From positions 9,105-73,104 of the forward strand of contig CALJVH010000024.1 of assembly GCA_937974645.1 (NCBI GenBank): a stretch of DNA of 64,000 nucleotides. Reading direction: 5' to 3'. This document shows positions 1 through 64,000 of this stretch, in pieces (positions within the stretch are counted from its first letter, which is position 1; every line of letters begins with the position of its first letter). The notes below the pieces were generated by a model, which saw nothing but the letters and a program-made list of their open reading frames with translations, searched no databases and was not told the origin of the DNA. The DNA comes from an uncultured archaeon. GTDB lineage: Archaea; Thermoproteota; Nitrososphaeria_A; Caldarchaeales; Wolframiiraptoraceae. Position numbers and translations under genes: made by a program.

Positions 1-202
1 CGAGGATCTCGGAGGATCCTTCTTTCTCAGGCAGGATGAGCATTGCTCTTATGAGCTTGAGTCCAAAAGCAACAGGTCTAGTCTCCACATGCTTCAGCTC
101 AAAGTCTTCGGGAAGACTGCTTCTTATCCGCTCTACTAACCGATCTAGGTCGATATCTGGATCCTCGGGCATTATCTCCGCTATAACAGCCACTTTAGCC
201 AT
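1..202 (-). CDS. Translation elongation factor aEF-1 beta (partial; the C-terminus runs off the window edge)
   Basis: My reverse-complement translation from the ATG at 202-200 reads MAKVAVIAEIMPEDPDIDLDRLVERIRSSLPEDFELKHVETRPVAFGLKLIRAMLILPEKEG. This fits the archaeal EF-1beta pattern (imPe..dle..ePiAFGL). It is absent from the ORF track because it is truncated. The + ORF 36..251 is its antisense shadow. Confidence 0.8.
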   Translation of the reverse strand, partial: MAKVAVIAEIMPEDPDIDLDRLVERIRSSLPEDFELKHVETRPVAFGLKLIRAMLILPEKEGSSEIL

Positions 203-214
203 TTTTCGGTCACC

Positions 215-400
215 TCATGGCCCCGTGAAGCCGCATGAGGGGCACGTATAAGGCTTCGCGAGCTCCCTACATAGCTCGCATCGCCAAATGGTCACTTTAC
301 CGCAGTTCGGGCATGGGAACTTGACTGCGTGCTCATGGGGCTCGATGGGCTTCTTACATGATGTGCAGAGCGGCAGTACTATCTCTTCACCGCTACTCAT
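215..400 (-). CDS. Small Zn-ribbon protein (COG2888-like) that pairs with aEF-1 beta
   Basis: 61 aa with four CxxC pairs (CTSC, CPNC, CELC, CPSC). It ends 12 nt upstream of the aEF-1beta start, which is the conserved archaeal gene pair. Confidence 0.55.
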
Positions 401-401
401 T

Positions 402-419
402 GTGGGGATGCATCCCCAC
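402..419. promoter_or_regulatory. Perfect 18-bp palindrome GTGGGGATGCATCCCCAC in a divergent intergenic region
   Basis: I checked base by base that it is self-complementary. It starts 2 nt upstream of the Zn-ribbon ATG (400-398) and lies between that gene and the pncA-like gene. An AT-rich TATA-like stretch (caatataagg) follows at about 421-430. Confidence 0.3.
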
Positions 420-510
420 CCTCAATATAAGGACTCTTTTCAGAATGAGCTGAGCTGATCCATTCCGTAAAGGTTATCTTACGGGCTGCAGCTTGGTTGA
501 AGGGCTTATT

Positions 511-1119
511 ATGAGCTTTCCCGAGGTCTTGAGACTTCCCGAGAGGCTTGAGGTTAGAGACGCTGTCGTTGAGCCCGCCGGCTCGGCGCTATTAATAATC
601 GATGTTCAGAATGATTTCGCGAATCCTTCAGGAAGGCTTTACGCTCAGGGCGCTGAGAAGGTCATTCAGCCGATCAAGCGCCTCCTATCATCTGCGAGGA
701 ATGCCGGCGCTATGGTGATCTACACGCAGGACTGGCATGTGAGAGGTGATCCAGAGTTCAAGATCTGGGGCGAGCATGCTGTTGAGGGGACATGGGGCGT
801 CGAGATAGTTGATGAGCTCAAGCCGGCCGAGGGCGAGATAGCGATTAGGAAGCCGAGCTATGATGCATTCTACTCGACCCCGCTCGACCATATTCTTAGG
901 TCGAGGAGTATAAGAGTGCTCATCCTGACGGGGCTTCTTGGGAACGTGTGCGTTCTCTGCACGGCCATCGGCGCGGCCATGAGGGGATACAAGCTCATCA
1001 TGCCAGTTGATGCAATATTCACTATCCACGAATTCGATCACACGGCAGCCATTAGGTTTATGAGCTCAATCCTTAAGGCGGAGCTAACAACATCGGATAG
1101 GCTCAGATTCGAGGTGTAA
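511..1119 (+). CDS. pncA: Nicotinamidase / isochorismatase-family cysteine hydrolase
   Basis: LLIIDVQNDF motif and an overall isochorismatase-like sequence. I prefer the ATG at 511 over the TTG at 493. It lies immediately upstream of the NAPRTase gene (NAD salvage pair). Confidence 0.7.
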   Translation: MSFPEVLRLPERLEVRDAVVEPAGSALLIIDVQNDFANPSGRLYAQGAEKVIQPIKRLLSSARNAGAMVIYTQDWHVRGDPEFKIWGEHAVEGTWGVEIVDELKPAEGEIAIRKPSYDAFYSTPLDHILRSRSIRVLILTGLLGNVCVLCTAIGAAMRGYKLIMPVDAIFTIHEFDHTAAIRFMSSILKAELTTSDRLRFEV

Positions 1120-1122
1120 CGC

Positions 1123-2331
1123 ATGGGAAGAAGACTCTACATAGCCTCGGAGGAGGAAATATTAGCGGGCAGAGTCACTGACGTGTACTTCGCGAGAACG
1201 AAGGAGATTTTAGAGAAGTCTGGTAAAGCAGATGTCAAGGCTTATGCGGAGATTCATGCCTACAGTTTCCCGAGGGGATATAATTGGGCCATAGCGGCCG
1301 GAATCGGTGAGATCGCAGTTCTTCTCGAGGGAAAGGGTATTGATGTCTATGCTGTTGAGGAAGGTGAACTCTTCAGAGTTTATGAGCCGGTTATGGCGAT
1401 AGATGGCCGATATATCGAGTATGGGATATATGAATCAAGTTTGCTCGGAATACTGAGGCATGCGACGAGCATAGCGACCAAGGCCGCGAGGCTGAAGATG
1501 GCGGCAAACGGTAAGACATTACTCTTCTTCGGGATAAGATCTATTCACCCGGCGATAGCGCCGATGGCCGACGTCTATGCCTTAATAGGCGGATGCGACG
1601 CCGTCTCGAATATACTGGGAGCGGAGCTTGCGGGCGTCAAGCCCATTGGAACGATGCCTCACGCCCTTATCCTGATATTCGGCAGCCAGCAGGAGGCTTG
1701 GAAGGCCTTCAATAATATCATGCCACCCGACGTGCCCAGGATAACCCTATGCGATACGCTCTCCGATGAGCGCTTCGAGGCGTTGATGGCGGCTGAGACA
1801 CTTGGAGAGAGGCTTTACGGGGTTAGATTCGATACGCCGGGGTCTAGGAGGGGGGATATGAGAAAGATCGTGGAGGAGGCGAGGTGGGCTCTCGACTTGG
1901 CTGGCTATAAGCATGTGAAGATATTTGTGAGCGGCGGGCTTGATGAGGAGCAGGTACAGGAGCTCGCTGACATCGCTGACGGCTTCGGAGTCGGAACTTC
2001 AATAGCCTTCCCGCCGTCAATAGACCTAGCCATGGACCTAGTGGAAGTGAATGGAAAACCATTCTCGAAGAAGGGGAAGCTTCCCGGTAGGAAGCAAGTT
2101 TACAGATGCAGGAAGCTTCATGACACCATAACGCCGTTCAACTCGGAGCTCGAAAAATGCCCCATATGTGGTGAGAAGGTCGAGCCACTACTCAAGCCGC
2201 TGATAAAGAATGGAAAGATTGTGAGAAGCATGATGAAGCCTCTTGAGACTCGGGAGAGAGTTCTGAAGAGGCTTGAGCAGCTCACAAGTGTTGAAGAATT
2301 CCATAAAGAGCCCCTCTTCCACATTCCATGA
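1123..2331 (+). CDS. Nicotinate phosphoribosyltransferase, archaeal type with a C-terminal Zn-knuckle tail
   Basis: 402 aa, type II PRTase-like (GTMPHALI, FDTPGSRRGD), with a C-terminal CPICGEK tail. A 3-nt gap separates it from the pncA-like gene. Confidence 0.7.
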   Translation: MGRRLYIASEEEILAGRVTDVYFARTKEILEKSGKADVKAYAEIHAYSFPRGYNWAIAAGIGEIAVLLEGKGIDVYAVEEGELFRVYEPVMAIDGRYIEYGIYESSLLGILRHATSIATKAARLKMAANGKTLLFFGIRSIHPAIAPMADVYALIGGCDAVSNILGAELAGVKPIGTMPHALILIFGSQQEAWKAFNNIMPPDVPRITLCDTLSDERFEALMAAETLGERLYGVRFDTPGSRRGDMRKIVEEARWALDLAGYKHVKIFVSGGLDEEQVQELADIADGFGVGTSIAFPPSIDLAMDLVEVNGKPFSKKGKLPGRKQVYRCRKLHDTITPFNSELEKCPICGEKVEPLLKPLIKNGKIVRSMMKPLETRERVLKRLEQLTSVEEFHKEPLFHIP

Positions 2332-2371
2332 CGGTTTGGTTTATTTAATGCTAGCCAGCCAATATTCTCGG

Positions 2372-2944
2372 ATGTCGAAGACAGTGATCTGCATTAGCGG
2401 ATTCGCGGGATCCGGGAAGAGCACTCTTGGCAGAAAGCTCGCCGAGGCCCTGGGGCTCAGCTACATCTCGGGTGGAGACGGATTGAAGCTTTTAGCAGTG
2501 AAGCGTGGATACAAGCCAGGCGGCACAGAATGGTGGGAGACGGCCGACGGGCTGAGGTTTTTAGAGGAGAGGCTCAGGAATCCGGATTTCGATAAAGAGG
2601 TTGATCAGCAGCTAGTAGAGCTCGCTGAGAAGGGCGATGTAGTTATTGATAGCTGGGTTCTGCCATGGCTCTATAAAGGGGGTTTCAATATATGGCTCAA
2701 GGCGAGACTCGAAATCAGGGCTACGAGAGTATCAAAGCGCAGTGGAGTATCGTTTAACGAAGCCCTAAAAATGCTTGAGAAACGGGATAGGGAAAGCTCC
2801 GAGCTCTACCGGAGGATCTATGGGATAGATCTGGGAAGAGACTTTGATCCATTTCACCTAGTTCTCGACACGAGTAATCTTGATGAGGAGTCTGTTTTTA
2901 GGATAGCACTCACAGCCGTCAAGGAGTTTTTCAGATTTGAATAA
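2372..2944 (+). CDS. cmk: Cytidylate kinase, archaeal type
   Basis: P-loop ICISGFAGSGKST followed by LGRKLAEALGLSYISGGD. I chose the internal ATG at 2372 because the 5' part of the ORF overlaps the preceding gene. The neighbouring L34e gene is the typical archaeal context. Confidence 0.75.
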   Translation: MSKTVICISGFAGSGKSTLGRKLAEALGLSYISGGDGLKLLAVKRGYKPGGTEWWETADGLRFLEERLRNPDFDKEVDQQLVELAEKGDVVIDSWVLPWLYKGGFNIWLKARLEIRATRVSKRSGVSFNEALKMLEKRDRESSELYRRIYGIDLGRDFDPFHLVLDTSNLDEESVFRIALTAVKEFFRFE

Positions 2945-3212
2945 CCGCCCCCCATTCCTTAGCGACCCGCGCTCTGAGCAACTCTTCTAAACAGTTCTGA
3001 CAGAGAACTCCGCCATAGTATCTCTTAACAGTCCTCTCACTATGCGCGAGCTTGAAGTCTTTCTCCCTCGGTATCCCATGTATTATGCCGCCGCACCTAG
3101 CGCAGCGATGATAACCCCTTTTCTCATCAACGTAATGAATCACGGTCCTGCCGCCCGGAGTTCTCACATGCTTCCTCTTCCTACTCCTCGTTCTAAGGAA
3201 TCTCCGAGGCAA
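2931..3212 (-). CDS. rpl34e: Ribosomal protein L34e
   Basis: MPRRFLRTRSRKRKHVRTPGGRTV...CARCGG, the typical L34e N-terminus and Zn motif. Confidence 0.85.
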   Translation of the reverse strand: MPRRFLRTRSRKRKHVRTPGGRTVIHYVDEKRGYHRCARCGGIIHGIPREKDFKLAHSERTVKRYYGGVLCQNCLEELLRARVAKEWGAVIQI

Positions 3213-3269
3213 GCTTCCCCCCTCCGATTTGAGGGACAGTTCTCATGGTGAATGGGCATTAAATAAACT

Positions 3270-3839
3270 TCACTCCTCAGATGACGTGCCAGAGTCGGTG
3301 AGATCAATTATCTTGAGAGCCCTCTCCTTGAGGGACTTATTCACTTTCACGTAAACACTTCCAGTTCTTGGCTGGCCATAGACTATTACCGAGCCCTCCG
3401 GCGCGGAGATTATAGCCGCTAGGGTAAGTAGATCTTCCTCGCCCCTCACAAGGAGAACGGTATTCTCGAGATGAGTTTTCATGAGGAGCTCATGAAGCTT
3501 TGAGGCGGCTTCAGGGTTTATTGTTCCAGGCTCATTCACGCACTCGATAACCTTCAGCCCGGCTGTATCAAATGCTGTGGACGGCCTTCTCTCAATTCTC
3601 CCATCAATAATGTATAAGTTGACTCGTGCTCCATGCTCTCTAAGCTTCGCCGAGGTATAGTCTCCAACAGCGATGACTAGTGGCGGGTTCTCCTCCTCGA
3701 CCAACCTCTTAATCTCCCTTACTACTTTATCCGGCTCTCCGGTTATGAGCTTGCCAGCCGGTTCTCTGAGAAGCTTCTTAACGTTTTCAGAAAAGAAAAG
3801 CCTATGCTTGGGAGGCCATTTAGGCGACTCGGATCGCAT
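3270..3839 (-). CDS. DUF359 family protein, probable GTP-dependent dephospho-CoA kinase
   Basis: VGDYTS ... YIIDGRIERRP pattern of COG1909/DUF359. It holds the conserved position downstream of spt4 and rpo7. Confidence 0.6.
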   Translation of the reverse strand: MRSESPKWPPKHRLFFSENVKKLLREPAGKLITGEPDKVVREIKRLVEEENPPLVIAVGDYTSAKLREHGARVNLYIIDGRIERRPSTAFDTAGLKVIECVNEPGTINPEAASKLHELLMKTHLENTVLLVRGEEDLLTLAAIISAPEGSVIVYGQPRTGSVYVKVNKSLKERALKIIDLTDSGTSSEE

Positions 3840-4014
3840 AGGCCCCCTTCTTCCCTATCCCGAGATCACGGGCTATCTCGGATTTCTCCTCATCCAAGAC
3901 TATTATGATACCCGAGAATACTTGAGTAAGGTTTGTCGAGCCACAATTCTTGCATCTATCCTTCGAAGTTGTTATAAACTTACAATCCCTGCATGCTCGA
4001 AGGACTGCGGGCAA
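3820..4014 (-). CDS. spt4: Transcription elongation factor Spt4 (RpoE'')
   Basis: 64 aa, LRACRDCKFI...CKNCGS zinc ribbon followed by GIIIVLD. It lies directly after rpo7. Confidence 0.85.
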   Translation of the reverse strand: MPAVLRACRDCKFITTSKDRCKNCGSTNLTQVFSGIIIVLDEEKSEIARDLGIGKKGAYAIRVA

Positions 4015-4602
4015 TTACTCCTCACCCACCACGGCCTTCGCCTTCTTCGGCTCCGACGTGAGCCTCTCTAGGCTCTTTCTAATCCACTCCAACTTCCCCA
4101 GATATGGCTGCCTGGTCGTGACGCCGATCTTGCCCGTCGTTCCATGAGTCAGAGATACGGCTACGACCCTGAACCTCACATCATCCCCGACCTCAAGCTT
4201 GTTACCGGTCTTTTTTCCCGTAAGAACCGAGTGCCTCTCATCATAAGATATGTAATCATCCATTATCTGGGAGATATGCAGAAGAGCGTCAAGTGGACCG
4301 ATTCTAATGAAAGCGCCGAAGTCTGCGATCTCAACGATCTCTCCCTCACCAACTTCCTGCATCCTCGGATAGAAGCATAGTAGCTTCGCCCTAGCCCTAT
4401 GATAGGTTGCGCCATCCCTTGGAAGAAGCACTCCAACGGGATCAGCCTCAACATCCACAACCATAACCACATATCCGAGATCTTCGAAGATCTTCCCCTC
4501 ATAAGTCTCCTTAACTCTCTCTAATACAACCTTCTTGAGGGGCCTAGCAAAATCTTTTGGAAGAATCGCAACAACATCCTCTATCTCCACGAGGTAGAAC
4601 AT
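4015..4602 (-). CDS. rpoE: RNA polymerase subunit Rpo7 (E')
   Basis: 195 aa. The N-terminal MFYLVEIEDVVAILPKDF matches the Rpo7 N-domain, and an S1-like domain follows (GEIVEIADFGAFIRIGPLDALLHISQ). Confidence 0.85.
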   Translation of the reverse strand: MFYLVEIEDVVAILPKDFARPLKKVVLERVKETYEGKIFEDLGYVVMVVDVEADPVGVLLPRDGATYHRARAKLLCFYPRMQEVGEGEIVEIADFGAFIRIGPLDALLHISQIMDDYISYDERHSVLTGKKTGNKLEVGDDVRFRVVAVSLTHGTTGKIGVTTRQPYLGKLEWIRKSLERLTSEPKKAKAVVGEE

Positions 4603-4671
4603 TTTCTTAACCCTTCGAAAATTAGCGAAATTTAGGTATTTGCTTCAAATTTAAGGATTACTCTCCATGGC

Positions 4672-5058
4672 CTAGAGCCTGGCCCCCTCAAAGACTATTC
4701 GCTTATCCGATCCAACACTTATCACCGGTATTCCTAGGGATCTAGCTTGCCTCATCAAGTTGAGATCTACCGTGGCTATAGCTGCTTTAAGCCGACCAGC
4801 TTCTTGAAGTAATCTCAGGTCGGTGGGCATGTTTCTCTCACCTACGATGAGCTTCATCCTACTAGCTGCCATGAGTGCTAGGGACGCAAACCGCCCCCTC
4901 TTGCCCCTCTTCCTAGCAATATTCTTCAGCTCGTCCAAGACCTCTCCAGCGACATATGGCTCGATTGGCTCCCCAATCACTTCTTCAGCCATTTGCATGA
5001 GATCCCTCCCCATTTCAGCGCAAAGCATTAGGAAGCTTGCATCAACTATGACTTTCAT
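4672..5058 (-). CDS. PIN-domain protein, Fcf1/Utp24-like (COG1412)
   Basis: 128 aa, begins MKVIVDASFL, small PIN fold. It holds the conserved slot between aIF2-gamma and rpo7. Confidence 0.65.
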   Translation of the reverse strand: MKVIVDASFLMLCAEMGRDLMQMAEEVIGEPIEPYVAGEVLDELKNIARKRGKRGRFASLALMAASRMKLIVGERNMPTDLRLLQEAGRLKAAIATVDLNLMRQARSLGIPVISVGSDKRIVFEGARL

Positions 5059-5059
5059 C

Positions 5060-6292
5060 TTAGACTATCTTCCCGTATCCTATCAGTCTCCATGCTGACC
5101 CCATTATTCTAGAGATCGCGATTTTGTCGCTATCATCAGCCACTATCGGTCTTCTTAGCTCAAGTTCCATCTTTTCACTCGTCCGCTTCTTCACTACTCC
5201 GCTCGTGACCGCGGAATAGATGTTTATCACGAGATTCTCTCCTTCCCTTATGGGCACTACCGCTACATCCTCGCTTAGCCCAACAACTTTCTCAAAGAGC
5301 TTGTACTCTATCTCGAGATGAGTCCGGATGAGCGGGAGCGTCCCCGGCTTCCCCGCCATGTTCCCAGCCATCGCATCAGATTTCGTTAGGGATGGATCAA
5401 GCTTCGTCTCTATGCCCGTTAGACCTCCACTCTTAGCTTCTTCAACATTTCTCCCACCAGCTCTGATATTTACTACCTCCGTGATTATCGGCTCGCATTT
5501 TCTGTCAATAATTAGGCCTGGGGCGATCTCGACCTCATCGCCGGCTCTGACCATGCCCCTAATTATTGAGCCGCCTATAACTCCGCCCCTCAGCTTCTGA
5601 GCAGGAGTTCCAGGAGGATTTATGTCAAAGGATCTCAGGATCGGCATGCGGAACGGCTTATCCAGTTCCCGCGGGGGCGTTGGAATGAATCTTTCCATGG
5701 CCCAGAGCAGCACGTCCACTCCAACAGAATGCTGGCCCGAGATGGGGATTATCGGCGCATCCTTTACTGGCGTGTTCTTAATATAACTCTTGATTTCTTC
5801 ATAATTCTCTATCGCCCTCTCTCTTGTGGAGACATCAATCTTGTTCTGGGCGAATATCATGTTCTTGACGCCAAGGATTAATGCTGCTTGAAGGTGCTCC
5901 CGATCTTGAGGCTGTGGGAATTTGTGCCGGACATCCGCGACGAATATCGCTCCATCGAAGAAAGCCGCTCCTGACAACATGGTGATCATGAGAGAGTGGT
6001 GGCCCGGGCAGTCTATGAAGGAGATAGCTCTCACGAACTCCGTCTTGGAACCGCATCTAGGGCACTTCTCCTGAGTTGTGTAGTTATGGGGCTCCTCGCA
6101 GCTGGGGCACTTGTAAATAGCTGTATCAGCGTATCCTATCTTGATTGTGATCCCCCTCTTGAGCTCTTCGGAGTGCCGCGCGGGCCATAGCCCGGTTATG
6201 GCCTGGACTATCGTACTCTTACCGTTATCAACATGACCGAGCGTACCAATATTTACCTCCGGCTGGGCTGGGAGAGGTTTAATCGTCGACAA
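5060..6292 (-). CDS. Translation initiation factor aIF2 gamma subunit
   Basis: GTPase motifs GHVDNGKST, DCPGH and NKID, plus the Zn knuckle CPSCEE...CPRCG typical of aIF2-gamma. Confidence 0.9.
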   Translation of the reverse strand: MSTIKPLPAQPEVNIGTLGHVDNGKSTIVQAITGLWPARHSEELKRGITIKIGYADTAIYKCPSCEEPHNYTTQEKCPRCGSKTEFVRAISFIDCPGHHSLMITMLSGAAFFDGAIFVADVRHKFPQPQDREHLQAALILGVKNMIFAQNKIDVSTRERAIENYEEIKSYIKNTPVKDAPIIPISGQHSVGVDVLLWAMERFIPTPPRELDKPFRMPILRSFDINPPGTPAQKLRGGVIGGSIIRGMVRAGDEVEIAPGLIIDRKCEPIITEVVNIRAGGRNVEEAKSGGLTGIETKLDPSLTKSDAMAGNMAGKPGTLPLIRTHLEIEYKLFEKVVGLSEDVAVVPIREGENLVINIYSAVTSGVVKKRTSEKMELELRRPIVADDSDKIAISRIMGSAWRLIGYGKIV

Positions 6293-6340
6293 CCTCCTTT
6301 AAAGGGCTTGGAGCTTCCAGCTCTTAACATTTATGGTTTC

Positions 6341-6784
6341 TCAGGAAGATGCTGTCTCCAGCTCCTTCTCGCTGAAGAATATCCTGTGCTCGCGCTCATA
6401 GGATTCGGGACTATCCGAGGCGTGGATCAGGTTGTCTGTGAGATCTATCGCGAGGTCACCCCTGATCGTACCTGCTTCAGCCTGCACAGGATCCGTAGCC
6501 CCTATAAGCTTTCGGACGACGCTTATCGCTCTGCGGCCTTCGAGAACAATTAGGGCCACCGTTTTGCCTGATATTGCATCTATTAGGCTTTGGTAAAATG
6601 GTTTGCCTTCATGGACCTTGTAAAGCTCCTCCGCCTTCTCCCTAGGCATCTTCAAGACCTTTACCTGGAGTATCCTGAGCCCCTTCTTCTCGAATCTCGA
6701 GATGACCTCGCCCATTAACCCTCTCTGAATGCAGCTCGGCTTGAGCATTACGAATGTTCTTTCGATATCGCTTTTCTCGCTCAT
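6341..6784 (-). CDS. ndk: Nucleoside diphosphate kinase
   Basis: ERTFVMLKP...GLMGEVISRFEKKG...TIRGD...NLIHASDS. I chose the start at the internal ATG (MSEKSD). Confidence 0.85.
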   Translation of the reverse strand: MSEKSDIERTFVMLKPSCIQRGLMGEVISRFEKKGLRILQVKVLKMPREKAEELYKVHEGKPFYQSLIDAISGKTVALIVLEGRRAISVVRKLIGATDPVQAEAGTIRGDLAIDLTDNLIHASDSPESYEREHRIFFSEKELETASS

Positions 6785-6834
6785 ACGGTGTGCCCTGATG
6801 AGCGGCAATATAGGGATGATCCTCAAGCAGACAT

Positions 6835-7032
6835 TTATCGGGCTCTAATGGCCTCTGGCGCATATTTCTCGGTCCACTTGAATTTCCGTGGATCCCTCTT
6901 GAACTCTATCATGCTGATCCTGCATTTCCGGGAGCAGAACCATAGCTGCGTCCCATCATTCTTGACGTATAACATGCCCTTGCCATGAAGGAATTCCCTT
7001 CCGCAGAAGGCGCACTTATGCTTCGTGGGCAA
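6835..7032 (-). CDS. rpl24e: Ribosomal protein L24e
   Basis: CAFCGREFLHGKGMLYVKNDGTQLWFCSRKC, the L24e signature. Confidence 0.9.
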   Translation of the reverse strand: MPTKHKCAFCGREFLHGKGMLYVKNDGTQLWFCSRKCRISMIEFKRDPRKFKWTEKYAPEAIRAR

Positions 7033-7047
7033 AATTACTCACCTCGC

Positions 7048-7269
7048 CTATCTTATCTTCTCAGCCTCACGCTCCGTGTCTAAGAGCATTAGAATGTCTC
7101 CGACCCTCACGGGGCCCTTCACATTCCTCGAGATGACCCTACCGGCATCCCTCCCTGTCAGTATTCTGACTCTGACTTGGGTGACCTCGCCGGTTACGCC
7201 TGTCCTGCCCACTATCTGCTCTACGATCGCTGGAACGGGCTCCTCGACTTTCTCGACCCTTTTGCTCAT
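7048..7269 (-). CDS. rps28e: Ribosomal protein S28e
   Basis: [17 protein letters not shown]...[22 protein letters not shown], the S28e signature. Confidence 0.9.
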
Positions 7270-7323
7270 CGCCAGCCTCCTTTACCCCCATGCAAAGAGT
7301 CTCTTCTTAACCCTTTTCCCAAG

Positions 7324-8172
7324 CTATTCCGGAGGCTCTATCTTGACAGCCGCGTAGCCGACAACGGCGCTATAGTCGCCGGCCACATCACCACTCGTCG
7401 CATACTTTAGGATCTCAGCTCGGCGGGCTCCAATCCTCCTGTACGCGTGAAGCACCGCCGCCACGGGCCCATAGCCGCACATGGATATATCATGCTCGAA
7501 AATCGCTTCATAGAGCCCCTCAGCGTCTAAGCTACTTATCTTTTGCAAGGCTATCGCATCCTTCTTGCTCGCGCGCTCATGGGGCTCATAATGCGTCATA
7601 TCGCTTGAGGCTATCAAGGCGACATCATTTCTCCCCTTGAGGGACTCTGCGAGGGCCTCGCCGACCCTCACCGCGGTCTCGATGCTCTGGTCGAGCATGC
7701 ATATTGGAACAAGCTTGAAGCTTCCGACCACGTATTGGAGGAATGGTAACTGAACCTCTATCGAATGCTCCTGCTCATGGGATACCTCGTCCAGCGAGAA
7801 GACATCGGATAGCCTTGAGAGCTTCATGGCCAACTCCGTGTCCACTGGGATCTCGCCGAGCGGCGTCACCCACATGCCCTCCGGATAGATGGAGACGGGC
7901 GTTCCGACACCATAATGGTTTGGACCGAGCACTATGGCCGTCTCGACCCTGCATCCATCAAGCTGAGCGTAGGCGTGAGCTGCTACAGGTCCCGAGTACA
8001 TGTAGCCTGCGTGGGGCGAGATCAGAGCGCTCGGCCTCTTATCACCCTTAAGCCTCCTTGGAAGCTTTCCGGGCCCGACCCTATGCAGGAACGAGGACTC
8101 TATCTCTCTCAGCAGGCTCTCACGCGTTGATGGATAGAACATTCCCGAGACCGCAGGTTTCCTCCTAGCCAA
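7324..8172 (-). CDS. MEMO1 / AmmeMemoRadiSam system protein B family
   Basis: GMFYP near the N-terminus, SPHAGYMYSG and SSDMTHY motifs. 282 aa. Confidence 0.7.
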   Translation of the reverse strand: MARRKPAVSGMFYPSTRESLLREIESSFLHRVGPGKLPRRLKGDKRPSALISPHAGYMYSGPVAAHAYAQLDGCRVETAIVLGPNHYGVGTPVSIYPEGMWVTPLGEIPVDTELAMKLSRLSDVFSLDEVSHEQEHSIEVQLPFLQYVVGSFKLVPICMLDQSIETAVRVGEALAESLKGRNDVALIASSDMTHYEPHERASKKDAIALQKISSLDAEGLYEAIFEHDISMCGYGPVAAVLHAYRRIGARRAEILKYATSGDVAGDYSAVVGYAAVKIEPPE

Positions 8173-8235
8173 GGCTCAGCAAACAGTATTTCCAGCATCA
8201 ACTATATATCATTTCGTTCACGTGGCTTAGGGCGC

Positions 8236-9324
8236 ATGGGAGATATCGAGGAGAGGAAGAGGGACCATATCAGCTTATGCTTAGACCTAGGTGATGAGGC
8301 CGAGTTCTCGGAGAAAACGACTTGGCTCGAGCATGTCGAGCTCATTCATAATGCCTTACCGGAGCTAAATTTGGATGAAATCTCCCTCGAGGCGAATCTT
8401 CTAGGGAGGAGATTCAAGTATCCGATTCTGATCGAGGGGATGACGGGTGGAACACGTGAAGCCTATGAGATTAATCGGAGCCTAGCCGAGGCCGCGGAGA
8501 GGCTTAATCTCCCCATGGAGGTTGGAAGCCAGCGTGCTGGAATCGAGAACCCCGCTCTTGTGGAGACTTATAGGGTTGCGAGGGAAGCGGCTCCACACTG
8601 CTTCCTTATCGGAAATTTGAGTGGGGTGGAGCTCGCAAGCCGCGGCTTCCACTATGCTGAGAAAGCCGTTGAGATGATCGAAGCGGATGCTTTAGCAATA
8701 CACTTGAACGCTCTCCAAGAAGTTATCCAGCCCGAGGGATCCACAACATTTAGGGGGGTACTCCGTGCGATTAGAGAGGTATGCGAGAAGCTTGGCATCC
8801 CGGTTGTGGTGAAGGAGGTTGGATTCGGGATCTCCCGCGAGGTCGCGGAAAAGCTCGCCGGGGTCGGAGTCAAAGTCATCGATGTCGCTGGCTCTGGTGG
8901 CACGAACTGGGCTAGGATAGAGGGGGAAAGGGTTAAGGGAATCGACACCGTCAAGGCGCGCATTGCCGAACTTTACCTTAATTGGGGAATCCCGACAGCA
9001 GCCTCGGTACTGGAGGTCTCAGGAATCAGCGGCCTAGAGGTAATAGCATCTGGAGGCATAAGGAATGGTTTGCAAGCCGCGAAGGTAATTGCCCTTGGAG
9101 CGGACTTCATCGGTATAGCCCGCCCACTTCTTAGGCCTGCCTTAATGGGCCCGGAAAACGTTGAGAAAATGGTCATGCGCATAGTGGAGGAACTTAAGGC
9201 CGCAATGTTCCTGACCGGTTCAAGAACGATAGTCGAACTCAAGAAATGTAAGTACATCCTCTCAGGACCGCTCTACGAATGGGCTCTACAAAGGGTTTGG
9301 AAAACTAGTCGTGTGCGAAGATGA
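8236..9324 (+). CDS. fni: Isopentenyl-diphosphate delta-isomerase, type 2 (FMN-dependent)
   Basis: N-terminal RKRDHI, a TIM-barrel FMN enzyme pattern (IASGGIRNG), 362 aa. Confidence 0.8.
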   Translation: MGDIEERKRDHISLCLDLGDEAEFSEKTTWLEHVELIHNALPELNLDEISLEANLLGRRFKYPILIEGMTGGTREAYEINRSLAEAAERLNLPMEVGSQRAGIENPALVETYRVAREAAPHCFLIGNLSGVELASRGFHYAEKAVEMIEADALAIHLNALQEVIQPEGSTTFRGVLRAIREVCEKLGIPVVVKEVGFGISREVAEKLAGVGVKVIDVAGSGGTNWARIEGERVKGIDTVKARIAELYLNWGIPTAASVLEVSGISGLEVIASGGIRNGLQAAKVIALGADFIGIARPLLRPALMGPENVEKMVMRIVEELKAAMFLTGSRTIVELKKCKYILSGPLYEWALQRVWKTSRVRR

Positions 9325-11023
9325 ACTTTAGCTCGCTCGACGAATCCCTCCTGCAGAACCCGAACCTCTCGAATTGAACTACCTCGTCAAGCTTCACGGT
9401 CTCGACAGCCCTCTCGCCGAATCCCTTCATGATCCTCAGGCTCTCCGGGTTAATCTCGCCATTGAAATACAGCACGTTGGGGACGAGAACCTCGACCTCT
9501 AGATATTCGTCGGCAGGAACCCACTGGATTATCTGGATATTCTTAATCGGCCCCCTTCCCAGAAACTCCGCTCGAATCAAGTCGTCATGAACCTCCAAAA
9601 CACTGAAGTTCAGCAGGTACTTCAGTCTATAGACCTCACCGGGCCTCATCCTCTCAGCATCCACTCCAGATATGTAGAACTCGCCGCCAGCCTTGAGAAT
9701 CCTTGATCCAAGATCTTTATTTGAGGGATGATATGGCGCCTCCACGGAGATCTCCGGGGCATCATCAACCAGAAGCTTAACGGGGTTTGGCGTGAAGAAA
9801 AGCCTTCTCGCAACTGGATCCAGCATCTTCCTGTTTATCGCGAAGAGAAGCGACCAGTCATACTCCCGCTTCGCATAGGAGAAGCCTGTTTGAGTTATTG
9901 TGAACTCCCTTATCGCCTCCGGGAGTATCCCCCTCCTCCTAACGCCCTCGATCGTCGGGAATCGTGGATCATCCCAGCTCCTCGCGAGACCTGCTTCCAG
10001 TATCGCCCTAAGCCTCCTCTTCGATACCGGCGTGCCCTTGAACTCAAACCTCGAGTACTCAATGTATATTGGATGATGCTCCATGCCAAGCAGGCTCCTG
10101 ATATAATTCTGCAACTCATCCCTCAAGGCGAACTCGCTGGTTCTCAGGACGTGTGTTACCCCGCATAGATAGTCCTCGATAGAGACAGCGAAGTCGTAGA
10201 GGGGCCAGACCCTGTACCGGTTGCCGGTTAATGGGTGTGAGTGCTCTATTATCCTGAATAGCGCCGGATCCCTCATCGTCGTGTTCGCATGCCTCATGTC
10301 CCCGACGAGCCTGAGAACCGCCTCACCTTCGCCAAAGCTTCCAGCGAGCATCTCATTCCACAGGCGAAGGTTTTCATCGACTCCCTGCCCCCTATGCTCA
10401 CATTCCCCTCCGAACGCTCTCAGCCTCCTGATCCTCTCGGTGGGACATGCACAGACATATGCTTTCCCAGCCCTGATGAGCCGCTCAGCGTACTTATAGA
10501 ATAGATCTATGTCATCGCTGTTATTCTTCTCGTGATCCCATTCAATCCCGAGCCACTTATACCCTTTCCTGAAGCTATCATAGTACTCGAGCCTCGCCTT
10601 CCGCGGATCGGTGTCCTCAAACCTCAGCCAGACCTTGCCCTCATACATCCTAGCGTATAGATAGTTTAGGAGGCCGCTCATCGCGTGGCCTATATGCATG
10701 TAGCCGCTTGGCTCTGGTGGAAGCCTCGTAACGACCTTGCCTAACTCGGCCCCCGGTAATGGTGGAAGCCGTTTCTCCTCAACACGCTTGGTCTCAAGGA
10801 GCTCCGGCGCGACCTCGCGGAGGAGCGCACGCTGCTCCTCAAGGCTCATCGAGTTCACCTTCTCGATGGCGGCCTCAGCAGCTCTCCTAAGGCTTCCGAT
10901 GTCCATCTTAAGCTCTGGCCTTTCGCCGAGCATCTTCGCGATGACGGGCCCTACCATCGCCTTTCCATCATGCTCGACGGCATTCTTCAAGGCCCACTTC
11001 AAGGCGATCTTATCCAGATCCAT
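9305..11023 (-). CDS. gltX: Glutamyl-tRNA synthetase (archaeal/eukaryal type)
   Basis: 572 aa, class I HIGH-type motif PEPSGYMHIGHA and a KMSKS-like VSKRRL. Its 3' end overlaps fni convergently by 20 nt. Confidence 0.85.
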   Translation of the reverse strand: MDLDKIALKWALKNAVEHDGKAMVGPVIAKMLGERPELKMDIGSLRRAAEAAIEKVNSMSLEEQRALLREVAPELLETKRVEEKRLPPLPGAELGKVVTRLPPEPSGYMHIGHAMSGLLNYLYARMYEGKVWLRFEDTDPRKARLEYYDSFRKGYKWLGIEWDHEKNNSDDIDLFYKYAERLIRAGKAYVCACPTERIRRLRAFGGECEHRGQGVDENLRLWNEMLAGSFGEGEAVLRLVGDMRHANTTMRDPALFRIIEHSHPLTGNRYRVWPLYDFAVSIEDYLCGVTHVLRTSEFALRDELQNYIRSLLGMEHHPIYIEYSRFEFKGTPVSKRRLRAILEAGLARSWDDPRFPTIEGVRRRGILPEAIREFTITQTGFSYAKREYDWSLLFAINRKMLDPVARRLFFTPNPVKLLVDDAPEISVEAPYHPSNKDLGSRILKAGGEFYISGVDAERMRPGEVYRLKYLLNFSVLEVHDDLIRAEFLGRGPIKNIQIIQWVPADEYLEVEVLVPNVLYFNGEINPESLRIMKGFGERAVETVKLDEVVQFERFGFCRRDSSSELKFIFAHD

Positions 11024-11129
11024 CGCCGTAGTCGACTCGGCGCGCCCCTCTTATAATGTTCTCCGAATGCCGGGGCTAGAGAAGGTTTTTAGCTTGGGCT
11101 CTTGCGAAGTGGTGGGGAGATGAGGGCGT

Positions 11130-11516
11130 ATGCCTAATCCGAAGCCCAGTTATGTAACGTTTGATGTTCCTGAGGAGTTGATGAGGGCCACCCTCGAGGT
11201 TGTGAGGCTCGCTAGAGAGACCGGTAAGATCAGGAAGGGAGTTAATGAGGTCATTAAGTCTATCGAGCGTGGTCAGGCAAAGTTTGTCGTGATAGCCACA
11301 GATGTTGATCCACCGGAGATAGTTGCATTCTTGCCAATATTATGTGATGAGCGAAAGATACCATACACTTTCGTTTCATCAAAGAGGGAACTTGGGGAGG
11401 CCTCCGGCCTTCAGGTAGGCGCTAGCAGCGTCTCGATAATCGAGCCCGGGGATGCCAAGGACTTCATGGATGAGGTAATCAAGAAGATTAACGAGATAAG
11501 GGGCGTAAAAGGCTAG
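11130..11516 (+). CDS. rpl7ae: Ribosomal protein L7Ae (kink-turn binding)
   Basis: [33 protein letters not shown]...LCDERKIPY, the typical L7Ae sequence. Confidence 0.9.
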
Positions 11517-11722
11517 TCTTCCGTCAGGAGCCTCTGCTCCTCCGTCAGCTTTGAGGACACTATCAGCTTCGCCGTCGGGGACTTCGCCTTCATTATCACG
11601 TTGAATCCACAGTAGGGACATCTAGTTTCAGCTATTTTTGAGAGCATCCTCCTCTCGAACTTCTTACCGCACCAGACGCACTGGTAGACGACGTTGGCGT
11701 CTGATTCCTGCTGGAAGGACAT
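11513..11722 (-). CDS. rpoP: RNA polymerase subunit Rpo12 (RpoP) with a C-terminal tail
   Basis: [10 protein letters not shown]....[20 protein letters not shown] matches the RpoP Zn-ribbon consensus (YxCxxCG...RCPYCGxxI..K.R.PT.K). Confidence 0.7.
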
Positions 11723-11814
11723 GCTGCAAGGCAGGGCGGCCCAGCCATTAATAAGTATTGTCGGGGATGCAGGGAAACTTGATAAGTCATTTCTCCATCC
11801 CTCGGATTCGAGGG

Positions 11815-12456
11815 ATGATCTTTAGGGATAGGCTTGATGCTGGTGAGAAGCTGGCTGAACTTCTATCAGATTATCAGTGTGGAAAACTCGCAGTCATAGC
11901 TATTCCAAGGGGAGGGGTTGAGGTCGGGTACATTCTAGCCGTGAGGCTTGACGCTCCGATGGAGGTCACAGTGCCTAGGAAGATCGGGGCTCCAATGGAT
12001 CCGGAGCTCGCGGTAGGAGCCATCGCGGAAGACGGGACCCTCTACGTGGATGAGGAGGTCGCTAGGCTCGTCGGGGTTAGCGGAGAATGGATAAGAAACG
12101 AGGGCGAGAGGGAGCTTCGGGAGGTGAGGCGGAGGATCGAGGCCTATCGCTGGGGCAAGCCTCTTCCAAGGCTCGAGGGATATACCGTGGTTCTTGTAGA
12201 TGATGGTGTGGCGACCGGCGCGACGATCATTGCGACCGCAAGATTTCTCCGGAAGCTCGAGCCGAAAAAGCTCATTATCGCGGTTCCAGTAGCTCCCCCC
12301 GAAACGCTTCCAAAGCTCTCAAGAGAAGTGGATGATGTGAGGTGTGTTGAGACACCTAGTCCGTTCTTCGCCATAGGCCAGTTCTACCATGACTTCTATC
12401 AGCTCAGCGATGCGCAGGTTCTAGACTATCTTTCGAGGGTTAAGAGGCTGGTTTAG
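11815..12456 (+). CDS. Phosphoribosyltransferase-family protein (COG1926-like)
   Basis: FRDRLDAGEKLA start, IPRGGVEVG, and the PRPP loop VVLVDDGVATGATI. I preferred the ATG at 11815. Confidence 0.65.
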   Translation: MIFRDRLDAGEKLAELLSDYQCGKLAVIAIPRGGVEVGYILAVRLDAPMEVTVPRKIGAPMDPELAVGAIAEDGTLYVDEEVARLVGVSGEWIRNEGERELREVRRRIEAYRWGKPLPRLEGYTVVLVDDGVATGATIIATARFLRKLEPKKLIIAVPVAPPETLPKLSREVDDVRCVETPSPFFAIGQFYHDFYQLSDAQVLDYLSRVKRLV

Positions 12457-12689
12457 CCGCGTTTCAATAGAAGAAGAATCGCGTATAGTACGGTGAAGAT
12501 TATGATCAATAGGGGAGAGGTTCCGATATAGACCCCGTCAAATCTTTTCCCGAAAAGTATGAGTGGATGGATTTCCTCAAGCTTTACCCCAATTCTAGCG
12601 ATCAACGGCATAATCAGTAGGAGCGCCCCGATGATTATCAGGAGTATTCCGAAAAATGCGAGAGGATTTAGAGCTTCCTTTTCGAACAT
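12453..12689 (-). CDS. Small membrane protein, two or three predicted TM helices
   Basis: 78 aa with strongly hydrophobic segments (FFGILLIIIGALLLIMPLI, LLIIIFTVLYAILLLL). I cannot name a family. Confidence 0.4.
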   Translation of the reverse strand: MFEKEALNPLAFFGILLIIIGALLLIMPLIARIGVKLEEIHPLILFGKRFDGVYIGTSPLLIIIFTVLYAILLLLKRG

Positions 12690-12693
12690 TTCT

Positions 12694-14148
12694 TTAGCCC
12701 TTCACAACGCCTATCGGTATAAGCCTCGCGACCTTCGTCCCTATGCCTGCTCGATGGCTTACCTCCGCGACTATGTCGACGTTTTTGTATGCCTGGTCAG
12801 CCTCCTCGACGACGGTTTCCATGCTATCACTCCTGATGTAGATTCCCTTCCTGTTGAGAGACTGTATAACTTGGTTTGCGGTGAGCCTCCTCTTAGCCTC
12901 GGCTCTACTTGCTGTCCTGCCAGCTCCATGGGCAGTGCTTCCAAACGTCATCTCCATCGCCTTCGGATTTCCTAGAAGGACCCAGCTCGCGGTCCCCATC
13001 GACCCTGGTAAGAGAACCGGCTGCCCAATATCCCTGTAATCCTCCGGGACGAGCGGGTGGCCCGCTGGGAAGCTCCTCGTAGCGCCCTTCCTATGAACCC
13101 AGGTATTCTTCCTCACACCATCAACCACGTGCTCCTCAAGCTTTACGATGTTGTGCGCGACATCGTAAACTAGCTCTAGCCCAATGGCCTCAGCCGGTTG
13201 CTTGAAGATCTCCATGAAGCTCTGCCTAACCCAGTGGCTTATCGCCTGCCTGTTCGCGAAGGCGAAGTTAACCGCGCACGCGAACGCCTTCAGATAGCTC
13301 TCAGCCTCCTTGCTCTTTGCCGGCGCGCACGCGAGCTCCCTATCCGGAAGCCTTATCCCATACTTGTGGGCAGCCCTCTCCATGACTCTAAGGTAGTCGC
13401 TACAGATCTGATGACCGTATCCCCTGCTCCCAGTGTGGACGAGGACTGTTACCTGGCCTTCATGGGTTATGCCCATTCTCTCGGCAGCCCTCTCATCGAA
13501 TATCTTGTCGACGACTTGGACTTCTAGGAAGTGGTTGCCGCTTCCCAGCGTGCCTATCTGAGGTAGGCCGCGCTCCTTCGCCGCCGCGCTCACATAGCTC
13601 GGGTCAGCCCACTCTAGACAACCCTCCTCCTCAATATGCTTCAGATCCTCAGGCCATCCCAAGCCAAATCTCTCGATCACGTATCTCGCACCCTCGACCG
13701 CTATCCTATCAAGCTCGCTCCTAGTAACCTGGAAGTCCCTCCTCCTAGATCCCAAGCCCGATGGAACATTCCTGAAAATCGCGTTAATTAGCTCCTGAAT
13801 CCTCGGCCTCACATCATTCTCATCCAAGTTCGTGACCATCAACCTGACCCCACAGTTTATGTCATATCCGACCCCTCCTGGCGAGATTACGCCCTCCTCG
13901 TAGTCTGTTGCGCCTACTCCGCCTATCGGGAATCCATAGCCCTCGTGGGCATCTGGCAGAACTACTGCATGCTTCAAGATCCCGGGTAGGGTCGCGACGT
14001 TCGCGGCTTGTATAAGTGTCCTATCCTGCATCATCTTTTCCAAAAGCTCCTCGGAGGCGAAGACTAGGACTTGGACACGCATATCCGGCCTGTGTTTCGG
14101 AATCCTCCAGACCACTTCATCTACTCTCTCTAATGGAGTCTGCGGCAT
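12694..14148 (-). CDS. rtcB: RNA ligase RtcB (tRNA splicing ligase)
   Basis: 484 aa, with the motifs PDAHEGYGFPIGG, GYDINCGVR, SGNHFLEVQ and HTGSRGYGHQ. Confidence 0.9.
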   Translation of the reverse strand: MPQTPLERVDEVVWRIPKHRPDMRVQVLVFASEELLEKMMQDRTLIQAANVATLPGILKHAVVLPDAHEGYGFPIGGVGATDYEEGVISPGGVGYDINCGVRLMVTNLDENDVRPRIQELINAIFRNVPSGLGSRRRDFQVTRSELDRIAVEGARYVIERFGLGWPEDLKHIEEEGCLEWADPSYVSAAAKERGLPQIGTLGSGNHFLEVQVVDKIFDERAAERMGITHEGQVTVLVHTGSRGYGHQICSDYLRVMERAAHKYGIRLPDRELACAPAKSKEAESYLKAFACAVNFAFANRQAISHWVRQSFMEIFKQPAEAIGLELVYDVAHNIVKLEEHVVDGVRKNTWVHRKGATRSFPAGHPLVPEDYRDIGQPVLLPGSMGTASWVLLGNPKAMEMTFGSTAHGAGRTASRAEAKRRLTANQVIQSLNRKGIYIRSDSMETVVEEADQAYKNVDIVAEVSHRAGIGTKVARLIPIGVVKG

Positions 14149-14254
14149 AGATGAGCACCAGGAAAATATCTTCTGAAGCGCTAGCTTTAAGTATTATCCT
14201 CCCCGGGGCGCCATCGGAGAAAAATTTGTCAGCCATCAATCAGCACTATATCTC

Positions 14255-17217
<2,963 letters not shown>

Positions 17218-17266
17218 CTATTCTTTCCCAATGCCATCTTATAACTATTTGTATTCACTGATGATG

Positions 17267-17539
17267 TTAATAAAATATCCGGAAATTCTTGTATTCGCCA
17301 AGATACTCCTCCCACTCAACATCTATGCTTATCACTTTTGCTCCTGGAGGCCCGACCCAGCACCATGAGATCATGCGCTTGACAGCATCTTCCTCGCCTT
17401 CGAAGACTGCTTCAACCCTTCCATCTGGTAAATTCCTAATCCATCCTTTTACGCCGAGCCTCTCAGCCATTTTCTTCGCGTTAACTCTGTAGAAAACTCC
17501 CTGAACCTTCCCGCTTATTATCACATGGGCACGAGCCAT
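17267..17539 (-). CDS. acyP: Acylphosphatase
   Basis: VIISGKVQGVFYR...GVKGWIRNLPDGRVE signature. Start chosen at the internal ATG (MARAHV). Confidence 0.85.
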   Translation of the reverse strand: MARAHVIISGKVQGVFYRVNAKKMAERLGVKGWIRNLPDGRVEAVFEGEEDAVKRMISWCWVGPPGAKVISIDVEWEEYLGEYKNFRIFY

Positions 17540-17627
17540 CTTCAAAGTCTTCACGCTCACCTCTCAGGATAGCGTTAAACTCTAAATCAACGCGGTATTT
17601 TATGGTATCCGAGAGAGCTGCTGGAAA

Positions 17628-18728
17628 ATGATCGAGATAGCAGTGATTGGAGGAGGGGCAGCGGGTTTAATCGCGGCGCGCGAAGCGGCTAGAATGTCCG
17701 CCGAAGTAACGGTATTCGAAGAACACGAGGGAATCGGTGAACCGGAGAGATGCGCTGGCCTCCTAAGCCTCTCGGGTCTCGAGAAGTTAGGATTCTCGGC
17801 AAATGGAAGCTATCTCCAGAACATTGTGAGAGGAGCGATGATAAAAAGTGTTAGGGGAAAATGGAGAATCCTTGATGCCGGTAGACCCATCGCGGCGGTT
17901 GTTAGCAGGAGGTTATTTGATAAGGAGATTGCAAAGCAGGCGGAGCAGGCTGGAGCCGAGATAATCTGCGGGGTTAGAGTTGAGAATGTTAAGAGGAACG
18001 AAAATTCATTTCAAATCAACACTAGTGGAGGCAGCTACCGATCACGTTGGATAATAGATGCTGAGGGAGCTGGGGCAGCATTATTGGGAAGATTTCTTAG
18101 AGCCGGATCGGAGCCAAGAAGATGGATCCCAATAATTCAGCTGCTCGTGGAGAATCATGGCCTTGACAGGAGGTTTGTCTACATTTACCTGAAAAACTAT
18201 CTACCCGACTTCTTCGCTTATCTGATACCGATTGATGAGAGTGTAGGTAAGCTCGGCATAGCATCTAGGAATCCCGGCCTAAGAAAGTTGCTGAAGAAGT
18301 TTCTGGAAGAGGAGTTTCCAGGCGTGCGCTGCCTTGACTCATTTTCCCACGTGATTTATACAGGGCATCCGATAGATAGCACGGCATTGTTCCCGATGAG
18401 ATTTATTCCTGTTGGGGATGCCGCCGGACATGTTAAGGCGACGACGGGTGGTGGGGTGATAATGGGCGGCCTGATCGCCGCGAGGATCGCGTCGGCGGCG
18501 GCAATAAGTCTCAAGAAAGGCTCGCCAGACATGCTCATAGCGGAGGCTAGAGAGATGATCAGGGAGCTTGAGAGAATAGCGTTTCTTCGAAGGCTCATTG
18601 GCAGGATGAATTCTCCTTTTCTTGGCATCCTAATCGCTCTCGCGACATCGAAGCTGGGAGGCTTTTATCTCTCCAAGAGCGGCGACATGGACTTTCAAGC
18701 ATCCTCGGTTCTCGGGTTTCATCGCTAG
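17628..18728 (+). CDS. FAD-dependent geranylgeranyl reductase family protein (paralog 1)
   Basis: N-terminal dinucleotide fold VIGGGAAG, C-terminal PVGDAAGHVKATTGGG. 366 aa. Confidence 0.7.
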   Translation: MIEIAVIGGGAAGLIAAREAARMSAEVTVFEEHEGIGEPERCAGLLSLSGLEKLGFSANGSYLQNIVRGAMIKSVRGKWRILDAGRPIAAVVSRRLFDKEIAKQAEQAGAEIICGVRVENVKRNENSFQINTSGGSYRSRWIIDAEGAGAALLGRFLRAGSEPRRWIPIIQLLVENHGLDRRFVYIYLKNYLPDFFAYLIPIDESVGKLGIASRNPGLRKLLKKFLEEEFPGVRCLDSFSHVIYTGHPIDSTALFPMRFIPVGDAAGHVKATTGGGVIMGGLIAARIASAAAISLKKGSPDMLIAEAREMIRELERIAFLRRLIGRMNSPFLGILIALATSKLGGFYLSKSGDMDFQASSVLGFHR

Positions 18729-19876
18729 ATGCTGAGAAGCTGTTTTGCGAGCTTTACGGCTAACCTCGGGTGACTGAGGAGCTTTCTCGCAACCCTTCCA
18801 ACGTTAAGCCCGTTCGCGAGATCTATTATGTCCTCGTCATCGAGTATGTCCGCGAGCTCGTTTAGATCCGCGTCGCTCAGGCCCTCGATAACCCTTAATA
18901 CGCGGAGGCTTCTCCTTATCCTTTCAAGCCAAGGCTTATACTTCTCATCGAAGGCTTTGAGCCTCTCCTCCGAGGTGTCTCCCTCTTGGGAAGCTTCTCC
19001 AGCTACCTCTCCCGCGGCCAGCCCGGCCGCTATTGAGGAGTGTATTCCCCCGCCAGTCATTGGTATAACCATTCCAGCGGCATCGCCTATCAGGATCGCG
19101 TGATCGAAGATGTATTTGCTTATCACGCCGCCCACCGGCACCGGCGAGCCGCGATCATCTATCACCTGGGCTGATCCGAACTCGCTCTTGAGCATCTCCA
19201 AGACCCTATCCATGTATGGCTTAAGCGGCGCGCCTCTAACTCCCAAGCCAACCTCAGCCACCTTATCACTGAAAGGGAAGAGCCAGGCATAACCCCTCGG
19301 CGCTATCTCGTTTCCAACATAGATTCTGATCTCGTCAATACTCTCGAGCTTCAATCCAGCCATGAGATATTGAAGCGTCGGAATCGGCTCAGACCGCTCA
19401 TTAACGCCGAGAGCCCTCACGACTCTAGAATTGTATCCATCTGCCCCTATGAGAGTCAAGCACTCATACTCGGCTTTAGGGGTCCTCACGATCAACCCAT
19501 TCTCCTTTTTCGCTAGGTTGAAGAAAGGCTCGTTGACGTGAATTTCGGCGCCGTGTTCCGCTGCCTGGGCCGCGATCTCTTGGAGAAGTAGAGTCTTGTT
19601 TATCAGGTATCCGGTCTCCGGAATCTTAACACTCCTGCCATTTGGTGCATAAACCCTCGCACTCACTCGATTCAATATCATTGGTGAGGTAGGTTTAACC
19701 CCGGCGGTCTCAAATGTATGCACGCTAACAGCTTGGCCGCATGGCTTCAAGGCCATTATGGCCGGATTCTTCTCCAGTAGAAGCGTCTTGGCGCCAGTTT
19801 TAGCGGACGCTTTCGCGGCGGCCACACCAGCAGGCCCGCCGCCAACAACTATAACATCAAACCTTCGGGAGCTCAT
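18725..19876 (-). CDS. FAD-dependent geranylgeranyl reductase family protein (paralog 2)
   Basis: DVIVVGGGPAG, LIGADG and IGDAAGMVIPMTGGGI. 383 aa. It is convergent with paralog 1, with a 4-nt overlap. Confidence 0.75.
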   Translation of the reverse strand: MSSRRFDVIVVGGGPAGVAAAKASAKTGAKTLLLEKNPAIMALKPCGQAVSVHTFETAGVKPTSPMILNRVSARVYAPNGRSVKIPETGYLINKTLLLQEIAAQAAEHGAEIHVNEPFFNLAKKENGLIVRTPKAEYECLTLIGADGYNSRVVRALGVNERSEPIPTLQYLMAGLKLESIDEIRIYVGNEIAPRGYAWLFPFSDKVAEVGLGVRGAPLKPYMDRVLEMLKSEFGSAQVIDDRGSPVPVGGVISKYIFDHAILIGDAAGMVIPMTGGGIHSSIAAGLAAGEVAGEASQEGDTSEERLKAFDEKYKPWLERIRRSLRVLRVIEGLSDADLNELADILDDEDIIDLANGLNVGRVARKLLSHPRLAVKLAKQLLSI

Positions 19877-19953
19877 CCTAGAATCGCCTAGAGGCGGCTT
19901 TTACTCGAGCTTATAGTTTTTTCCGCAACCCGGGCATATGATGTGGGGTGGAT

Positions 19954-20829
19954 TTACTCGGCCGAGATAACGTGATTTCTTAGAGCCCCGATTTTCTCGA
20001 TCCACATCTCGACAACATCTCCGGGTTGCAGGAGCTTTGGCTCTGGCTTCTGGAATATCCCGACCCCTGCCGGGGTTCCGGTGGCTATTATGTCTCCCGG
20101 CTCTAGGGTCATTCCCTGGCTGAGTGTTGAGATTATCTCTGGTATCTTCCTAATCATTTTCGAGGTAGAGGAGCTTTGCCTTATCTCGCCATTAACCATC
20201 GTGAGCATTCTGAGGTTGTGAGGGTCGCCGATCTCCTCCTTAGAGACCACGCATGGACCCGTTGGCGCGAATGTATCCATGATCTTCCCACGAGTCCATT
20301 GTCCATCCTTGAATTGTACGTCCCTAGCCGATACGTCGTTTAGGATCATGTATCCGAATACATTCTCGTATATCTCCTCCGACTCAATATCTTTGCATCG
20401 GCTGGCGATTATTACTGCGAGCTCGACCTCGTAGTCAAGCTTCTCCACACGCTTCGGCTTTATGATTGAGTCAAACGGCCCCGTGAGTGCTGTCGCGGGC
20501 TTCATGAATATCGGCATGCCCTCAGGTGGCTCGAGGCCGGCCTCCTCCGCATGATCCTGATAATTTAAGCCTAGGCAGATTATCTTTCCAGGATTTGGTA
20601 TCGGTGGTCCTAAATGAAGCTCTTCTAAGGATATAGATTCCATGGGAATCTTTCCCAGAACAGAGTTGATGAGCTCTATGAGCTCCCTATCGGGCATTAG
20701 GGCCTTGATATCTTTGGGAAGGCTTAGGCCGATAGCGCTTTCCACGAAGTATCTTGGTATAACCCTGTCCCTAGAGATGAGGAAGCCATAATCCTGCTCA
20801 TCGCCGAGGTCATAGCTCACGATCCGCAT
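19954..20829 (-). CDS. Fumarylacetoacetate hydrolase family protein
   Basis: LDYEVELAVII, NDVSARD and GDIIATGTPAGVG motifs. Confidence 0.8.
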   Translation of the reverse strand: MRIVSYDLGDEQDYGFLISRDRVIPRYFVESAIGLSLPKDIKALMPDRELIELINSVLGKIPMESISLEELHLGPPIPNPGKIICLGLNYQDHAEEAGLEPPEGMPIFMKPATALTGPFDSIIKPKRVEKLDYEVELAVIIASRCKDIESEEIYENVFGYMILNDVSARDVQFKDGQWTRGKIMDTFAPTGPCVVSKEEIGDPHNLRMLTMVNGEIRQSSSTSKMIRKIPEIISTLSQGMTLEPGDIIATGTPAGVGIFQKPEPKLLQPGDVVEMWIEKIGALRNHVISAE

Positions 20830-20871
20830 GACATCTTAGAGGACAATAGACGATTTAATTGTTAAGGCGGC

Positions 20872-21888
20872 CTAGGCGTTCGGCTTCGAGAATATTATGA
20901 TACTCTCCCTCGCCTCCCCGATCTTTATCACCCTCCGCGCGGTCGCAACTCTCTTATTCACGACAATCAGTCTCTCGGCCTCAAATCCAACCCTCTCCGC
21001 GAGCTCGAGGATCATCTTATCCGACTCGACGATCCTATCGGGGAATACCCCTCCTGCGACGACGAGCGCAACCCTTCCACCAGGCTTCAGAACCCTAATC
21101 ATCTCCTCGAGGCAGAGCCTCATATCGTGGAAGTAGGCCTTTGCAACCTCGGGTAAGTTCAGCTCCGGAAACTGGTCCACAACATTCCTTGGATTCAATC
21201 CCAGATAAGATCTGACGAGATCTATCTTTACGTCCCTGAAGAAGAGCTCATATTCGATCCTGTAAACTTTGGTGTACTCGATTTTGTTGAGGTAGGGTGG
21301 CGAGGTTATTATCGCGTCAAATGCTTCATCCTTGAGGAAGTCCATCTTCCTTGCATCTCCTAAGTATACCTCGAGCCTGCACGGCTTGAAGCTTAGTCTT
21401 GTGAGGTCCTTCATCATCTTCTTGACGACTCTTTTGAAGAATTTTCTGAATGGCGGGACGGGCTTATTCCTCACGACCTTTAGGACAGCGCCATTTTTAT
21501 AGGCGAGTGAGACCTTCATCGCGGCATTCATTAGCGCTAGGGTAAAGAAGTTTCTAACGACCGGATCCTTGATCTCTTGAATCTTATTCCTGAAGAAAAT
21601 TATGTCCTCGAGCGACGGCTTTAAGAAGAACTGCTTAACGAATCCACTTATCCCTGAGAGGTCTGGTTTTCGGAATGACTGGCTTAGGAGCCAGCTCGCG
21701 GTATTCCTAAGCTCATCCAGATTATAATCCGCTATTTTGACCCTGCTCACAAAGACTGCTAGTGGTGCTACATCCACGCCCACACCATCCACGCCAAGCT
21801 CCTTGCAGGCTAGTAGTGTCGTACCAGAGCCGAGAAACGGATCCAAGACCCTCGATCCCGGGCCAACCTTGAATTCCCGGAGCATCAT
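20872..21888 (-). CDS. N6-adenine / N4-cytosine type DNA methyltransferase (orphan); the 5' end is probably disrupted by a frameshift
   Basis: The SAM motif VLDPFLGSGTT lies near the N-terminus and the catalytic motif IITSPPY about 175 aa later. An upstream piece in another frame joins at an A6/T6 tract (see findings). Confidence 0.7.
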   Translation of the reverse strand: MMLREFKVGPGSRVLDPFLGSGTTLLACKELGVDGVGVDVAPLAVFVSRVKIADYNLDELRNTASWLLSQSFRKPDLSGISGFVKQFFLKPSLEDIIFFRNKIQEIKDPVVRNFFTLALMNAAMKVSLAYKNGAVLKVVRNKPVPPFRKFFKRVVKKMMKDLTRLSFKPCRLEVYLGDARKMDFLKDEAFDAIITSPPYLNKIEYTKVYRIEYELFFRDVKIDLVRSYLGLNPRNVVDQFPELNLPEVAKAYFHDMRLCLEEMIRVLKPGGRVALVVAGGVFPDRIVESDKMILELAERVGFEAERLIVVNKRVATARRVIKIGEARESIIIFSKPNA

Positions 21889-22058
21889 GTGGACGAACTC
21901 GCGGGAGAAACCTTCCTTAAAGAAAAAACCAGTTATAAACTGGGGTCTTCTTGTTCGGGACGAATGTTACGAGCCTGCCGAGATCCCAGCGCTCCTCATA
22001 GATCACCATGCAATTTCCCTCTAAGAGAATGGTTTCTGAGCCTTTTTAGCGTTATTGC

Positions 22059-22508
22059 TTAGCTTATGACCCTCAGAACCACCGCGGTCTCCGTGCTCTT
22101 TACTCCATCTACACCCCTTATCCTGTCTATTCTCTCATTGAGCTCCGAGATCCTCGAGGCTGAGATTATCACTATGGCGTCGAATCTCCCTGTCAGCTCG
22201 TAGATTGCCTGAACCCCGGGCACCTTGGCAATCTTCTCGATGATCCCTCCCGGGAGGCTGCTTGACTCGAACTGGAGGAAAATCACGGCGCTTACCTGGA
22301 ACTCCTCATCAACCTCTATCGTGAATCTCTTGATTATCCCCTGCTCCTGGAGCATCTTGACCCTTCGCCTAACTGCGGCCTCCGATAAGCCCACCTTCTT
22401 TCCAAGCTCGACGAATGGCATCCTACCATCTTTCCTAAGGAGCTCGATTATCTTAAGATCTACCGGGTCGAGTGCATGATGCTCCTCAACCATCACGATC
22501 CTGGCCAT
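22059..22508 (-). CDS. lrp: Lrp/AsnC family transcriptional regulator
   Basis: LDPVDLKIIELLRKDGRMPFVELGKKVGLSEAAVRRRV HTH followed by a RAM/ACT-like C-domain. 149 aa. Confidence 0.85.
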   Translation of the reverse strand: MARIVMVEEHHALDPVDLKIIELLRKDGRMPFVELGKKVGLSEAAVRRRVKMLQEQGIIKRFTIEVDEEFQVSAVIFLQFESSSLPGGIIEKIAKVPGVQAIYELTGRFDAIVIISASRISELNERIDRIRGVDGVKSTETAVVLRVIS

Positions 22509-22640
22509 GCAATCGCCTTACCTAGTATTATTGTTTAGCCAAGGCGTCCTCTCCCCCTCCCGGCCGGAACTTTTCGGTATATGAATCCAGCCCCAATCAC
22601 GTGAAAGCTTTTATCTAGAGACGCTCCACCGAGAAGAGCC

Positions 22641-23537
22641 ATGAGCAAGGAGCCTCTCGTCTACATTAATGGCGAGTATTATCCCAAGAGTAAGGCAGCT
22701 GTTTCGGTCTATGATCATGGCTTCCTCTACGGCGACGGAGTCTTCGAGGGGATCAGAGAGTACGATGGAATCATCTTCATGTTAAGGGAGCATATCGACA
22801 GGCTGTATGACTCCGCGAAGGCGATAATGCTTGAAATACCGATGACGAAGGAAGAAATAATAAATGCTGTCGTGGAGACTCTTAGGAGGAACGAGCTTCG
22901 GGATGCGTACATAAGGCTCGTGGTCACGCGCGGTGTCGGAGACCTCGGCCTAGACCCTAGGAAGTGCAAGAATTCGAATGTCATAATCATAACAGAGCCG
23001 GCCTTAACACTATACAGCAAGGAGGCGAAGTTGAAGGGAATCTCACTCATAATATCATCTGTTAGGAGGGATAGGGTTGACGCGACGACGCATCAGATAA
23101 AGTCCATGAATTATTTGAACAGCATCCTCGCGAAGCTGGAGGCAATAAACGCGGGAGCCGATGACGCCGTCATGCTCGATGATCGAGGGTTTGTCGCCGA
23201 GACAACATCCACGAACATCTTCATCGTCAAGAATGGCATAATAGCGACGCCGCCCCCGACTACAGGAGCTCTACCGGGGATAACTAGAGCCTTTGTCATG
23301 AGGCTTGCTAAGAGGCTCGGATACCATGTGGAGGAGAGGGAGATAACGCCCTTCGAGCTGATAACAGCGGATGAGGTTTTCGTAACTGGGACCGGGGCCG
23401 AGATCCTCCCAGTAACGAAGATCGCCGGAAGAACCGTAGGAGATGGAAAAGCCGGAAAAATAACCCTAAGGCTAATGGAGAGGTTCGAGAAGGAATGCCG
23501 AGACCCGGCAAATGGGGTAAAAGTTTACCCAGACTAG
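22641..23537 (+). CDS. ilvE: Branched-chain amino acid aminotransferase (PLP fold type IV)
   Basis: DHGFLYGDGVFEGIR, VTRG and GITR motifs. 298 aa. Divergent from lrp. Confidence 0.8.
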   Translation: MSKEPLVYINGEYYPKSKAAVSVYDHGFLYGDGVFEGIREYDGIIFMLREHIDRLYDSAKAIMLEIPMTKEEIINAVVETLRRNELRDAYIRLVVTRGVGDLGLDPRKCKNSNVIIITEPALTLYSKEAKLKGISLIISSVRRDRVDATTHQIKSMNYLNSILAKLEAINAGADDAVMLDDRGFVAETTSTNIFIVKNGIIATPPPTTGALPGITRAFVMRLAKRLGYHVEEREITPFELITADEVFVTGTGAEILPVTKIAGRTVGDGKAGKITLRLMERFEKECRDPANGVKVYPD

Positions 23538-23547
23538 CTTTCCCACA

Positions 23548-24723
23548 TTATCGTTCTCTCACATTTTGAATCTTCTCGGCTAATGCTTTGCCAAGTTCGG
23601 TAATGCGCTCAACGTCATTTCTGGTTAGCGGGCCATTTACCTCCAATGTACCAACAAGCTCAATCCTATAACCGCTGAGCATTCTCTGAATCTGTTTTAC
23701 CGCGCCTCCACCCCAGCCATAGGAACTCAAAATAACAGCGTACATAATCGGTGGGCGGAGAACCTTAAGAATATAAGCGGCATAAACGGCTAGTGGGTGT
23801 GCACCGCCCAAAAAAGTCGGAGAGCCCAAAACGATGGCTCTGGAGTCCACAAGATCTTTTGCTAACTCGCCAAGATCGGCTACGGCTAGGTTATGAACAG
23901 CTAGCTCGATGCCCTCGGATGCCAAAGTCCCAACCATATACTTAATCATCGACTCCGTGCTACCCCACATGCTGACGTAAACCACTGTCACTTTAGGCCT
24001 CGTTTCACCAGAAGCCCAGCTTTTGTAAGAATTCAAGATTGATTCCGGCTTCCTATAAACCGGGCCATGGCTCGGCGCTATAACCTTAACATCCAGACCG
24101 GCTATCTTCTCGAGCGCTTTCTTCGCCATAGAGCGGAAGGGCATCATGATCTCGGCCCAGTACTTTTTGGCATGAACAAGCACGTCTTCGATCTCATCGC
24201 TGTAAACTGCGCCGGGCAAGTGAGCGCCGAAAAAGTCGCACGAGAAAAGGATGCCATCTTCCACCAGGTATGTGAACATCGTCTCAGGCCAATGAAGCAT
24301 TGGCGCTTCAATAAAGTGCAAGGTTTTATCCCCGAGGCTTATGCTCTCATTGTCAGCTACAACTCTGATCCGCCCCTCTGGAACCCGGTAGAAGATTTGA
24401 GCCATTTTCTTCCCGATCTTGCTCGTTACGAGCTTAGCTCTTGGCGCCACCTCCATCATATATGGTATAGCTCCAGCATGATCCGGCTCTGCGTGATTCA
24501 TTATGATAAAGTCTATCTCCTCCGGCTCCACAACGCTACTGATATTCTTCTCTAACTCCTTTTCGAAGCCGGGATTCACCGCATCTATCAAGGTCTTTCC
24601 ATCGGAGCCGATTATAAGATAAGAGTTATAAGACGTGCCTCTCGGAAGCGGGATTAAGGCATCAAAGATCCTACGATCCCAATCCCTTACACCAACATAA
24701 TAAACTCCTTTAGCTATCTCCAC
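23548..24723 (-). CDS. Flavodiiron protein (metallo-beta-lactamase-like plus flavodoxin-like domains)
   Basis: The di-iron motif HAEPDHAG sits in the N-terminal half and a flavodoxin-like segment VVYVSMWGSTE in the C-terminal half. 391 aa. Confidence 0.8.
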   Translation of the reverse strand: MEIAKGVYYVGVRDWDRRIFDALIPLPRGTSYNSYLIIGSDGKTLIDAVNPGFEKELEKNISSVVEPEEIDFIIMNHAEPDHAGAIPYMMEVAPRAKLVTSKIGKKMAQIFYRVPEGRIRVVADNESISLGDKTLHFIEAPMLHWPETMFTYLVEDGILFSCDFFGAHLPGAVYSDEIEDVLVHAKKYWAEIMMPFRSMAKKALEKIAGLDVKVIAPSHGPVYRKPESILNSYKSWASGETRPKVTVVYVSMWGSTESMIKYMVGTLASEGIELAVHNLAVADLGELAKDLVDSRAIVLGSPTFLGGAHPLAVYAAYILKVLRPPIMYAVILSSYGWGGGAVKQIQRMLSGYRIELVGTLEVNGPLTRNDVERITELGKALAEKIQNVRER

Positions 24724-24862
24724 GAGCCATCCTTTGATCGTTTAACCCCTCCATTATAGCCGCAAAGGCCGTTAAAAATATATGCCCTCACAATCGCAAG
24801 CCCTTGGCCCCTCACTCTTCTACACGGATTCTGGGAGATAACTTTATAACTATGTTATTTCA

Positions 24863-25288
24863 TTGTCCGTTGGCGGAAGTTTGGCGAGCTTAGCCCTACT
24901 CATTCCAACGGAAAAGCTAGATAGGCTACATATTGCGGCGAATTTAACCGCGGCAGCTGCTTCAATGGGATGGAGCGTGCACCTCTTCTTCACCTTCTGG
25001 GGCCTGCTGGCCTTGGTTAAGGGAAGGGAGCCTTCAGGCATTACCGGCGATTACATGGCATATGAAAGCTCCTTAAAGAAGGCTGTTGAGTCTGGGGTAA
25101 TGCCCAGATGGGCTGATCTAATAAGGCAGGCGAAACAGCTGGGAGATGTAAAGATTTACGCTTGCTCAGCTACCATGAACCTCCTCTCGATAGATAGAGA
25201 TCAGCTTGAGGATTTTGTTGATGACGTGGTCGGCGCCGCGACATTTCTATCTATAGCCGAGAAATCGGATGTATCCCTAGTAGTCTAA
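24863..25288 (+). CDS. DsrE/DsrF-like (DsrE2/COG2210-type) sulfur-relay protein
   Basis: HLFFTFWGL and the conserved Cys context KIYACSATMNLL. 141 aa, TTG start. It lies directly upstream of a TusA-like gene. Confidence 0.65.
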   Translation: MSVGGSLASLALLIPTEKLDRLHIAANLTAAAASMGWSVHLFFTFWGLLALVKGREPSGITGDYMAYESSLKKAVESGVMPRWADLIRQAKQLGDVKIYACSATMNLLSIDRDQLEDFVDDVVGAATFLSIAEKSDVSLVV

Positions 25289-25305
25289 GGCGAGGTGAGC
25301 ATAGG

Positions 25306-25539
25306 TTGGAGGAGGATAGGGTGGTTCACGTGGTTGATGCAAGATATCTTTCATGCCCGGGTCCACTGCTCGCTCTAGTGAAGAAGTTAAATGAGGTACG
25401 ACGGGGAGGAATTATAAAACTCCTAGCAACAGACCCAGCAACGCCCAGGGATGTGAAGGAGTGGGCTGAAAGAACAGGACACAAACTCCTTGAGTATAAA
25501 AAGGTCGAGCAGGTCTTCGAAATCTACATCGAAGTTTAG
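25306..25539 (+). CDS. tusA: TusA/SirA-like sulfurtransferase
   Basis: 77 aa with the hallmark DARYLSCPGPLL (CPxP) motif. Confidence 0.8.
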   Translation: MEEDRVVHVVDARYLSCPGPLLALVKKLNEVRRGGIIKLLATDPATPRDVKEWAERTGHKLLEYKKVEQVFEIYIEV

Positions 25540-25542
25540 AGG

Positions 25543-26121
25543 GTGAGAGCATGTCAGCCGCTAAGGTTCTCAAAAGAAGAGCATGAGGTGATTAAAGTGG
25601 CTTTGGACGTGCTTGAAGAAGTGTGTCGTAGATTGGAGTCTGGACAAGACGTTGATGCGGATCACCTTGAGAAGATTTTGGAATTTATCAAGGTTTTTGC
25701 GGATAAGTGTCATCATGGTAAAGAGGAGGATGTTTTGTTCCCGGCGATGGAGGAAGCTGGCGTACCGAGAGAAGGTGGACCTATTGGCGTGATGCTTATG
25801 GAGCATGATCTTGGCAGGGGGTTTGTGAAAGAGCTGACTGAGGCTGTTAAAGCATATATGGTGGAAGATGAGAATGCCATCAAAAAGATAGTTGAAAGCG
25901 CTAGACGATACGTGAACCTTCTGAAAGATCACATTTACAAGGAGGATAACATACTTTATCCATTGGCTGAGAGGATCTTATCCTCAGAGAAGCAGAGCGA
26001 GCTCTTAGAAAAATTTGAAGCAATTGAGTATGAAAAAGTCGGGGCAGGAGCTCATGAAAGATTTCACGCATTAGTTCATCGATTAAAAGAATTCCACCTT
26101 CCTGAAGTCAACTTTTATTAG
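25543..26121 (+). CDS. Hemerythrin-like (HHE cation-binding) domain protein
   Basis: H/E-rich repeats: EEHEVIK, CHHGKEEDVLFP, MLMEHDLGR, HIYKEDNILYP. A 3-nt gap follows tusA. Confidence 0.7.
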   Translation: MRACQPLRFSKEEHEVIKVALDVLEEVCRRLESGQDVDADHLEKILEFIKVFADKCHHGKEEDVLFPAMEEAGVPREGGPIGVMLMEHDLGRGFVKELTEAVKAYMVEDENAIKKIVESARRYVNLLKDHIYKEDNILYPLAERILSSEKQSELLEKFEAIEYEKVGAGAHERFHALVHRLKEFHLPEVNFY

Positions 26122-26171
26122 AAACTTCAGTAATAAAGTATTCTAAGGTCTTGAAGCCACGATGCGAGGTT

Positions 26172-26468
26172 ATGGTCTCCAAGTACCTACCCGCTATCAG
26201 GGTGCTTTTATCCATGGAGCTTTCCCAGAAGCATGGTTTAACCGAACAGAGGATCGCAGAGCTATTGGGAACCACCAAAGCGGCTGTGAGCCAGTACTTA
26301 TCGTCGAAGAGGGGGGCAGCGAAAGTTAGGGAATTATTGAAAATTGCAGCTGTTAGAGAGGAGATTTCAAAGATCGCGGATGAGCTGGTGAAGAGTCCTT
26401 TTGAGGATTCTTGCGCTGACATAATCTGCAGGCTATGCCTCGTCCTCAGGAGGGAGAGGAAAATCTAG
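26172..26468 (+). CDS. Small HTH transcriptional regulator with a C-terminal Cys pair (COG2522-like)
   Basis: LTEQRIAELLGTTKAAVSQYLSSKRG helix-turn-helix, C-terminal CADIICRLC. I preferred the ATG at 26172 over the TTG at 26151. Confidence 0.6.
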   Translation: MVSKYLPAIRVLLSMELSQKHGLTEQRIAELLGTTKAAVSQYLSSKRGAAKVRELLKIAAVREEISKIADELVKSPFEDSCADIICRLCLVLRRERKI

Positions 26469-26473
26469 TGTGT

Positions 26474-27061
26474 CTAGCTTCTCCTATCTTTCCACGCCTT
26501 GGCAATCCTCGTGATGAGGGTTGCAACGGAGACGGCATCCTCTCCCAAGAGAACGAAAAGAGGCTCTTTTCCCATCACGGCAGTCTCATAAAATATCCTC
26601 GGAATGAATCCATAACTATCTAAAAGGAACTTTATTTTCCAAGGTATGGATGCTCCCTCCGCTCTTGATATATCTTCCGGCTCCTTGGAGCGGTCCACGA
26701 GGCCGAAGCTGATGTTGTTCTCCTTAGCCCATGTCTTAAGCCATGAAGCTAGTTCTTCGCTCCACGCGAAGTTGATTCCGGACCTGATCTTTTCATCGAA
26801 TTTCATCACTTCTAGGACTATCCTAGCCATGTGGCTGGATGCTCCGAAAGCTGGATACCCGCAAGCCCTTGGTCTTCCATCCACCTTGGTGATCCTGCCA
26901 TCTATCCCCGCCACATCTCTGATGTCTTTAGCATTTGGGAGAGCGTAAACGACATTTACTCTGACCTCCGGTATTAGGTCCACGAACTCGGGACAAGCTT
27001 CCAAGATTTTGACCGCCCTTACAAGATTTCCCAATACCCTGTCCATCTCATCCAGACTCAA
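26474..27061 (-). CDS. ThiN-like domain protein (archaeal thiamine-phosphate synthase / ThiR ligand-domain family)
   Basis: IPEVRVNVVYA...DVAGIDGRI...FGASSHMARIVL...VDRSKEPE...MGKEPLFVLLGEDA matches my recollection of the ThiN (PF10120) pattern. It is the last gene of the 30698-to-26474 operon. Confidence 0.55.
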   Translation of the reverse strand: MSLDEMDRVLGNLVRAVKILEACPEFVDLIPEVRVNVVYALPNAKDIRDVAGIDGRITKVDGRPRACGYPAFGASSHMARIVLEVMKFDEKIRSGINFAWSEELASWLKTWAKENNISFGLVDRSKEPEDISRAEGASIPWKIKFLLDSYGFIPRIFYETAVMGKEPLFVLLGEDAVSVATLITRIAKAWKDRRS

Positions 27062-27068
27062 AATGGCA

Positions 27069-28103
27069 TCACCGCCTCAAAGTGCCAAAGTATGCTTCCC
27101 AGAATGGATCGACTTTGACCGGCTTAAGATCCTCCTCTGAACCATCACTCTCAATAATCACTCTATTTCTAGATCTAGTGAACTCGCCTATAACTGCTGC
27201 CGAGATCTTCTTGCGCTTAAGAGCGCTCATTATTTTTCTCACGTTATTTTTGGAGGCGGAAATTAATAGCGTCCCCTCGCTTATAGATATCAACGGATCT
27301 ATTCCGAAATATTTGCATATCTTTTTAGCCGGCTCCGGAATCGGTATCTTCTCCTTGTAAACCCTTACTCCAACCCCAGAGGCTTCGGCCATCTCATAGA
27401 TGGCGTTAAGCACTCCTCCTTCCGTCGCATCATGCATTGCGCGGCAGTATCTTGCTGCCGTTAAGGCGTCCTCCACAACGCTCATCTGGAAGATTAATCT
27501 CTTGGCCTCTTCCAGCACCTCTGAGCCCAACACGTGTCGAAGCTCTTCCTTGGCTTGGTGAGCGAGTATCCCTGCCGCTTCTATAGCCGCCCCCTTAGTT
27601 ATCAGCAACGCATCACCTGGCCTGGCATTTGATGATGGCCTGAGGTCACTTTTTCTCCCGAATCCTATGACAACACATCCGCCATTAAGCGGATAACTTA
27701 TCCCGGGATACACCCCGGTGTGGCCGCCTATAATGGATATCCCTAGCCTCCTGCACTCCTCATGTATTTGAACCCAAATAGATTGAAGAGTTTCGTAGGA
27801 GGTTCTGGGAGGTAGTAGCAATGATATGAGCATGTATCTCGGCTTGATGCCTAAAACAGCAACATCACTTGCGCATATGTGCACTATGGCCCATCCAAAG
27901 TAGGGCATCAGAACGGGCATTCCGAATGTCGGATCTTCGGCCGCGACCATAACAAAATCCCGAGATACCTTTACCGCGGCAGCATCAACTCCATGGGCAG
28001 GACCTAATAAAATCCTCCGATCCCGCCTACCAAGCTTCGGGAGTATGATTTCGTCAAATACTCTCTTATCCACTTTGCCGATCTTGGGCAGCTCAATGCT
28101 CAT
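27069..28103 (-). CDS. AIR synthase-related protein (PurM superfamily, closer to HypE/SelD than to ThiL)
   Basis: KIGKVDKRVFDEIILPKLG, GVDAAAV, ASDVAVLG..P and IIGGHTGV motifs. 344 aa. There is no N-terminal Cys/Sec where SelD has one. Confidence 0.6.
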   Translation of the reverse strand: MSIELPKIGKVDKRVFDEIILPKLGRRDRRILLGPAHGVDAAAVKVSRDFVMVAAEDPTFGMPVLMPYFGWAIVHICASDVAVLGIKPRYMLISLLLPPRTSYETLQSIWVQIHEECRRLGISIIGGHTGVYPGISYPLNGGCVVIGFGRKSDLRPSSNARPGDALLITKGAAIEAAGILAHQAKEELRHVLGSEVLEEAKRLIFQMSVVEDALTAARYCRAMHDATEGGVLNAIYEMAEASGVGVRVYKEKIPIPEPAKKICKYFGIDPLISISEGTLLISASKNNVRKIMSALKRKKISAAVIGEFTRSRNRVIIESDGSEEDLKPVKVDPFWEAYFGTLRR

Positions 28104-28109
28104 GCAGTC

Positions 28110-29195
28110 TCACATACCCTTTTCGCAGTCTAATCGAATCGTGGCAATGATGTTTTTATAAATCTCTAATGCTTGCTCCCTCGAACTGGCACCCTCAATG
28201 ATAGCTATACCACTCTTCAGCAAGCTGATCTTGAGGTTTCCCCCATACCTAAAAGTTAATCCAAGTTCTCCTAAGATGATAGGCTCAACCTTGTGCTCCC
28301 TTATTATATGTGAGAAAACTTCAGGCGGTAGCTTCATCGATTTCCCGGGATTTATGATGAAGGTCGCAACTCCCTCTCTTTCGCAAACCTCCTCCACCAT
28401 CGGATACTTTTTCGCTTCTTCCCGTATTTTCATTTTCTCCCCGCATGCGGGGCATCCACTAACCCTTTTCACCGGTATAAATTCCATGGACAAGCTCTTG
28501 AGATCGCAGAATAGCAGCTTATCCTGCAATATGGAGCTGGAGTGGATGAGGTAGTTCGTCGCCTCTGAAACTTGAATGGCTGAGATTAGCTGAAGTATTG
28601 CTGGATGAACTCCAATAACCGAGCACGTTGGAAGATCTTCATCAACAACATTAGCGTATAAGCATTCTAGGCAGGCGGTCTCCCCTGGAATTATCAGTGA
28701 TGCAACACCGTATGTTTGGATGGCCGCTGAAAAGAGGTAAGGAGTCCTAACTTCTAGGCACGCCCTATTTATTGCCCTTCTAGTAGTTATGTTATCCAGC
28801 CCATCGATTACCATATCAACACCACTTACCACATCTCTCGCTGTAGTTTCATCAACATATATTGGGAGTGGGTCAACCTCGATGTATGGATTTAATTCCT
28901 TGAGCCTTTTTGCCGCGACCTCCACCTTTGGATATCCAATATCCTTGTAGCTATAGAGGTGTTGCCTGTGAAGATTCGATTTCTCCACAACATCCCTGTC
29001 AACGATCCTTATGTACCCGACCCCCATAGCAGCTAGGCTCACCACGGTTGAGCAACCGAGCCCCCCGATACCTATCACGGCCACTCTCGCCTTCTTCAGC
29101 TCCTCCTGGCCGCCAATACCTATCTCAGGCAAGACTATTTGCCTGGAGTAAAGCTCTATCTCCTCATCACTGAACTCCATCCTTCTCAACCTCAT
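28110..29195 (-). CDS. E1-like ThiF/MoeB-family adenylyltransferase with an extra, non-rhodanese C-terminal domain
   Basis: YSRQIVLPEIG, the nucleotide loop VIGIGGLGC, two CxxC pairs (CLEC at 175, CPAC at 248) and Cys191 in PTCSVIG. Residues 262-361 form an additional domain. The start overlaps the upstream stop codon as ATGA. Confidence 0.8.
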   Translation of the reverse strand: MRLRRMEFSDEEIELYSRQIVLPEIGIGGQEELKKARVAVIGIGGLGCSTVVSLAAMGVGYIRIVDRDVVEKSNLHRQHLYSYKDIGYPKVEVAAKRLKELNPYIEVDPLPIYVDETTARDVVSGVDMVIDGLDNITTRRAINRACLEVRTPYLFSAAIQTYGVASLIIPGETACLECLYANVVDEDLPTCSVIGVHPAILQLISAIQVSEATNYLIHSSSILQDKLLFCDLKSLSMEFIPVKRVSGCPACGEKMKIREEAKKYPMVEEVCEREGVATFIINPGKSMKLPPEVFSHIIREHKVEPIILGELGLTFRYGGNLKISLLKSGIAIIEGASSREQALEIYKNIIATIRLDCEKGM

Positions 29196-29467
29196 CCGCC
29201 AGCCACTGATGGTATTATCGATATTTCATCATTATCTCTTAACTCGGTTTCCATCCCATTCAGAAGTTCAGCGTTTCTCCCATTAATGTATACACTAAAG
29301 ATGCTTCTAAGTCTTCCATTAGAATCCAGTAGCTTAGATCCAAGCTCCGGCCTTATCGAGATTAGAGCGTCTATAACATCCTTCAGCATTGAAGCTTCCA
29401 TCATGATCTCCTTACTGTGCCCCGGAATTGCCAGCGCTCGTGGTAACACGAGCTTAACTAATGGCAA
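29192..29467 (-). CDS. Ubiquitin-like MoaD/ThiS-family sulfur-carrier protein ending in Gly-Gly
   Basis: The C-terminus is ...LRDNDEISIIPSVAGG followed by the stop codon. The probable TTG start at 29467 gives 91 aa beginning MPLVKLVLP and overlaps the ThrC-like stop by 14 nt. The 107-aa track ORF is probably over-extended. Confidence 0.75.
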   Translation of the reverse strand: MPLVKLVLPRALAIPGHSKEIMMEASMLKDVIDALISIRPELGSKLLDSNGRLRSIFSVYINGRNAELLNGMETELRDNDEISIIPSVAGG

Positions 29468-30698
29468 CCTTCGCCACCTCCATAACTCTCTTAAGGCCCT
29501 CACCCGTGGGCTCAATCATAATTGAAGGAGCTACTCTATTCAAGATCGTATGCGGAGCTTTGAGACCGCTTCCGGTGACGAGGCAAACCGTCGTTTCATC
29601 CCTCGAAATAAAACCATGCTCAATAAGTCTCGTTAGAACGGCTACGGAAACCACTCCTCCAGGTTCCGCGAATAACCCCTCAAGCCTAGCTAGATCATGA
29701 ATAGCCTGTAGTATCTCATCGTCAGATGCGGCCACAGCAGCTCCACCACTTCTCCTAATGGCCCGCAGAGCATATACGCCATCACCGGGCTCGCCTATAG
29801 CCAAGCTCTTTGCCACAGTTTCCGGCCTTCCAACAGGAGTTATCCTCTCTTTATCCTCCTCAAACGCTCTAACAATCGGTGAACAGCCGAGCGGCTGAGC
29901 TCCGAATAACCTAGGCTCAGAGTCTACTAATCCCAGCTCCCTCATTTCTCTAAATCCTTTGCCGACCGCCGTTAGAAGGGCGCCACTGGCCATGGGAATA
30001 ACAACATTATCAGGCACATTCCAGTCAAGCTGCTCACATATCTCGAACGCTATAGTTTTCGACCCTTCAACATAATATGGCCTTAAGTTTATGTTAACTA
30101 TGCCAGTGTTACTTTCCTCAGCGAATCTAGATGCGATCCAGTTTGCCTGATCGTATGTTCCAAGAACTGATATAAGGACGGCACCATACGATAAAGCATG
30201 GGAGAGCTTTTCTCGCTCCACATTTTCGGGCACGAAGATGTAGCACGGTAGATTCGCTCTAGCTGCATGAGCAGCAGTGGCGGCCGCCAGATTACCCGTT
30301 GAAGCACATCCGACGGCGTTTAATTGGAATTCCACGGCCTTAGCTACCGCGACATTAGCCGGCCTATCCTTGAAGGAATGGGTCGGATTAGTAATATCCT
30401 CCTTAATGTAGAGATAGCGAATTCCAAGCTGTCTCCCAAGCCTCTCTGACCTTAATAAGCCGGTGAAGCCGGCTCCGAGAGAGAAGATGTTCTTCTCGTC
30501 TACGATGGGAAGAAGCTCGAAGTAACGCCATAAGCTCCTTATCCTCTGTGAAAACACGTCCCTTGACAAATCCAGTCCATCGAGTTCATAGATGACCTCC
30601 AGCGGGCCGAAACACTCTTCACAAAGATTGTGGAAAGCGGGCTCATATTCCCTTCCGCACTCCCTGCATTTTAGGGCGAATCTTCTCAGCGAAGCCAC
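29454..30698 (-). CDS. Threonine synthase-family PLP enzyme (ThrC or a MetM-like homocysteine synthase)
   Basis: 414 aa. N-terminal Zn ribbon CRECGREY..CEEC, the PLP lysine context PTHSFKDRPA, and GNLAAA/ASGAL motifs of the Trp-synthase-beta fold. Confidence 0.75.
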   Translation of the reverse strand: MASLRRFALKCRECGREYEPAFHNLCEECFGPLEVIYELDGLDLSRDVFSQRIRSLWRYFELLPIVDEKNIFSLGAGFTGLLRSERLGRQLGIRYLYIKEDITNPTHSFKDRPANVAVAKAVEFQLNAVGCASTGNLAAATAAHAARANLPCYIFVPENVEREKLSHALSYGAVLISVLGTYDQANWIASRFAEESNTGIVNINLRPYYVEGSKTIAFEICEQLDWNVPDNVVIPMASGALLTAVGKGFREMRELGLVDSEPRLFGAQPLGCSPIVRAFEEDKERITPVGRPETVAKSLAIGEPGDGVYALRAIRRSGGAAVAASDDEILQAIHDLARLEGLFAEPGGVVSVAVLTRLIEHGFISRDETTVCLVTGSGLKAPHTILNRVAPSIMIEPTGEGLKRVMEVAKVAIS

Positions 30699-30889
30699 CT
30701 CCTAACGTTCACAGCGTTAACATCCATGATTTAAACATTCTCTATGGAATGTTAGGATAGCTGATTGATTCTTATAGGAATAAATGAATCAGTCCGGAAA
30801 AGTCTTCTGCCATAGCGAAAATAATTTGTGCGGGTTACGTCAGTTCTCCTAATAAAATTATTTAGGGGAAACGGGACTTGGGCCGGTAC

Positions 30890-31360
30890 TTATGGCAGCG
30901 CGTAGCCTCCATCTATTATTATGTTCTGCCTCGTTATGAAGTCTGATTTATCGCTCGCTAGAAAAAGCATTAAATAGGCGCCTTCTTCCGGCTTCCCGAA
31001 CCTGCCGAGGGGAATAGCTTGCCTTATCCATTTATAGGTCTCTTCGTTCAAAGCTTTTATGCCTATGCTTCAATGGACCCTGAAGATATAGCGTTCACGC
31101 TTATGCCATATTGAGCTATCTCCAGAGTTATTGTCCTAGTGAGTCCTGCTATCCCGGCCTTGCTCGCTGAGTAATGGACTAGATTCGGAAAGCCCGCTGT
31201 GGATCCCGCGACTGAGGCTCATCTTTGGAAGAACTGCTCTAGCGAAGTTGAAGGCTTCCTCGAGGTTTATATCGAGGGTTACTATCGCCCTTATCACTTA
31301 AGTCGAATATCACAGCGATATAACAACGTCATAATTTAGGTACCCTTTCTTTTGTCCCGG
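30890..31360 (-). pseudogene. Short-chain dehydrogenase/reductase remnant (N-terminally truncated and frameshifted)
   Basis: My translation recovers VIRAIVTLDINLEEAFNFARAVLPKM, then [46 protein letters not shown] followed by stops. In another frame it recovers [39 protein letters not shown] and a stop. There is no Rossmann GxxxGxG part and no ORF of 60 aa or more in the track. Confidence 0.65.
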
Positions 31361-31526
31361 GAGTTGTTGGTAAGAATTTATTAAATAGATTACAATGTTA
31401 TTATCACTGGAAGAAATAGCCGTTAAGGGGAGCGTGATTGAGGGTTTGAGCTGCGAGTGCGGGATTCGGCATGAAGATAGAAATAAAGGTTGTCACGCAT
31501 GCATCCCGAGATCTAGGAAGTGGCAT

Positions 31527-32528
31527 ATGGAGAGGCTTTTCCTGATAGTTCTGGGCCTAATTGCTCTTTACATAGTTCATATTGTTTTAGATCATTTTCG
31601 CGTACAGGTTCTAGGCAGCTTTTTCTCGGCTTTTTACGAGTACGCGGGGATACTATGGCTTCCAATGGCCATCGGACTGCTCATAGGGGGCTTGATCGAT
31701 CGGTTCGTCCCACCTGCGTATATCTGGAAAGTTCTCGCCCAGCATAGGAGGGGGAGCGTACTCTACTCTGTTGGGTTGGGCTTTCTCGCCTCGGCCTGCT
31801 CTCATGGTATTCTCGCGATATCTATGGAGCTTTATAGGAAGGGCGCGTCCACTCCGGCCATAGTCTCTTTCCTCTTGGCCTCGCCGTGGGCAAGCCTTCC
31901 GGTCACGATGCTGCTGCTCGGGTTCTTTGGAATTAAGGGCCTAGTATTCATATTCTCTGCAATAGCCATCGCCATAACAACCGGACTGCTTTATCAAGCA
32001 TTAGATAGAGCCGGAATGGTGGAGTGCAACGCCCATGGCGGCAAGCCCGAAGAAAACTTCTCGATCTTGGACGATGCTAGGGCTAGATTGCGCGCATACG
32101 ATTTCAGCGCTAAAAATATTTTTAGAGACTTGATCAGCGTCCTCAGGGGCTCATGGGAGCTGGCGAGAATGATCCTTTGGTGGATCATCATAGGAATGAT
32201 CAGCGCTGCAACCCTACATGCATACGTTCCTAGCGAGGCCTTCATGAACTACCTAGGCCCGACCATGCCTGGCCTATTAGCGACGCTGATATTCGCGACG
32301 GTGATAGAGGTATGCTCGGAGGGATCAGCCCCGCTCGCTCTGGAACTGTATAGGCAGACTGGTGCATTCGGAAACGCTCTCGTGTTCCTCATGGCCGGCG
32401 TTGCGACAGACTACACTGAGGTTGGCCTGATCTGGTCCAACATAGGCAGGAAAGCGGCCTTATGGCTGCCAGTCTTAACGGTCCCGCAGATAGTGATAAT
32501 CGGATATCTCCTGAACATCATCCTCTGA
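31527..32528 (+). CDS. Predicted permease, UPF0718/COG0701 (ArsP/YraQ-like)
   Basis: Polytopic membrane protein with about 8-9 hydrophobic segments. I preferred the ATG at 31527 (MERLFLIVLG). The track ORF starts at 31395 with a Cys-rich 44-aa extension of uncertain reality. Confidence 0.6.
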   Translation: MERLFLIVLGLIALYIVHIVLDHFRVQVLGSFFSAFYEYAGILWLPMAIGLLIGGLIDRFVPPAYIWKVLAQHRRGSVLYSVGLGFLASACSHGILAISMELYRKGASTPAIVSFLLASPWASLPVTMLLLGFFGIKGLVFIFSAIAIAITTGLLYQALDRAGMVECNAHGGKPEENFSILDDARARLRAYDFSAKNIFRDLISVLRGSWELARMILWWIIIGMISAATLHAYVPSEAFMNYLGPTMPGLLATLIFATVIEVCSEGSAPLALELYRQTGAFGNALVFLMAGVATDYTEVGLIWSNIGRKAALWLPVLTVPQIVIIGYLLNIIL

Positions 32529-32646
32529 GTCTTGGAGGCTTAGCAAGGCTCATCGGCAATAATGTGGGGTTGGTGAAGGCTTCCTCCAAGTTTTTATATA
32601 AACAAATGCTTCAACTTGAGAACGCGACGTGTGCTACGTGAATCGA

Positions 32647-33147
32647 TTATAGCATCAACTCTCGGTATGGGATATTCATATCAAATTGTATCTCAGATAT
32701 GTGGAATGCTTTTCCGTGGAACACCACGATATGGCGAGTGGTTTTCGGTGGTAAGAGCTCACCCCTCAGCCCGGCATTCAAGACTAGATCCTTTGAAAGG
32801 TGTTCCCCTCCTCTCCAGCTCAGGACCATGATATTGGGGGAGCGATAGCGCACAAGAAGACATGGAGCTCTTTTGCAGCCCAATCTCTTTAGGGCATCAA
32901 CCCTATGATGCCCATCTATGATAATCAGAGTCTCACGATCAACTACTATCGGCTTCCTGATGAGGCCGCATGACCTAATGTCACCGGCGATCTCTTTGAC
33001 AAGTCCTGGGTCAACGCACTCGTGAGGCCTCAGAATGCTTATAGGTAATATCGCCACGCTGGACGATAGCTCCCGGAGGATATGCTTAAAGCCGTCATTG
33101 TTCACGTATTCCTCAGCGGGCCCGAAGAGAATCATGTTTATTCTCAT
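32647..33147 (-). CDS. ParB/Srx-fold protein with an intact DGHHR motif (candidate SerK-like kinase)
   Basis: LRPHE...IRKPIVVDRETLIIIDGHHRVDALKRLG is the ParB N-terminal/sulfiredoxin-fold signature. 166 aa. It is divergent from a CysK-type gene that carries a paralogous N-domain. Confidence 0.6.
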   Translation of the reverse strand: MRINMILFGPAEEYVNNDGFKHILRELSSSVAILPISILRPHECVDPGLVKEIAGDIRSCGLIRKPIVVDRETLIIIDGHHRVDALKRLGCKRAPCLLVRYRSPNIMVLSWRGGEHLSKDLVLNAGLRGELLPPKTTRHIVVFHGKAFHISEIQFDMNIPYRELML

Positions 33148-33230
33148 TTTTTGTCATATAACTATGTAATATAAATTTTTCCCACAAAACTTTATAGCAT
33201 GTTATCCTCAGCTTTCTCAAGGTCAAGAGG

Positions 33231-34562
33231 ATGGTACATCCAAATGAAATAAAGGTCGCAGGTCTGGCATCATTGCGAAGGATCTTCGAGGTGGATCTAG
33301 CTCTCCTCATGGAGGCTTATGGGCGCCTTTTGAAGAATCGACGCCTCGATAAGCCTCTGATAGTCGATAGGGATACGTGGGTGGTAGTTGGCGGCGTCGA
33401 GGTTCTTGAGGCACTTGATCAGCTTTCAGCCCACAAAGCGCCCGTTCTACTGGTTGGCCAGGATCAGCTCGTGATCGAGCGATTATCTGGAGAGAAACTT
33501 ACATTGAATGATTTAATTGAAGAACATCGTACTAAGCGGAGCAGGTTATCACTCAGAGACTTCAGGATTGAATATCTGTTTGATGTTCCATCCATAGATG
33601 TTCCACTGGATGATCTATGCGAAAGCACGAGGCTCGATAGACGTTCTCTCAGGGTTTATGATGACACTTTATCCCTGCTCGTGGAGAATTGGCCGACACC
33701 GCTCGTAAAGCTCAAATCCTTCTCATCTGATGGGAGGTCAGTTTACGCGAAGCTGGAGTCGTTCAACCCGCTCAGCAATAGCGTAAAGGATAGGATTGGC
33801 TGGTCCATGATAATGGATGCTCTGAGCCGCGGGGCGCTCGGAGACTTTCTATATGAGGCCACATCTACGAATACCGGAATAGCCCTGACCTCAATAGCGA
33901 ACGTGCTGGGAAGGAGGGTCAAGCTCTTCATTCCGAAGACAATTCAGAAGGCCAGTGACATTTTCTTGAAAGTCCTCGACGCGGAGGTCATCAGGGTTCC
34001 CGTTAGCCTAACAGTAGAAGCTATCTCCGAGGTCGATGCATTAGCGAGGAGGGACTGCGCAGTACATCTGAATCAGTTCGAGAATGACGCCAACTTCAAG
34101 GTTCACCTCAAGTATACTGCAAGGGAGCTCGACCAGCAGCTAGAGTCCGTCGGAGTCAAGCCCGACTACATTATCGGCGGGCTCGGAACATCCGGCCACA
34201 TAAGCGCCATTTCACTTTACTTCAAGGGCAAGTATGGCGACGGCGTTAAGATATTTGGGGTCCAGCCAGCCCAAAACCAAGTGATCCCAGGGATACGAAG
34301 AATCGAGTCTGGAATGAAGTGGATTCACATGGTTAAGCTTGACGGAATAATAGACATAACACTGGACGAAGCCATTGAAGGGGCAATTGAGGTCGCGCGA
34401 AGAGAAGGCCTCCTAATAGGCCTGAGCGCCGGAGCGGTCTTCAAGGCGTTCAAACGACTCTCTCCAGAAAAGGGGAACGTAGTCTTAGTATTCCCCGACA
34501 GTGGTTACAAATATGCAGAGCAATTCGAGGACTATTTCAAGAGAATTGAACGGCCAGAATAG
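33231..34562 (+). CDS. Fusion protein: degenerate ParB/Srx-like N-domain plus a cysteine synthase / O-phosphoserine sulfhydrylase-type PLP domain
   Basis: The C-terminal roughly 290 aa carry TPLVKL, the PLP lysine SVKDR, STNTGIAL and GLGTSGH. The N-terminal roughly 150 aa align to ORF 32647..33147 (LDKPLIVDRDTWVVVGGVEVLEALDQLSAHKAPVLLV against IRKPIVVDRETLIIIDGHHRVDALKRLGCKRAPCLLV). Confidence 0.7.
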   Translation: MVHPNEIKVAGLASLRRIFEVDLALLMEAYGRLLKNRRLDKPLIVDRDTWVVVGGVEVLEALDQLSAHKAPVLLVGQDQLVIERLSGEKLTLNDLIEEHRTKRSRLSLRDFRIEYLFDVPSIDVPLDDLCESTRLDRRSLRVYDDTLSLLVENWPTPLVKLKSFSSDGRSVYAKLESFNPLSNSVKDRIGWSMIMDALSRGALGDFLYEATSTNTGIALTSIANVLGRRVKLFIPKTIQKASDIFLKVLDAEVIRVPVSLTVEAISEVDALARRDCAVHLNQFENDANFKVHLKYTARELDQQLESVGVKPDYIIGGLGTSGHISAISLYFKGKYGDGVKIFGVQPAQNQVIPGIRRIESGMKWIHMVKLDGIIDITLDEAIEGAIEVARREGLLIGLSAGAVFKAFKRLSPEKGNVVLVFPDSGYKYAEQFEDYFKRIERPE

Positions 34563-34689
34563 GCGAGGCTGCACGAGAGAAAATCTAAGCTTCGACTTAT
34601 TTCTCTGTCCTAAATACCTTAACCTCATTCTAGGAATAGCATCACGACTATACTGAGGTCAAACGGCTTTTCCTAGAGGAATCATAGCC

Positions 34690-34927
34690 CTTGAGGTTCT
34701 TGATCATGTAGAGTGCTAGGGTGGAGATTATTGAGGCAGTTGAGAACGGGGTCGAATAAGGGCGCCGGGAAAAATCAATACGAGGATCTCCGGAATTCTA
34801 AACCTCTCATGAATAATGTCAGCCAGAAATCCAATTATCAGTATCCCTGAGTCTATGAGGAGAATAATTGCGGGATCCAAAATGCTCCAACGATTCCCAA
34901 CTCGTAACTGGTTGAAATCTGCTTCAT
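34690..34927 (-). pseudogene. Possible remnant of the N-terminus of a cation:proton antiporter gene
   Basis: The reverse strand reads MKQISTSYELGIVGAFWI, then after a frame change DPAIILLIDSGILIIGFLADIIHERFRIPEILVLIFPGALI. This resembles CPA-type antiporter N-termini. It is broken by stops, and no downstream body is present. Confidence 0.3.
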
Positions 34928-35005
34928 TCTCTTAAAAGAGCACATATCCTGCAAGCTTACCTTACGTAAGCCGGGTAACTACCCGGAAAATATTCACAAG
35001 TTTTG

Positions 35006-35016
35006 AAATATAAATA
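35006..35016 (+). promoter_or_regulatory. TATA-box-like element upstream of tRNA-Ser
   Basis: AAATATAAATA, centred about 30 nt upstream of tRNA position 1 (35041). This spacing is typical for archaeal promoters. Confidence 0.45.
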
Positions 35017-35040
35017 GATCCTATGAGAGACAGCTATTAG

Positions 35041-35148
35041 GCCGGGGTCCCATAGTCTGGTAGTGGGTCGGCCTGGAGACTTTTGCGTTTTGGACTGGAT
35101 AGCCGATGCCCCTTCCGGGGCGCGTGGGTTCAAATCCCACCCCCGGCG
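35041..35148 (+). tRNA. tRNA-Ser (anticodon GGA) with a canonical-position intron
   Basis: Folded by hand. The acceptor stem GCCGGGG pairs with CCCCGGC, and the discriminator is G. The D arm is CCAT/GTGG with GG in the loop. The anticodon stem TCGGC pairs with GCCGA only after a 22-nt insert is removed, and the loop is CTGGAGA. A long variable arm (GCCCC-TTCC-GGGGC) is present. The T arm is GTGGG-TTCAAAT-CCCAC. No CCA is encoded. Confidence 0.85.
35079..35100 (+). other. tRNA intron (about 22 nt, between positions 37 and 38; the boundary is ambiguous by 1 nt)
   Basis: The 3' half of the anticodon stem (GCCGA, 35102-35106) lies 22 nt beyond the anticodon loop. I did not verify a bulge-helix-bulge fold. 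Confidence 0.65.
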
Positions 35149-35329
35149 CACAGCTATCATTTCCAGTCTGTTAAGCCTTTTCCACACGTAATCTTTACAG
35201 CTGATTTAAAATCGCCACTCGTCGCTATGCAATGATTTGTACCGGCTGAAAACCGATTCGGTGGGAGATATTCTATTTCATGGAGGTATTGCTTCTAGTG
35301 TAAGGTTCATTGTTGCAAGGGCTCCAGCT

Positions 35330-36313
35330 CTATAGATGGTTAAGGTTATAGTATCGCCTGGCTTCCCATGCTCCTCTAAATATGCCAAAAGATTGACTAT
35401 CCCGAATATATTTTTGTCCATCTGAGAGAGAAATTAGGGTAGTTCTAGCCTTGAGTCCGGCAGATGAAGTCAGACTGCCCTTTTCAACATTAGTTATGAG
35501 GAAAACTCGAGCATCTGGGAGATCCATGGGCTTAGCTATCTCAACGTCCACATCAACTCCCGAAATACTGATCCATGGGTGCTGATACTTTCCAGTTTCT
35601 ATTAGCGATTTAGCAACTTTAGTCACCATGTTCGAGAGTATGGCGAATCCTATTCCTGAAAATTCTCAGGTCTGGGAGTATATCGCTGTTGTAACGCCTA
35701 TAACTCTGCCGGAGTAGTCTAGTAAAGGTCCTCCGCTGCTTCCGGGGTTTATTGCCGCATCGAATTATATTACATTAGGAATAATTCTGCCCTCAATAGC
35801 TTCTAGGCATCTATTAAGTTGACTAATAACTCCCGCAGTCAAGCTTGCGGCGAGCTCGTAAGGATTTCTTACAGCGGTTACAAATTGTCTAATCTTGAGT
35901 GTAAAAGAATTTCTCAAGATCAAAGGTTTAAGTATCTTACCTTCCGGCTGTATATTCAACACCAATATGGATCCACTCTTGTAATCGTGGCCTTAAACGA
36001 GCTTTTTATCAAGAGAGAATGCATTAATTCCAATAGCATTCTCAACGACGTAGTAGTTTGTTACAATGTGCCCCAGTTCATTGTATACGAAGCCTGATCC
36101 TTGACGCAATGCATAAATCTTTCCGAAAATCGTCTCCACGACCACCGTTGCTTTGATGAGGACTATGGAATCTTTCACCCTTTTATAAACAAGCTCTGGA
36201 GTGGTTAGGTTTTGCTGCCCTGCTTGACTGGAGATGTTCATCTTAAAAGAGTCAAGATCGTGCTGAATTCCAAATAATCCACTATGGATTTCATTCAATC
36301 TATTCTGACTCAC
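35330..36313 (-). pseudogene. HtrA/DegP-type trypsin-like serine protease, inactivated by in-frame stop codons
   Basis: Three track ORFs (35993..36313, 35765..35965, 35330..35629) share one frame. Reading through gives GSGFVYNELGHIVTNYYVV ... V(TAA)GHDYKSGSILVLNI ... NVI(TAA)[32 protein letters not shown](TGA)EFSGIGFAILSNMV. The GxSGGP serine motif is present, and the catalytic His position reads Tyr. Confidence 0.75.
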
Positions 36314-36571
36314 AAAAAATTACTGTGCTAAGCTAAAGAAGTTTTGGTTAGATAATTAATACGCCGAGAATTGAGGCGAGAGAAAGTGTAAAAGTCATTG
36401 CGAGCAGAAGGAAGTTTTCTTCATCGTCGCTCGAAATTTGATTTTATTCTGTGAGGGTAAAAACCTTCTCATTCTAGACTAGTGTTTCATGAACGTTTCA
36501 TGAAGTTCCTTAATACAGAGTTTTTCTCGATGGTTTCTGCAGTGTTGAGAATGAGCCTTCAAGAACACGCG

Positions 36572-37273
36572 ATGGTGAATGAACAAGGCGAGGCGATTAT
36601 CGAGCTAGTGAACGTTAGAAAAGTCTACGTTTCTGATGGAGTCTCAACAGAGGCTTTGAGAGGTGTTACGCTGATGATTAAAAGAGGGGAGTTTGTAGCT
36701 ATAGTTGGCCCATCAGGTTGCGGTAAATCCACATTGTTACATATCGTGGGTGGGCTTGATAGACCGACGAGCGGCAAGGTAACAGTGGATAACATATGTT
36801 TCAATAAGCTCTCCGATGACGATTTAGCTAGAGTGAGAAATGAAAAAATAGGATTCGTTTTCCAGTTCTATAACTTGGTTCCACACCTCTCCGTTTTTAA
36901 GAACGTTGAATTACCATTAATTGTTAAGGGTACCCCACCTCGCGAGAGAAAGGAAAAGGTTCTGAGCGTTATTGATGAAGTTGGATTGGTTGATAAGGCG
37001 TATTCTAGGCCTACGAGGTTGAGCGGCGGAGAGCAACAGAGGGTCGCAATCGCCAGGGCGTTAATCAATGATCCTACAATAATACTAGCGGACGAGCCAA
37101 CCGGAAACCTCGATTCCAGAAACAAGATAGTGATAGCGGAATTATTTAGGAAGCTTAACGAGAGAGGTAGAACAATACTGGTGGTTACTCACGATTTTGA
37201 GGTCGCCTCATATGCGAGGAGAATTCTGCACATTAGGGATGGTAAAATCGAGCGGGAGGAGGTGAAATCATGA
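36572..37273 (+). CDS. ABC transporter ATP-binding protein, MacB/LolD-like
   Basis: Walker A GPSGCGKST, signature LSGGEQQRVAIARAL, Walker B ILADEPTGNLD. I preferred the internal ATG at 36572 (MVNEQGEAIIEL). The track ORF starts at the GTG at 36482. Confidence 0.85.
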   Translation: MVNEQGEAIIELVNVRKVYVSDGVSTEALRGVTLMIKRGEFVAIVGPSGCGKSTLLHIVGGLDRPTSGKVTVDNICFNKLSDDDLARVRNEKIGFVFQFYNLVPHLSVFKNVELPLIVKGTPPRERKEKVLSVIDEVGLVDKAYSRPTRLSGGEQQRVAIARALINDPTIILADEPTGNLDSRNKIVIAELFRKLNERGRTILVVTHDFEVASYARRILHIRDGKIEREEVKS

Positions 37274-39339
37274 ATCGGAGTCTAGCATTATGCATCATCT
37301 CACAAACGCTGATAATACTGTCGCTGATAACCCCATGCATAAGGGCCGAAACAGGAACAATAGAAATAATAGATGTTCATTGGGGCACATCTGAAAAAGA
37401 ATGGGCGGCGATGAGGGGTGACAAAGCGACACTAATAATCAAATTCAGAAGCTTAATTGAGGATGAAAAAATCTGCGGCCTGAAAGTGATTTTATGGCCG
37501 GTCGACCTTTACAGGCCCTTCCCATTCGCTAGTGTAAAAAATGGGAGTATCGTAACATATACTGATCAGCAAATAAGCTTTGGGGATAAGGCTGAAATCA
37601 CCTTTGACGTAAAAATTAAGGATGACGCCATGCCTGGAACCTATGAAGCCTATCTCTACTTCTTCTACTATGATTGCGGAGATCCAGAGATTCCACTAAT
37701 AATGCGGTTGCAAAAAATAAACATTGACGTTTGGCCTCTTCCAGAATTTAGGTTGCTTAACATAAACTGGCTTAGTAATGAGGGTGTTCAGGTTAATATT
37801 GGGCCCGGAGATGTAAACAGAATACTGTCCGTTACGTTTGCCGTTTCGAAATATTATGAAGTTTCCAATATAGTTGCAACCCTTTACCTTGACGAACACT
37901 TCAGCAATCTTACAGGCGGAAAGGAAGTGAAGTCAAGCTATACCGGACTTATAAGTGAGGGCGAAAGCTTCACGCTAAGGTTCCCGCTAAATGTGAACAC
38001 TGACACTTCGCCTGGCACATATACCCTGAAGCTGGTTATGGAATACTATGATAAATGGCTGACCCAGCAATCTCAAGAAATCTTAATCCCGATCACGGTA
38101 TCTGGTAGCAGCAAGCTCGATCTTTCAATAGAAATCCCTGCATTAACAATTGGATCAACCTCAAACATGAGTATCAAAGTCACTAATGTTGGAAATGCGC
38201 CGATATACTCTCTTAAGCTGACCATTTCTTCGGAAAACTTAGTGGTGGTTGATGGAGAAGTTGATGTCGATGAGCTGCAGCCTGACGACACGTTAAACCG
38301 CTTCTTCTCGGTATGGGTTCCGGTCACATTATCTGAGGGAACATATTCCATTTCAGTTCAAACGGAGTATATTGATTCAAACGGTGTTAAGCAGACCTTA
38401 TCCAAGACTATTAAAGCCTATGTTAAGTCGCAGCCAACGCTCAGCCTGTCAGGGTACACAAAGACTCCCGAGATTGTTTTAGGGGAGAGTCAGAATCTCG
38501 AAATAGTTGTGGAGAACAATTATAACTCCCCAATAAAAGATGTAAGTATTAAAGCAATTTTTGAGGGCATGTCATTGGTATCAGCGAGGGATAGCCTCTT
38601 TTTCTTTGATGAAATCCCTGCTAAGAGTTCTGTTAAGTTAAAAATCCCTGTAACTGCTCCGCCTTCAGCATCGATAGGGACTAATTATGTAAAATTATCA
38701 GCCACTTACCGTAGCCCTTCTGGAAACCTTAGAACTGATGAGATCTCCATTCCAGTAGTAATCAAGCCGGATCTGAAGCTCGAGATCGCCAGCCTCACGT
38801 TCTCCTCCACCTTCGCAGCCCCGGGGGAATCCATTGACATATCAGGCGACATATATAACAGGGGTCTCTCAGCAGGTAAGCTATGCGAGGTTAAAGTGGG
38901 AGCGTCAAGTCCGTTAATCGTAACCGAGGACTCAAGAGATTATATCGGTGATATTTCATCTCTTTCTAAAGCATCGTTTACCGTGACCATCGATGTGGCT
39001 GAGAATGCAAGGCCAGGAAAATATTCAGGCGCTATCATTGTTTCCTGTAGCGATTCATTCGGAAATCTTTATCAGCTTTCAAGGGAATTTGAAATACAGG
39101 TAACGCAAGGCTTCACTTTTCCAAGTCTCACGTATGGAACAATAAGTCCGCCACAAAGAGAAAGTACTGCGGCACGAACGCGTGTCACAACCACCGAAGG
39201 ATTAAGTTATCTATCGATGTTACAACGCCCAATAGCGATTTTACTAATAGTATCCATCATAGCGGGGGCCATAATCGCGTTCTTGTTTGTAAGAAGAAGA
39301 TCGTCGAAGAAGAGGAGACAGGAGAATGAGGCTACTTGA
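37270..39339 (+). CDS. Secreted, C-terminally anchored multi-domain protein with CARDB / COG1361 (S-layer-domain-like) repeats
   Basis: N-terminal signal-like segment, then five recurrences of a PGxYxhxh..Y.D motif (PGTYEAYLYFFYYD, PGTYTLKLVMEYYD, EGTYSISVQTEYID, IGTNYVKLSATYRS, PGKYSGAIIVSCSD). NxG strands are present (VTNVGNAPI), and there is a C-terminal TM helix plus a basic tail RRRSSKKRRQ. The ATGA start overlaps the ATPase gene. Confidence 0.65.
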   Translation: MNRSLALCIISQTLIILSLITPCIRAETGTIEIIDVHWGTSEKEWAAMRGDKATLIIKFRSLIEDEKICGLKVILWPVDLYRPFPFASVKNGSIVTYTDQQISFGDKAEITFDVKIKDDAMPGTYEAYLYFFYYDCGDPEIPLIMRLQKINIDVWPLPEFRLLNINWLSNEGVQVNIGPGDVNRILSVTFAVSKYYEVSNIVATLYLDEHFSNLTGGKEVKSSYTGLISEGESFTLRFPLNVNTDTSPGTYTLKLVMEYYDKWLTQQSQEILIPITVSGSSKLDLSIEIPALTIGSTSNMSIKVTNVGNAPIYSLKLTISSENLVVVDGEVDVDELQPDDTLNRFFSVWVPVTLSEGTYSISVQTEYIDSNGVKQTLSKTIKAYVKSQPTLSLSGYTKTPEIVLGESQNLEIVVENNYNSPIKDVSIKAIFEGMSLVSARDSLFFFDEIPAKSSVKLKIPVTAPPSASIGTNYVKLSATYRSPSGNLRTDEISIPVVIKPDLKLEIASLTFSSTFAAPGESIDISGDIYNRGLSAGKLCEVKVGASSPLIVTEDSRDYIGDISSLSKASFTVTIDVAENARPGKYSGAIIVSCSDSFGNLYQLSREFEIQVTQGFTFPSLTYGTISPPQRESTAARTRVTTTEGLSYLSMLQRPIAILLIVSIIAGAIIAFLFVRRRSSKKRRQENEAT

Positions 39340-40597
39340 CGTACTGTATCTAGCGTTCTCCGCTCTAAGATCTAGGAAGCTCAGGACAACACTGACCATA
39401 CTTGGGATGACCATTGGTCCAGCCCTCTATGTTGCGGCAATCGCATCAACTCAAGGATATGGAGAGGCATTAACACGCAGCCTACAGACGCTAGGTGCTA
39501 ATGTCATTCAGATAATGTCAATGCCGGGAGGGCCGGGGGGTGGAAGCCGGGTGGAATTAACTGATAAAGTACTTCAGAAGTTGTCAGAGGTTGATGGAGT
39601 TGCTACGGTAGTCCCAATGTACTCCATATCCAGCGCTACAATCAGGATTAAAGGTACGACGGTGGAGGTGTCTCCGGGGGGAGAGACGTACAGAATTATT
39701 GCTGTGGATCTGAAGCTTCTTGACGACATTTTCAAAGGGCTTCAGCTAGGTGAAGGGAATCTTTCTGGGACTGGTAGTTCCATAGCAGTGATAGGCGCGA
39801 AGATTTCAAAGCCCGATAACTCAGATCTCCCGGAGATAAATCTCGGCGATGCGATAACCATAGAAGTAACTTCAAGTGGCGGGGAAAAACACGCAATCAC
39901 CGTAAGGGTAATCGGTATATTAAAGGAATATGGGCAGGGTCTTTTCTTCAACCCGGATACAACGATATTTATACCGTTAAGAGCTGGAAAAAGATTGACG
40001 GGCTTATCAACGTATAGTCAGGTGTTCATAATAGCTAGAGATACAAGCTATATTCAACAAATCCAGACCGAGATAACAAATGTTATTGGCAGTAATGTTA
40101 GAGCATTTTCACCGCAGCAAATAGCGCAAACAATTGAGCAGACGATGGGGCAGTTTTCATCATTCCTGGCCTCAATATCCTTTATGTCATTCATAGTCGC
40201 ATTTCTGGCTATAATGACGACAATGTTCACATCGGTCACGGAGAGAGTTAGGGAGATCGGAATTCTGAAAGCAGTGGGATTCAGGACAAAACATATCCTA
40301 GGATTGTTCCTCACAGAGGCTGTGTTGATAGGGCTTATAGGAGGAGCGCTAGGCATTACCGCGGGCGTTATCGGGGCTCATTTCTTCTACCTGCCTTTTG
40401 GGAACATTAGCGCACCATTCGGGCAGCCTGGAAGAAGTCAAGTAGTAACTTTTTCCTTACAGGTAACTCCAAAAATAACCCTTGACCTATTATTGACGAC
40501 ATTGGCGATGGCCATCATGATAGGGTTGCTAGCGGGCCTGATCCCAGCTTGGAGGGCGGCAAAATACCGTCCAGTGGAGGCGCTGAGATATGAGTGA
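39326..40597 (+). CDS. ABC transporter permease, FtsX/MacB family with a large extracytoplasmic domain
   Basis: N-terminal LRSRKLRTTLTILGMTIG, an extracytoplasmic loop of about 230 aa, and a C-terminal FtsX module (REIGILKAVGF...). Overlaps the upstream gene by 14 nt. Confidence 0.8.
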   Translation: MRLLDVLYLAFSALRSRKLRTTLTILGMTIGPALYVAAIASTQGYGEALTRSLQTLGANVIQIMSMPGGPGGGSRVELTDKVLQKLSEVDGVATVVPMYSISSATIRIKGTTVEVSPGGETYRIIAVDLKLLDDIFKGLQLGEGNLSGTGSSIAVIGAKISKPDNSDLPEINLGDAITIEVTSSGGEKHAITVRVIGILKEYGQGLFFNPDTTIFIPLRAGKRLTGLSTYSQVFIIARDTSYIQQIQTEITNVIGSNVRAFSPQQIAQTIEQTMGQFSSFLASISFMSFIVAFLAIMTTMFTSVTERVREIGILKAVGFRTKHILGLFLTEAVLIGLIGGALGITAGVIGAHFFYLPFGNISAPFGQPGRSQVVTFSLQVTPKITLDLLLTTLAMAIMIGLLAGLIPAWRAAKYRPVEALRYE

Positions 40598-41315
40598 GGA
40601 AGGTCCGGGAAATGATTACTGGAAAAAGAATCTTAAAGCTATGCTTTCTTCAAGAAAAACGAAGTGGATAATATTGGGGTGCATCATTGTTGTCGCATTA
40701 ATTACATCTACAATTATGATATACGATTACTTTGCCGAGAAAAGTTTAAGGGAGAAAAAGGATCTTGAAATGCTACTAGACCTACTGGAAAAAGAAGTTA
40801 AAGAAATTGAAGAGAATAGATCCATATATGGGCCGCCTCCCCCGAGAGTTGACGTTCAGGATGCTAGGATTTTATTAGATAAAGCTCGACAACACTCCAG
40901 AAGGGGAGAATATGATCTTGCATGGCTGAATATTAAAAAACTAATGTTCATGTTACGCGAGTACTTCCTTCAACCAGGTATAAACGTCATTGATGAAGAA
41001 GCCGCTATGAAATGCATTCTCTTGGGAAAGATTGAGAGAATTAAACGCTGGATAGACATCTTCATGGAACTTTCCGAAAAAACATGCGACGAAAATGTAA
41101 AGGATTTATTATTAAACGCTTCAAATACTTTGAAGCAGATAGTTAAAGAAGCTGAACAGCTTGTCGAAAAGGGCTCTTACCAAGAGGCTAAGATCAAATT
41201 GGATAAAGCGTTTAAGATAATTAATGATATTTTGAAATCTCTAAAACCCAATATACCACCACCCCCACCTCCGAGGGAAGGGATTATGCGAGCTCCACCT
41301 CATTTCTCCGATTGA
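40590..41315 (+). CDS. Membrane-anchored helical / coiled-coil protein with a proline-rich tail, function unknown
   Basis: A single N-terminal TM helix (WIILGCIIVVALITSTIMIY), then a K/E-rich helical region, GPPPPR, and C-terminal IPPPPPPREG. Overlaps the FtsX gene by 8 nt. Confidence 0.5.
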   Translation: MSEEGPGNDYWKKNLKAMLSSRKTKWIILGCIIVVALITSTIMIYDYFAEKSLREKKDLEMLLDLLEKEVKEIEENRSIYGPPPPRVDVQDARILLDKARQHSRRGEYDLAWLNIKKLMFMLREYFLQPGINVIDEEAAMKCILLGKIERIKRWIDIFMELSEKTCDENVKDLLLNASNTLKQIVKEAEQLVEKGSYQEAKIKLDKAFKIINDILKSLKPNIPPPPPPREGIMRAPPHFSD

Positions 41316-42114
41316 CTTTCACAACTCGAACCAATCCTCTTCTCTCAAGTCTTCTAACAACCCTCCAAACGGTAGTCTTAGGGAGATGGGTCAAAGCTCT
41401 AATATCTGATTCAGAAACTCTCCTCCTTTTTCTAATTATCTCCAAAATTCTCTTCTCATCTTCTGAGAGATCATACAAGCCTCTCCTAAACCTCCTCACA
41501 AATATTATCGTAGAAAGTGCAGCAACGAAGCCTCCTAGTGATCCAACAAGAATAAGGACGGGAAAATTTTGTTGCGCATTTTCATTAAAAGAAGTCTCAC
41601 CGACTCGCATTATATATTCTATCCTCCAGTATCCAGGGCTTAGAATAAGCTTCAGTAAGCCCCCCTCACTTGTTATTGTCCTTGGGATGTCAGTCAAAGA
41701 GAGTATCATACTTTTACTCGGCAGTAAAATTGCGGCCTCCATCGGTAGATACAATTCTAGAATCCATAAAGAGCCATTTTTAAATGTCAGAGCATCAGTA
41801 TCATAATAGATTATTACCTCTTGCAATGAGTCGTAATGAATAACCAATTTGTCTGCCGTCAGATCATAATTAAGAAGGGTTCCATCTTCCCTTAGCACTA
41901 TGAGATTTTCCACATCATTAGTAAGTAAATTGACAGTAACGTTTCCCATAGACTTGTCAGGAAAAATCTTTTCTTCTACATGCACCACTCCATCTTCGTA
42001 GACCCTTAAAGTCAAACTAGGCATGTTGACCCCCAAAACAGAAGAAGCCGAAGAGAGCATAATGAGTAGAAGCAGCAAAAACACCAGGCGTTCTTCCGTG
42101 GCGCTTCTAGCCAT
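41284..42114 (-). CDS. Membrane-tethered winged-helix (TrmB/MarR-like) regulator with an extracytoplasmic domain
   Basis: Signal/TM segment LVFLLLLLIMLSSASS, an outside domain of about 170 aa, a TM helix FPVLILVGSLGGFVAALSTIIFV, then a cytoplasmic wHTH EDEKRILEIIRKRRRVSESDIRALTHLPKTTVWRVVRRLERRGLV. Confidence 0.6.
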   Translation of the reverse strand: MARSATEERLVFLLLLLIMLSSASSVLGVNMPSLTLRVYEDGVVHVEEKIFPDKSMGNVTVNLLTNDVENLIVLREDGTLLNYDLTADKLVIHYDSLQEVIIYYDTDALTFKNGSLWILELYLPMEAAILLPSKSMILSLTDIPRTITSEGGLLKLILSPGYWRIEYIMRVGETSFNENAQQNFPVLILVGSLGGFVAALSTIIFVRRFRRGLYDLSEDEKRILEIIRKRRRVSESDIRALTHLPKTTVWRVVRRLERRGLVRVVKVNRRNEVELA

Positions 42115-42543
42115 TTTCTATTCTAAACACTGTCCTCTGGCAGACTTTATTTATATATTATTCACTCGTTTCCGTTCATATGGTGTGCCTAATCAATGCC
42201 TCCCCCCGTAAATGTTTACCGGCCAATTTGGCGGAAAGCTGGTTCGGGAAAAGATGAACACGTTTTCATTTAGGTTTTTATTTAAAAATCATCTTAGTCA
42301 ACGTAGTTGCGTAGTCCATAAGGATGTATTCCCATTCTTATTTATCGAGATTCTTGTCTCCTATTATAGAAACGGTGTATGAAGCCGAAAAAGGCGTACG
42401 CAGAAAAGAACCTAGAGATTGCTGAAAAGCGGAGAGAACCGATTTGATTCGTGTTAATTCTTGAAACGTCCTCGAAAGCATGTATCTTTTGTGGACCATT
42501 TTTCTGGTAAGAGGATGGTGCTAATGATTTATACAGCTCCTCT

Positions 42544-43791
42544 TTGCTTAATTATCCTGTGAAGGGGGTTGTAGAATGCGTTAGGGCGATTTCCAGAGAG
42601 CTCTTAGATGAGGTTGTCGAGGCGTTTGTCGAGATTCTGAGAATCCCGGCCATAAGTCCCTCAGCTGGCGGTTGTGGCGAGCTTAGAAGGGCTGAGAGAC
42701 TTCAATCCATTCTCTCGGAGTTCGGGGTTGAGCGAATAAAGAGAGTGGATGTTCCTGATGAGAGGGCTGAGGGCGGTGTTAGGCCAAACATTATCACGAC
42801 CATGGAGGGCGAGAACTCGGATAAGACCCTCTGGCTGATAGCCCATATGGATACTGTTCCTGAGGGTGATGTGAGGCTTTGGGAGACCGATCCCTTTGAG
42901 CCCGTGATCAGGGATGGGAGGATATGTGCAAGGGGCGCTGAGGATAATGGTCAAGCAATAGCGTCAATGCTTCTGGCCGCAAAAACCCTCATGAGGCTCG
43001 GGCTGAGGCCAAAGGTCAATCTTGGAATGGTCTTCGTCTCCGACGAGGAGACGGGTAACAGGTATGGGCTTGAGCAACTCGCCAATAAGGGGATATTCAT
43101 GAGTGGCGATGAGGCTGTTGTCCTTGATTATGGCTCACCCGACGGCTCCGAGATAGAAGTTGCTGAGAAGCACGTATTATGGTTAAGGTTCGTAGTGCGC
43201 GGCGCCCAAGCTCATGCAGCCTTCCCACACCAAGGGATAAATGCTCATAGGGTTGGGGCACGACTGCTCTTAGCACTAGATGACATGTTGCATAAAAAGT
43301 TCAACGAGCGTGATGAGCTATACATTCCTCCTACGTCCACTTTCGAACCGACGAAGAAGGAGCTGAACGTAGATAACATAAACACGATCCCGGGCACGGA
43401 TGTCTTTTACTTCGATTGCAGAATCCTGCCACGATATTCTCCAACGGAAATCTTGACTGTTGTAAGAGATCTTTGTAGAGAGTTTGAGCTAATGTATGGC
43501 GTGAAGATTGAGGTTGAGGAGGTTATAAGCTGGGAGGCCCCTCCCCCAACACCTCCGAGCGCTAATGTGGTTAGGAAGCTCTCCGAGGCGCTGAAGCTCT
43601 CGAGAGGAATTGATGCGAAGATTATCGGGATAGGCGGTGGAACCTGCGCGGCGATTCTCAGAGCGCAGCGCATTCCGGCCGCCGTGTGGTCCACGCTGGA
43701 TGGCATGGCTCATAAACCTAATGAATATTGCAAAATGGAAAATATACAGAGAGATGCGGAGACTCTCACACTCCTTTCGCTCCTGATTTAG
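42544..43791 (+). CDS. M20-family metallopeptidase / deacylase (ArgE/DapE/CPG2-like)
   Basis: LIAHMDTVP, GAEDNGQ and VSDEETG motifs. 415 aa. The start is uncertain (TTG at 42544 or GTG at 42559). Confidence 0.75.
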   Translation: MLNYPVKGVVECVRAISRELLDEVVEAFVEILRIPAISPSAGGCGELRRAERLQSILSEFGVERIKRVDVPDERAEGGVRPNIITTMEGENSDKTLWLIAHMDTVPEGDVRLWETDPFEPVIRDGRICARGAEDNGQAIASMLLAAKTLMRLGLRPKVNLGMVFVSDEETGNRYGLEQLANKGIFMSGDEAVVLDYGSPDGSEIEVAEKHVLWLRFVVRGAQAHAAFPHQGINAHRVGARLLLALDDMLHKKFNERDELYIPPTSTFEPTKKELNVDNINTIPGTDVFYFDCRILPRYSPTEILTVVRDLCREFELMYGVKIEVEEVISWEAPPPTPPSANVVRKLSEALKLSRGIDAKIIGIGGGTCAAILRAQRIPAAVWSTLDGMAHKPNEYCKMENIQRDAETLTLLSLLI

Positions 43792-44801
43792 CTCGATCTC
43801 CTACCACCTTTCCAAATTGACGGATAGATCCCCCTCCTCATTATCACCCGCTCGGTATCCACCGCTATGCCATGATCCCTCTCAAGCATCTCCTCTGCAT
43901 CCATCAGGCTTCTCCCGATGGCTACGAGCTCTCCCTTGAGCGTCATGATCGCTGCTGGTGCATCTCTCCTAACAATGTTCTCTACTTTAGCCACGCCGAC
44001 AACGGCGAGGTTCGCCCCATGACATATCGCGTCAACGGCTGTGTCAAGAATGAAAACCTTCGGCATATACTCCACGGCCTCCTCGACGGGTCTCAAAATC
44101 TCCCTCAGCCGAGCCTCATCCCCACTCTCCTTATACTCCTTCAACGCCCAATAGAGGTCTAACAACATGTGAGCCTTCTCCTCAACGAATGGGCCGGCCC
44201 TCGTCCTCCGGAGCTCCTGCATGTGGGCGCCGCATCGCAGGTATAGGCCGATATCCCTGCATAATCTTCGTATGTATGTTCCGCCAGAGCAGGCGACTTT
44301 CATCAGCACGTTTCTCCCAATTCTCTCGATTAGCTCGACCCTGTAGATAATCCTCGTCCTGATCCTTCGCGAGACACTCGACCTAACCGGCGGGACCTGA
44401 TAGATCTCGCCCGTGAAGAACCTAAGCGCCCGCTCGAGATCCTCGTCAGAGATGTCTTCATGGAGCCTCATCAGGCAGACATATTCTTTTCCGCCGCCCA
44501 TGACTGCCCCCGCGCACTTCGTCGCTTCCTCAATGAGTATTGGTAGGACGCCTGAGACCGCTGGATCAAGTGTTCCTCCATGTCCAGCTTGCTTCGCAGC
44601 TAGGAGCTCTTTCACGGTGAACGCTACCTCATGACTCGTCGGCCCGCGAGGCTTATCTACATTAATAATGCATGCTTTGAGAAGCTCCTCGATGGGTCTC
44701 TTATATGGCGGGCACCCGTAGCTTGGATCGCTCTCGGAATCAACCCTGACCAAAATCTCCCGTTCTATCTCCCATGGGGGCCTCGCCGCCTCGAAGATCA
44801 T
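43788..44801 (-). CDS. cbf5: H/ACA RNP pseudouridine synthase Cbf5 (TruB family with a PUA domain)
   Basis: INVDKPRGPTSHEV, GHGGTLDP and a C-terminal PUA-like region. 337 aa. Confidence 0.9.
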   Translation of the reverse strand: MIFEAARPPWEIEREILVRVDSESDPSYGCPPYKRPIEELLKACIINVDKPRGPTSHEVAFTVKELLAAKQAGHGGTLDPAVSGVLPILIEEATKCAGAVMGGGKEYVCLMRLHEDISDEDLERALRFFTGEIYQVPPVRSSVSRRIRTRIIYRVELIERIGRNVLMKVACSGGTYIRRLCRDIGLYLRCGAHMQELRRTRAGPFVEEKAHMLLDLYWALKEYKESGDEARLREILRPVEEAVEYMPKVFILDTAVDAICHGANLAVVGVAKVENIVRRDAPAAIMTLKGELVAIGRSLMDAEEMLERDHGIAVDTERVIMRRGIYPSIWKGGRRSS

Positions 44802-44840
44802 CCAGCCGTGATCAGTTATCCTTTATTCAAAAAGGTTCGC

Positions 44841-45131
44841 TTAGGCCAGTGCTTTGAGCTCCACCTTGACCTCGGACTTCATGTAATCTATCAGGCCGGC
44901 CGCCTCTAGAGCCTTCACAACCTCCTCGTCGCTGGCACCCCTCTTGATCTCTATCCTGTGAGACGTGAATGCTAGGTGTTTCACGTTAGCCTTCCTCCTC
45001 CGGACCCCCGTCAGCTGCTTCGGCCCTGTAACCAGCACGAAGTTCTTATCAGCCACATCGACTATGACGCACTTCTTCCCTGCCTCTCTTCCCGAGACCT
45101 TCACGGCTATCCGGCCTATCTCCTCGATCAT
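44841..45131 (-). CDS. rpl14e: Ribosomal protein L14e
   Basis: IGRIAVKVSGREAGKKCVIVDVADKNFVLVTGP...RRRKANVKHL, the L14e KOW-type pattern. Confidence 0.85.
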   Translation of the reverse strand: MIEEIGRIAVKVSGREAGKKCVIVDVADKNFVLVTGPKQLTGVRRRKANVKHLAFTSHRIEIKRGASDEEVVKALEAAGLIDYMKSEVKVELKALA

Positions 45132-45202
45132 ATCCCCCCGAAGGCTCAGGGCCCTGCTATTTATGAGTTAATTTAGAATGATTATGATTTCCATACGAGT
45201 TG

Positions 45203-45637
45203 TTACTGCGTGGATAGCAGGTATATGGCTATTATCGTGAGGATTATTCCCGCCACTCCCTTCGGAGTTACTGCTTCCCCTAGAATGAGTGTGCTGAGGA
45301 GAACCGTTAATGCTAGTCCCGGCCTAGCTACGGGTATGATTACACCTCGCTCCCCCTATCTTCAGCGCAGGAAGCATGGAGGCTATGCCCAGATCTATGG
45401 AGATTCCTGAAAGGGAGGGGTAAACCACCGTATCTTTGTTTAGGGAGGCCCTCCACCCCTCAAAGGGACAACACAGGGGCAATGGCTACTGCGAGCACCA
45501 TCAGAGTCTCCGTGAGGTAGTGGCTAATTGGCGAGGGGCTCAGCGAGACCCCCCTTTTTCCTGAAGAAATCGCCGAGCCCTATGAATATGAAGACTACTA
45601 GAGCGAGACCGATCTCCACTCTAAGATGCTGTAACAT
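45203..45637 (-). pseudogene. Small EamA/DMT-like membrane transporter gene, frameshifted
   Basis: Reverse-strand pieces lie in different frames: MLQHLRVEIGLALVVFIFIGLGDFFRKKGGLAEPLAN, PISHYLTETLMVLAVAIAPVLSL, and IIPVARPGLALTVLLSTLILGEAVTPKGVAGIILTIIAIYLLS. The track shows no intact minus-strand ORF here. Confidence 0.45.
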
Positions 45638-45697
45638 ATTTCTGCGCTCCTCAAGCGTTTTATAAACTCATCCATGAGAGCTGGGAGAATTAGCAGG

Positions 45698-46219
45698 CTA
45701 CTTTCTAAGCTTCGCCAAGCTCAGTATCTGCTGGGGCTTCAGCGCCGAGATGCCGGTATATGCTCCGGCGACCTCGATCAAAACTATCCAGTCCGGGTTC
45801 TTCAAATCAACCCTTCTATTAACGTTCTTCGCGGCGGCCTCGATTATCTCCGAGCTCGAGAGCGACGTATGCCTCTTCTCGATCGTTATCCTAAAGCTCT
45901 CATTCTCGGGAATCTTAGACGCAACCCTCTTGACGGCTTCAGCTATCATCTCGAGATTCGACTCCACGACTTCCTCTATTGGTATTATTCTCATCAGGCT
46001 TCCAACTCTCCAAGGCTCCTCCTCGGCAATCACCCTAACTCTCTCGATCACCTCAAATGGGTCGAGGCTGGTCCTCGCGGTCAGCAGACCCGAGATGCTC
46101 GTCACCGAAACCTGCGGCTCACTATCACCGAGAAACCTGAGCAGATCCTCGAGCTCTATCGCCGCTAGGTTCTCCATGCCCCTGGCAGTCGTAACTATGA
46201 GGTTAAATCTCCTCGCCAC
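45698..46219 (-). CDS. THUMP-domain RNA-binding protein (COG1818-like)
   Basis: FNLIVTTARGMENLAAIELEDLL ... SFRITIEKR ... VDLKNPDWIVLIEV pattern. 173 aa. The longer + ORFs opposite it are low-complexity shadows. Confidence 0.65.
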   Translation of the reverse strand: MARRFNLIVTTARGMENLAAIELEDLLRFLGDSEPQVSVTSISGLLTARTSLDPFEVIERVRVIAEEEPWRVGSLMRIIPIEEVVESNLEMIAEAVKRVASKIPENESFRITIEKRHTSLSSSEIIEAAAKNVNRRVDLKNPDWIVLIEVAGAYTGISALKPQQILSLAKLRK

Positions 46220-46265
46220 GATTAGGAAAATCTCATCTCGACATATAAACGCATTACCGGAGCGC

Positions 46266-47213
46266 TTAAATGTCTGGTACTATTCCGGGTATTCTTGGGA
46301 ATGGCTGGACTTCTGCGACATGCGCCGCCCCTGCGATGTATGCTACGAATCGCTCTATTCCGAGGCCGGCTCCCGCCGATGGTTTTAGGAGACCTTCCTT
46401 AGCGAGGTCTAATAGGATCTTGTAGCTCGATTTCTCCAAGCCGTCGCGCTCAAGCTTTTTGACGAGCTTCTCGTATTCGTATTCTCGCTCGGCTCCCGAG
46501 ATGACTTCGCCGTATCCCTCTGGAAGAATCAGATCGTAGTTTCTCCACTCGCCGGTCTCCGGATCTTCGTAGTCGTAGAACTGTCTCGGTATTCCCGTTA
46601 CCCAAATCGGGTCCTCGACGATCTTCGAGATCTCGTCCTGCCACGAGTTCCCATACCTCTCCTCGAGTTCACTTCTCTTATAGACCTTGAATGGTGGTTG
46701 TGGGGTTTTCAAGTCTCTCCCGAGGATCTCGAGCTCGTGTGAGAGATTCTTCTTCACGTATTCTGTCGACTCTGTTATTAGCTCCTCATATATCCTGAAG
46801 ATGTCATGCATCTTCGCGTATGCTATCTCGACCTCAAACTGCGTGAACTCGTAGAGGTGTTTTCCGGTTGCCGCCCTATCCCTCTTCTCTATCCTGATGT
46901 TTGGTGAGAGAATGAATATCTTCTCGGGGCCGAGGGAGACGAGTACCCTCTTTTGGACTATCATGCTCTGCATCGTTGAGACCTTCTCGCCATAGATCTC
47001 GATCTCGATCTTCTTCTCGATGCTGAAGTCGGGGTCTGGCCAGAGCGGGTCCGTGGATTTGGAGAGGATGACAGGTAGCATCCAATAGAAACCCTTCTCG
47101 AGAAGCTTCTCTACTATGATCTTGAGTATCCCAGTCTGGATCTTGAGTATCGCGAGCTTCCGCTCATTCATCGGCTTCCTCAAGTCCAGCCCCTTAAGCA
47201 TAAGCCTCCTCAT
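46266..47213 (-). CDS. Class II aaRS catalytic-core paralog without an anticodon-binding domain (archaeal AsnA-like asparagine synthetase candidate)
   Basis: 315 aa. Class II-like motifs (FYWMLPVILS, YEFTQFEVE, GAGLGIERF) but no N-terminal OB domain. Confidence 0.55.
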   Translation of the reverse strand: MRRLMLKGLDLRKPMNERKLAILKIQTGILKIIVEKLLEKGFYWMLPVILSKSTDPLWPDPDFSIEKKIEIEIYGEKVSTMQSMIVQKRVLVSLGPEKIFILSPNIRIEKRDRAATGKHLYEFTQFEVEIAYAKMHDIFRIYEELITESTEYVKKNLSHELEILGRDLKTPQPPFKVYKRSELEERYGNSWQDEISKIVEDPIWVTGIPRQFYDYEDPETGEWRNYDLILPEGYGEVISGAEREYEYEKLVKKLERDGLEKSSYKILLDLAKEGLLKPSAGAGLGIERFVAYIAGAAHVAEVQPFPRIPGIVPDI

Positions 47214-47363
47214 TTAGCGCTCTGTGATCGAGATAAGCGCAATATATTTGTCTTTTTAACGGATGCTTCCGTCAATTAGATGAAGAATGGGGGACCATCT
47301 TATCAGCTTTTCCGACCCTTTGCCGGGGTTGCCGCTGGGCCGAGAGTATTATAGGCTCGAAGC

Positions 47364-48656
47364 ATGTTAAGTTACTCGACGATGAGGGAGCGGAGGAAAG
47401 GGTTTCCGAGGCTGACGAGGATTGAGGATGCGCAAGACATGCTGAGAAAGAGAATTCTTCATAGGATAATGGAGGTTGAGGAGATAGAGCTCATAGTGGC
47501 GACCGGTAGGGTCTGTGGCGAGGACGTACGGTCGCCGATGGATTCACCAGTATATGATAGAAGTGCTGTTGATGGGTACGCGGCCGTGGCCGAGGATACT
47601 TTCGGGGCCTCGCCGACGAATCCAGTGGAGCTTAGGCTTGTTGGCAGGATTGAACTCGGCGTGGATCCATCGAGCCTTCCAGAGATTCGGAGAGGTGAGG
47701 TGGTGGAGGTGCAAACCGGGGGGCCGGTTCCGCTGGGGGCGAACGCCATTATCCCATTCGAGCATGCTCGAAGAATCGGCGAGCGGGTAGAGGTGTATGA
47801 GCATGTACGACCGCTTCAGAATATCTCTAGGAGGGGTGAGGATTATCGGAGGGGCGAGATCGTCTTGAGAAGAGGCTGGTTGATTAAGCCATGGCATATC
47901 GCGGCCCTAGCATCACTCGGCTTCCGGAGCCTAAAGGTTCTTAGAAGACCTCGGGTCGCCATTCTCTCTACTGGAGGGGAGCTCATCGAGCCCGGAGAGG
48001 AACCTGTTCCAGGAAAAGTGTATAATTGCACGAGACCTATGCTTCAGGCAATGCTTCTGTCACATGGCGCCGAGCCAATTGATTTGGGCATAGCTCCGGA
48101 TGATGTTGAGCTTATCTCCGAGAGAGTTTCTGAGGAGTTGGCGAGGGTTGATGCCGTGATAGTCACTGGCGGCACAAGCGTTGGGAAGCGTGATCTCGTG
48201 CCGGAGGCGCTTTCAAGGATCAGCGAGATAGTGGTTCACGGCCTCGCGATCAGGCCAGGTAAGCCCGCCGGCTTCGCGACAACATCTGGTAAGCCAATCT
48301 TCATGCTCTCTGGCTTCCCGGTCGCGGCGTTAATAGGGTTTCAAGAGCTCGTCCTCCCGGCCCTAGAACTCATGCTGGGATGCAGGTTTGACCCACCTCC
48401 AAGGATAAGGGGGAGGCTTATCAGGAGAGTAGCATCTCCGCCAGGAGTCAGGACGTATGCTAGGGTTAAGGTCTTCAGGGGCGAAGGCGGAGAGATTTTA
48501 ATCGAGCCGCTGAGGGTCACTGGCTCTGGCATCCTCTCAACTCTTACTCGCGGGAATGGCTTGCTGGTCATTCCGGAAGAGCTCGAGGGCTTTGATGATA
48601 ACTCTGAGGTGGAAGTTATTCTCCTTTCGCCCCTCTTCGAGGGTGATGCGGCTTGA
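47364..48656 (+). CDS. moeA: Molybdopterin molybdenum/tungsten transferase MoeA
   Basis: SPMDSPVYDRSAVDGYA, VQTGGPVP and TGGTSVGKRD motifs. 430 aa. Confidence 0.85.
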   Translation: MLSYSTMRERRKGFPRLTRIEDAQDMLRKRILHRIMEVEEIELIVATGRVCGEDVRSPMDSPVYDRSAVDGYAAVAEDTFGASPTNPVELRLVGRIELGVDPSSLPEIRRGEVVEVQTGGPVPLGANAIIPFEHARRIGERVEVYEHVRPLQNISRRGEDYRRGEIVLRRGWLIKPWHIAALASLGFRSLKVLRRPRVAILSTGGELIEPGEEPVPGKVYNCTRPMLQAMLLSHGAEPIDLGIAPDDVELISERVSEELARVDAVIVTGGTSVGKRDLVPEALSRISEIVVHGLAIRPGKPAGFATTSGKPIFMLSGFPVAALIGFQELVLPALELMLGCRFDPPPRIRGRLIRRVASPPGVRTYARVKVFRGEGGEILIEPLRVTGSGILSTLTRGNGLLVIPEELEGFDDNSEVEVILLSPLFEGDAA

Positions 48657-50584
48657 GGAAGATCTTCCACGAGCTTCCAACGCTTCACGAAGCACTGGGG
48701 CGAGTTCTAGAAAATATCTCGCCCCTCGGGATCGAGGAGGTGAGCTTAGAGGACGCTCGAGGCAGGGTCTTAGCATCAGACGTATACGCCGAGATTAACT
48801 CGCCCCCCTTCGATAGATCGCTTGTTGACGGGTATGCTGTTAGAGCGGAGGACACTTATCAGGCCGATGAAGATAATCCTGTCGGGCTTAGGCTCGTCGG
48901 CGAGGTTGAGGTTGGCGAGAGGCCGCGTGTATCCATTGGAGAGGGCGAGTGTGCCGAGATTTCGACGGGCGCGCCTATACCGCGCGGAGCGAATGCCGTC
49001 GTCATGGTGGAGTATACAAGCCAGTCCGGCGACAGAGTGAAGATTTTCAGGGCCGTGAGGCCAGGGGAGAATATAGCACAGGCCGGCTCTGATGTCTCGG
49101 CGGGAGACCTCGTCTTAAGGAGGGGAAGAATATTGACTAGTAGAGAGATTGCGGCTCTAGCCGCGCTCGGATGCTTTAAAGTGAAGGTGTATAGGAAGCC
49201 GAGGATCGCGGTCTTCTCGATTGGGAGGGAGCTCGTCAGGCCGGGGCAGCCCCTTAAGCTCGGGACCATATATGATGTCAACGGCTACTCGATTCCCGGC
49301 ATGCTGGCAGAGCTCGGCCTTAGCGTGGAGTTCAAGGGGATACTGCCGGATGATGAGGAGGTGATCCTCGAGGAAGTCGGTAAGGCGCTTCAGGAAAATG
49401 ATGTAGTGATAACTTCCGGTGGGACATCAGCCGGTCTCGGAGACCTCACTTACAAGGCCTTCGAGAGGCTTGGGAGGCTCATCGTTCACGGTATTAGGGT
49501 TAAGCCCGGTAAGCCGACGATAATCGCGGTCACGCCCGATGGTAAGCTTCTTGTTGGTCTGCCCGGCTTCCCTCTCTCGGCGATGATGCTCTTTATCTCG
49601 CTCGTCAAGCCAATTCTCATGAGGCTCATGGGAGCCGATTTCCAAGAGCCGGATGCCATTCAAGCTGAGGCGGCCTTCAGGCTAAATCTCGGAGGCAGAA
49701 CTCACTTGATCCCCGTGCACCTAGTCGCCGCGCCGAAGGGCTTAAGAGCTTACCCGGTGCTGGGGGACTCAGGCTCAACCTCCGCGCTACTTGATGCTGA
49801 TGGCTTCGTAGAAATACCGGGTGAGAAGCAGTTTCTCGACGAGGGCGAGATTATTGAGGTTAGGCTTCTCAGGAGATTCAGGCCTGCAAGCGCCGTGGTA
49901 ATCGGAAGTCACTGCCCCGCGCTGGATCTACTCATAGACGCCGCCGGGTTAATGAATGTCAAGCTGATTAATGTGGGCTCTCTCGGCGGATGGCTCGCGC
50001 TCAAGAGGGGCGAGGCCGACATAGCAGGGACACATCTCCTCGACGAAGGGACGATGACATATAATGTCCACATGCCGAGGAGGCTTGGGCTTGAGGATGA
50101 TGTCGAGATCTATGGAGGGTATGTAAGGGAGATAGGCTTCATAACGGCTCCCAAGAACCCGAAGAACATCAAGGGCTTCGAGGACCTGCTGAGGCCTGAT
50201 GTGACCTTCGTTAACAGGGTTCCCGGATCAGGGATAAGAACATTCACGGATCTACAGCTCAAGAGACTCGGGGTAATCAATCCCGAGAAGAGTATAATGG
50301 GATACACTTACCAGATGAAGACCCATACGGGTGTTGCGGCCGCGATCGCTCAGGGAAGAGCTGATGTCGGGATAGCGGTCGGCTACGTCGCCAAGATATA
50401 TGGCCTCGAGTTCATCCACCTGGCGGATGAGAGATTCGACCTCGCTGTGCGCAGGGATAGACTTTACAAGGACTCCATTAAGGCGATCTTGGAAGCATTA
50501 AGAAGTAGGGGCTTCGCCGAGAAGCTGAGCAGGCTACCGCACTACAGGATTACGGAAGATACCGGGAGAAGACTCTATCCCTGA
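48653..50584 (+). CDS. moeA: MoeA fused to a C-terminal periplasmic-binding-protein-like (molybdate/tungstate-binding-like) domain
   Basis: The N-terminal roughly 400 aa are MoeA-like (SPPFDRSLVDGYA, ISTGAPIP, SGGTSAGLGD). The C-terminal roughly 230 aa are PBP-like (VIGSHCPALDLL...). The TTG start overlaps the upstream stop. Confidence 0.8.
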   Translation: MRKIFHELPTLHEALGRVLENISPLGIEEVSLEDARGRVLASDVYAEINSPPFDRSLVDGYAVRAEDTYQADEDNPVGLRLVGEVEVGERPRVSIGEGECAEISTGAPIPRGANAVVMVEYTSQSGDRVKIFRAVRPGENIAQAGSDVSAGDLVLRRGRILTSREIAALAALGCFKVKVYRKPRIAVFSIGRELVRPGQPLKLGTIYDVNGYSIPGMLAELGLSVEFKGILPDDEEVILEEVGKALQENDVVITSGGTSAGLGDLTYKAFERLGRLIVHGIRVKPGKPTIIAVTPDGKLLVGLPGFPLSAMMLFISLVKPILMRLMGADFQEPDAIQAEAAFRLNLGGRTHLIPVHLVAAPKGLRAYPVLGDSGSTSALLDADGFVEIPGEKQFLDEGEIIEVRLLRRFRPASAVVIGSHCPALDLLIDAAGLMNVKLINVGSLGGWLALKRGEADIAGTHLLDEGTMTYNVHMPRRLGLEDDVEIYGGYVREIGFITAPKNPKNIKGFEDLLRPDVTFVNRVPGSGIRTFTDLQLKRLGVINPEKSIMGYTYQMKTHTGVAAAIAQGRADVGIAVGYVAKIYGLEFIHLADERFDLAVRRDRLYKDSIKAILEALRSRGFAEKLSRLPHYRITEDTGRRLYP

Positions 50585-50645
50585 ATATGAGGGCGAAAGT
50601 AAATGGAATAAAGACTTTTATATGTAGCTCTGACATCAACTTATT

Positions 50646-52469
50646 GTGACATCTGTAAGTGGTTATGCGAATAGGATAGCTTGGGTTGATCTTGCGGAAA
50701 AGCATGTTGAATACTTGGAAGTTGATGAGGATGATGTTGCGAAGTTCATTGGTGGGAGGGGTCTTGGTGGAAGATTTCTCCTGAAGCATGCTGTTGGTAA
50801 GGATCCCTTATCCCCCGAGAATATTCTCGCGATCATGGTTGGGCCGATGACGGGCAGTGAGGCCCCCCTCTCTAACAGAATCGCGGCTGTAACGCGGTCG
50901 CCGCTCACGGGAGGGTTCGCTGATAGCCATTGCGGCGGATACGCTGGGCCGGCTCTCAAGCTCTCGGGCTTCGATGGCGTGGTGCTTTCCGGCGCGTCGG
51001 AGAAACCAGTCTTGCTTATCGCTAAGAATGGCGGGATCACGATCGAGGACGCGAGGGCGCTATGGGGCAAGACCACATTCGATTCGTACCAGTCGGTTAA
51101 GAGAAAATATGGTGCGGAGGCCGTATTTTATGGAATCGGACCTGCCGGAGAGAACCTAGTGAGGCTCGCCAACATAATGCATTTCAGCAGGTTCGCGCCC
51201 GGCGGCAGGGCTTCTGGGAGATGCGGCACTGGGGCGGTAATGGGCAGTAAGAGGGTTAAGGGGCTTGTAATGTTACCCGATCTTAAGAAGAAGCCTCAGC
51301 CCGCTAACCCGGACAAGTTCAAGAAGGCAATTGATGAGTCGCTCAGAAAGATTCGGGAGAGCGAGATAACGAGCCCCGGGAAGGGCGCTCTATCAATTTA
51401 CGGAACCGGGGTCGTCGTGAACATTATAAACGAGCTTAAAGCGTATCCAACGAGGAATGCGAAGCAGACGATGTTCGAGGAGGCTTACTACACCTCAGGC
51501 GAGAACCTCCGTGGAACAATTCTGAGGAGGCAGTGGACCTGCTTCATGTGCCCCGTGGCGTGTAAGAGGGAGTCGGAGGTCAAGGATGGGAAGTTCAAGC
51601 ATGAGAGTGAGGGGCCCGAATATGAGACGCTCTGGGCTCTCGGGGCTATGACTGGACTCGGCCACGTGGAGGCCATATCATACCTGAACTACCTCGCGAA
51701 CATGTATGGACTTGATACAATAGAGCTCGGAAACACCCTTGCAGTCGCGTGCGAGGCCTCGGAGAGAGGGCTGATAAAGGATTCGGTGAAGTGGGGCGAT
51801 GCGGACGCCTTCGCCGAGCTATTGAAGAAGATAGCTTATCGCGAGGGCGAGCTCGGCAATCTGCTGGCCGAGGGAGGGGCGAATGCGGCGGAGAAGCTCG
51901 GCGCGCCGGAGCTCTCCATGTCCGTCAAGAAGCTGAGCATACCGGCCTACGACCCAAGGGGCCTTAAGGGCATGGGACTGACCTACGCGACCTCGAATAG
52001 AGGCGCTTGTCATCTTAGAGCATACGCGGTATCTTCTGAGGTCTTTGGCATACCATACAAGACTGATCCGCTGGCCTACGACGGCAAGGTAGACGTGGTA
52101 ATATACTTCGAGAGATTATTCGCGCTCATGGACAGCATGACATTCTGCAAGTTCAGCACATTCGCGATGACGAAGGAGGATTACGCCGCACTGTACTCCG
52201 GGCTGACAGGCATAGAGGTCGATACGGAGGACTTGGACGAGATAGGGGAGAGAATCTGGACTCAGGAGAGGTACTTCAACCAGCTTCACGGCTTCTCCCG
52301 GAAGGACGACATACTGCCGAGGAGATTCTTCGAGGAGCCATCATCACATGGCCAAGTCTATGACAGAGAGACATTCGAGAAGATGCTTGACGAATACTAC
52401 CGGAAGCACGGCTATGATCCCGATGGAACAGTTCCTGAGAGGACTCTCAAGAATCTTGGAATAATCTAA
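50646..52469 (+). CDS. aor: Aldehyde:ferredoxin oxidoreductase family tungstoenzyme (AOR-like size)
   Basis: 607 aa. N-terminal IAWVDL, 4Fe-4S ligand motif CFMCPVAC, GLDT and other AOR family motifs. Confidence 0.85.
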   Translation: MTSVSGYANRIAWVDLAEKHVEYLEVDEDDVAKFIGGRGLGGRFLLKHAVGKDPLSPENILAIMVGPMTGSEAPLSNRIAAVTRSPLTGGFADSHCGGYAGPALKLSGFDGVVLSGASEKPVLLIAKNGGITIEDARALWGKTTFDSYQSVKRKYGAEAVFYGIGPAGENLVRLANIMHFSRFAPGGRASGRCGTGAVMGSKRVKGLVMLPDLKKKPQPANPDKFKKAIDESLRKIRESEITSPGKGALSIYGTGVVVNIINELKAYPTRNAKQTMFEEAYYTSGENLRGTILRRQWTCFMCPVACKRESEVKDGKFKHESEGPEYETLWALGAMTGLGHVEAISYLNYLANMYGLDTIELGNTLAVACEASERGLIKDSVKWGDADAFAELLKKIAYREGELGNLLAEGGANAAEKLGAPELSMSVKKLSIPAYDPRGLKGMGLTYATSNRGACHLRAYAVSSEVFGIPYKTDPLAYDGKVDVVIYFERLFALMDSMTFCKFSTFAMTKEDYAALYSGLTGIEVDTEDLDEIGERIWTQERYFNQLHGFSRKDDILPRRFFEEPSSHGQVYDRETFEKMLDEYYRKHGYDPDGTVPERTLKNLGII

Positions 52470-52475
52470 ATCTCC

Positions 52476-53273
52476 TTATCCCTCCTCAATTTTTATTTTT
52501 CTGCAGACTGGGCAATCCGGATTCCTTCTGATTTCTATCGTGTAGAAGGAAAGATCCATTCCATCTATCACTATGAGCTTTCCGATCGCTGGCTCGCCGA
52601 GCCCGGTGATGACCTTTATCGCCTCAAGCGCTTCGAGGGCTCCGACTATCCCGGGAAGCGGCCCCAGAACCGGGATCTTGTCATGCTCCGCCGGTTCTCT
52701 CGGTATTAGGCATCTGAGGCATGGCCCTTTTCCCGGAATTATCGTCATCAGCCTTCCTTCGGCACCGTATATTGCTCCGTGGATGAGCGGCTTTCCATGC
52801 TCCACGCATGCATCATTTAGGATGAATCTAGTCCTAAAGTTGTCGAGGCAGTCGACTACGAGATCCACTCCGGATAGTAGCTCCTCGACATTCTCCTCGG
52901 TCAGCCTCTCTCTTATCGCCTCGATCTTTATCTCCGGGTTCAGCTTTTGAAGGTGCTTGGCGGCTGACTCGACCTTCGGCCTACCGAGATCAATCATTGT
53001 GTAGAGTATCTGCCGGTTAAGGTTGCTAAGCTCCACATCGCCGTAATCTACCATCCTTAGCAGTCCGACCCCGGCTGAGGCGAGGTAGAGCGTTGCAACC
53101 GATCCGAGCCCGCCGACCCCGACTACTAAAACTCTAGACCTCTTCAGCTTGAGCTGGCTCTCAACTCCAAATCCGAGAAGCCTCAGCTGCCTATCATATC
53201 TCTCAAGCTCCTCCGATGAGAGGTTAAGCTTATCCGCCAGCGACCGGTGGTATGAAGGCGACTGAATCTCCAT
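52476..53273 (-). CDS. E1-like MoeB/ThiF/UbaA-family adenylyltransferase (no rhodanese domain)
   Basis: YDRQLRLLG, VVGVGGLGS, and the CxxC pairs CLRC and CPVC. 265 aa. Overlaps the upstream MoaD-like gene by 44 nt. Confidence 0.85.
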   Translation of the reverse strand: MEIQSPSYHRSLADKLNLSSEELERYDRQLRLLGFGVESQLKLKRSRVLVVGVGGLGSVATLYLASAGVGLLRMVDYGDVELSNLNRQILYTMIDLGRPKVESAAKHLQKLNPEIKIEAIRERLTEENVEELLSGVDLVVDCLDNFRTRFILNDACVEHGKPLIHGAIYGAEGRLMTIIPGKGPCLRCLIPREPAEHDKIPVLGPLPGIVGALEALEAIKVITGLGEPAIGKLIVIDGMDLSFYTIEIRRNPDCPVCRKIKIEEG

Positions 53274-53523
53274 CCCTCAGCCTAGTCCCTAGACCATCTA
53301 AATACGTTATCTCCCTTCCATTAACTAGGATCTTCACGTTGGGGTTCTCTCCCACAAGCCTACCAACATCCAGCTTAGATCCGTATTGCTTCCTGAGTTC
53401 TCTGAGCAGGTCCTCTATTGTTGAGCCCTCTGGAAGTTCGAGGTAGAGCACCCCAGTCCCGCCAAATATCTCCCGGAGTGTGGCGAAGGTCCTAATAATA
53501 ACTTTCAAAGAGTCCTCCTCCAT
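53230..53523 (-). CDS. MoaD/SAMP-type ubiquitin-like protein ending in Gly-Gly
   Basis: 97 aa, FATLREIFG near the N-terminus, C-terminus LRDGDSVAFIPPVAGG. Confidence 0.8.
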   Translation of the reverse strand: MEEDSLKVIIRTFATLREIFGGTGVLYLELPEGSTIEDLLRELRKQYGSKLDVGRLVGENPNVKILVNGREITYLDGLGTRLRDGDSVAFIPPVAGG

Positions 53524-53580
53524 AAGACTCTCGTCGCTCGAGAGATTTATCTTTTAGGCCGGTGAGCGTTATTCTAGGCC

Positions 53581-54372
53581 TCAGACTTTCACCCAGTCAA
53601 TTCCGAGATCCCTGAAAATGGATAGCAGAAGCTCGCGATCCTGACCCTTTAAACCCTTCCAGTCTATGACTGCGAGTTTGGTTTTCTCTATCGTCTTCTC
53701 GAGCGCTTGCTCGACGAGCTCATGATCAACCGGCATGGCGTATTTCGGACAGATGTGGCCGAATGAATATTTGCTAGCTAGGGCGAGCCTCGTGAAGGAG
53801 GGAGCATAGTGCCCCCCGCCGAAGCCTATGGCCGGCGGCGGCCCCGAGCTGGTCTCACAAGCCTTGATACATGCGTGGGCAACGGCCTCCACTGCCCTTT
53901 GATCTGGCATCTCCTCGGAGGGGCCTCCAGCCTCTATGAAGATCGTTGGTATTGATGTGGCCGGGCCATGGTGAGTAACCTCCAGCCCGATGCTCCATTC
54001 ATTCAGCCCAAGCCTTGAGGCGGCGTCGTAGAGCGCCCTCAGGGCGCCGTAGATGGCTATCGCGCTCGTCGGCGACAACGTTCTCGGGAGGCCTCCCACC
54101 GGCGCCTCATCGCCCCAATTCCCTACCGGGTGCGTTAGAAGAGCCCTTATCCCAGCCTCCGACCTATGTGAGGATGCGATGACCTGGAGCTCGGGTTTTA
54201 GATCCTCGCCCAGCCCATCTACATCAACATGCCTCCCCTCTATCACCTTGAGGTAGATGTCTCCTCCCACGTAAAGCCTGTCTTCAATGGGCTTGAAGCC
54301 ATGCCTCTCGATTAGCAGCCTTCCGACGAGCATGGAGATCCTATCAGCCTCCGAGACCACTATCAGCTTCAT
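53581..54372 (-). CDS. dtdA: D-aminoacyl-tRNA deacylase, archaeal DTD2 type
   Basis: MKLIVVSEADRIS start. SSHRSE, LTHPVGNWG, EVTHHGP and GGGHYAP motifs are characteristic of DTD2. Start chosen at the internal ATG. Confidence 0.75.
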   Translation of the reverse strand: MKLIVVSEADRISMLVGRLLIERHGFKPIEDRLYVGGDIYLKVIEGRHVDVDGLGEDLKPELQVIASSHRSEAGIRALLTHPVGNWGDEAPVGGLPRTLSPTSAIAIYGALRALYDAASRLGLNEWSIGLEVTHHGPATSIPTIFIEAGGPSEEMPDQRAVEAVAHACIKACETSSGPPPAIGFGGGHYAPSFTRLALASKYSFGHICPKYAMPVDHELVEQALEKTIEKTKLAVIDWKGLKGQDRELLLSIFRDLGIDWVKV

Positions 54373-54445
54373 TTTCTTCTCTCCGGGGTGGGGGTAAGTT
54401 TCCGACATTCCTCTAAAATATTACCTTCTCCAAATTGGAGGCTGG

Positions 54446-55300
54446 ATGAGATTCAGGGCGCTGAGAAAGCCCCTGATATGCAGTCATGTCGCCGGCCAGC
54501 TTCTTGAGGGCAGGCGCCGAGGCCTCAGAAGCGTCGGAGCATCATTCAATCTCGGGAGGAGCTATGTGGAGGCTGAGCTCCTGGATCGCGGGATACGCTA
54601 TGAGGAGGTAGAGCTTGATTGGGATCACATCAAGCTGGCTTATTCGAGGAAGAGAGACATATACGCGATTGAGGAGGGCGAGCTTATCCCTCTCTCTATA
54701 GCATCAGAGCACTTCTATAAGCTCGTCTTGGTCAAGTGGGGTAAGCCTCCGACGCTTGAGATAGATGGAATACACATGCATAGGACACTTGATGTTACCC
54801 CGGACGTAGACTCGGAGATGAAGGTATCTCTTCTTGGCGACCTCAGATGCAATAGAGTCCTCGACGTCTGCACGGGGCTCGGCTACACAGCGATAGCAGC
54901 CCTTAAGAGGGGCGCTTGTTCGATCACGACGATAGAAAAGGACGAAAACGTGCTGAGGCTCGCCGCGCTCAACCCATGCTCATGGGAGCTCGAGGATGAT
55001 CGGGTTGAGCTCATATCGGGAGACGCATTCGAGGCAGTAGATGAGTTTGAGGGCGAGTTCGACGCCGTGATCCATGATCCTCCAAGAATGTCTTTAGCCG
55101 GGAGCCTGTATAGCCTCGAGTTCTACCTGAAGCTCGCCAAGGCTCTCAAGCCCGATGGGAGGATCGTGCATTACGTCGGCCAACCGGGCATCCATAAGGG
55201 GAGAAAGATATGGAAGGGAGTCCTCGAGAGGCTCAGGCAAGCGGGCTTCGATGTAAGCTACGATGAGAGGTCCCGCTGCGTCTATGGCAGGAAACGCTAA
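54446..55300 (+). CDS. Class I SAM-dependent methyltransferase (COG2521-like predicted archaeal methyltransferase)
   Basis: SAM-binding VLDVCTGLGYTAI, TIEKD, and DAVIHDPPR. 284 aa. Confidence 0.55.
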   Translation: MRFRALRKPLICSHVAGQLLEGRRRGLRSVGASFNLGRSYVEAELLDRGIRYEEVELDWDHIKLAYSRKRDIYAIEEGELIPLSIASEHFYKLVLVKWGKPPTLEIDGIHMHRTLDVTPDVDSEMKVSLLGDLRCNRVLDVCTGLGYTAIAALKRGACSITTIEKDENVLRLAALNPCSWELEDDRVELISGDAFEAVDEFEGEFDAVIHDPPRMSLAGSLYSLEFYLKLAKALKPDGRIVHYVGQPGIHKGRKIWKGVLERLRQAGFDVSYDERSRCVYGRKR

Positions 55301-55330
55301 TAGAGGCTATCATCCGGTTTTCTGCCGGAT

Positions 55331-56920
55331 ATGCCAAGGGAGATCATAGGCCATGGGACCTGGATGGATAAGGTCGCGGCGGAACTTATCGAGAGGGAGA
55401 AGAGACTTGGCAGGAGCCTCGGCTTGATAAGGACTGAGAGTGGGCTCGGCGCCTCCGGAATACCCCATGTCGGGAGCATGGCAGATGCCGTAAGAGCTTA
55501 CGGCGTGACGCTTGCCCTTAGAGAGTTCGGATACAACTCGGAATGCATAGCCTTCACGGATGATATGGATGGTCTGAGAAGGGTTCCAGCGGGAATGCCA
55601 AGGGAGCTTGATGAATATCTCTTAAAGCCCGTCTCATCCATCCCGGATCCTTACGGCTGCCATGAATCATTCGCCGCGCATATGAGTGGGATGCTGAGGG
55701 ATGGGCTCGAGAAAGCTGGGATAGAATGCAGATATGTATCGGGCAGGCAAGCCTATGCCTCCGGCCTCCTATCCGAGCAAATCCACAAGATCATGCTAAA
55801 CGCCGGGAGGATAGGCGAGAAGATAGAAGAGCTGACCGGCCAGATGAAGTTCAAGCAGATTCTCCCATATTTCGCCATATGCAAGAATTGCGGCAGAATC
55901 TACACTACACAGGCCTACGAATATGATTCGGAGAAGAGGGTTGTGAGGTATAGGTGCATCGGGGTGGAGGTTAGGGGGAGATACTTTGAGGGATGCGGAT
56001 ATGAGGGCGAGGCGGACATCAGAAGGGATGATGGCAAGCTTGCGTGGAAGACAGAATTCGCAGCAAGGTGGGCCGCCCTCGACATAAGGTTCGAGGCATA
56101 TGGCAAGGACATCGCGGACTCGGTGAAGGTGAATGATTGGGTTTCTAGGGAGGTCTTGGGATTCGAGCCGCCAATACACGTGCGATACGAAATGTTCTTG
56201 GACGCTTCTGGGAGGAAGATCTCGAAGTCTCTTGGAAACGTCTTCACGCCCCAACTCTGGTACAGGTATGGGATCCCGCAGAGCCTTCTCCTCCTCCTCT
56301 TCAAGCGGGCTATTGGAACCCGCGTGCTGATGCTCCAGACAATACCGAAGCTGATGGATGAGCTGGACTACCTCGAGGATGTCTACTTTGATAAGGTTAA
56401 GGTGGATAATGAGCTGGAGAGGGCCAAGCTCAAGGGATTATACCTCTACTCGCATCTCCTTAAGCCTCCCGAGAAGCCCTCACCCCACATATCATACTCC
56501 CTGATAGTGGAGCTAGCCCTGGTCGCGCCGGAGGGGAGGGAACCTGAGTTCGTCGCGGCGAGGCTCCAGAAATATGGATACGAAATTGATGAAAGAGTCG
56601 AGGAGAAGATCAAGCTCGCAATAAACTACGCGAAAGACTTGGGCGCTGTTGAGAAAAGGCCCGTCGAGCTATCCGAAGAGGAGAAGAGGGCGATCCTTGA
56701 GTTGATTGATCTGATAAAGGCGTCACGAAGCAGTGAGGAGGTTCAATCAGCAATCTTCCAGGCGGCGAGAAAAACCGGCCTATCACCAAAGGAGTTCTTC
56801 AAGAAACTCTATATGATACTCCTCGGTAGGGATAGCGGCCCGAGGCTCGGCCCTTTCCTTTGGGACTTAGGAAAGGATAGGGCGATAGAGATCCTCAGCT
56901 CAAGCCTCCAGCGGGGCTGA
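55331..56920 (+). CDS. lysK: Lysyl-tRNA synthetase, class I
   Basis: 529 aa. HIGH-like GIPHVGS, a Zn-like CKNCG, and a KMSKS-like KISKSLGN. Confidence 0.85.
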   Translation: MPREIIGHGTWMDKVAAELIEREKRLGRSLGLIRTESGLGASGIPHVGSMADAVRAYGVTLALREFGYNSECIAFTDDMDGLRRVPAGMPRELDEYLLKPVSSIPDPYGCHESFAAHMSGMLRDGLEKAGIECRYVSGRQAYASGLLSEQIHKIMLNAGRIGEKIEELTGQMKFKQILPYFAICKNCGRIYTTQAYEYDSEKRVVRYRCIGVEVRGRYFEGCGYEGEADIRRDDGKLAWKTEFAARWAALDIRFEAYGKDIADSVKVNDWVSREVLGFEPPIHVRYEMFLDASGRKISKSLGNVFTPQLWYRYGIPQSLLLLLFKRAIGTRVLMLQTIPKLMDELDYLEDVYFDKVKVDNELERAKLKGLYLYSHLLKPPEKPSPHISYSLIVELALVAPEGREPEFVAARLQKYGYEIDERVEEKIKLAINYAKDLGAVEKRPVELSEEEKRAILELIDLIKASRSSEEVQSAIFQAARKTGLSPKEFFKKLYMILLGRDSGPRLGPFLWDLGKDRAIEILSSSLQRG

Positions 56921-56976
56921 ATACTTATATTGCGGGCGATGGGCTGAGTATCGTCCAAAAGGGAGTCGTAAAGGAA

Positions 56977-57381
56977 ATGAGCGAATTGGTAAAGATAAGT
57001 CAGCTAACCCCGCGCTCTAGAAATGTGAATTTGGTCGCGAAAGTTGTTAGTAAGGCGCCAGAAAAGATTGTTTCTTCACAATATGATCAGAAGGAACATA
57101 GGCTTAGCGAGGCCCTAATAGCCGATGAGACGGGAGCGATAAACTTGGTCCTTTGGGACGAGAGGATAGACTATGTTAAAGAGGGCTCGACGATTAAAGT
57201 GACAAATGGTTTCATCAAGCTCTTCAAGGGAAGGATGCAGCTAAACCTAGGGCGATATGGATCTATTGAAGAAGTAGAGGTTGTTATAAAAGAGGTAAAC
57301 ATTGACAATAATCTCTCCGAGAACCCCCAGCCCTCAATGGGCTTCGGCAGAAGACCTCAAAAGCGTTTCAGGCGAAGATAA
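56977..57381 (+). CDS. ssb: Single OB-fold ssDNA-binding protein (crenarchaeal SSB type)
   Basis: NVNLVAKVVSK...LSEALIADETGAINLVLWDE...IKVTNGFIKLFKGRMQLNLGRYG followed by a flexible basic tail. 134 aa. Confidence 0.7.
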   Translation: MSELVKISQLTPRSRNVNLVAKVVSKAPEKIVSSQYDQKEHRLSEALIADETGAINLVLWDERIDYVKEGSTIKVTNGFIKLFKGRMQLNLGRYGSIEEVEVVIKEVNIDNNLSENPQPSMGFGRRPQKRFRRR

Positions 57382-57457
57382 GCTGGTAGCAGGCGGGGAT
57401 TTAGGGCCTCCCCAGGAAACCACTATTTTTATATCCTATTTAAAGAGATAAACTCAT

Positions 57458-59020
57458 GTGGCAGAAGATTTGAGTAACGAGGACTTTGAGGTAATAGTTG
57501 CTGAAGTCCCGAAGATCGAGATTGATATTTCCCGGGAAAAGCTCTTCTCCTTCATCAAGCTGGCCGAGGATCTTGGCTGGAATAAGGCGAGGATTAAGCG
57601 GTATATTAGCACGGCTCTAAGATTGAGGGAGCTCGAGAAGCGGTATGGGAAGAGCTATGTGGCCTTGGTTAAGAGCTACGAGAAGCTGGTGAGCGACGAG
57701 GTCAAGCTCAGGTACTCCATTGAGCAGCTTATGGAGAAGCGTAGGCAAATGGAAGAGGATTTCAACCTATACGTAGAGCAGTATAAGCTGACCCTAGAAG
57801 TAGTCCAGAATGTTGGGAGAATAGTGGAGGCTTTGAGGGCTAGGGGGCTTGATCTAAGCGATCTCGAAAACGCTCTAAGAGTCTTAAACTTCATGAGGGA
57901 ATCCGGCTACAATGTTAATGAGATTTTGGATAGGATGAAGAATATCAAGGGCTATGAGGCTTCAATTAAGGAGCTCGAGATGGTTATCGAAAATATGGGG
58001 AGAAGCTTAGAGGAGCTCGATAATGAGAGGAAAAGACTTCTCAAGGAGATAGAGGAGGTACACGGGATATCTGGAGAGCTGGAGGATCTGAAGAAAACCC
58101 GTGAGGTTCTTGAGGAGAGCATCAAGCAGGCTGAGGCAGAGCTCCATGAAAAATTTAGAAGATTGGAGGAGGCTAAATCTGAGCTCGAGATCTTATTCGG
58201 GTATAGGGTCTCGATCGAGGAGCTGCGCCGAAGGATCGAGGAGCTCGAATCCGAGGTAGAGAGGCTGAAAGCTGAGAGAGATTCGCTTCGGAATGAGGTG
58301 TCGCAGCTTCTTGGAACCCGTGCTGATGCCGATGAGATCAGGAAGAGGATGGAGGAGGAGCGGCAGAGGCTGGCAGCTCTCGAGAGGGAGGTTGAGGATA
58401 GGCAATCCTATCTCGAGATACTTGAGGGCGAGCTTGCGGCCGCCTACTCGGTACTCAAGTTCTTCACAGAGCCCGGGGGCATTGATGCTGAAGACCTCGA
58501 ACCATTAGTTACTCATCTCCAGAGGGCTCTGAAGATTAAGAGGGGCGAGCTCCCGGCCTTAAAGCCCCTTGAGACCCATATCCTAAATAAGGTTAGAGAA
58601 GATCTGGCCTCACTGATTATGCCATATGTTAGAGGTGAATTTATTCCTAAGAAGGCCTTCGATCAGCTTGAGAGGGAGGCTAAGAGATTGAAGGAGGAGA
58701 AGGAGGCGTTGGAGGAGGAGCTTAACTCTCTTAGAAAGCTCTTAGAGGCTAAGCCCGTGGCTGAGCAGCCAAAACCCTCGCTTGCGGCAGTTGCGCCGAG
58801 CGGCGAGGTCGTGGAGCTCAAGACCTTAGATCGGGGTAAGAGGTTTAGGATAAAGTGCCCCTCATGCGGCGAGGTTTCGGTAGTCATCTCGCCTGCGGCC
58901 GAAGAACTCGAAGAGCTTAGATTAAGAATGTGCAGGCTGAGGTTCACGTGCGGGTGCGGCAAATCCATTATGATACCTCCTGATGTCCTGCTGAGGAAGC
59001 TGGAGGCTGGTGGTGATTGA
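57458..59020 (+). CDS. Long coiled-coil protein with a C-terminal double Zn-ribbon-like module, function unknown
   Basis: 520 aa, mostly heptad-like E/K/L/R-rich sequence. The C-terminus is FRIKCPSCGEVSVV...CRLRFTCGCGKS. GTG start. Confidence 0.55.
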   Translation: MAEDLSNEDFEVIVAEVPKIEIDISREKLFSFIKLAEDLGWNKARIKRYISTALRLRELEKRYGKSYVALVKSYEKLVSDEVKLRYSIEQLMEKRRQMEEDFNLYVEQYKLTLEVVQNVGRIVEALRARGLDLSDLENALRVLNFMRESGYNVNEILDRMKNIKGYEASIKELEMVIENMGRSLEELDNERKRLLKEIEEVHGISGELEDLKKTREVLEESIKQAEAELHEKFRRLEEAKSELEILFGYRVSIEELRRRIEELESEVERLKAERDSLRNEVSQLLGTRADADEIRKRMEEERQRLAALEREVEDRQSYLEILEGELAAAYSVLKFFTEPGGIDAEDLEPLVTHLQRALKIKRGELPALKPLETHILNKVREDLASLIMPYVRGEFIPKKAFDQLEREAKRLKEEKEALEEELNSLRKLLEAKPVAEQPKPSLAAVAPSGEVVELKTLDRGKRFRIKCPSCGEVSVVISPAAEELEELRLRMCRLRFTCGCGKSIMIPPDVLLRKLEAGGD

Positions 59021-59415
59021 GCGGCCGGAGAGCGAATCCCATAATTATGATGCTGGCTTGGAGGGCTAAGAAGCTAAGGGTTGAGGATGTCGAGAAAATA
59101 TTGGCCGCGGTCGCCTCGATAGGCGAGGGATCTTTCACCCTAACCGACATCATCGAGAGGCTTCCGGATGAAGTTAAGGCGGATAGGAATAAGAGGAGGA
59201 GGGTTGGAAACCTGCTTCAAGCCTTAGTATCCATGGGCTATCTCTCAAAGCCCAGCGAGCGGAAGTGGGTGAAGAATGCGCCGACGCTAAGTCATTTCCT
59301 GAGCCAGCATCTCCTAGAGCTTTCATCTATCGAGATGCTCTCTCCGCGTCTTCCACCCGTTGGTGGAAGAGTGATCGGCCGCCGCCAGAGGCTCGACCAG
59401 GCATCCTCAGCATAA
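59017..59415 (+). CDS. Small winged-helix-like protein, function unknown
   Basis: 132 aa. LTDIIERLPDEVKADRNKRRRVGNLLQALVSMGYLSKP resembles a wHTH recognition helix plus wing. It overlaps the coiled-coil gene stop by 4 nt. Its 3' tail overlaps hjc by 89 nt, so the end and the start (ATG at 59047) are uncertain. Confidence 0.4.
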   Translation: MSGRRANPIIMMLAWRAKKLRVEDVEKILAAVASIGEGSFTLTDIIERLPDEVKADRNKRRRVGNLLQALVSMGYLSKPSERKWVKNAPTLSHFLSQHLLELSSIEMLSPRLPPVGGRVIGRRQRLDQASSA

Positions 59416-59809
59416 TCGACCCCCTCCAGTTTAACGGTATCTCAGCGAAGCTCCACTCCCTATTGAGGAATCTCGCGGCCATGATCGGCTTCGGCCCGAT
59501 CTCGGCCCCACAGTGCGGGCACCTCACGATGAATAGCTTGCAGAACTCGAGGAGCCTCTCGACCTGAGAACTATTCAAGATTACATATGGCTTGTTCGTC
59601 GACTTAACCTCGATCGCCAGCAGCTCGCCCGAGTCCACCGCGATCACATCGGGCTTCGGGAGCTTCCCCGAGCCGCTTCCAGGAGTTCTAACAGCGTACG
59701 TCCCCGGCTCGCCCCTATCGGCGAACATCCTCACGAGATAATATTCTCCCTCATAGCCCATCCTAGCCTTGTACCTCGGTGAGGAGGGATTTCTCGGCCT
59801 TCTCGGCAT
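59327..59809 (-). CDS. hjc: Holliday junction resolvase Hjc (archaeal nuclease fold) with an insertion and a C-terminal tail
   Basis: GYEGEYYLVRMFADRG...RTPGSGSGKLPKPDVIAV...LAIEVKST matches the Hjc E..D..EVK catalytic pattern. A CPHCG-containing insert is present. 160 aa. Confidence 0.7.
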   Translation of the reverse strand: MPRRPRNPSSPRYKARMGYEGEYYLVRMFADRGEPGTYAVRTPGSGSGKLPKPDVIAVDSGELLAIEVKSTNKPYVILNSSQVERLLEFCKLFIVRCPHCGAEIGPKPIMAARFLNREWSFAEIPLNWRGSIMLRMPGRASGGGRSLFHQRVEDAERASR

Positions 59810-59891
59810 GATTCCCAGCAGGTCCGGTTGAGCGGCACTATTATTATGGTTATCCTCTCAGCGCGTCATCAAGCTATACTCCGAGCATTCC

Positions 59892-61766
59892 TCAGAGCTC
59901 GAACTCGTATGTCCGGAACTCTCCTGACCTTCGCCATGAGGGGTAGAGCCTTGCCAGCGCCTCGCTCAACCCGAGCTCCATCAGCTTTTGCGGCGTCGGT
60001 ATGCCGTTCTCGTCCCAGCCTCTCAGCTCATAGTATGTTTTGAGGAGAGCATCGAACTTCTCCTTATCCAAGGTTATCCCCCTGGTCTCTCCTTCGGGCA
60101 CCGGGTCTTTGAAGTCTCTTGGTGGAAGGTTGTCATCCTTCGCGCTTACCCCCTTCTTGAGGAAGGCGATGACCCTAACGAGGTTCCAGACCCTCTCGGA
60201 ACACTTGAGAAGCTCCTCCAATGACGTTTCTTTGCCCGTAACGGCTGAGTAAGCCTCAGCATAAATGTTCGGATCTATCTTCAGCTCTACCCATGGCAGC
60301 CTGCACACCCCCAGCATGTCAAATAACGGCCTGATGTGCTGTAGGTATATCACCCTCTCAGCTTTATCGCGGCCATAGCTAGTCCGCCCAACCTCGACAT
60401 CATAGGTTATCGCCCAAGACCTGTTATGATGCGCCCCTATATCACATGTCGCATAGCTCAGGGCCATTGCCGTGGCAGCCCTATGATCATAGGCGCTTAT
60501 CTCAAGCCCCTTCACGTGCATTGCAAACTCCCCCGAGCCCCTTTTAACGTAGCTCGCAACCGCCTTAACGCCTTGGGCCAAGATACTACCAATTCCCCTC
60601 CGGTGAGCTATCATCTCTATCAGCTCATAGATCTTCTCGGCCTCACCCCATGATATTTCGAAGCCGAGTTCATCCCGCGCGATCAAGCCCCTCTGAAAGC
60701 ACTCAATCAAGAAGGCTATCACGGCCCCAGTACTTATAGTGTCGATCCCGTAGTAGTCACAGAGGTAATTCGCCTTCGCGACCTCTTGAAGCGTCTTCAG
60801 CCCTAAGTTGGAGCCGAGCATACCGAGGTTCTCATAGTCAACCACGACGAAGTCGTCATCAACTTTCAGCACGTGGCCGCATGGGATTATGCAGTTGGCA
60901 CAAGCCGAGACATAAGCCTGCGACTCATGAACCGCCCTGCCCGAGATCGCGTCAGCATACTCGTATACCGTTTTCTGGAAGTTGTATGTTGGGAGAGCCT
61001 CCACGCCATTCGCCCACTCGACAGTCATTGTTGTCCCATATTTCATCCAGCTATCGTAGGCTGGGCTCGCCTTAACCTCTTGAATGAGCCTCCTGTTTAC
61101 CTCTTTCAGCCTTTCCGGGTCCGCGATATCTATTGTTCCGCTTCCGCGGGCCACGATTGCCTTCAGGTTCTTGCTACCCATCACAGCCCCCATGCCGGTT
61201 CTCCCGGCCTGCGAGTGCCTCCGCTCCCTAATTCCCCAATCAACGTTTATCGAGGCGTACGCTACCATCTTCTCGCCAGCAACACCTATCGTCGCTATCG
61301 AGCAGTTTCCATACCTTTCCCGGAGCACGTGATCCGCGTCCTTGGAGCTCATCCCCCATAGGCTTGAATCTTCAACGATCTCCACGTCCCCATCATCTAC
61401 TAGCAGGTAGCTTGGCAAGCTCGCTCTATCTCGTATTATTAGGGCGTCGAAGCCCGCCCTTCTCATCATATAGCCGAAATATCCCCCAACGCTGCTGTCG
61501 CCGTAGATCCCGGTCTGGGGGCTGATCGCCGCGAAGCTCGTCTTACATCCGCCGAGGAAGCCCGTTCCCGCTAACGGTCCCGTGGCTACCACGAGAACAT
61601 TCGATGGATGGGTTCCATGAGTTATGCCGTTGAGGTTCTCGAAGATCAACTGCGCGCACCACCCCCTCCCTCCAATGAAGTCGCGCATAAGCCTCTCATC
61701 AGGATCGGAGACGCGCACTCTGCCCTCCCTTAGATCAACTTCCGCCATCCTGCCATAGCCGCGCAT
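59892..61766 (-). CDS. Aldehyde:ferredoxin oxidoreductase family tungstoenzyme, second paralog (FOR/WOR-like size)
   Basis: About 624 aa from the internal ATG (MRGYGRMAEVDL). 4Fe-4S motif CANCIIPC, plus AOR family motifs. The track ORF extends to 61793. Confidence 0.8.
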   Translation of the reverse strand: MRGYGRMAEVDLREGRVRVSDPDERLMRDFIGGRGWCAQLIFENLNGITHGTHPSNVLVVATGPLAGTGFLGGCKTSFAAISPQTGIYGDSSVGGYFGYMMRRAGFDALIIRDRASLPSYLLVDDGDVEIVEDSSLWGMSSKDADHVLRERYGNCSIATIGVAGEKMVAYASINVDWGIRERRHSQAGRTGMGAVMGSKNLKAIVARGSGTIDIADPERLKEVNRRLIQEVKASPAYDSWMKYGTTMTVEWANGVEALPTYNFQKTVYEYADAISGRAVHESQAYVSACANCIIPCGHVLKVDDDFVVVDYENLGMLGSNLGLKTLQEVAKANYLCDYYGIDTISTGAVIAFLIECFQRGLIARDELGFEISWGEAEKIYELIEMIAHRRGIGSILAQGVKAVASYVKRGSGEFAMHVKGLEISAYDHRAATAMALSYATCDIGAHHNRSWAITYDVEVGRTSYGRDKAERVIYLQHIRPLFDMLGVCRLPWVELKIDPNIYAEAYSAVTGKETSLEELLKCSERVWNLVRVIAFLKKGVSAKDDNLPPRDFKDPVPEGETRGITLDKEKFDALLKTYYELRGWDENGIPTPQKLMELGLSEALARLYPSWRRSGEFRTYEFEL

Positions 61767-61825
61767 CAAGCCTAAGGCTGGAAAATGATCCAATTAAAGG
61801 ATTTTGTAAAGCTACATTACTTAAC

Positions 61826-62116
61826 TTACTTCATTGGGCATCGGCAGGGCTTTGAGCCGCAGGCTGGGCATCCTGTTCCATATCTGGTCAGGAAAGCCTC
61901 CTCGAGATCTATTCCAGCTACATTGCAGAAGCTGAGAAGCCATGCAAGCAGATCGGCGACCTCGCACTCCAGCTCCCTCCTATCATTCTTCAGGAAGGCG
62001 TCAGCGACCTCTCCAGCCTCCGAGAGCGTCCAGAGTAGGGTCTTCTCAGCTCCCCTCTGCCTATCGCGGTCAAGGTAGGTCTCGGCCATAAGCCTTTGAA
62101 AATCCCTCAGCCTCAT
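61826..62116 (-). CDS. MazG-like nucleotide pyrophosphohydrolase (small, single domain) with a Cys-rich tail
   Basis: LSEAGEVADAF...ECEVADLLAWLLSFCNVAGIDLEEAF carries the MazG EExxE/D helices. The tail is GCPACGSKPCRC. 96 aa. Confidence 0.7.
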   Translation of the reverse strand: MRLRDFQRLMAETYLDRDRQRGAEKTLLWTLSEAGEVADAFLKNDRRELECEVADLLAWLLSFCNVAGIDLEEAFLTRYGTGCPACGSKPCRCPMK

Positions 62117-62197
62117 CTCAGCGCCCCAAGTGAAGGATGGCTCTCAAAATAGTTAGCTCTTTATTTCTCGTGGGACTTCAAGGCTAATTGCATTTCC

Positions 62198-63172
62198 CTA
62201 ACCTCTTGAGACTAGGACTGAAGGCGGGTTTGAGGCAAGGGCTATGGCGCCGTAGAGAACTATGTCGCCTCCAAGCGGGGTGATTCTGATTTCGGGAGTC
62301 CTATTCACGGTATACCTGCCGATATTCGCAAGTATTGGTTTGAGCACGAGTTCCTGGTTATTCAAAGCTATTGATCCTCCAACCGTGATCAGGTCAGGGT
62401 CATAAAGCGTGTTAACATTTGCGAAGCCTATCGCGTTTAATCTGCCTATCTCCTCGATGATTTCGAGAGCCTTCTCATCTCCGCTCCTCGCCAGATCGAA
62501 GAGCACCTCAGGAGTCAGCTCGCCCCCCTTCACGAGATCTTCGATGACGCTTCCCCGGAACTCGTTCGGCCTACTCTCGACCAGATGCTTAGTAAACTTC
62601 GGTATCCCCGCTCCGGAACTGTATGCCTCCCAATGTCCTCTGCCACCGCAGTTGCAGGTTAGTCTCTCTTCAAAATCTATCACCATATGCCCTATCTCGG
62701 CCGCGTTACCATCTTTTCCGAGGAGTAGAACTCCATCAACAATTGCTCCTCCGCCAACTCCCGAGCTGAGCGTAATATATGCAAGGTTCTTCAACCCCCT
62801 GCCGGCTCCAAAAAACCATTCGCCCAAAGCCGCGGCCGTGCAGTCGTTAAGCAGGTAGACGGGGACATTGAACCTTTCTTGTAGAGCCTCGGCTACCGGC
62901 ACATTCTTGAATGGCACGTTCGGGGGATTCAGTATCACACCCCCCCAGCAATCGAGGGGGCCGATCGAGCCTATGCCGATCGCGCGAACCTTACCCAAAT
63001 CATCCGCCGAGACCTTCTCAATCAAGTGGATAAACTGCTGGATAACTGTGTCGGGGGACTCTGCCTTAATCGTCCTATCCTCAATCCTTCTGAGAATGCC
63101 GAATTCAACGTTGCCCAGCGCGGCTCGGATGTTCGTCGCCCCGAGACCAACGCCTACAACAAACTCCGACAT
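62198..63172 (-). CDS. ROK family sugar kinase (glucokinase-like)
   Basis: VGVGLGATNIR at the N-terminus and the ROK Zn motif CNCGGRGHWE. 324 aa. Confidence 0.8.
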   Translation of the reverse strand: MSEFVVGVGLGATNIRAALGNVEFGILRRIEDRTIKAESPDTVIQQFIHLIEKVSADDLGKVRAIGIGSIGPLDCWGGVILNPPNVPFKNVPVAEALQERFNVPVYLLNDCTAAALGEWFFGAGRGLKNLAYITLSSGVGGGAIVDGVLLLGKDGNAAEIGHMVIDFEERLTCNCGGRGHWEAYSSGAGIPKFTKHLVESRPNEFRGSVIEDLVKGGELTPEVLFDLARSGDEKALEIIEEIGRLNAIGFANVNTLYDPDLITVGGSIALNNQELVLKPILANIGRYTVNRTPEIRITPLGGDIVLYGAIALASNPPSVLVSRG

Positions 63173-63254
63173 GCACGAAATCAGGAGTCAGCCTGGTGAC
63201 CTTAAACTCTTACGCTCTGCTAGAATCTTCTTATAAGGGCGTAAATAAGCTATT

Positions 63255-63659
63255 TTGAGTTTGAAAAGAAGCTATCGTGAGTTGAGGAATACTGTGGCTA
63301 AGCTTCTCGAGGTTAAGAGTATTAGGAGACTTGATGTTGATGAGTATCTCCGCGGGATTCAAAAGCTTTCTGACGAAGCAATCTCCAGTGAGAGGGCAGA
63401 ATATGCCGCCAAGATCTTCTCCGCGCTGGCGGATCCCGTTAGGATTAGGATTCTGAGGTTGCTTGAGAAGGAAAGCCTATGCGTCTGCGAGCTTATGATT
63501 GCTCTCCGGCTAAGGCAACCGCTCGTATCATATCATCTCAAGGTATTGAGGGAGAGTGGGCTAGTCAAGCCCATCAAGAAGGGAAGGTGGATCTTCTACG
63601 GGATAGCCGATAAAAAGTTGGTGAAACTCGTCTCCAAAATCACAGAATTCGCGGAATAG
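63255..63659 (+). CDS. ArsR/SmtB family transcriptional regulator
   Basis: LADPVRIRILRLLEKESLCVCELMIALRLRQPLVSYHLKVLRESGLV. 134 aa. Divergent from the ROK kinase gene. Confidence 0.8.
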   Translation: MSLKRSYRELRNTVAKLLEVKSIRRLDVDEYLRGIQKLSDEAISSERAEYAAKIFSALADPVRIRILRLLEKESLCVCELMIALRLRQPLVSYHLKVLRESGLVKPIKKGRWIFYGIADKKLVKLVSKITEFAE

Positions 63660-63864
63660 AAGACTGAATTAGAATTTGGCATAACTCTAATGGTATAGAC
63701 TCCTCATCTTTGGTAGCATTCGGGAGTAGATCATCGTAATTGGAGCCTGAATTGCTGAAACCAAGGCGAGTACGATCGCTTTCACCTCCTTCATGGACTT
63801 GGCAAGCTTTTCCACTTGAAGCTGTATCATCAATGGGTAGATCTTCAATATTGCCATTCGCCAT
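63640..63864 (-). CDS. Hypothetical small acidic protein (weak call)
   Basis: A 74-aa ORF whose ATG is preceded by GAGGAGGT about 12 nt upstream. No recognisable motif, and it overlaps the arsR 3' end by 20 nt. Confidence 0.25.
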   Translation of the reverse strand: MANGNIEDLPIDDTASSGKACQVHEGGESDRTRLGFSNSGSNYDDLLPNATKDEESIPLELCQILIQSSIPRIL

Positions 63865-64000
63865 AATCAGATCCTTAACCTCCTCGGGATGTGATTGTAA
63901 AAAGCCGTTAAACAGGTATCATGTAACCAAACCTGTGAGTAGAGCCGCACCGTGCATAGCAGTAAGTTTTCCCTCACATATGAGGAAATAATTGTGATGC

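Follow-up and report, generated by a model that had tools for sequence, protein, structure and literature searches.

A candidate MetM/MetO-type homocysteine module beside a PurM-like/ThiN thiamine cassette in an archaeal operon

Ubiquitin-like sulfur carriers that are activated by an E1 enzyme donate sulfide, as thiocarboxylates, to a PLP enzyme in the CysO/CysM/MoeZ/Mec system of Mycobacterium tuberculosis and in the HcyS/HcyF/HcyD/MetY system of Wolinella succinogenes. MetM and MetO of Streptomyces albulus form homocysteine from O-phosphohomoserine and the carrier thiocarboxylate (Hasebe et al. 2024, Appl Environ Microbiol 90:e01247-24, as described in GapMind 2026). MetM is often misannotated as "threonine synthase" (GapMind 2026 preprint; mSystems 2025), and an upstream SAM riboswitch is a reported metM signature (mSystems 2025). 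A first-pass annotation of the DNA analysed here had named the MetM/MetO route, correctly (GapMind 2026 preprint, Appendix 4; mSystems 2025).

We analysed a 64,000-nt stretch of contig CALJVH010000024.1 from an uncultured archaeon (the window; Table 1). Five ORFs occupy positions 26474-30698 of the minus strand, in the order ThrC-like, carrier, E1, PurM-like and ThiN-like (genes 1 to 5), and the coupled five-gene operon described in the first-pass annotation was borne out. The ThrC-like stop overlaps the carrier start by 14 nt (TTGCCATTAGTTAA), the carrier stop and the E1 start overlap in an ATGA (GGATGAGG), and spacers of 6 and 7 nt lie between the E1 and PurM-like genes and between the PurM-like and ThiN-like genes respectively. 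The domain assignments also held (Table 1). The same five genes, identical in order and spacing, were present in two independent metagenome contigs (L006 and L007) and, because of this recurrence, the arrangement is not due to chance. The linkage of all five genes in relatives was retained in these two contigs, the closest relatives (ThrC-like proteins 74-86% identical), and nowhere else; the last two genes were present in none of the 80 genome loci harbouring a ThrC-like homolog. We consider it likely that the five genes are a single co-transcribed unit comprising two functionally separate modules. Gene order, family kinship, conserved linkage and the riboswitch contexts of relatives were all observed, and the whole is probably best explained by a MetM/MetO-type homocysteine module (genes 1-3) and a thiamine cassette (genes 4-5) lying side by side. 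The two modules adjoined recently, and only within a narrow Nitrososphaerota lineage.

Table 1. Features of the window discussed in the text, with their coordinates, strand and main characteristics.
Feature	Position	Strand	Characteristics
DsrE-like	24863-25288	+	Pfam DrsE_2
TusA	25306-25539	+	Pfam TusA
Hemerythrin	25543-26121	+	Pfam Hemerythrin
Small HTH protein, convergent on ThiN	26151-26468	+	105 aa; weak HTH_3/DUF483 matches
Stand-alone ThiN-type thiamine-phosphate synthase (gene 5)	26474-27061	-	195 aa; PF10120 9e-51
PurM-superfamily ATP-dependent enzyme, 'AIR synthase family protein' (gene 4)	27069-28103	-	344 aa; AIRS + AIRS_C
Dedicated long-form E1 adenylyltransferase (gene 3)	28110-29195	-	361 aa; ThiF 2e-66
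C-terminal domain of the long E1	28113-28436	-	about 100 aa; invariant E-x-C-x-R motif
MetO-like ubiquitin-fold sulfur carrier (gene 2)	29192-29467	-	91 aa; TTG start; ThiS Pfam 2e-10
ThrC-like, MetM-like homocysteine synthase candidate (gene 1)	29454-30698	-	414 aa; fold-type II PLP; PALP 7e-71
Plain MoeB/UbaA-type E1	52476-53273	-	265 aa; ThiF domain only
Housekeeping MoaD-type carrier	53230-53523	-	passes moaD_arch, 69.8 bits (cut-off 49.5)

The ThrC-like protein shares its fold with canonical class-I threonine synthases (T. thermophilus 1UIM, A. aeolicus 2ZSJ and M. tuberculosis 2D1F), and also the PLP lysine motif SFKDR (lysine K110) and the STGN loop; in the catalytic core it is 38-40% identical to them. 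It differs from them in an extra N-terminal Cys4 zinc ribbon (C11, C14, C26 and C29), one inserted residue and the linkage to a sulfur carrier. Moreover, ThrC residues T88, S155, N157, R160, Q164 and N188 are replaced by L137, N204, R206, Y209, S213 and S238 respectively, and these six replacements characterise the zinc-ribbon clade as a whole. L137, N204 and Y209 were invariant in 84-85 of the 85 members of the clade, while five of five ThrCs had the ThrC residues (T88, S155 and R160); ThrC N154 is kept in the window protein. We take T88, N154, S155 and R160 (T. thermophilus numbering; 1UIM/3AEX) to be the residues that hold the substrate or product phosphate.

All 85 zinc-ribbon proteins formed one clade in a neighbour-joining tree. 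A phylogeny had been proposed as a check on gene 1, and both the tree and the bit scores grouped the window protein with actinobacterial genes linked to SAM riboswitches (45-47% identity, 315-333 bits) and not with the solved class-I ThrCs (177-210 bits); MetM is represented in this comparison by Streptomyces orthologs picked by riboswitch and synteny, a set that does not include the S. albulus sequence itself. A genome-wide scan revealed relatives in Nitrososphaerota, Bathyarchaeota, Geoglobus, Chloroflexota and Actinomycetota (four Streptomyces included). The SAM riboswitch was directly upstream of the ThrC-like gene in all seven actinobacterial loci tested. The sole match in an Rfam scan of the window was a tRNA, with no SAM riboswitch or other methionine-linked signal; the riboswitch is probably a bacterial regulatory feature that does not define the pathway.

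It is quite improbable that gene 1 encodes an ordinary threonine synthase, with its carrier and E1 serving Moco, tRNA thiolation or protein modification. The protein passes the curated thrC models TIGR00260 (274.6 bits, cut-off 167.1) and NF006050 (310.6 bits, cut-off 303), its closest solved structures are threonine synthases, and threonine-related activities were reported for a cyanobacterial homolog (mSystems 2025). However, TIGR00260 is non-discriminating, because the metM-type Streptomyces ortholog with the SAM riboswitch passes it too (268 bits). Against a threonine synthase also stand the clade-wide replacement of T88, S155, R160 and N188 at the phosphate site, a carrier adjacency that persists across phyla, and a separate MoaD/MoeB pair in the Moco gene cluster of the window. 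This second carrier/E1 pair (52476-53523), which has two MoeA genes and the gene for an aldehyde:ferredoxin oxidoreductase as neighbours, is a housekeeping pair outside the five-gene system. No second ThrC-type gene was found in any locus examined, the host genome being represented by one contig.

The carrier terminates in IIPSVAGG and needs no C-terminal trimming, because it ends exactly at the GG. Its TTG start agrees with the alignment to the SAMP1 profile, which opens at the matching residue, and with the gene calls in L006 and L007, which are likewise 91 aa. It scored 56 bits against SAMP1 and 44 bits against moaD_arch, nearly equal to a MetO-like protein of Streptomyces (58 and 43 bits respectively). 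Of 76 genome loci, 64 have a carrier homolog (consensus ...IIPAVAGG) immediately after the ThrC-like gene. In loci of Nitrososphaerota and Bathyarchaeota the E1 gene comes next after the carrier, and in ammonia oxidisers the E1 is fused to the carrier.

The ThiF/MoeB domain of the operon E1 has a zinc site (CxxC...CxxC) as well as the conserved PTC cysteine, and a comparison of 28 homologs showed invariant cysteines. PDB matches to ThiF/MoeB span residues 7-253 only, and no rhodanese domain was found in the protein. For the C-terminal domain, the prediction is one TBP-like repeat: with an AF2 model (pLDDT 84), the best Foldseek matches were TBPs, although these were weak (E 0.02, TMq 0.5). The protein aligned end-to-end with PRK12475 at a score below the cut-off; some sources label this long E1 form a thiazole-biosynthesis protein.

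Genes 1-3 look like a MetM/MetO-type route from O-phosphohomoserine to homocysteine, in which we infer every catalytic step. The long E1 would adenylate the C-terminal glycine of the carrier, and the adenylate would be converted to a thiocarboxylate with sulfur that may come from sulfide or from a relay of the TusA/DsrE type. The ThrC-like PLP enzyme would eliminate phosphate from O-phosphohomoserine and then add the carrier thiocarboxylate at the gamma carbon, and release from the carrier would yield homocysteine. A JAMM/Mec-type hydrolase was found neither among window ORFs of at least 110 aa nor in a motif scan of all loci. The proposal of a thiocarboxylate-dependent homocysteine module in the first-pass annotation stands for genes 1-3, which resemble MetM/MetO in clade, phosphate site and carrier linkage, but a partnership with genes 4-5 was not supported.

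Possible sulfur donors are encoded nearby. The DsrE-like, TusA, hemerythrin and HTH genes follow each other closely on the plus strand in a single run, and L006 has the same DsrE-like/TusA/hemerythrin set downstream. Sulfite reductase and TusA genes lie upstream of the trio (genes 1-3) in L001, L006 and L008. The DsrE-like/TusA/hemerythrin set is a candidate sulfur-relay context whose membership of the system is uncertain.

The PurM-like protein belongs to a family with sequence identity of about 60% across archaea and bacteria. It fell below the cut-offs of hypE TIGR02124 (108 bits, cut-off 251.6) and thiL TIGR01379 (92.7 bits, cut-off 184.15), as well as that of selD (82 bits). PDB comparisons gave 39-43 bits with ThiLs and 56-84 bits with HypE, and the AF2 model had a TM score of 0.67-0.79 to ThiL structures, about equal to HypE. 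The hallmark of HypE is a carbamoylated C-terminal cysteine. The PurM-like protein ends in ...AYFGTLRR with no terminal cysteine and hyp genes are absent nearby, which together with the TIGR02124 score speaks against HypE. In comparisons with solved ThiN domains, the window ThiN gave 110 bits for that of P. furiosus ThiDN (2pb9) and 84 bits for MJ0236 (2php); the conserved stretches EVxxN, GRI, GASxH and GKEP, some of them presumably catalytic, align with both.

Wherever a locus had room for both and the identity was at least 52%, the PurM-like and ThiN genes were adjacent, as they were in most of the other loci; in L144 they are fused in a single ORF. A TPP riboswitch was present 70-110 nt upstream of the cassette in 6 of the 43 loci scanned (L093, L095, L098, L102, L107 and L109), never together with a ThrC-like gene or carrier. 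With neither a ThrC-like gene nor a carrier, the cassette also occurs in Odinarchaeia, other archaea, WOR-3 and approximately 80 metagenome contigs. Only the pair is present in L009-L011 and L172-L174, and contigs with PurM-like genes 72-76% identical to that of the window have the cassette only. In L174, which lacks the trio, an 85% identical copy of the HTH gene keeps the same convergent position after ThiN, and HTH homologs with 35-38% identity adjoin ThiN/PurM-like genes in L139, L141 and L144. The HTH protein is a conserved companion of the cassette and may regulate it.

Genes 4-5 appear in sequence comparison as an independent, widespread thiamine cassette. ThiN would form thiamine monophosphate from HMP-PP and thiazole phosphate, and the PurM-superfamily ATPase would most likely phosphorylate a phosphate of the thiamine pathway; our best guess for this enzyme is a divergent ThiL-like thiamine-monophosphate kinase, with TMP as the putative substrate and TPP as the product. 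The conserved motifs of ThiDN/ThiN are kept in the window ThiN, and the PurM-like/ThiN adjacency or fusion parallels the ThiD-ThiN fusion of ThiDN, although the partner of ThiN is PurM-like in the window and ThiD in ThiDN. ThiL and the PurM-like protein have the PurM fold in common, and relatives of the latter lie under TPP riboswitches; by contrast, the score of 93 bits is well apart from the ThiL cut-off of 184, and the protein is at least as similar to HypE.

The five genes had been regarded in the first-pass annotation as a possibly undescribed five-component system, a claim that was not supported, the PurM-like/ThiN pair being a separately conserved cassette. A new pathway, with the carrier or a thiol product (derived from homocysteine or other) as the target of the PurM-like ATPase and the ThiN-like protein, would account for the gene coupling and for the retention of the complete set in L006 and L007. 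However, those contigs are close relatives of the window, the pair already stands alone at 72-76% identity, and it occurs in dozens of lineages without the ThrC-like gene or carrier, some with TPP riboswitches. We regard such a pathway as highly improbable.

A thiamin-type ThiS/ThiF/ThiN module with a new role for the ThrC-like enzyme had been offered as a competing reading. It was not supported, given the conservation of the ThrC-like/carrier pair without ThiN and the position of the actinobacterial pairs behind SAM, not TPP, riboswitches. In a related explanation, which we judge unlikely, the carrier and E1 feed both the homocysteine synthase and thiazole assembly, and genes 4-5 are true partners in an integrated sulfur-distribution unit. 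This would fit the translational coupling of the five genes, the long PRK12475-like form of the operon E1 (sometimes annotated as thiazole-biosynthesis), and L144, where a long E1 and a ThiI-like PP-loop protein adjoin the ThiN/PurM-like fusion, with similar arrangements in L139 and L133. Because the long-form E1 lies near ThiN/PurM-like genes in these three unrelated metagenome loci, some tie between E1s of this type and the cassette is possible, and the spacing of 6 nt between the E1 and PurM-like genes may be more than an accident of dense packing. On the other hand, no domains of the bacterial thiazole pathway partners ThiG and ThiH/ThiO, and no Thi4, were found among window ORFs, and Thi4, in place of ThiS/ThiG, is the reported route in Nitrososphaerota. 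Moreover, PurM-like/ThiN loci almost never contain a GG carrier, even close relatives have the cassette by itself, and in all 80 genome loci the trio lacks the cassette. It is doubtful, too, that the PurM-like protein is, instead of a plain ThiL, an uncharacterised thiamine-pathway enzyme between HypE and ThiL and that the carrier is shared by homocysteine and thiamine synthesis, with the long E1, its TBP-like domain and its invariant cysteine as the common sulfur-loader, a role hinted at by the long E1s next to ThiN/PurM-like fusions in unrelated metagenome contigs; if true, one thiocarboxylate carrier would supply sulfur to both homocysteine and thiamine assembly in this lineage.

Two adjoining modules remain our preferred reading, and the first follows the logic of the CysO and HcyS systems, in which an amino-acid thiol is made via a carrier thiocarboxylate. 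The PLP enzyme has the CysK/CysM fold in M. tuberculosis and is a fold type I MetY in Wolinella, whereas it is ThrC-type in the window. The activated substrate is O-phosphoserine or O-acetylhomoserine in the known systems and would be O-phosphohomoserine here; a JAMM hydrolase is encoded alongside the other genes in the CysO and HcyS systems, in contrast to the window. In MetM/MetO of S. albulus, as in the window, a carrier of the MoaD/ThiS fold comes after a ThrC-homologous PLP enzyme, MetO ends in ...AVAGG, and the MetM orthologs and the window enzyme form one clade with a common active-site signature. The window differs in its archaeal host, the lack of a SAM riboswitch and of a nearby Mec-type hydrolase, and a carrier that ends exactly at the GG. 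The E1 is encoded in the operon and carries the TBP-like C-terminal domain, whereas in Streptomyces it is a MoeZ-type rhodanese fusion encoded elsewhere, and the operon of the window runs on into thiamine genes. The kind of pathway is already known; the novelty lies in a putative archaeal member of the MetM/MetO pathway that has its own E1 and is joined to a thiamine module.

The five minus-strand open reading frames lie exactly where the first-pass annotation had placed them (table below), and the junction sequences bore out the spacing it had described: in order, an overlap of 14 nt, a stop codon and a start codon that share ATGA, a 6-nt spacer and a 7-nt spacer. The linkage, proposed as something to look for in relatives, recurred with the same five genes in identical order in two independent metagenome contigs, L007 (ThrC-like protein 86% identical) and L006 (74%; L-numbers denote homologous loci fetched from genomes or metagenome contigs), and therefore the arrangement is real and inherited. 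Just upstream of the operon there is a frameshifted short-chain dehydrogenase pseudogene whose pieces, the C-terminal piece among them, are in two reading frames. Further upstream, a trypsin-like/PDZ (HtrA-type) protease is seemingly broken into three open reading frames, while relative L006 has an intact Trypsin + PDZ gene, and the length of a 108-nt tRNA match suggests an intron-containing archaeal tRNA.

Features of the operon and of the surrounding window
Feature	Position	Strand	Remarks
HTH gene	26151-26468	plus	105 aa; convergent on ThiN-like gene
ThiN-like	26474-27061	minus	195 aa; Pfam/NCBIfam ThiN
PurM-like	27069-28103	minus	344 aa; Pfam/NCBIfam AIRS + AIRS_C
E1	28110-29195	minus	361 aa; Pfam/NCBIfam ThiF
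E1 C-terminal domain	28113-28436	minus	about 100 aa
Carrier	29192-29467	minus	91 aa; TTG start; C-terminus IIPSVAGG; Pfam/NCBIfam ThiS
ThrC-like	29454-30698	minus	414 aa; Pfam/NCBIfam PALP
Dehydrogenase pseudogene	30890-31330	minus	
SerK-like	32647-33147	minus	short
CysM-like PLP enzyme	33231-34562	plus	
tRNA match	35041-35148	plus	108 nt
HtrA-type protease	35330-36313	minus	
MacB/FtsX-type ABC transporter	36482-37273	plus	
MacB/FtsX-type ABC transporter	39326-40597	plus	
Two MoeA genes and aldehyde:ferredoxin oxidoreductase	47364-52469	plus	
MoaD-type carrier and MoeB/UbaA-type E1	52476-53523	minus	plain 265-aa E1; carrier passes archaeal MoaD model
Aldehyde:ferredoxin oxidoreductase	59892-61793		

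In the MetM/MetO route (Hasebe et al. 2024, as summarised in GapMind 2026), MetM is a homocysteine synthase that depends on the MetO thiocarboxylate and uses O-phosphohomoserine as substrate, MetO is the sulfur carrier, MoeZ its sulfur ligase and Mec acts in maturation. According to GapMind 2026, MetM "is often misannotated" as threonine synthase, and a SAM riboswitch was reported upstream of S. albulus metM (mSystems 2025). These sources document the pathway that the first-pass annotation had cited. Scanning 185,579 species genomes with an alignment of the relatives of the window ThrC-like protein as the query gave 80 loci with a ThrC-like homolog in Nitrososphaerota, Bathyarchaeota, Geoglobus, Chloroflexota and Actinomycetota, the last including four Streptomyces. 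Orthologs of metM were recognised by features reported for that gene, such as the SAM riboswitch, and not by the S. albulus sequence; the RF00162 SAM riboswitch was immediately 5' of the ThrC-like gene in 7/7 actinobacterial loci tested. The window protein was nearer to these riboswitch-linked proteins (45-47% identity, 315-333 bits, full length) than to solved class-I threonine synthases (38-40%, 177-210 bits); a comparison of the 414-aa protein with both groups had been proposed in the first-pass annotation. The Streptomyces protein likewise scored 315 bits against the window protein and at most 166 bits against any solved ThrC. In a neighbour-joining tree, a single clade held all 85 zinc-ribbon sequences. 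Curated models do not separate MetM-type proteins from ThrC and cannot decide the matter, because the Streptomyces ortholog and the window protein alike pass the thrC model TIGR00260 and NCBIfam release 20 has no MetM model. Cysteate synthase was ruled out for the ThrC-like protein (69 bits vs. a cut-off of 325). No second thrC was found in the window or in the more than 170 loci fetched.

The 85 clade sequences were aligned with five solved ThrCs. The SFKDR motif of the PLP lysine and the STGN loop were retained, and an N-terminal Cys4 ribbon was present in 85/85. T88 (T. thermophilus ThrC numbering) was replaced by L137 (window protein numbering) in 85/85 sequences; the other clade-wide replacements were S155 by N204, N157 by R206, R160 by Y209, Q164 by S213 and N188 by S238, and one residue was inserted in the clade relative to the ThrC alignment. 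Retrieval used the patterns YYVEGSKT and NPTxSFKDR, so that for some loci the selection itself accounts in part for the conservation of Y208-Y209 and S213; neither pattern covers L137, N204, R206 or S238. The replaced positions are presumably the phosphate-holding residues of T. thermophilus ThrC, and a pocket remodelled in this way would fit an enzyme that lets phosphate leave and admits a protein C-terminus.

Of the 76 genome loci with room for a carrier gene directly 3' of the ThrC-like gene, 64 had a homolog of the window carrier there. The carrier consensus ended in ...IIPAVAGG, with one to eight residues past the GG in some carriers, and the window carrier had nearly the same profile scores as the MetO-like protein of Streptomyces. 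An E1 followed the carrier in Nitrososphaerota and Bathyarchaeota, not in bacteria. The operon E1 belongs to a long form found widely in Bathyarchaeia, Caldarchaeales and some bacteria; only its residues 7-253 are covered by solved ThiF/MoeB structures, and a rhodanese domain is absent from it. For its C-terminal domain (pLDDT 84 in the predicted fold), the prediction is a single TBP-like repeat; the best Foldseek matches are weak ones to TATA-binding proteins (E ~0.02, TMq ~0.5). An E-x-C-x-R motif in this domain was invariant, as were the cysteines of the zinc site and the PTC cysteine.

A separate MoaD/MoeB pair adjoins MoeA genes elsewhere in the window, which argues that the operon carrier and E1 are dedicated and distinct from the Moco pair. 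Their use as the Moco or SAMP pair was ruled out, as the Moco cluster at 47-53 kb holds the better MoaD/MoeB pair. A second aldehyde:ferredoxin oxidoreductase gene lies beyond this cluster. Ammonia-oxidising Nitrososphaerota have the MetO-like carrier fused to the long E1 in a single open reading frame of 440-464 aa (L013, 7663-9036; L016-L021, L023 and L049) directly after the MetM-like gene, with the junction ...ILPAVAGG|AE..L..RYSRQ. A published survey counts a MoaD-MoeB fusion in 61/98 Thaumarchaeota and files it under Moco; the gene position suggests a role in homocysteine synthesis instead, and the fusion implies cleavage after the GG. Pfam models gave no JAMM/Mec hydrolase among the window open reading frames of 110 aa or more, and a crude search of all loci for HxH...SxxD returned spurious matches only. 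A DsrE-TusA-hemerythrin-HTH run in the window converges on the operon, and relatives have sulfite reductase and TusA upstream of the trio (genes 1-3). This places the trio in a sulfur-assimilation setting, in which a sulfur relay may operate.

In the window, the SerK-like protein, with its DGHHR motif kept, is encoded divergently from the CysM-like enzyme, the N-terminal 150 aa of which are a SerK-like domain in degenerate form (32% identity, E 1e-9). The two may be a cysteine pair making and using O-phosphoserine that could draw on the operon carrier. A different divergent CysM/SbnA-like gene is directly upstream of the MetM-like gene in L001, L006 and L008 instead. In Ca. Hecatella, the MetM-like/carrier pair has a Metalloenzyme/PhosphMutase-family gene (L003:18769-19977, minus strand) at a distance of 7.5 kb; GapMind 2026 gives this family as HomK, a homoserine phosphotransferase making O-phosphohomoserine.

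Archaeal and bacterial members of the PurM-like family (WOR-3, Chloroflexota, Firmicutes, Odinarchaeia) share about 60% identity; the family is variously named "AIR synthase family protein", "hydrogenase maturation factor" or "thiamin-phosphate kinase". ThiN directly follows the PurM-like gene in Odinarchaeia, another archaeon and WOR-3; a ThrC-like gene, a carrier and an E1 are all absent from the vicinity. Among 80 metagenome PurM-like loci, all those with room and a PurM-like identity of at least 52% had ThiN 3-53 nt downstream, and most in the 41-47% identity group had it immediately on one side or the other; neither a ThrC-like gene nor the carrier was ever present. The two proteins are fused in L144:6401-8038 (545 aa; ThiN N-terminal, PurM-like C-terminal). 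An RF00059 TPP riboswitch was found on the strand of the PurM-like gene, 70-110 nt 5' of it, in 6 of 43 loci scanned (metagenome contigs L093, L095, L098, L102, L107 and L109), where the regulated unit looks like just PurM-like and ThiN. In the window ThiN, the conserved stretches of the solved ThiN domains 2pb9 and 2php are retained. Adjacency, fusion, riboswitches and retained stretches together point to a thiamine cassette. The PurM-like protein missed the ThiL cut-off (93 vs. 184 bits), scored slightly higher for HypE (108 bits) and lacks the C-terminal cysteine characteristic of HypE; its AF2 model (pLDDT 88) was equally close to both. Sequence comparison with the PDB, AF2 and Foldseek thus gave a tie. 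No characterised member of the PurM-like family that partners ThiN was found in the ThiN/ThiL literature searched. The simplest guess is a kinase acting on TMP beside a TMP synthase; HMP-P kinase is the alternative. In nine unrelated loci (L011, L097, L099, L110, L113-L115, L134 and L144; ATPases 40-53% identical to that of the window), the cassette has a MacB/FtsX-type transporter no more than 7 kb away, and an ArsP-type permease recurs in four loci; both may be chance.

The first-pass annotation had treated the five genes as one, possibly undescribed, system. Its reading was supported for genes 1-3 as MetM/MetO-type and not for PurM-like/ThiN as partners: the cassette was present in 0/80 genome loci with a ThrC-like homolog and stood alone in contigs with a PurM-like protein 72-76% identical to that of the window. 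One of these, L174, carries an 85% identical HTH gene, convergent after ThiN as in the window, and therefore the HTH gene belongs with the cassette. A deeper link, in which carrier and E1 also serve the thiamine cassette, is improbable. L133, L139 and L144 do have the long E1 form close to ThiN/PurM-like genes, the last adding a ThiI-like PP-loop protein beside the long E1 and the ThiN/PurM-like fusion; the one plausible GG carrier in PurM-like/ThiN loci is 6.5 kb off, in L120. Genes 4-5 are probably a thiamine cassette unrelated to genes 1-3, and the operon appears to have arisen recently, within one narrow lineage, when the MetM-MetO-E1 trio became joined to a PurM-like/ThiN/HTH unit, a local gene-order event that defines no new system.

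The main value of these results lies in a reannotation rule for archaeal "threonine synthases" and in an uncharacterised PurM-like thiamine enzyme from a widespread cassette under TPP riboswitch control. MetM-like proteins would be told from ThrC by L/N/R/Y/S replacing T88/S155/N157/R160/Q164 together with a GG carrier downstream. If the MetM/MetO reading is true, many archaeal "threonine synthase" genes in Nitrososphaerota (with the ammonia oxidisers) and Bathyarchaeia encode homocysteine synthases using a protein thiocarboxylate, and a known gap in the methionine synthesis of such organisms would be filled; at least one route was reported as still missing as of 2018. As judged from sequence, genes 1-3 are probably an archaeal representative of the MetM/MetO kind, with an unusual E1 of their own.

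Follow-up and report, generated by a model that had tools for sequence, protein, structure and literature searches.

Two divergently transcribed genes, here called gene A and gene B, lie near the middle of the window, the 64-kb stretch of DNA that was analysed as a whole. The host is a hot-spring archaeon. Gene A is on the minus strand (32647..33147) and encodes 166 amino acids, and gene B is on the plus strand (33231..34562) and encodes 443. The start codons are separated by 83 nt (33148..33230), as the initial annotation had counted, or by 95 nt if gene A begins four codons inward at 33135, where the public call of the identical protein (P0121, 162 aa) places its start. This intergenic region is AT-rich. 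TATA-like elements face both genes, TTTATAGC towards B and TTTATATT on the minus strand towards A, and GAGG stands immediately 5' of the gene B ATG. The region is therefore presumed to contain back-to-back archaeal promoters. Wolframiiraptor orthologues have the same divergent layout, with stop-to-stop ORFs of the pair abutting or overlapping.

Gene A (module 1) carries the ParB/Srx-type signature ...IRKPIVVDRETLIIIDGHHRVDALKRLGCKRAPCLLV that was first noticed in the ORF. Three motifs on the minus strand stand out: P-H-E at residues 41–43 (nt 33019..33027), D-G-H-H-R at residues 78–82 (nt 32902..32916) and P-P-K-T-T-R-H at residues 133–139 (nt 32731..32751). SerK is the best NCBIfam match (6e-17; 61.6 bits, covering profile positions 19–101 of 244 only), and the best PDB sequence matches are SerK, 1vk1 and SbnI (1e-11 to 3e-04). 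SerK 5x0b aligns at 1e-11 in two pieces, A 34–112 and A 119–145, the second of which pairs with SerK 205–231 and includes PPKTTRH. P-H-E43 corresponds to K-P-H-E30 of SerK, placing E43 on the catalytic base E30 of the Thermococcus kodakarensis enzyme, the position altered in the mutant chains E30A and E30Q (5x0e, 5x0j). E43 is present in 73/73 members of the gene A family. D78, G79, H81 and R82 of DGHHR are invariant or present in 72/73, and P133, K135 and H139 are invariant.

The AF2 model of gene A (pLDDT 94.3) was compared with known structures using Foldseek. The top nine matches are SerK, 1vk1 and SbnI structures (E 6e-08 to 5e-06, TMq 0.55–0.65), whereas ParB and Noc follow at E ≥ 7.6e-04 and TMq ~0.36. 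The modelled fold is thus nearer to SerK/SbnI than to DNA-binding ParB, in line with the earlier assignment of gene A as SerK-like. By sequence it is a non-standard SerK, however. The counterpart of SerK residues ~104–204, a middle region of ~100 residues, is absent from gene A in the PDB alignment, and the 61.6-bit score falls far under the NCBIfam SerK equivalog cut-off of 380 bits. An insert of ~100 residues is present in the longer relatives P0134–P0137. Because gene A lacks the middle region of SerK and SbnI and misses the cut-off so widely, it may need a partner to work, or its substrate may not be serine. The short form is found in at least 472 protein clusters from many archaeal lineages, where its present label is ParB, Spo0J, 'transcriptional regulator' or hypothetical protein.

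The C-terminal part of gene B (residues ~139–443, nt 33645..34562, plus strand) is a predicted fold-type II PLP domain of the O-phosphoserine sulfhydrylase (ApOPSS) type. Pfam PALP covers residues 153–423 (3e-48). The NCBIfam CysM/CysK families match at 1e-50 but under their cut-offs (cysM 172.3 bits against 394.2, cysK 154.4 against 350.95), and by these scores the domain stands apart as a subfamily of its own within the cysteine synthase superfamily. Its closest characterised or solved relative is the Aeropyrum pernix O-phosphoserine sulfhydrylase 1wkv (1.1e-56, 196 bits). The PLP lysine K186 in SVKDR (nt 33780..33794) and the GTSGH loop at residues 319–323 (nt 34185..34199), both pointed out in the initial annotation, align with ApOPSS and are invariant in an alignment of 27 family sequences. 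Furthermore, R356 in GIRR (nt 34290..34301), also invariant in these 27 sequences, aligns with ApOPSS Arg297 within PGIRR(I/V)E(S/T)GM. As quoted in PMC5120207, Arg297 recognises phosphate, and the insertion that contains it is characteristic of CysKs that use phosphoserine. In annotation, gene B and its relatives bear no more specific name than 'pyridoxal-phosphate dependent enzyme'.

The N-terminus of gene B (module 2, residues 1–~135, nt 33231..33635) was suspected from the start to be a degenerate copy of gene A, and every comparison agreed. BLASTP of A against B residues 1–153 gave E 5e-07 with 32% identity over 74 residues. Family profiles of modules 1 and 2 aligned end to end in hhalign across 131 columns (99.4% probability, E 1.3e-21), a signal of paralogy far above chance. 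Residues 1–150 have no match in Pfam or NCBIfam, and in the PDB the module 2 profile finds SbnI and SerK and nothing else. The AF2 model of module 2 (pLDDT 89.5) retrieved SbnI, SerK and 1vk1 structures as its top nine Foldseek matches, SbnI structures first (E 8.5e-08 to 1.7e-05, TMq 0.59–0.68). The ParB/Srx-type fold is thus recovered for this domain in the model, and neither outcome that the initial annotation had named as refuting its reading was observed.

Although the fold is kept, the active site is not. GGVEV occupies the place of DGHHR (residues 54–58, nt 33390..33404), as originally read. F19 sits where the kinase has its catalytic Glu, I113 where it has the C-terminal His, and the PPKTTRH segment has decayed to SLRDFRI. 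In a residue table of 113 module 2 sequences, the position of E43 is M, V or F, that of H81 is E in 96/113, that of the GxxR arginine R82 is Arg in 0/113, and that of H139 is always aliphatic. Module 2 has a conserved signature of its own in the same sequences. Its dN/dS is 0.06–0.13, compared with 0.07 for the PLP domain. Since all catalytic and nucleotide-binding residues are replaced while purifying selection persists, module 2 is by its sequence a conserved pseudokinase, a pseudoenzyme rather than a kinase. The PPKSF remnant is more decayed in the window's clade (SLRDF) than in Bathyarchaeia, whose module 2 retains EAGLKGPKLPPKSF, similar to the PPKTTRH segment of the kinase.

Relatives of the fusion protein are encoded in 175 species-level archaeal genomes. 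The survey of fusion architectures proposed in the initial annotation was carried out at 78 assessable species-level loci, with a kinase gene sought within ~6 kb. Module 1, module 2 and the PLP domain form a single polypeptide at 36/78 loci, and a separate kinase gene lies near the synthase at 17/78. The separate gene is divergent at six loci (three adjacent, three at ~1.3–1.6 kb) and co-directional and directly upstream at 11, among them that of the cultivated Hyperthermus butylicus. At the remaining 25/78, no kinase gene was found within ~6 kb of module 2 + PLP. All 36 fusions join module 1 straight to module 2 without any linker, which implies that the two modules pack together. The joining of kinase, degenerate copy and synthase in one polypeptide at so many loci indicates that A and B are functionally tied. 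The initial annotation knew of no described fusion of this kind. No description of the kinase/pseudokinase/synthase architecture was found in the searchable literature, but the architecture is not rare: it belongs to a large family, common in uncultivated archaea, that annotation has missed.

In some relatives a ThiS domain, rather than the kinase, is fused to module 2 + PLP, and in others a ThiS gene lies just upstream. ThiS fusions account for nine of the best 120 homologues, and 8/9 retain PAVSGG. ThiF and cysteine-desulfurase-type genes come after them, and at two loci (L083 and L084) a Prok-JAB protease is encoded ~3 kb upstream of the fusion. Since these fusions lack module 1, and since 25 loci have no nearby kinase, module 2 is not needed solely to dock a co-encoded kinase. 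Enzymes of ApOPSS size from Desulfurococcales/Pyrodictiaceae (MAG) carry a shortened module 2 only (hhalign 99.5%, or 98.4% with the linker removed).

The window has a ThiS/MoaD-type sulfur carrier gene of its own (29192..29467, minus strand; 91 aa with a free ...VAGG end; Pfam ThiS 1e-10) and a ThiF/MoeB-type E1-like adenylyltransferase gene (28110..29189, minus strand; 359 aa; Pfam ThiF 1.8e-66), whose product presumably activates the carrier. The two genes are ~3.7 kb from the A/B pair, in the syntenic position. They form one operon with a gene for a threonine-synthase-like (ThrC-like) PLP enzyme identified by Pfam and NCBIfam (29454..30698, minus strand; 414 aa with an N-terminal Cys-rich ribbon), which overlaps the ThiS gene by 14 nt. 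The operon lies beside ThiN and an AIRS-family gene. The window ThiF is 39.6% identical to the ThiF directly 3' of the L083 ThiS fusion, and the ThrC-like protein is 54% identical to one encoded directly upstream of that fusion. ThiS is a candidate donor of sulfur to the sulfhydrylase, to the neighbouring ThrC-like enzyme, or to both. Because of the ~3.7-kb distance and the shared operon, the client of ThiS/ThiF is ambiguous; with ThiN and AIRS nearby, the pair may instead serve homocysteine or thiamine synthesis. The ThrC-like enzyme is possibly a homocysteine synthase of the MetM type (bioRxiv 10.1101/2024.10.14.618325), a matter of context outside the core pair. In Streptomyces the MetO-MetM homocysteine route offers a parallel, as the window ThiS and ThiF adjoin a MetM-like gene. 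No JAMM protease was detected in the 64-kb window by tblastn with the L083 Prok-JAB protein (E ≤ 1e-3), nor was a cysteine desulfurase found there.

These results suggest that the divergent pair is probably a two-step serine-to-cysteine unit of three modules, one of them a pseudokinase acting as dock or scaffold. Gene A, a minimal kinase of the SerK/SbnI (ParB/Srx) fold, would convert L-serine to O-phosphoserine, with ATP, ADP or another NTP as possible phosphate donor. The last 300 residues of the gene B product would then act as an O-phosphoserine sulfhydrylase, exchanging the phosphate for sulfur to give cysteine. The source of the sulfur would be either sulfide or a ThiS-type carrier, activated by ThiF and thiocarboxylated. 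Module 2 would be an ancient kinase duplicate that lost its catalytic and nucleotide-binding residues and was retained by selection as a fixed, non-catalytic partner, keeping the active kinase up against the synthase for local transfer of the intermediate. In other lineages it would keep a fused ThiS domain in that place, and it may in addition help to give the synthase dimer its shape. The serine-to-phosphoserine-to-cysteine chemistry, already proposed in the initial annotation, is well supported at the sequence level by the SerK-like nature of A, the 1wkv match and R356 of B, and the single-polypeptide relatives. Serine kinase activity of A, sulfhydrylase activity of B and the sulfur donor are predictions, and the docking role of module 2 is what we infer from its conservation and its partners.

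The same route is established in T. kodakarensis, where SerK works with a phosphoserine-using CysK (Makino et al. 2016, PMC5120207). As proposed for A/B, a free-serine kinase is paired with a phosphoserine-specific CysK-type enzyme. Gene A shares with SerK (TK0378; 5x0b) the fold, the catalytic-base Glu, a DGHHR-type motif and the C-terminal PKTTRH, but SerK has 242 residues to the 166 of gene A. Furthermore, serK lies outside any cysK operon, and neither a fusion nor a pseudokinase domain has been described for T. kodakarensis. The A/B pair would be a new variation on a known pathway. The mycobacterial CysO-CysM-MoeZ-Mec+ system combines a phosphoserine-using CysM-type enzyme with a ThiS/MoaD-type carrier, an E1-like activator and a JAMM protease in Mycobacterium tuberculosis. 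Around the ThiS + module 2 + PLP fusions these same genes recur, and from this gene context the family may use a ThiS-type carrier. The mycobacterial CysM differs in having no kinase-derived domain, and the window differs in that its carrier is unfused and no JAMM protease was found in the 64 kb. In the cysteine synthase complex of bacteria and plants (CysE-CysK), a serine-activating enzyme is physically bound to a sulfhydrylase, a parallel to the proposed A/B contact by analogy rather than homology. There the proteins are unrelated and the C-terminal tail of CysE enters the CysK active site, while in A/B contact would come from a kinase duplicate fused to the synthase.

ApOPSS (A. pernix K1, 'CysO', 1wkv) shares with gene B the PLP lysine motif, the GTSGH loop and Arg297, and it too has an extra N-terminal domain, although ~82 residues precede its catalytic core compared with ~140 in gene B. 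Between this domain and module 2, only residues 46–62 align suggestively. A profile of the short N-domains from ApOPSS-sized enzymes did not retrieve 1wkv, and 1wkv was absent among the top 50 Foldseek matches of the module 2 model. Kinship of the ApOPSS N-domain with module 2 is thus tentative. Going by the title of reference 16 in PMC5120207, the A. pernix enzyme reportedly uses sulfide directly.

Because module 2 + PLP occurs without a nearby kinase gene and module 1 is missing from the ThiS-fused forms, we considered whether module 2 is purely a structural or oligomerisation domain, serving dimer stability or thermostability, with A and B sharing a pathway but no complex. The shortened module 2 of the ApOPSS-sized enzymes fits such a job, and in discussions of the ApOPSS crystal structure the N-terminal domain has figured as a structural element of the dimer. 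Yet the kinase is fused to the synthase or encoded within ~1.6 kb of it at 53/78 loci, and it abuts module 2 without a linker in every one of the 36 fusions. Heterodimers are classically built on paralogous folds, and a structural role leaves the origin of the domain as a kinase duplicate unexplained. We hold this account possible but doubtful. Retention of the SerK-like fold, strong purifying selection and the PPKTTRH-like segment in Bathyarchaeia could also point to an allosteric sensor that binds serine, phosphoserine or a nucleotide without turnover and tunes the synthase. Such a sensor is unlikely given that the GxxR Arg is missing in 113/113 sequences, that the active-site His and Glu are replaced, and that the PPKSF segment itself has decayed in the window's clade.

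The staphyloferrin B enzymes of Staphylococcus aureus bear on two further readings. SbnI is a ParB/Srx-fold serine kinase that supplies phosphoserine to the CysK-family PLP enzyme SbnA, encoded nearby. SbnA condenses phosphoserine with glutamate, so its product chemistry is unlike cysteine synthesis. With this precedent, with a score of 2.2e-32 on the NCBIfam SbnA family and with all CysK/CysM equivalog cut-offs missed, gene B might be another phosphoserine beta-replacement enzyme, making a diaminopropionate precursor or using a different nucleophile. We find this improbable: ApOPSS is much the closest characterised relative (196 bits compared with 112 for the SbnA model), no SbnB-like partner was seen in the neighbourhoods examined, and the repeated occurrence of ThiS, ThiF, cysteine-desulfurase-type and JAB genes, fused or linked, speaks for sulfur transfer. 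SbnI (254 aa) is longer than the product of gene A, and the SbnI-SbnA system involves neither a fusion nor a dead paralogue. Annotation calls SbnI bifunctional, a transcriptional regulator as well as a phosphoserine synthase, divergent regulator-target pairs are frequent, and homologues of gene A have been named 'transcriptional regulator' or 'Spo0J' by their sources. Gene A could accordingly be imagined as mainly a ParB/SbnI-like regulator of gene B rather than a metabolic kinase, but its 166 residues contain no helix-turn-helix or other DNA-binding domain, its fold is nearer SerK than ParB/Noc and the catalytic residues of its family are invariant. Module 1 is moreover fused in frame or co-directional in an operon in most relatives, a poor fit to a regulator. 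This role is very improbable.

If the pair is indeed a two-step unit with a docking pseudokinase, a wider reading may be offered tentatively. Much of the Thermoproteota (Bathyarchaeia, Caldarchaeales, Methanomethylicia, Culexarchaeia, Thermofilaceae and Desulfurococcales) might make cysteine with an undescribed cysteine synthase complex, in which an active mini-kinase, paired with its dead paralogue on the phosphoserine sulfhydrylase, channels phosphoserine into the PLP site. The same hub would position a ThiS-type thiocarboxylate carrier as sulfur donor, and the ApOPSS N-domain would be an eroded form of that hub. Cysteine routes are listed as unknown for many archaea, and clear-cut SerK homologues as confined to four genera (PMC5120207). 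The A/B family would close this gap in abundant, mostly uncultivated lineages such as Bathyarchaeia, and the known range of the free-serine kinase, four hyperthermophile genera, would grow to hundreds of species that have it in a minimal form of 130–170 residues. Module 2 would be a natural, conserved metabolic pseudoenzyme, a kinase duplicate retained as a non-catalytic partner; such domains have been much studied in signalling and far less in small-molecule metabolism. That neither Pfam nor NCBIfam recognises it is an annotation gap. The natural single-chain (kinase + pseudokinase + synthase) and ThiS-fused versions are suited to tests of channelling and of the sulfur donor.

Finally, the tRNA-Ser gene that had been noted ~480 nt downstream was located 479 nt from gene B (35041..35149, plus strand). 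It is a tRNA-Ser(GGA) interrupted by a 22-nt intron at 38/39. ARAGORN overlooked it at default settings, and both Rfam (45.1 bits) and ARAGORN with introns permitted found it. Its nearness is probably coincidental and unrelated to the module.

Two divergent genes are present, as described in the initial annotation. Gene A (32647..33147, minus strand) encodes a short SerK-like protein of 166 aa, and gene B (33231..34562, plus strand) encodes a protein of 443 aa. The public gene call places an alternative start of gene A at 33135 on the minus strand and gives the identical protein. The AT-rich intergenic region of 83 nt contains TATA-like elements pointing in both directions. The nearest relatives of B, with 77–79% identity, are encoded by Candidatus Wolframiiraptor MAGs (Caldarchaeales, formerly 'Aigarchaeota'). 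The tRNA-Ser reported nearby is real. It is a tRNA-Ser(GGA) gene (35041..35149, plus strand) whose 22-nt intron, a mark of an archaeal organism, sits at the canonical position 38/39. Default ARAGORN overlooks the gene; Rfam detects it, as does ARAGORN run with the intron option (-i). Nothing was found to tie it functionally to A and B, and its position is treated as coincidence.

Gene A has no Pfam match at E ≤ 0.01. The top NCBIfam model is SerK (6e-17), followed by SbnI; the SerK match covers profile positions 19–101 only and lies far under the equivalog cut-off. The best PDB sequence matches are SerK of Thermococcus kodakarensis (Tk-SerK), its P. furiosus orthologue 1vk1 and SbnI. SerK aligns with gene A in two segments, residues 34–112 of A with SerK 21–103 and residues 119–145 with SerK 205–231, indicating that A lacks about 100 residues of the middle of SerK. 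E43 of A aligns with the catalytic-base glutamate of SerK, E30, the position mutated in PDB 5x0e and 5x0j, and the motifs DGHHR and PPKTTRH are present. All of these residues are invariant or nearly so across 73 family members. The AF2 model of A (pLDDT 94.3) matches SerK, 1vk1 and SbnI at E 6e-08 to 5e-06 with TM about 0.65, and matches ParB, Noc and sulfiredoxin more weakly (E ≥ 7.6e-04, TM about 0.36). Sequence and model together identify gene A as a minimal SerK-like protein. The competing assignment, a DNA-binding ParB or nuclease, was rejected in view of this fold ranking, the lack of a DNA-binding domain and the in-frame enzyme fusions of relatives. A profile search places A in a large short-form SerK-like family (132–172 aa) of at least 472 clusters, whose members carry labels such as ParB N-terminal domain protein, Spo0J, transcriptional regulator and hypothetical protein.

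Gene B consists of an N-terminal module, here called module 2, and a PLP domain (Pfam PALP, residues 153–423). The solved structure nearest to the PLP domain is the O-phosphoserine sulfhydrylase of Aeropyrum pernix, ApOPSS (PDB 1wkv, 1.1e-56). B keeps its PLP lysine motif and GTSGH loop, as well as Arg297, the residue that recognises the phosphate (R356 of B). The pairing of SbnI with SbnA is known; with ApOPSS as the nearest structure, an SbnA-like function of the PLP domain has a low probability.

Module 2, the first ~135 residues of B, matches no Pfam or NCBIfam model. A single-sequence PDB search with residues 1–150 or 1–153 returned nothing meaningful (only EchA19, at E 0.2), and the single-sequence N-terminal query found only 9 representatives in an exhaustive search of 1.84 billion proteins. 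Module 2 diverges too fast for single-sequence methods, and profiles are required. The initial annotation had called the B N-terminus a paralogue of A, and this is borne out by direct comparison (BLASTP E 5e-07) and by alignment of the module 2 family profile with that of module 1, the family of A (hhalign 99.4%, E 1.3e-21, 131 columns, both full-length). Against the PDB, the module 2 profile matches only SbnI (0.0014) and SerK (0.05). The AF2 model of module 2 (pLDDT 89.5) agrees with the ParB/sulfiredoxin-type fold proposed for it, as its top nine Foldseek matches are all SerK, SbnI or 1vk1 (E 8.5e-08 to 1.7e-05, TM 0.59–0.68); generic ParB and Srx domains rank well below these.

Loss of the catalytic motif from the B copy, also claimed earlier, is evident across 113 module 2 sequences. 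The catalytic Glu position is occupied by M, V or F in 94/113 and the H81 position by Glu in 96/113. Arg is found at the motif Arg position in none of the 113, and the C-terminal His position is aliphatic in every one. Module 2 carries a conserved signature of its own (P42, G55, E57, L62, L64-L65-S66, P71 and F111). dN/dS against the three closest orthologues is 0.06–0.13 in module 2 and 0.09–0.11 in module 1, and the PLP domain has 0.07; the values are approximate as dS is saturated. Given the lost catalytic residues, the separate signature and the low dN/dS, module 2 is a conserved pseudoenzyme rather than a decaying remnant.

A genome scan using a full-length alignment as query found relatives of B encoded in 175 species-representative genomes. 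Eighty loci were examined with module HMMs, and 78 were evaluable. Module 1, module 2 and the PLP domain form a single ORF, a triple fusion, at 36/78 loci, mostly in Bathyarchaeia. A free module 1 gene diverges from the B relative at 6/78 loci (3 adjacent, 3 about 1.3–1.6 kb off), all in the Caldarchaeales/Nitrososphaeria clade of the window. At 11/78, in Pyrodictiaceae, Desulfurococcales and Thermofilaceae, the free gene lies directly upstream on the same strand, and the remaining arrangement, a locus without module 1, occurs in various lineages (25/78; L006, L010 and L048 are examples with no kinase gene nearby). The best 120 protein homologues comprise 59 triple fusions, 52 module 2 + PLP proteins and 9 ThiS + module 2 + PLP proteins. 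Triple fusions, of which P0029 (588 aa) is a natural example, have no linker at the module 1/module 2 junction. In one Nitrososphaeria MAG (L039, locus positions 3389..4718) two overlapping ORFs in different frames encode module 2 and the PLP domain; the fusion may be naturally split there, or the break may come from a frameshift or an assembly error.

The route from SerK through phosphoserine to a CysK-type enzyme is already known. Here serine would be phosphorylated by A, a predicted kinase, and the PLP domain of B would turn the phosphoserine into cysteine. This predicted pathway is well supported, and we consider it probable. Being a paralogue of A, module 2 would most likely pair with A and hold it on the synthase; in other lineages it would tether ThiS to the synthase, and it may additionally shape the synthase dimer. 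We infer the docking role only tentatively, and the 25 loci that have no neighbouring kinase gene weaken the case for it.

The co-directional arrangement is represented in cultivated Hyperthermus butylicus (CP000493.1; L088, locus positions 5001..6666) by a 142-aa mini-SerK gene, a 16-nt gap and a 406-aa PALP gene. Synthases of this class are about 400 aa long and are the closest relatives of ApOPSS (1.4e-77). Their N-terminus is a shortened module 2 without the ~40-residue EAGLKGPKLPPKSF sub-domain (hhalign 99.5% against module 2, 98.4% once the shared linker is removed). A link between module 2 and crystallised ApOPSS itself could not be shown. Searched as a profile, the short class-4 N-domains retrieved mostly designed repeat proteins and no 1wkv, reaching serine kinases only at E 0.06–0.8, and 1wkv is absent from the top 50 Foldseek matches of the module 2 model. 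The shortened module 2 is therefore claimed only for MAG-encoded enzymes. A MAG of Aeropyrum sp. encodes a 143-aa mini-SerK (L086/L087, locus positions 5001..5432) unlinked to the sulfhydrylase gene, suggesting that Aeropyrum may have a so far unrecognised serine-kinase route to phosphoserine.

The ThiS fusions bear on the sulfur donor. Of the 9 ThiS-fused forms, 8 keep PAVSGG with a short Ser/Gly linker after it. ThiF comes immediately after the fusions, ahead of cysteine-desulfurase-type genes. In two Bathyarchaeia MAGs (L083, locus positions 6748..11925; L084, 6324..11501) a ThiS + module 2 + OPSS fusion lies between ThiF and a preceding ThrC-like PLP gene, with a Prok-JAB protease about 3 kb upstream; the two PLP enzymes there may share one carrier. 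At another locus, L085, the genes immediately preceding module 2 + PLP are ThiF and ThiS. This ThiS/ThiF/JAB context is reminiscent of the CysO/CysM/MoeZ/Mec+ system of mycobacteria and of the MetO/MetM route to homocysteine, and by this analogy a carrier-protein thiocarboxylate is a plausible donor. In the window, an operon-like run on the minus strand (26474..30698) begins with a ThrC-like PLP enzyme of 414 aa with an N-terminal Cys-rich ribbon (29454..30698), which overlaps by 14 nt the gene for a ThiS ending in VAGG (29192..29467). ThiF (28110..29189) follows, then an AIRS-family protein and ThiN. ThiS here occupies the slot held by the fusion in L083. The run recalls the thiocarboxylate route to homocysteine formed by MetM, MetO and MoeZ, in which MetM is an enzyme 'often misannotated' as threonine synthase (bioRxiv 10.1101/2024.10.14.618325). 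The ThiN and AIRS-family genes after ThiF make a role of ThiS/ThiF in thiamine synthesis a possible alternative. These neighbours weaken the carrier-donor reading for the window, as do the lack of a JAMM protease, which like a cysteine desulfurase was not found in the 64 kb, and the use of sulfide reported for ApOPSS in the title of a reference in PMC5120207.

Clear-cut SerK homologues are stated in the SerK paper (PMC5120207) to be absent outside four genera; it also reports cysteine auxotrophy for serK/cysK deletion in T. kodakarensis. Neither that paper nor GapMind 2026, Mukai et al. 2017, the Wolframiiraptor paper or the 2025 ParB-fold fusion survey (PMC12704722) mentions a SerK/ParB-PLP fusion. 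In this incomplete coverage of the literature we found no description of a kinase-derived pseudo-domain on a synthase, of the insert-less mini-kinase, or of the triple and ThiS fusions.

Further sulfur-trafficking context lies a few kb from ThiS/ThiF, where DsrE-like and TusA sulfur-transfer genes (24881..25539, plus strand) adjoin a hemerythrin-domain gene (~25597..26121). A second ThiF-like coding region (~52482..53063, minus strand) has 43% identity to L083 ThiF over 200 residues. Between a permease gene and the ThrC-like gene, a 53-aa ORF (30890..31051, minus strand) matches short-chain dehydrogenases at their C-terminus alone (adh_short_C2) and looks like a gene remnant. Three consecutive short ORFs of 99, 66 and 106 aa (35330..36313, minus strand), the last with an N-terminus that weakly matches trypsin-like peptidases (E 0.006), are possibly a frameshifted HtrA-type protease gene. 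G+C is 0.41–0.45 across 36000..42000, compared with 0.48–0.56 elsewhere, and this region contains an ABC-transporter ATPase gene and encodes a repetitive 689-aa protein that is probably surface-exposed.

Follow-up and report, generated by a model that had tools for sequence, protein, structure and literature searches.

The DNA analysed here is a stretch of 64,000 nucleotides (the window) from a hot-spring archaeon of the genus Candidatus Wolframiiraptor, and it carries a five-gene locus in which, judging from the ORF list, all five genes are real. Four of them lie on the forward strand and are predicted to encode an ABC ATPase of the MacB/LolD/FtsE subfamily (36551..37273), a 689-residue exported CARDB-repeat protein (37270..39339), a MacB-type permease (39326..40597) and, as the last cistron of the operon, a signal-anchored extracytoplasmic helical protein (40590..41315); the fifth gene, for a transmembrane (TM) wHTH transcription regulator, converges on them from the reverse strand (41284..42114). 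A previous sequence-only reading of this locus had described overlaps of 4, 14 and 8 nt among the four genes and a 32-nt convergent overlap with the regulator gene, all of which are borne out by the ORF coordinates, and the same 4/14/8 overlaps are repeated in Geocrenenecus (L016). Its domain calls, checked by HMM annotation with Pfam and NCBIfam, were also right. The gene set that it placed at 36482–42114 stands, except that position 36482, from which the ATPase ORF is open, is too far upstream to be the start; the true start is probably ATG 36551, because conserved and non-coding elements occupy 36484–36515. These are the tandem direct repeat GTTTCAT-GAAC-GTTTCAT (36484..36501, forward strand), which we take as a candidate operator from its conserved pattern, and, 4 nt downstream of the proximal repeat, the TATA-like box TTCCTTAATA (36506..36515, forward strand); the repeats upstream of the ATPase gene are likewise non-coding in G021, L031 and L066. 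A second TATA-like element, ATAAATAA (42147..42154, reverse strand), lies ~35 nt upstream of the regulator start codon, as that gene's own putative promoter, and is conserved in the window, G002, G007, G021 and L031.

The ATPase matches ABC_tran in Pfam (8e-36), and its top NCBIfam matches, LolD (1e-70), MacB (1e-69), DarD (2e-69) and FtsE (9e-65), all fall below the equivalog cut-offs; it belongs to the LolD/MacB/FtsE NBD group, an assignment that holds at the subfamily level only. The permease matches MacB_PCD at residues 21–252 (1.9e-18) and FtsX at residues 283–414 (1.5e-20), both above the Pfam cut-off. Hydropathy gives it four TM helices (22–40, 280–298, 324–342 and 388–406), with a loop of 240 residues between TM1 and TM2 that corresponds to the MacB_PCD extracytoplasmic domain, and with the FtsX domain at the C-terminal end. 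These features are those of a predicted type VII, or MacB-type, permease (four TM helices, a large TM1–TM2 domain and a C-terminal FtsX domain).

The exported protein scores above the Pfam cut-offs for both CARDB (35.6 bits, cut-off 22.7) and NPCBM_assoc (46.5 bits, cut-off 24.4). In its AlphaFold2 (AF2) model (pLDDT 83), five beta-sandwich domains (residues 30–611) are followed by a disordered linker (615–654) and a C-terminal TM helix, and the protein also has a signal peptide and a basic tail after this anchor. The five CARDB-like beta-sandwich repeats and the C-terminal TM anchor proposed earlier are confirmed by Pfam and by this structure prediction, and the protein is a CARDB/COG1361-like surface protein. 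Foldseek returned generic Ig/MG-like domain strings only (hydin-like proteins, alpha-2-macroglobulin, complement), with no functional lead, and a search by sequence found no relative of solved structure. Homologues, also used in assigning the gene, are full-length across the order, the more distant of them showing 17–24% identity to the window protein; paralogues share, with little or no variation, the N-terminal motif D-x2-WG-x9-PGD.

The gene order ATPase-CARDB-FtsX, with overlapping codons, is found repeatedly across the order, and the CARDB protein profile matches 159 of the 201 genomes of the phylum (Thermoproteota), nearly always adjoining an ATPase and a permease; of 20 distant loci that were sampled, 19 had the ATPase next to the CARDB gene and 17 had the permease there. 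A second, distant copy of the triad is present in the same genome on another contig. Caldarchaeum has the same type of pump as a single-copy, unregulated unit between glyA and serS, and from this housekeeping context the basic role may be constitutive envelope biogenesis, not detoxification. Judged by its gene neighbourhoods, the triad is a phylum-wide unit, usually lacking such a regulator. No paper assigning a function to the archaeal ATPase/CARDB/FtsX triad was found in the literature searched, and the triad and regulator genes go unmentioned in the Wolframiiraptor paper (PMC9246946).

From hydropathy and the AF2 model, the regulator comprises a signal/anchor, an all-beta ectodomain of ~140 residues, a TM helix at 186–204 and a C-terminal wHTH, for which Pfam gives HTH_24, TrmB, MarR and DUF7343 matches at residues 214–275. 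Its ectodomain has no Pfam family, and its fold is similar to those of the lumenal domain of ribophorin I and the N-terminal domain of M1/M61 peptidases. The regulator family (208 clusters at E ≤ 1e-30) is mostly found without ABC genes, and its recognition helix, TT[VM]WR..[KR]RLE, is nearly invariant.

The product of the fourth gene has a single TM helix by hydropathy (residues 26–44), two A..LL.EA...G.Y..A hairpin motifs and no Pfam family. Its helical, single-pass character had been read correctly, but the polyproline tail ascribed to it is not conserved, being missing in L016, L032 and L066. The TM-wHTH homologues in L028, L075, L076, L077 and L078 have no adjoining ABC genes, and each lies next to an exported helical protein, either homologous or a look-alike. 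Since helical exported proteins adjoin TM-wHTH homologues in loci without ABC genes, the helical 'coiled-coil' protein probably goes with the regulator and not with the pump, and the two would form a two-gene signalling pair that also exists without ABC genes. The partner shares 25% identity over 181 aa (E 1e-12) with the protein beside the regulator homologue in L028; the hhalign probability against the partners in L075 and L077 is 63–84%, which is weak for low-complexity helical proteins, and against its paralogue in the same genome only 12.6%.

Upstream of the ATPase gene, the exact GTTTCAT pair pattern is present in the window, G002, G007, G021, L031–33 and L066, and variants with one mismatch or an N3 spacer occur in L063 and L065; a pair precedes the ABC operon in all modules with available upstream DNA. 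The exact pattern occurs once in its own genome and is absent from the 49 other loci in which it was sought, as is the element from the controls L026, L017 and L018. Every lineage shows the layout GTTTCAT-N4-TYCCTTAW, its proximal half-site always 4 nt upstream of the TYCCTTAW box, and so do the ABC-less loci L028, L075, L076 and L077. In the ABC-less loci the pairs precede the partner gene. The five-gene clade has its only pair upstream of the ATPase gene, with none upstream of the partner gene, and its ABC triad is placed between the GTTTCAT promoter and the partner. Control by the membrane-tethered wHTH, proposed earlier, has thereby gained a candidate operator upstream of the ATPase gene in the modules with available upstream DNA, which could also be bound by another factor. 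Autoregulation found no counterpart in the ABC-linked modules, where the regulator's own promoter has no conserved GTTTCAT pair; such a pair is seen at the regulator's promoter only in ABC-less loci with co-directional partner and regulator genes (L028 and L077).

In a neighbourhood survey the five genes are indeed co-conserved elsewhere, in six or seven lineages. The permeases of the five-gene modules (n = 7) form one clade with support of 100/100, whose sister is a TetR-linked clade (94/95), the next outward being the single-copy Caldarchaeum clade; L066 has a five-gene module in tandem with a TetR-triad. The tree thus shows one origin of the five-gene regulated form. The proposal of one self-contained five-part machine has to be given up, as the locus splits into a triad unit, which is phylum-wide and mostly lacks the regulator, and a regulator/partner unit. 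Among 13 genus mates, only G002 and G007 have the module, and likewise the full-length regulator, and 10 of the 13 lack the block; an MFS transporter adjoins the module in G002 and G007. Nucleotide homology spans exactly 36472–42125 and the genomic contexts differ among relatives, while the five-gene layout persists down to 48–55% regulator identity and the block moves as one. This cassette-like distribution marks the window copy as a probably accessory and movable one.

The low GC content reported for the region is real (0.41–0.45 at 35–43 kb, against 0.49–0.55 in the flanks), and an intron-containing tRNA lies at one edge of it (35041–35148, found by Rfam; ARAGORN gave no match). A tRNA-linked integrative island was considered and rejected, as no att-like repeat was found and no integrase-like ORF was seen in the ORF list for 35–42.5 kb, family assignment there being confined to the five genes and the HtrA fragments. 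The stretch that is non-syntenic with G005 and G007 (32532–42512) is wider than the low-GC part. It includes an HtrA-like protease pseudogene (trypsin + PDZ; 35330..36397, reverse strand), recognized by comparing its read-through translation with intact relatives, which has in-frame stops and no N-terminal anchor. In L016 and L031 an intact HtrA gene adjoins the module (Trypsin_2 + PDZ_2 in Pfam); to these the read-through shows 52–54% identity over ~300 aa, as against only 30–34% to the other HtrA paralogue of the genus mates, suggesting that it is the orthologue of the protease gene accompanying the module in other lineages.

The type VII (MacB-type) ABC systems of E. coli with periplasmic partners are MacAB-TolC, LolCDE-LolA, FtsEX-EnvC and YbbAP-TesA (PMC12646458). 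The triad resembles them in its LolD/MacB/FtsE-type ATPase, its 4-TM permease with a large TM1–TM2 domain and its operon-encoded partner on the outer side; it differs in that this partner is an anchored string of five CARDB domains, rather than an MFP adaptor, a LolA-type carrier, an EnvC-type activator or a hydrolase, and in that the cell has a single membrane. When checked against the NCBIfam equivalog cut-offs, the proteins matched no characterised transporter family. A MacAB-TolC-like tripartite pump is rejected, since none of the five proteins has an HlyD or biotin-lipoyl-like match and MacB reaches 235 bits where the cut-off is 966; so is LolCDE (LolD 237.7 bits against 307.75, lolCE 77.4 against 362.45), and so is FtsEX (FtsE 218.3 bits against 264.85, FtsX models 22–33 against 225–255). 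In archaea, the MJ0796 ATPase of Methanocaldococcus jannaschii has been termed a LolD homologue (PMC8277102). Compared with the ordinary archaeal triad, the window copy is an accessory paralogue behind a promoter predicted to be controlled by a transmembrane transcription regulator (TTR), and is followed by the gene for the regulator's partner.

ToxR/CadC-type TTRs have an N-terminal cytoplasmic OmpR-type wHTH and a C-terminal periplasmic sensor, and ToxS and TcpH are co-encoded single-pass or exported partners of TTRs. The window regulator is not of the ToxR/CadC type, being reversed (ectodomain N-terminal, wHTH C-terminal) and having a wHTH of the MarR/TrmB/DUF7343 type. It is like TTRs in its membrane-tethered DNA-binding domain, its outside sensing part and its co-encoded single-pass or exported partner, and, combining a predicted DNA-binding domain with one or more TM regions in a single chain, it would be a TTR as defined by Demey et al. 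2023 (PMC10269533), whose examples include ToxR-ToxS and TcpP-TcpH in Vibrio; ArnR/ArnR1 in Sulfolobus are further examples (PMC6396743). Compared with ToxR-ToxS, TcpP-TcpH and ArnR, its ectodomain lacks a Pfam family and its partner is all-helical. The locus is like BceAB-BceRS in logic only, pairing an FtsX-type ABC with a dedicated membrane sensor, and like Cpx (with CpxP and DegP) also in logic only, in that the extracytoplasmic helical partner would be induced by its regulator and in some lineages a protease of the HtrA family lies nearby; unlike both, it would have a one-component and not a two-component regulator. Bce-type modules of Firmicutes (BceAB-BceRS) combine a BceB-type permease of 10 TM helices with a two-component system next to it, so the window, with its 4-TM permease and neighbouring one-component TM-wHTH, is not one of them. 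No sequence relationship of the helical partner to CpxP or Spy was found.

Our preferred reading, to which we give a probability of roughly 0.55, is that the locus is an accessory, transcriptionally controlled copy of an archaeal MacB-type (type VII) ABC machine, serving as an inducible stress or detoxification pump of the envelope. A cytoplasmic ATPase dimer would drive the four-helix FtsX/MacB permease, whose large outer domain would work with, and presumably touch, the membrane-anchored string of five CARDB beta-sandwich domains, the three genes probably being translationally coupled. This copy of the triad would sit inside a two-gene unit made up of the wHTH regulator, with its sensor outside and its DNA-binding domain inside, and the exported helical partner. 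Through its wHTH the regulator would bind the GTTTCAT repeats ending 4 nt upstream of the BRE/TATA region, and this promoter, which we guess to be activated, would drive the ATPase, CARDB protein, permease and partner as a single transcript. With one promoter for pump and partner, an envelope signal would switch on both, in a feedback loop. The pump may then remove or extract, from the membrane's outer face, amphipathic material that is harmful or out of place, a stress or detoxification role on top of the housekeeping paralogue elsewhere in the genome. TetR-family repressors are typical controllers of efflux pumps, and detoxification is plausible because the sister clade is TetR-controlled and an MFS transporter neighbours the module in G002 and G007; no substrate gene is present, and among the five proteins Pfam detected no HlyD-type adaptor, the marker of an efflux conduit.

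The same parts could also be arranged, although we regard this as a long shot, into an envelope-stress circuit like Cpx or sigma-E built from unrelated components. The membrane-tethered wHTH would be kept inactive by the helical protein, acting through the regulator's beta-sandwich ectodomain, until envelope damage titrates the partner, or until the co-travelling, membrane-anchored HtrA-like protease degrades the partner or clips the sensor. The freed regulator would activate the GTTTCAT promoter and so the MacB/CARDB machine, as repair or clearance effector, and fresh partner made from the same promoter would end the response. If true, this would be the first described archaeal extracytoplasmic stress response with sensor, modulator, protease, operator and effector assigned.

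Instead of being a part of the pump, the CARDB protein might be its cargo, with the ABC motor extracting the C-terminal anchor or passing the protein to the surface layer in a Lol-like manner, as an inducible alternative coat that would provide surface variation. Its cleavable-looking signal, long disordered linker and single C-terminal anchor fit this idea, as do the strong divergence of its paralogues (17–24% identity between the window protein and its more distant homologues), the patchy cassette with GC below its flanks, and the presence of LolCDE among the closest NCBIfam matches. We nevertheless consider it unlikely, since in almost all the lineages sampled the CARDB gene is flanked by, and overlaps, those for the ATPase and the permease, as would be expected of a stoichiometric subunit more than of a substrate, and the (near-)invariant D-x2-WG-x9-PGD motif points to a conserved contact rather than to a coat that varies. 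The scores also fall far short of the Lol equivalog cut-offs. Quite improbable, too, is a conflict or immunity module (Bce- or bacteriocin-immunity-like) that would remove competitors' antimicrobial peptide with the TM-wHTH ectodomain as sensor: in none of the contexts examined does the cassette contain or adjoin a gene for a peptide, a toxin or a maturation function. That proposal draws on the accessory, movable and lower-GC nature of the cassette, on an ectodomain fold akin to domains that handle peptides (that of ribophorin I and the N-terminal one of M1/M61 peptidases), and on the dedicated membrane sensor-regulator adjoining a MacB/FtsX-type ABC, which is the logic of Bce modules. The regulator family, however, occurs mainly without ABC genes, the permease has four TM helices against ten in BceB, and PADLOC gave generic ABC, LolE-TM and Csa3-wHTH domain matches only, by which a known defence system is also rejected.

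It may further be asked whether the regulator controls the helical partner alone, the ABC genes being merely upstream and functionally unrelated, given that the regulator-partner pair and its motif occur without ABC genes and the triad without the pair in most genomes. Such hitch-hiking seems highly improbable: the sole GTTTCAT pair of the five-gene clade is upstream of the ATPase gene and not of the partner gene, all four operon genes overlap, so that the partner could hardly be expressed without the pump, and the layout is retained to 48–55% regulator identity as a block that moves as one.

Some four-fifths of the sampled Thermoproteota genomes carry the ATPase/CARDB/FtsX triad, and the locus described here is one of few in which an archaeal transmembrane regulator comes with a clear target operon and with both its operator and its partner predicted. 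Candidatus Wolframiiraptor gerlachensis, a close relative that carries the module, has been grown in laboratory enrichment culture (PMC9246946). As this copy of the machine is under a dedicated, readable switch, finding what induces the GTTTCAT promoter would reveal the purpose of the machine.

From the six-frame ORF list, it is clear that the five genes of the window lie where the sequence-only reading had placed them: on the forward strand those for the ATPase (36482/36551–37273), the CARDB protein (37270–39339), the permease (39326–40597) and a helical protein (40590–41315), overlapping by 4, 14 and 8 nt, and on the reverse strand the regulator gene (41284–42114), which converges on the operon end with a 32-nt overlap. 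The earlier domain calls also agree with our family searches. The ATPase belongs to the LolD/MacB/FtsE subfamily, missing every equivalog cut-off; the 689-aa protein matches CARDB and NPCBM_assoc, both above threshold; the permease carries MacB_PCD and FtsX; the helical protein is without any family; and the last 60 residues of the regulator form a MarR/TrmB/DUF7343-type winged helix (wHTH). Simple hydropathy gave the expected topologies. The AlphaFold2 model of the 689-aa protein (12 homologs as input, mean pLDDT 83) has the claimed CARDB-like repeats as five β-sandwich domains at residues 30–611, with a disordered linker leading to a C-terminal helix; Foldseek matched this model to generic strings of Ig/MG-like domains only, and a sequence search found no related solved structure. 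The low GC content was likewise confirmed (0.41–0.45 from about 35 to 43 kb).

The view that these genes form a single self-contained five-gene machine did not hold, since the ATPase/CARDB/FtsX triad is a phylum-wide unit and the regulator and helical protein are a separate one. When the five proteins were compared by tblastn with 14 loci from the taxonomic order, the gene arrangement ATPase-CARDB-FtsX was kept, with overlapping codons in most. The CARDB profile matches 159 of 201 phylum genomes (77 of 94 genera), and among 20 distant loci sampled the ATPase gene adjoins the CARDB gene in 19 and the permease gene does so in 17. The CARDB proteins are homologous end to end, from the signal peptide through all five domains to the anchor and the basic tail, and a motif at the N-terminal end, D-x2-WG-x9-PGD, varies little or not at all. 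One of the 14 loci is a second, distant triad in the window's own genome (L026; contig 10, 5998–9767, reverse strand), whose 651-aa CARDB protein is 18% identical to that of the window; almost every member of the family has this type, apparently the housekeeping copy. In the otherwise complete 1.68-Mb single-contig genome G030 (genus g8, whose other genomes carry the name Ca. Caldarchaeum), the triad CARDB gene at 8069–10038 is split into two ORFs of 174 and 489 aa, either by a frameshift or by a sequencing error.

The transmembrane (TM)-wHTH regulator and the helical protein, in turn, are a two-gene unit apart from the triad. At L028, where there are no ABC genes, the regulator homolog P0030 (38% identity) is encoded directly downstream of the gene for a 286-aa exported helical protein, and 181 residues of the latter align to the window's helical protein (25% identity, E 1e-12). 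Signal-bearing helical proteins are likewise the neighbours of regulator homologs in two further genera of this order (loci L075/L076 and L077), with hhalign probabilities of 63% and 84%, respectively. On contig 39 of the window's own genome (L078, 1029–3255), a shorter TM-wHTH paralog of 305 aa precedes an exported helical protein of 409 aa, the homology of which is not shown, as its hhalign probability is just 12.6%. When 1.84 billion representatives were searched with a regulator profile, 208 clusters of the same full-length architecture came out at E<=1e-30. In two family members from the representative library, P0067 and P0078, the sensor ectodomain is separated from the TM helix by one or two CARDB domains, so regulators, too, use such domains as stalks. 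The ectodomain model is all-β (pLDDT about 90 over residues 33–169) and nearest to the ribophorin I lumenal domain and the M1/M61 peptidase N-terminal domain (E about 1e-5, TM 0.3–0.39), a predicted likeness at the fold level only.

In all modules for which upstream DNA is available, the ATPase gene is preceded by a pair of GTTTCAT half-sites, spaced by one helical turn, and then a TATA-like box. This candidate operator and box read GTTTCATGAACGTTTCATGAAGTTCCTTAATA in the window, GTTTCATCGACGTTTCATCAAGTTCCTTATAG in genome G021, and GTTTCATTAATGTTTCATCAAGTTCCTTATAG, GTTTCATAGTCATTTCATGATAATCTTCTTAAG, GTTTCACAGTGTTTCATGATGTTCCTTAATA and GTTTCATTAACGTTTCATCGAGTTCCTTATAG at loci L031, L063, L065 and L066, respectively. 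The exact paired pattern occurs once in the window, once in the whole assembly (0.99 Mb, 82% complete), and at no other locus among 59 examined. At the ABC-less loci L028, L075, L076 and L077, the same half-site, direct or inverted, stands ahead of the gene for the helical partner, with precisely 4 nt separating the proximal GTTTCAT from TCCCTTAT or TCGCTTAA. At L078 no such pair turned up, and the regulator-less control triads L026, L017 and L018 have no site. Since the recognition helix is also almost unvarying among these regulators, GTTTCAT is very probably the binding site of the TM-wHTH family, and its ancestral target would be the helical-partner promoter; in the five-gene clade, the triad is placed between this promoter and the partner gene. 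The position of the candidate operator just upstream of the BRE/TATA region suggests activation, although this direction of control is a guess. In genus g3 (L075, 9330–9460, reverse strand), the partner-gene promoter reads GTTTCAC/GTGAAAC/GTTTCAT, directly after the apparent 3′ end of a tRNA gene (GGTTCAAATCCCGGCCGGAGCA).

The repeats also bear on the ATPase start. In G021, L031 and L066 they read CATC/CATT upstream of the called start and are thus non-coding, and the window ORF happens to stay open through them. With the TATA-like box at 36506–36515, transcription would start about 30 nt downstream, near 36540; the first ATG past this point, 36551, is conserved in genus mates G002 and G007, so the ATPase probably has 240 residues, not 263.

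The helical protein and regulator join the triad in close relatives only. In named genomes, the closest loci are in Ca. Wolframiiraptor allenii and Ca. W. gerlachensis (83–84% permease identity), with Ca. Geocrenenecus huangii and Ca. Caldarchaeum next, which places the window in a Wolframiiraptor-like lineage of the Caldarchaeales ("Aigarchaeota"). The five-gene module is present in 2 of 13 genus mates (G002 and G007), one Geocrenenecus genome and several metagenome contigs, and within the genus full-length regulator homologs are confined to exactly the module-bearing genomes. In the maximum-likelihood permease tree, all seven five-gene modules form one clade (100/100), sister (94/95) to operons preceded by a TetR-family gene; the next branch out is a single-copy Caldarchaeum clade (98/97) located between glyA and serS. 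Nucleotide homology with G002 and G007 covers exactly 36472–42125 (~74.5% identity), and the flanks there differ (MFS transporter, HEPN/PIN genes). The 10 kb from a 362-aa membrane-protein gene to the M20 peptidase gene (32532–42512) are non-syntenic with G005 and G007, which carry about 8.9 kb of different genes beside the M20 peptidase gene (thioredoxin reductase-like, HtrA paralog, aldehyde dehydrogenase); the variable region is thus wider than its low-GC part. The five-gene form is a single clade that is young and movable; a search for att-like repeats found none, and no integrase-like ORF was seen in the six-frame list, in which the five genes and the HtrA fragments had family assignments. 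At L066 (GCA_038728025.1 contig, 2511–15100), a TetR-preceded triad and a five-gene module stand in tandem with 6-phosphogluconate dehydrogenase gene fragments between them, an arrangement that appears to preserve a stage of the duplication behind the two regulated clades. A tRNA at 35041–35148 (forward strand) scores 45 bits with Rfam and is not detected by ARAGORN.

Divergent from the operon lies a broken HtrA-like protease gene (35330–36397, reverse strand). It is 52–54% identical to intact membrane-anchored genes beside the module in Geocrenenecus (L016) and L031, and only 30–34% to the other HtrA paralog of the genus mates; it is the ortholog of the module-linked genes. The intact relatives carry Trypsin_2 and PDZ_2 (Pfam) and adjoin the module in L016 and L031–33; in L065 the same gene is one gene away from the regulator, and in G002, G007, L034, L063, L066 and L067 none is near the module. 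The protease thus appears to move together with the module in certain lineages, as a recurrent but dispensable companion.

As for function, the type VII systems of E. coli, four in number, all act through a dedicated periplasmic partner (PMC12646458); by analogy, the simplest view is that the CARDB protein fills this role for the permease on the extracytoplasmic side. The CARDB gene lies between those of the ATPase and permease with coupled translation, arguing for a stoichiometric subunit rather than cargo. The recurrent HtrA companion is the basis of an envelope-stress reading, the more speculative one. Four features favour an inducible role in clearance or detoxification: this copy is accessory, a sensor-regulator probably controls it, its sister clade is TetR-controlled, and the genome holds a probable housekeeping paralog as well. 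No peptide toxin or defence system marker was found in the locus.

Transmembrane transcription regulators are an established class (PMC10269533), and the triad was previously known just as an uncharacterised gene neighbourhood. The literature searched held no description of the regulator-partner-promoter unit, the triad capture or the cassette. What is new is the regulator, helical partner and GTTTCAT promoter as a unit within Caldarchaeales, the capture of a MacB/CARDB triad behind that promoter, and the patchy distribution of the resulting cassette.
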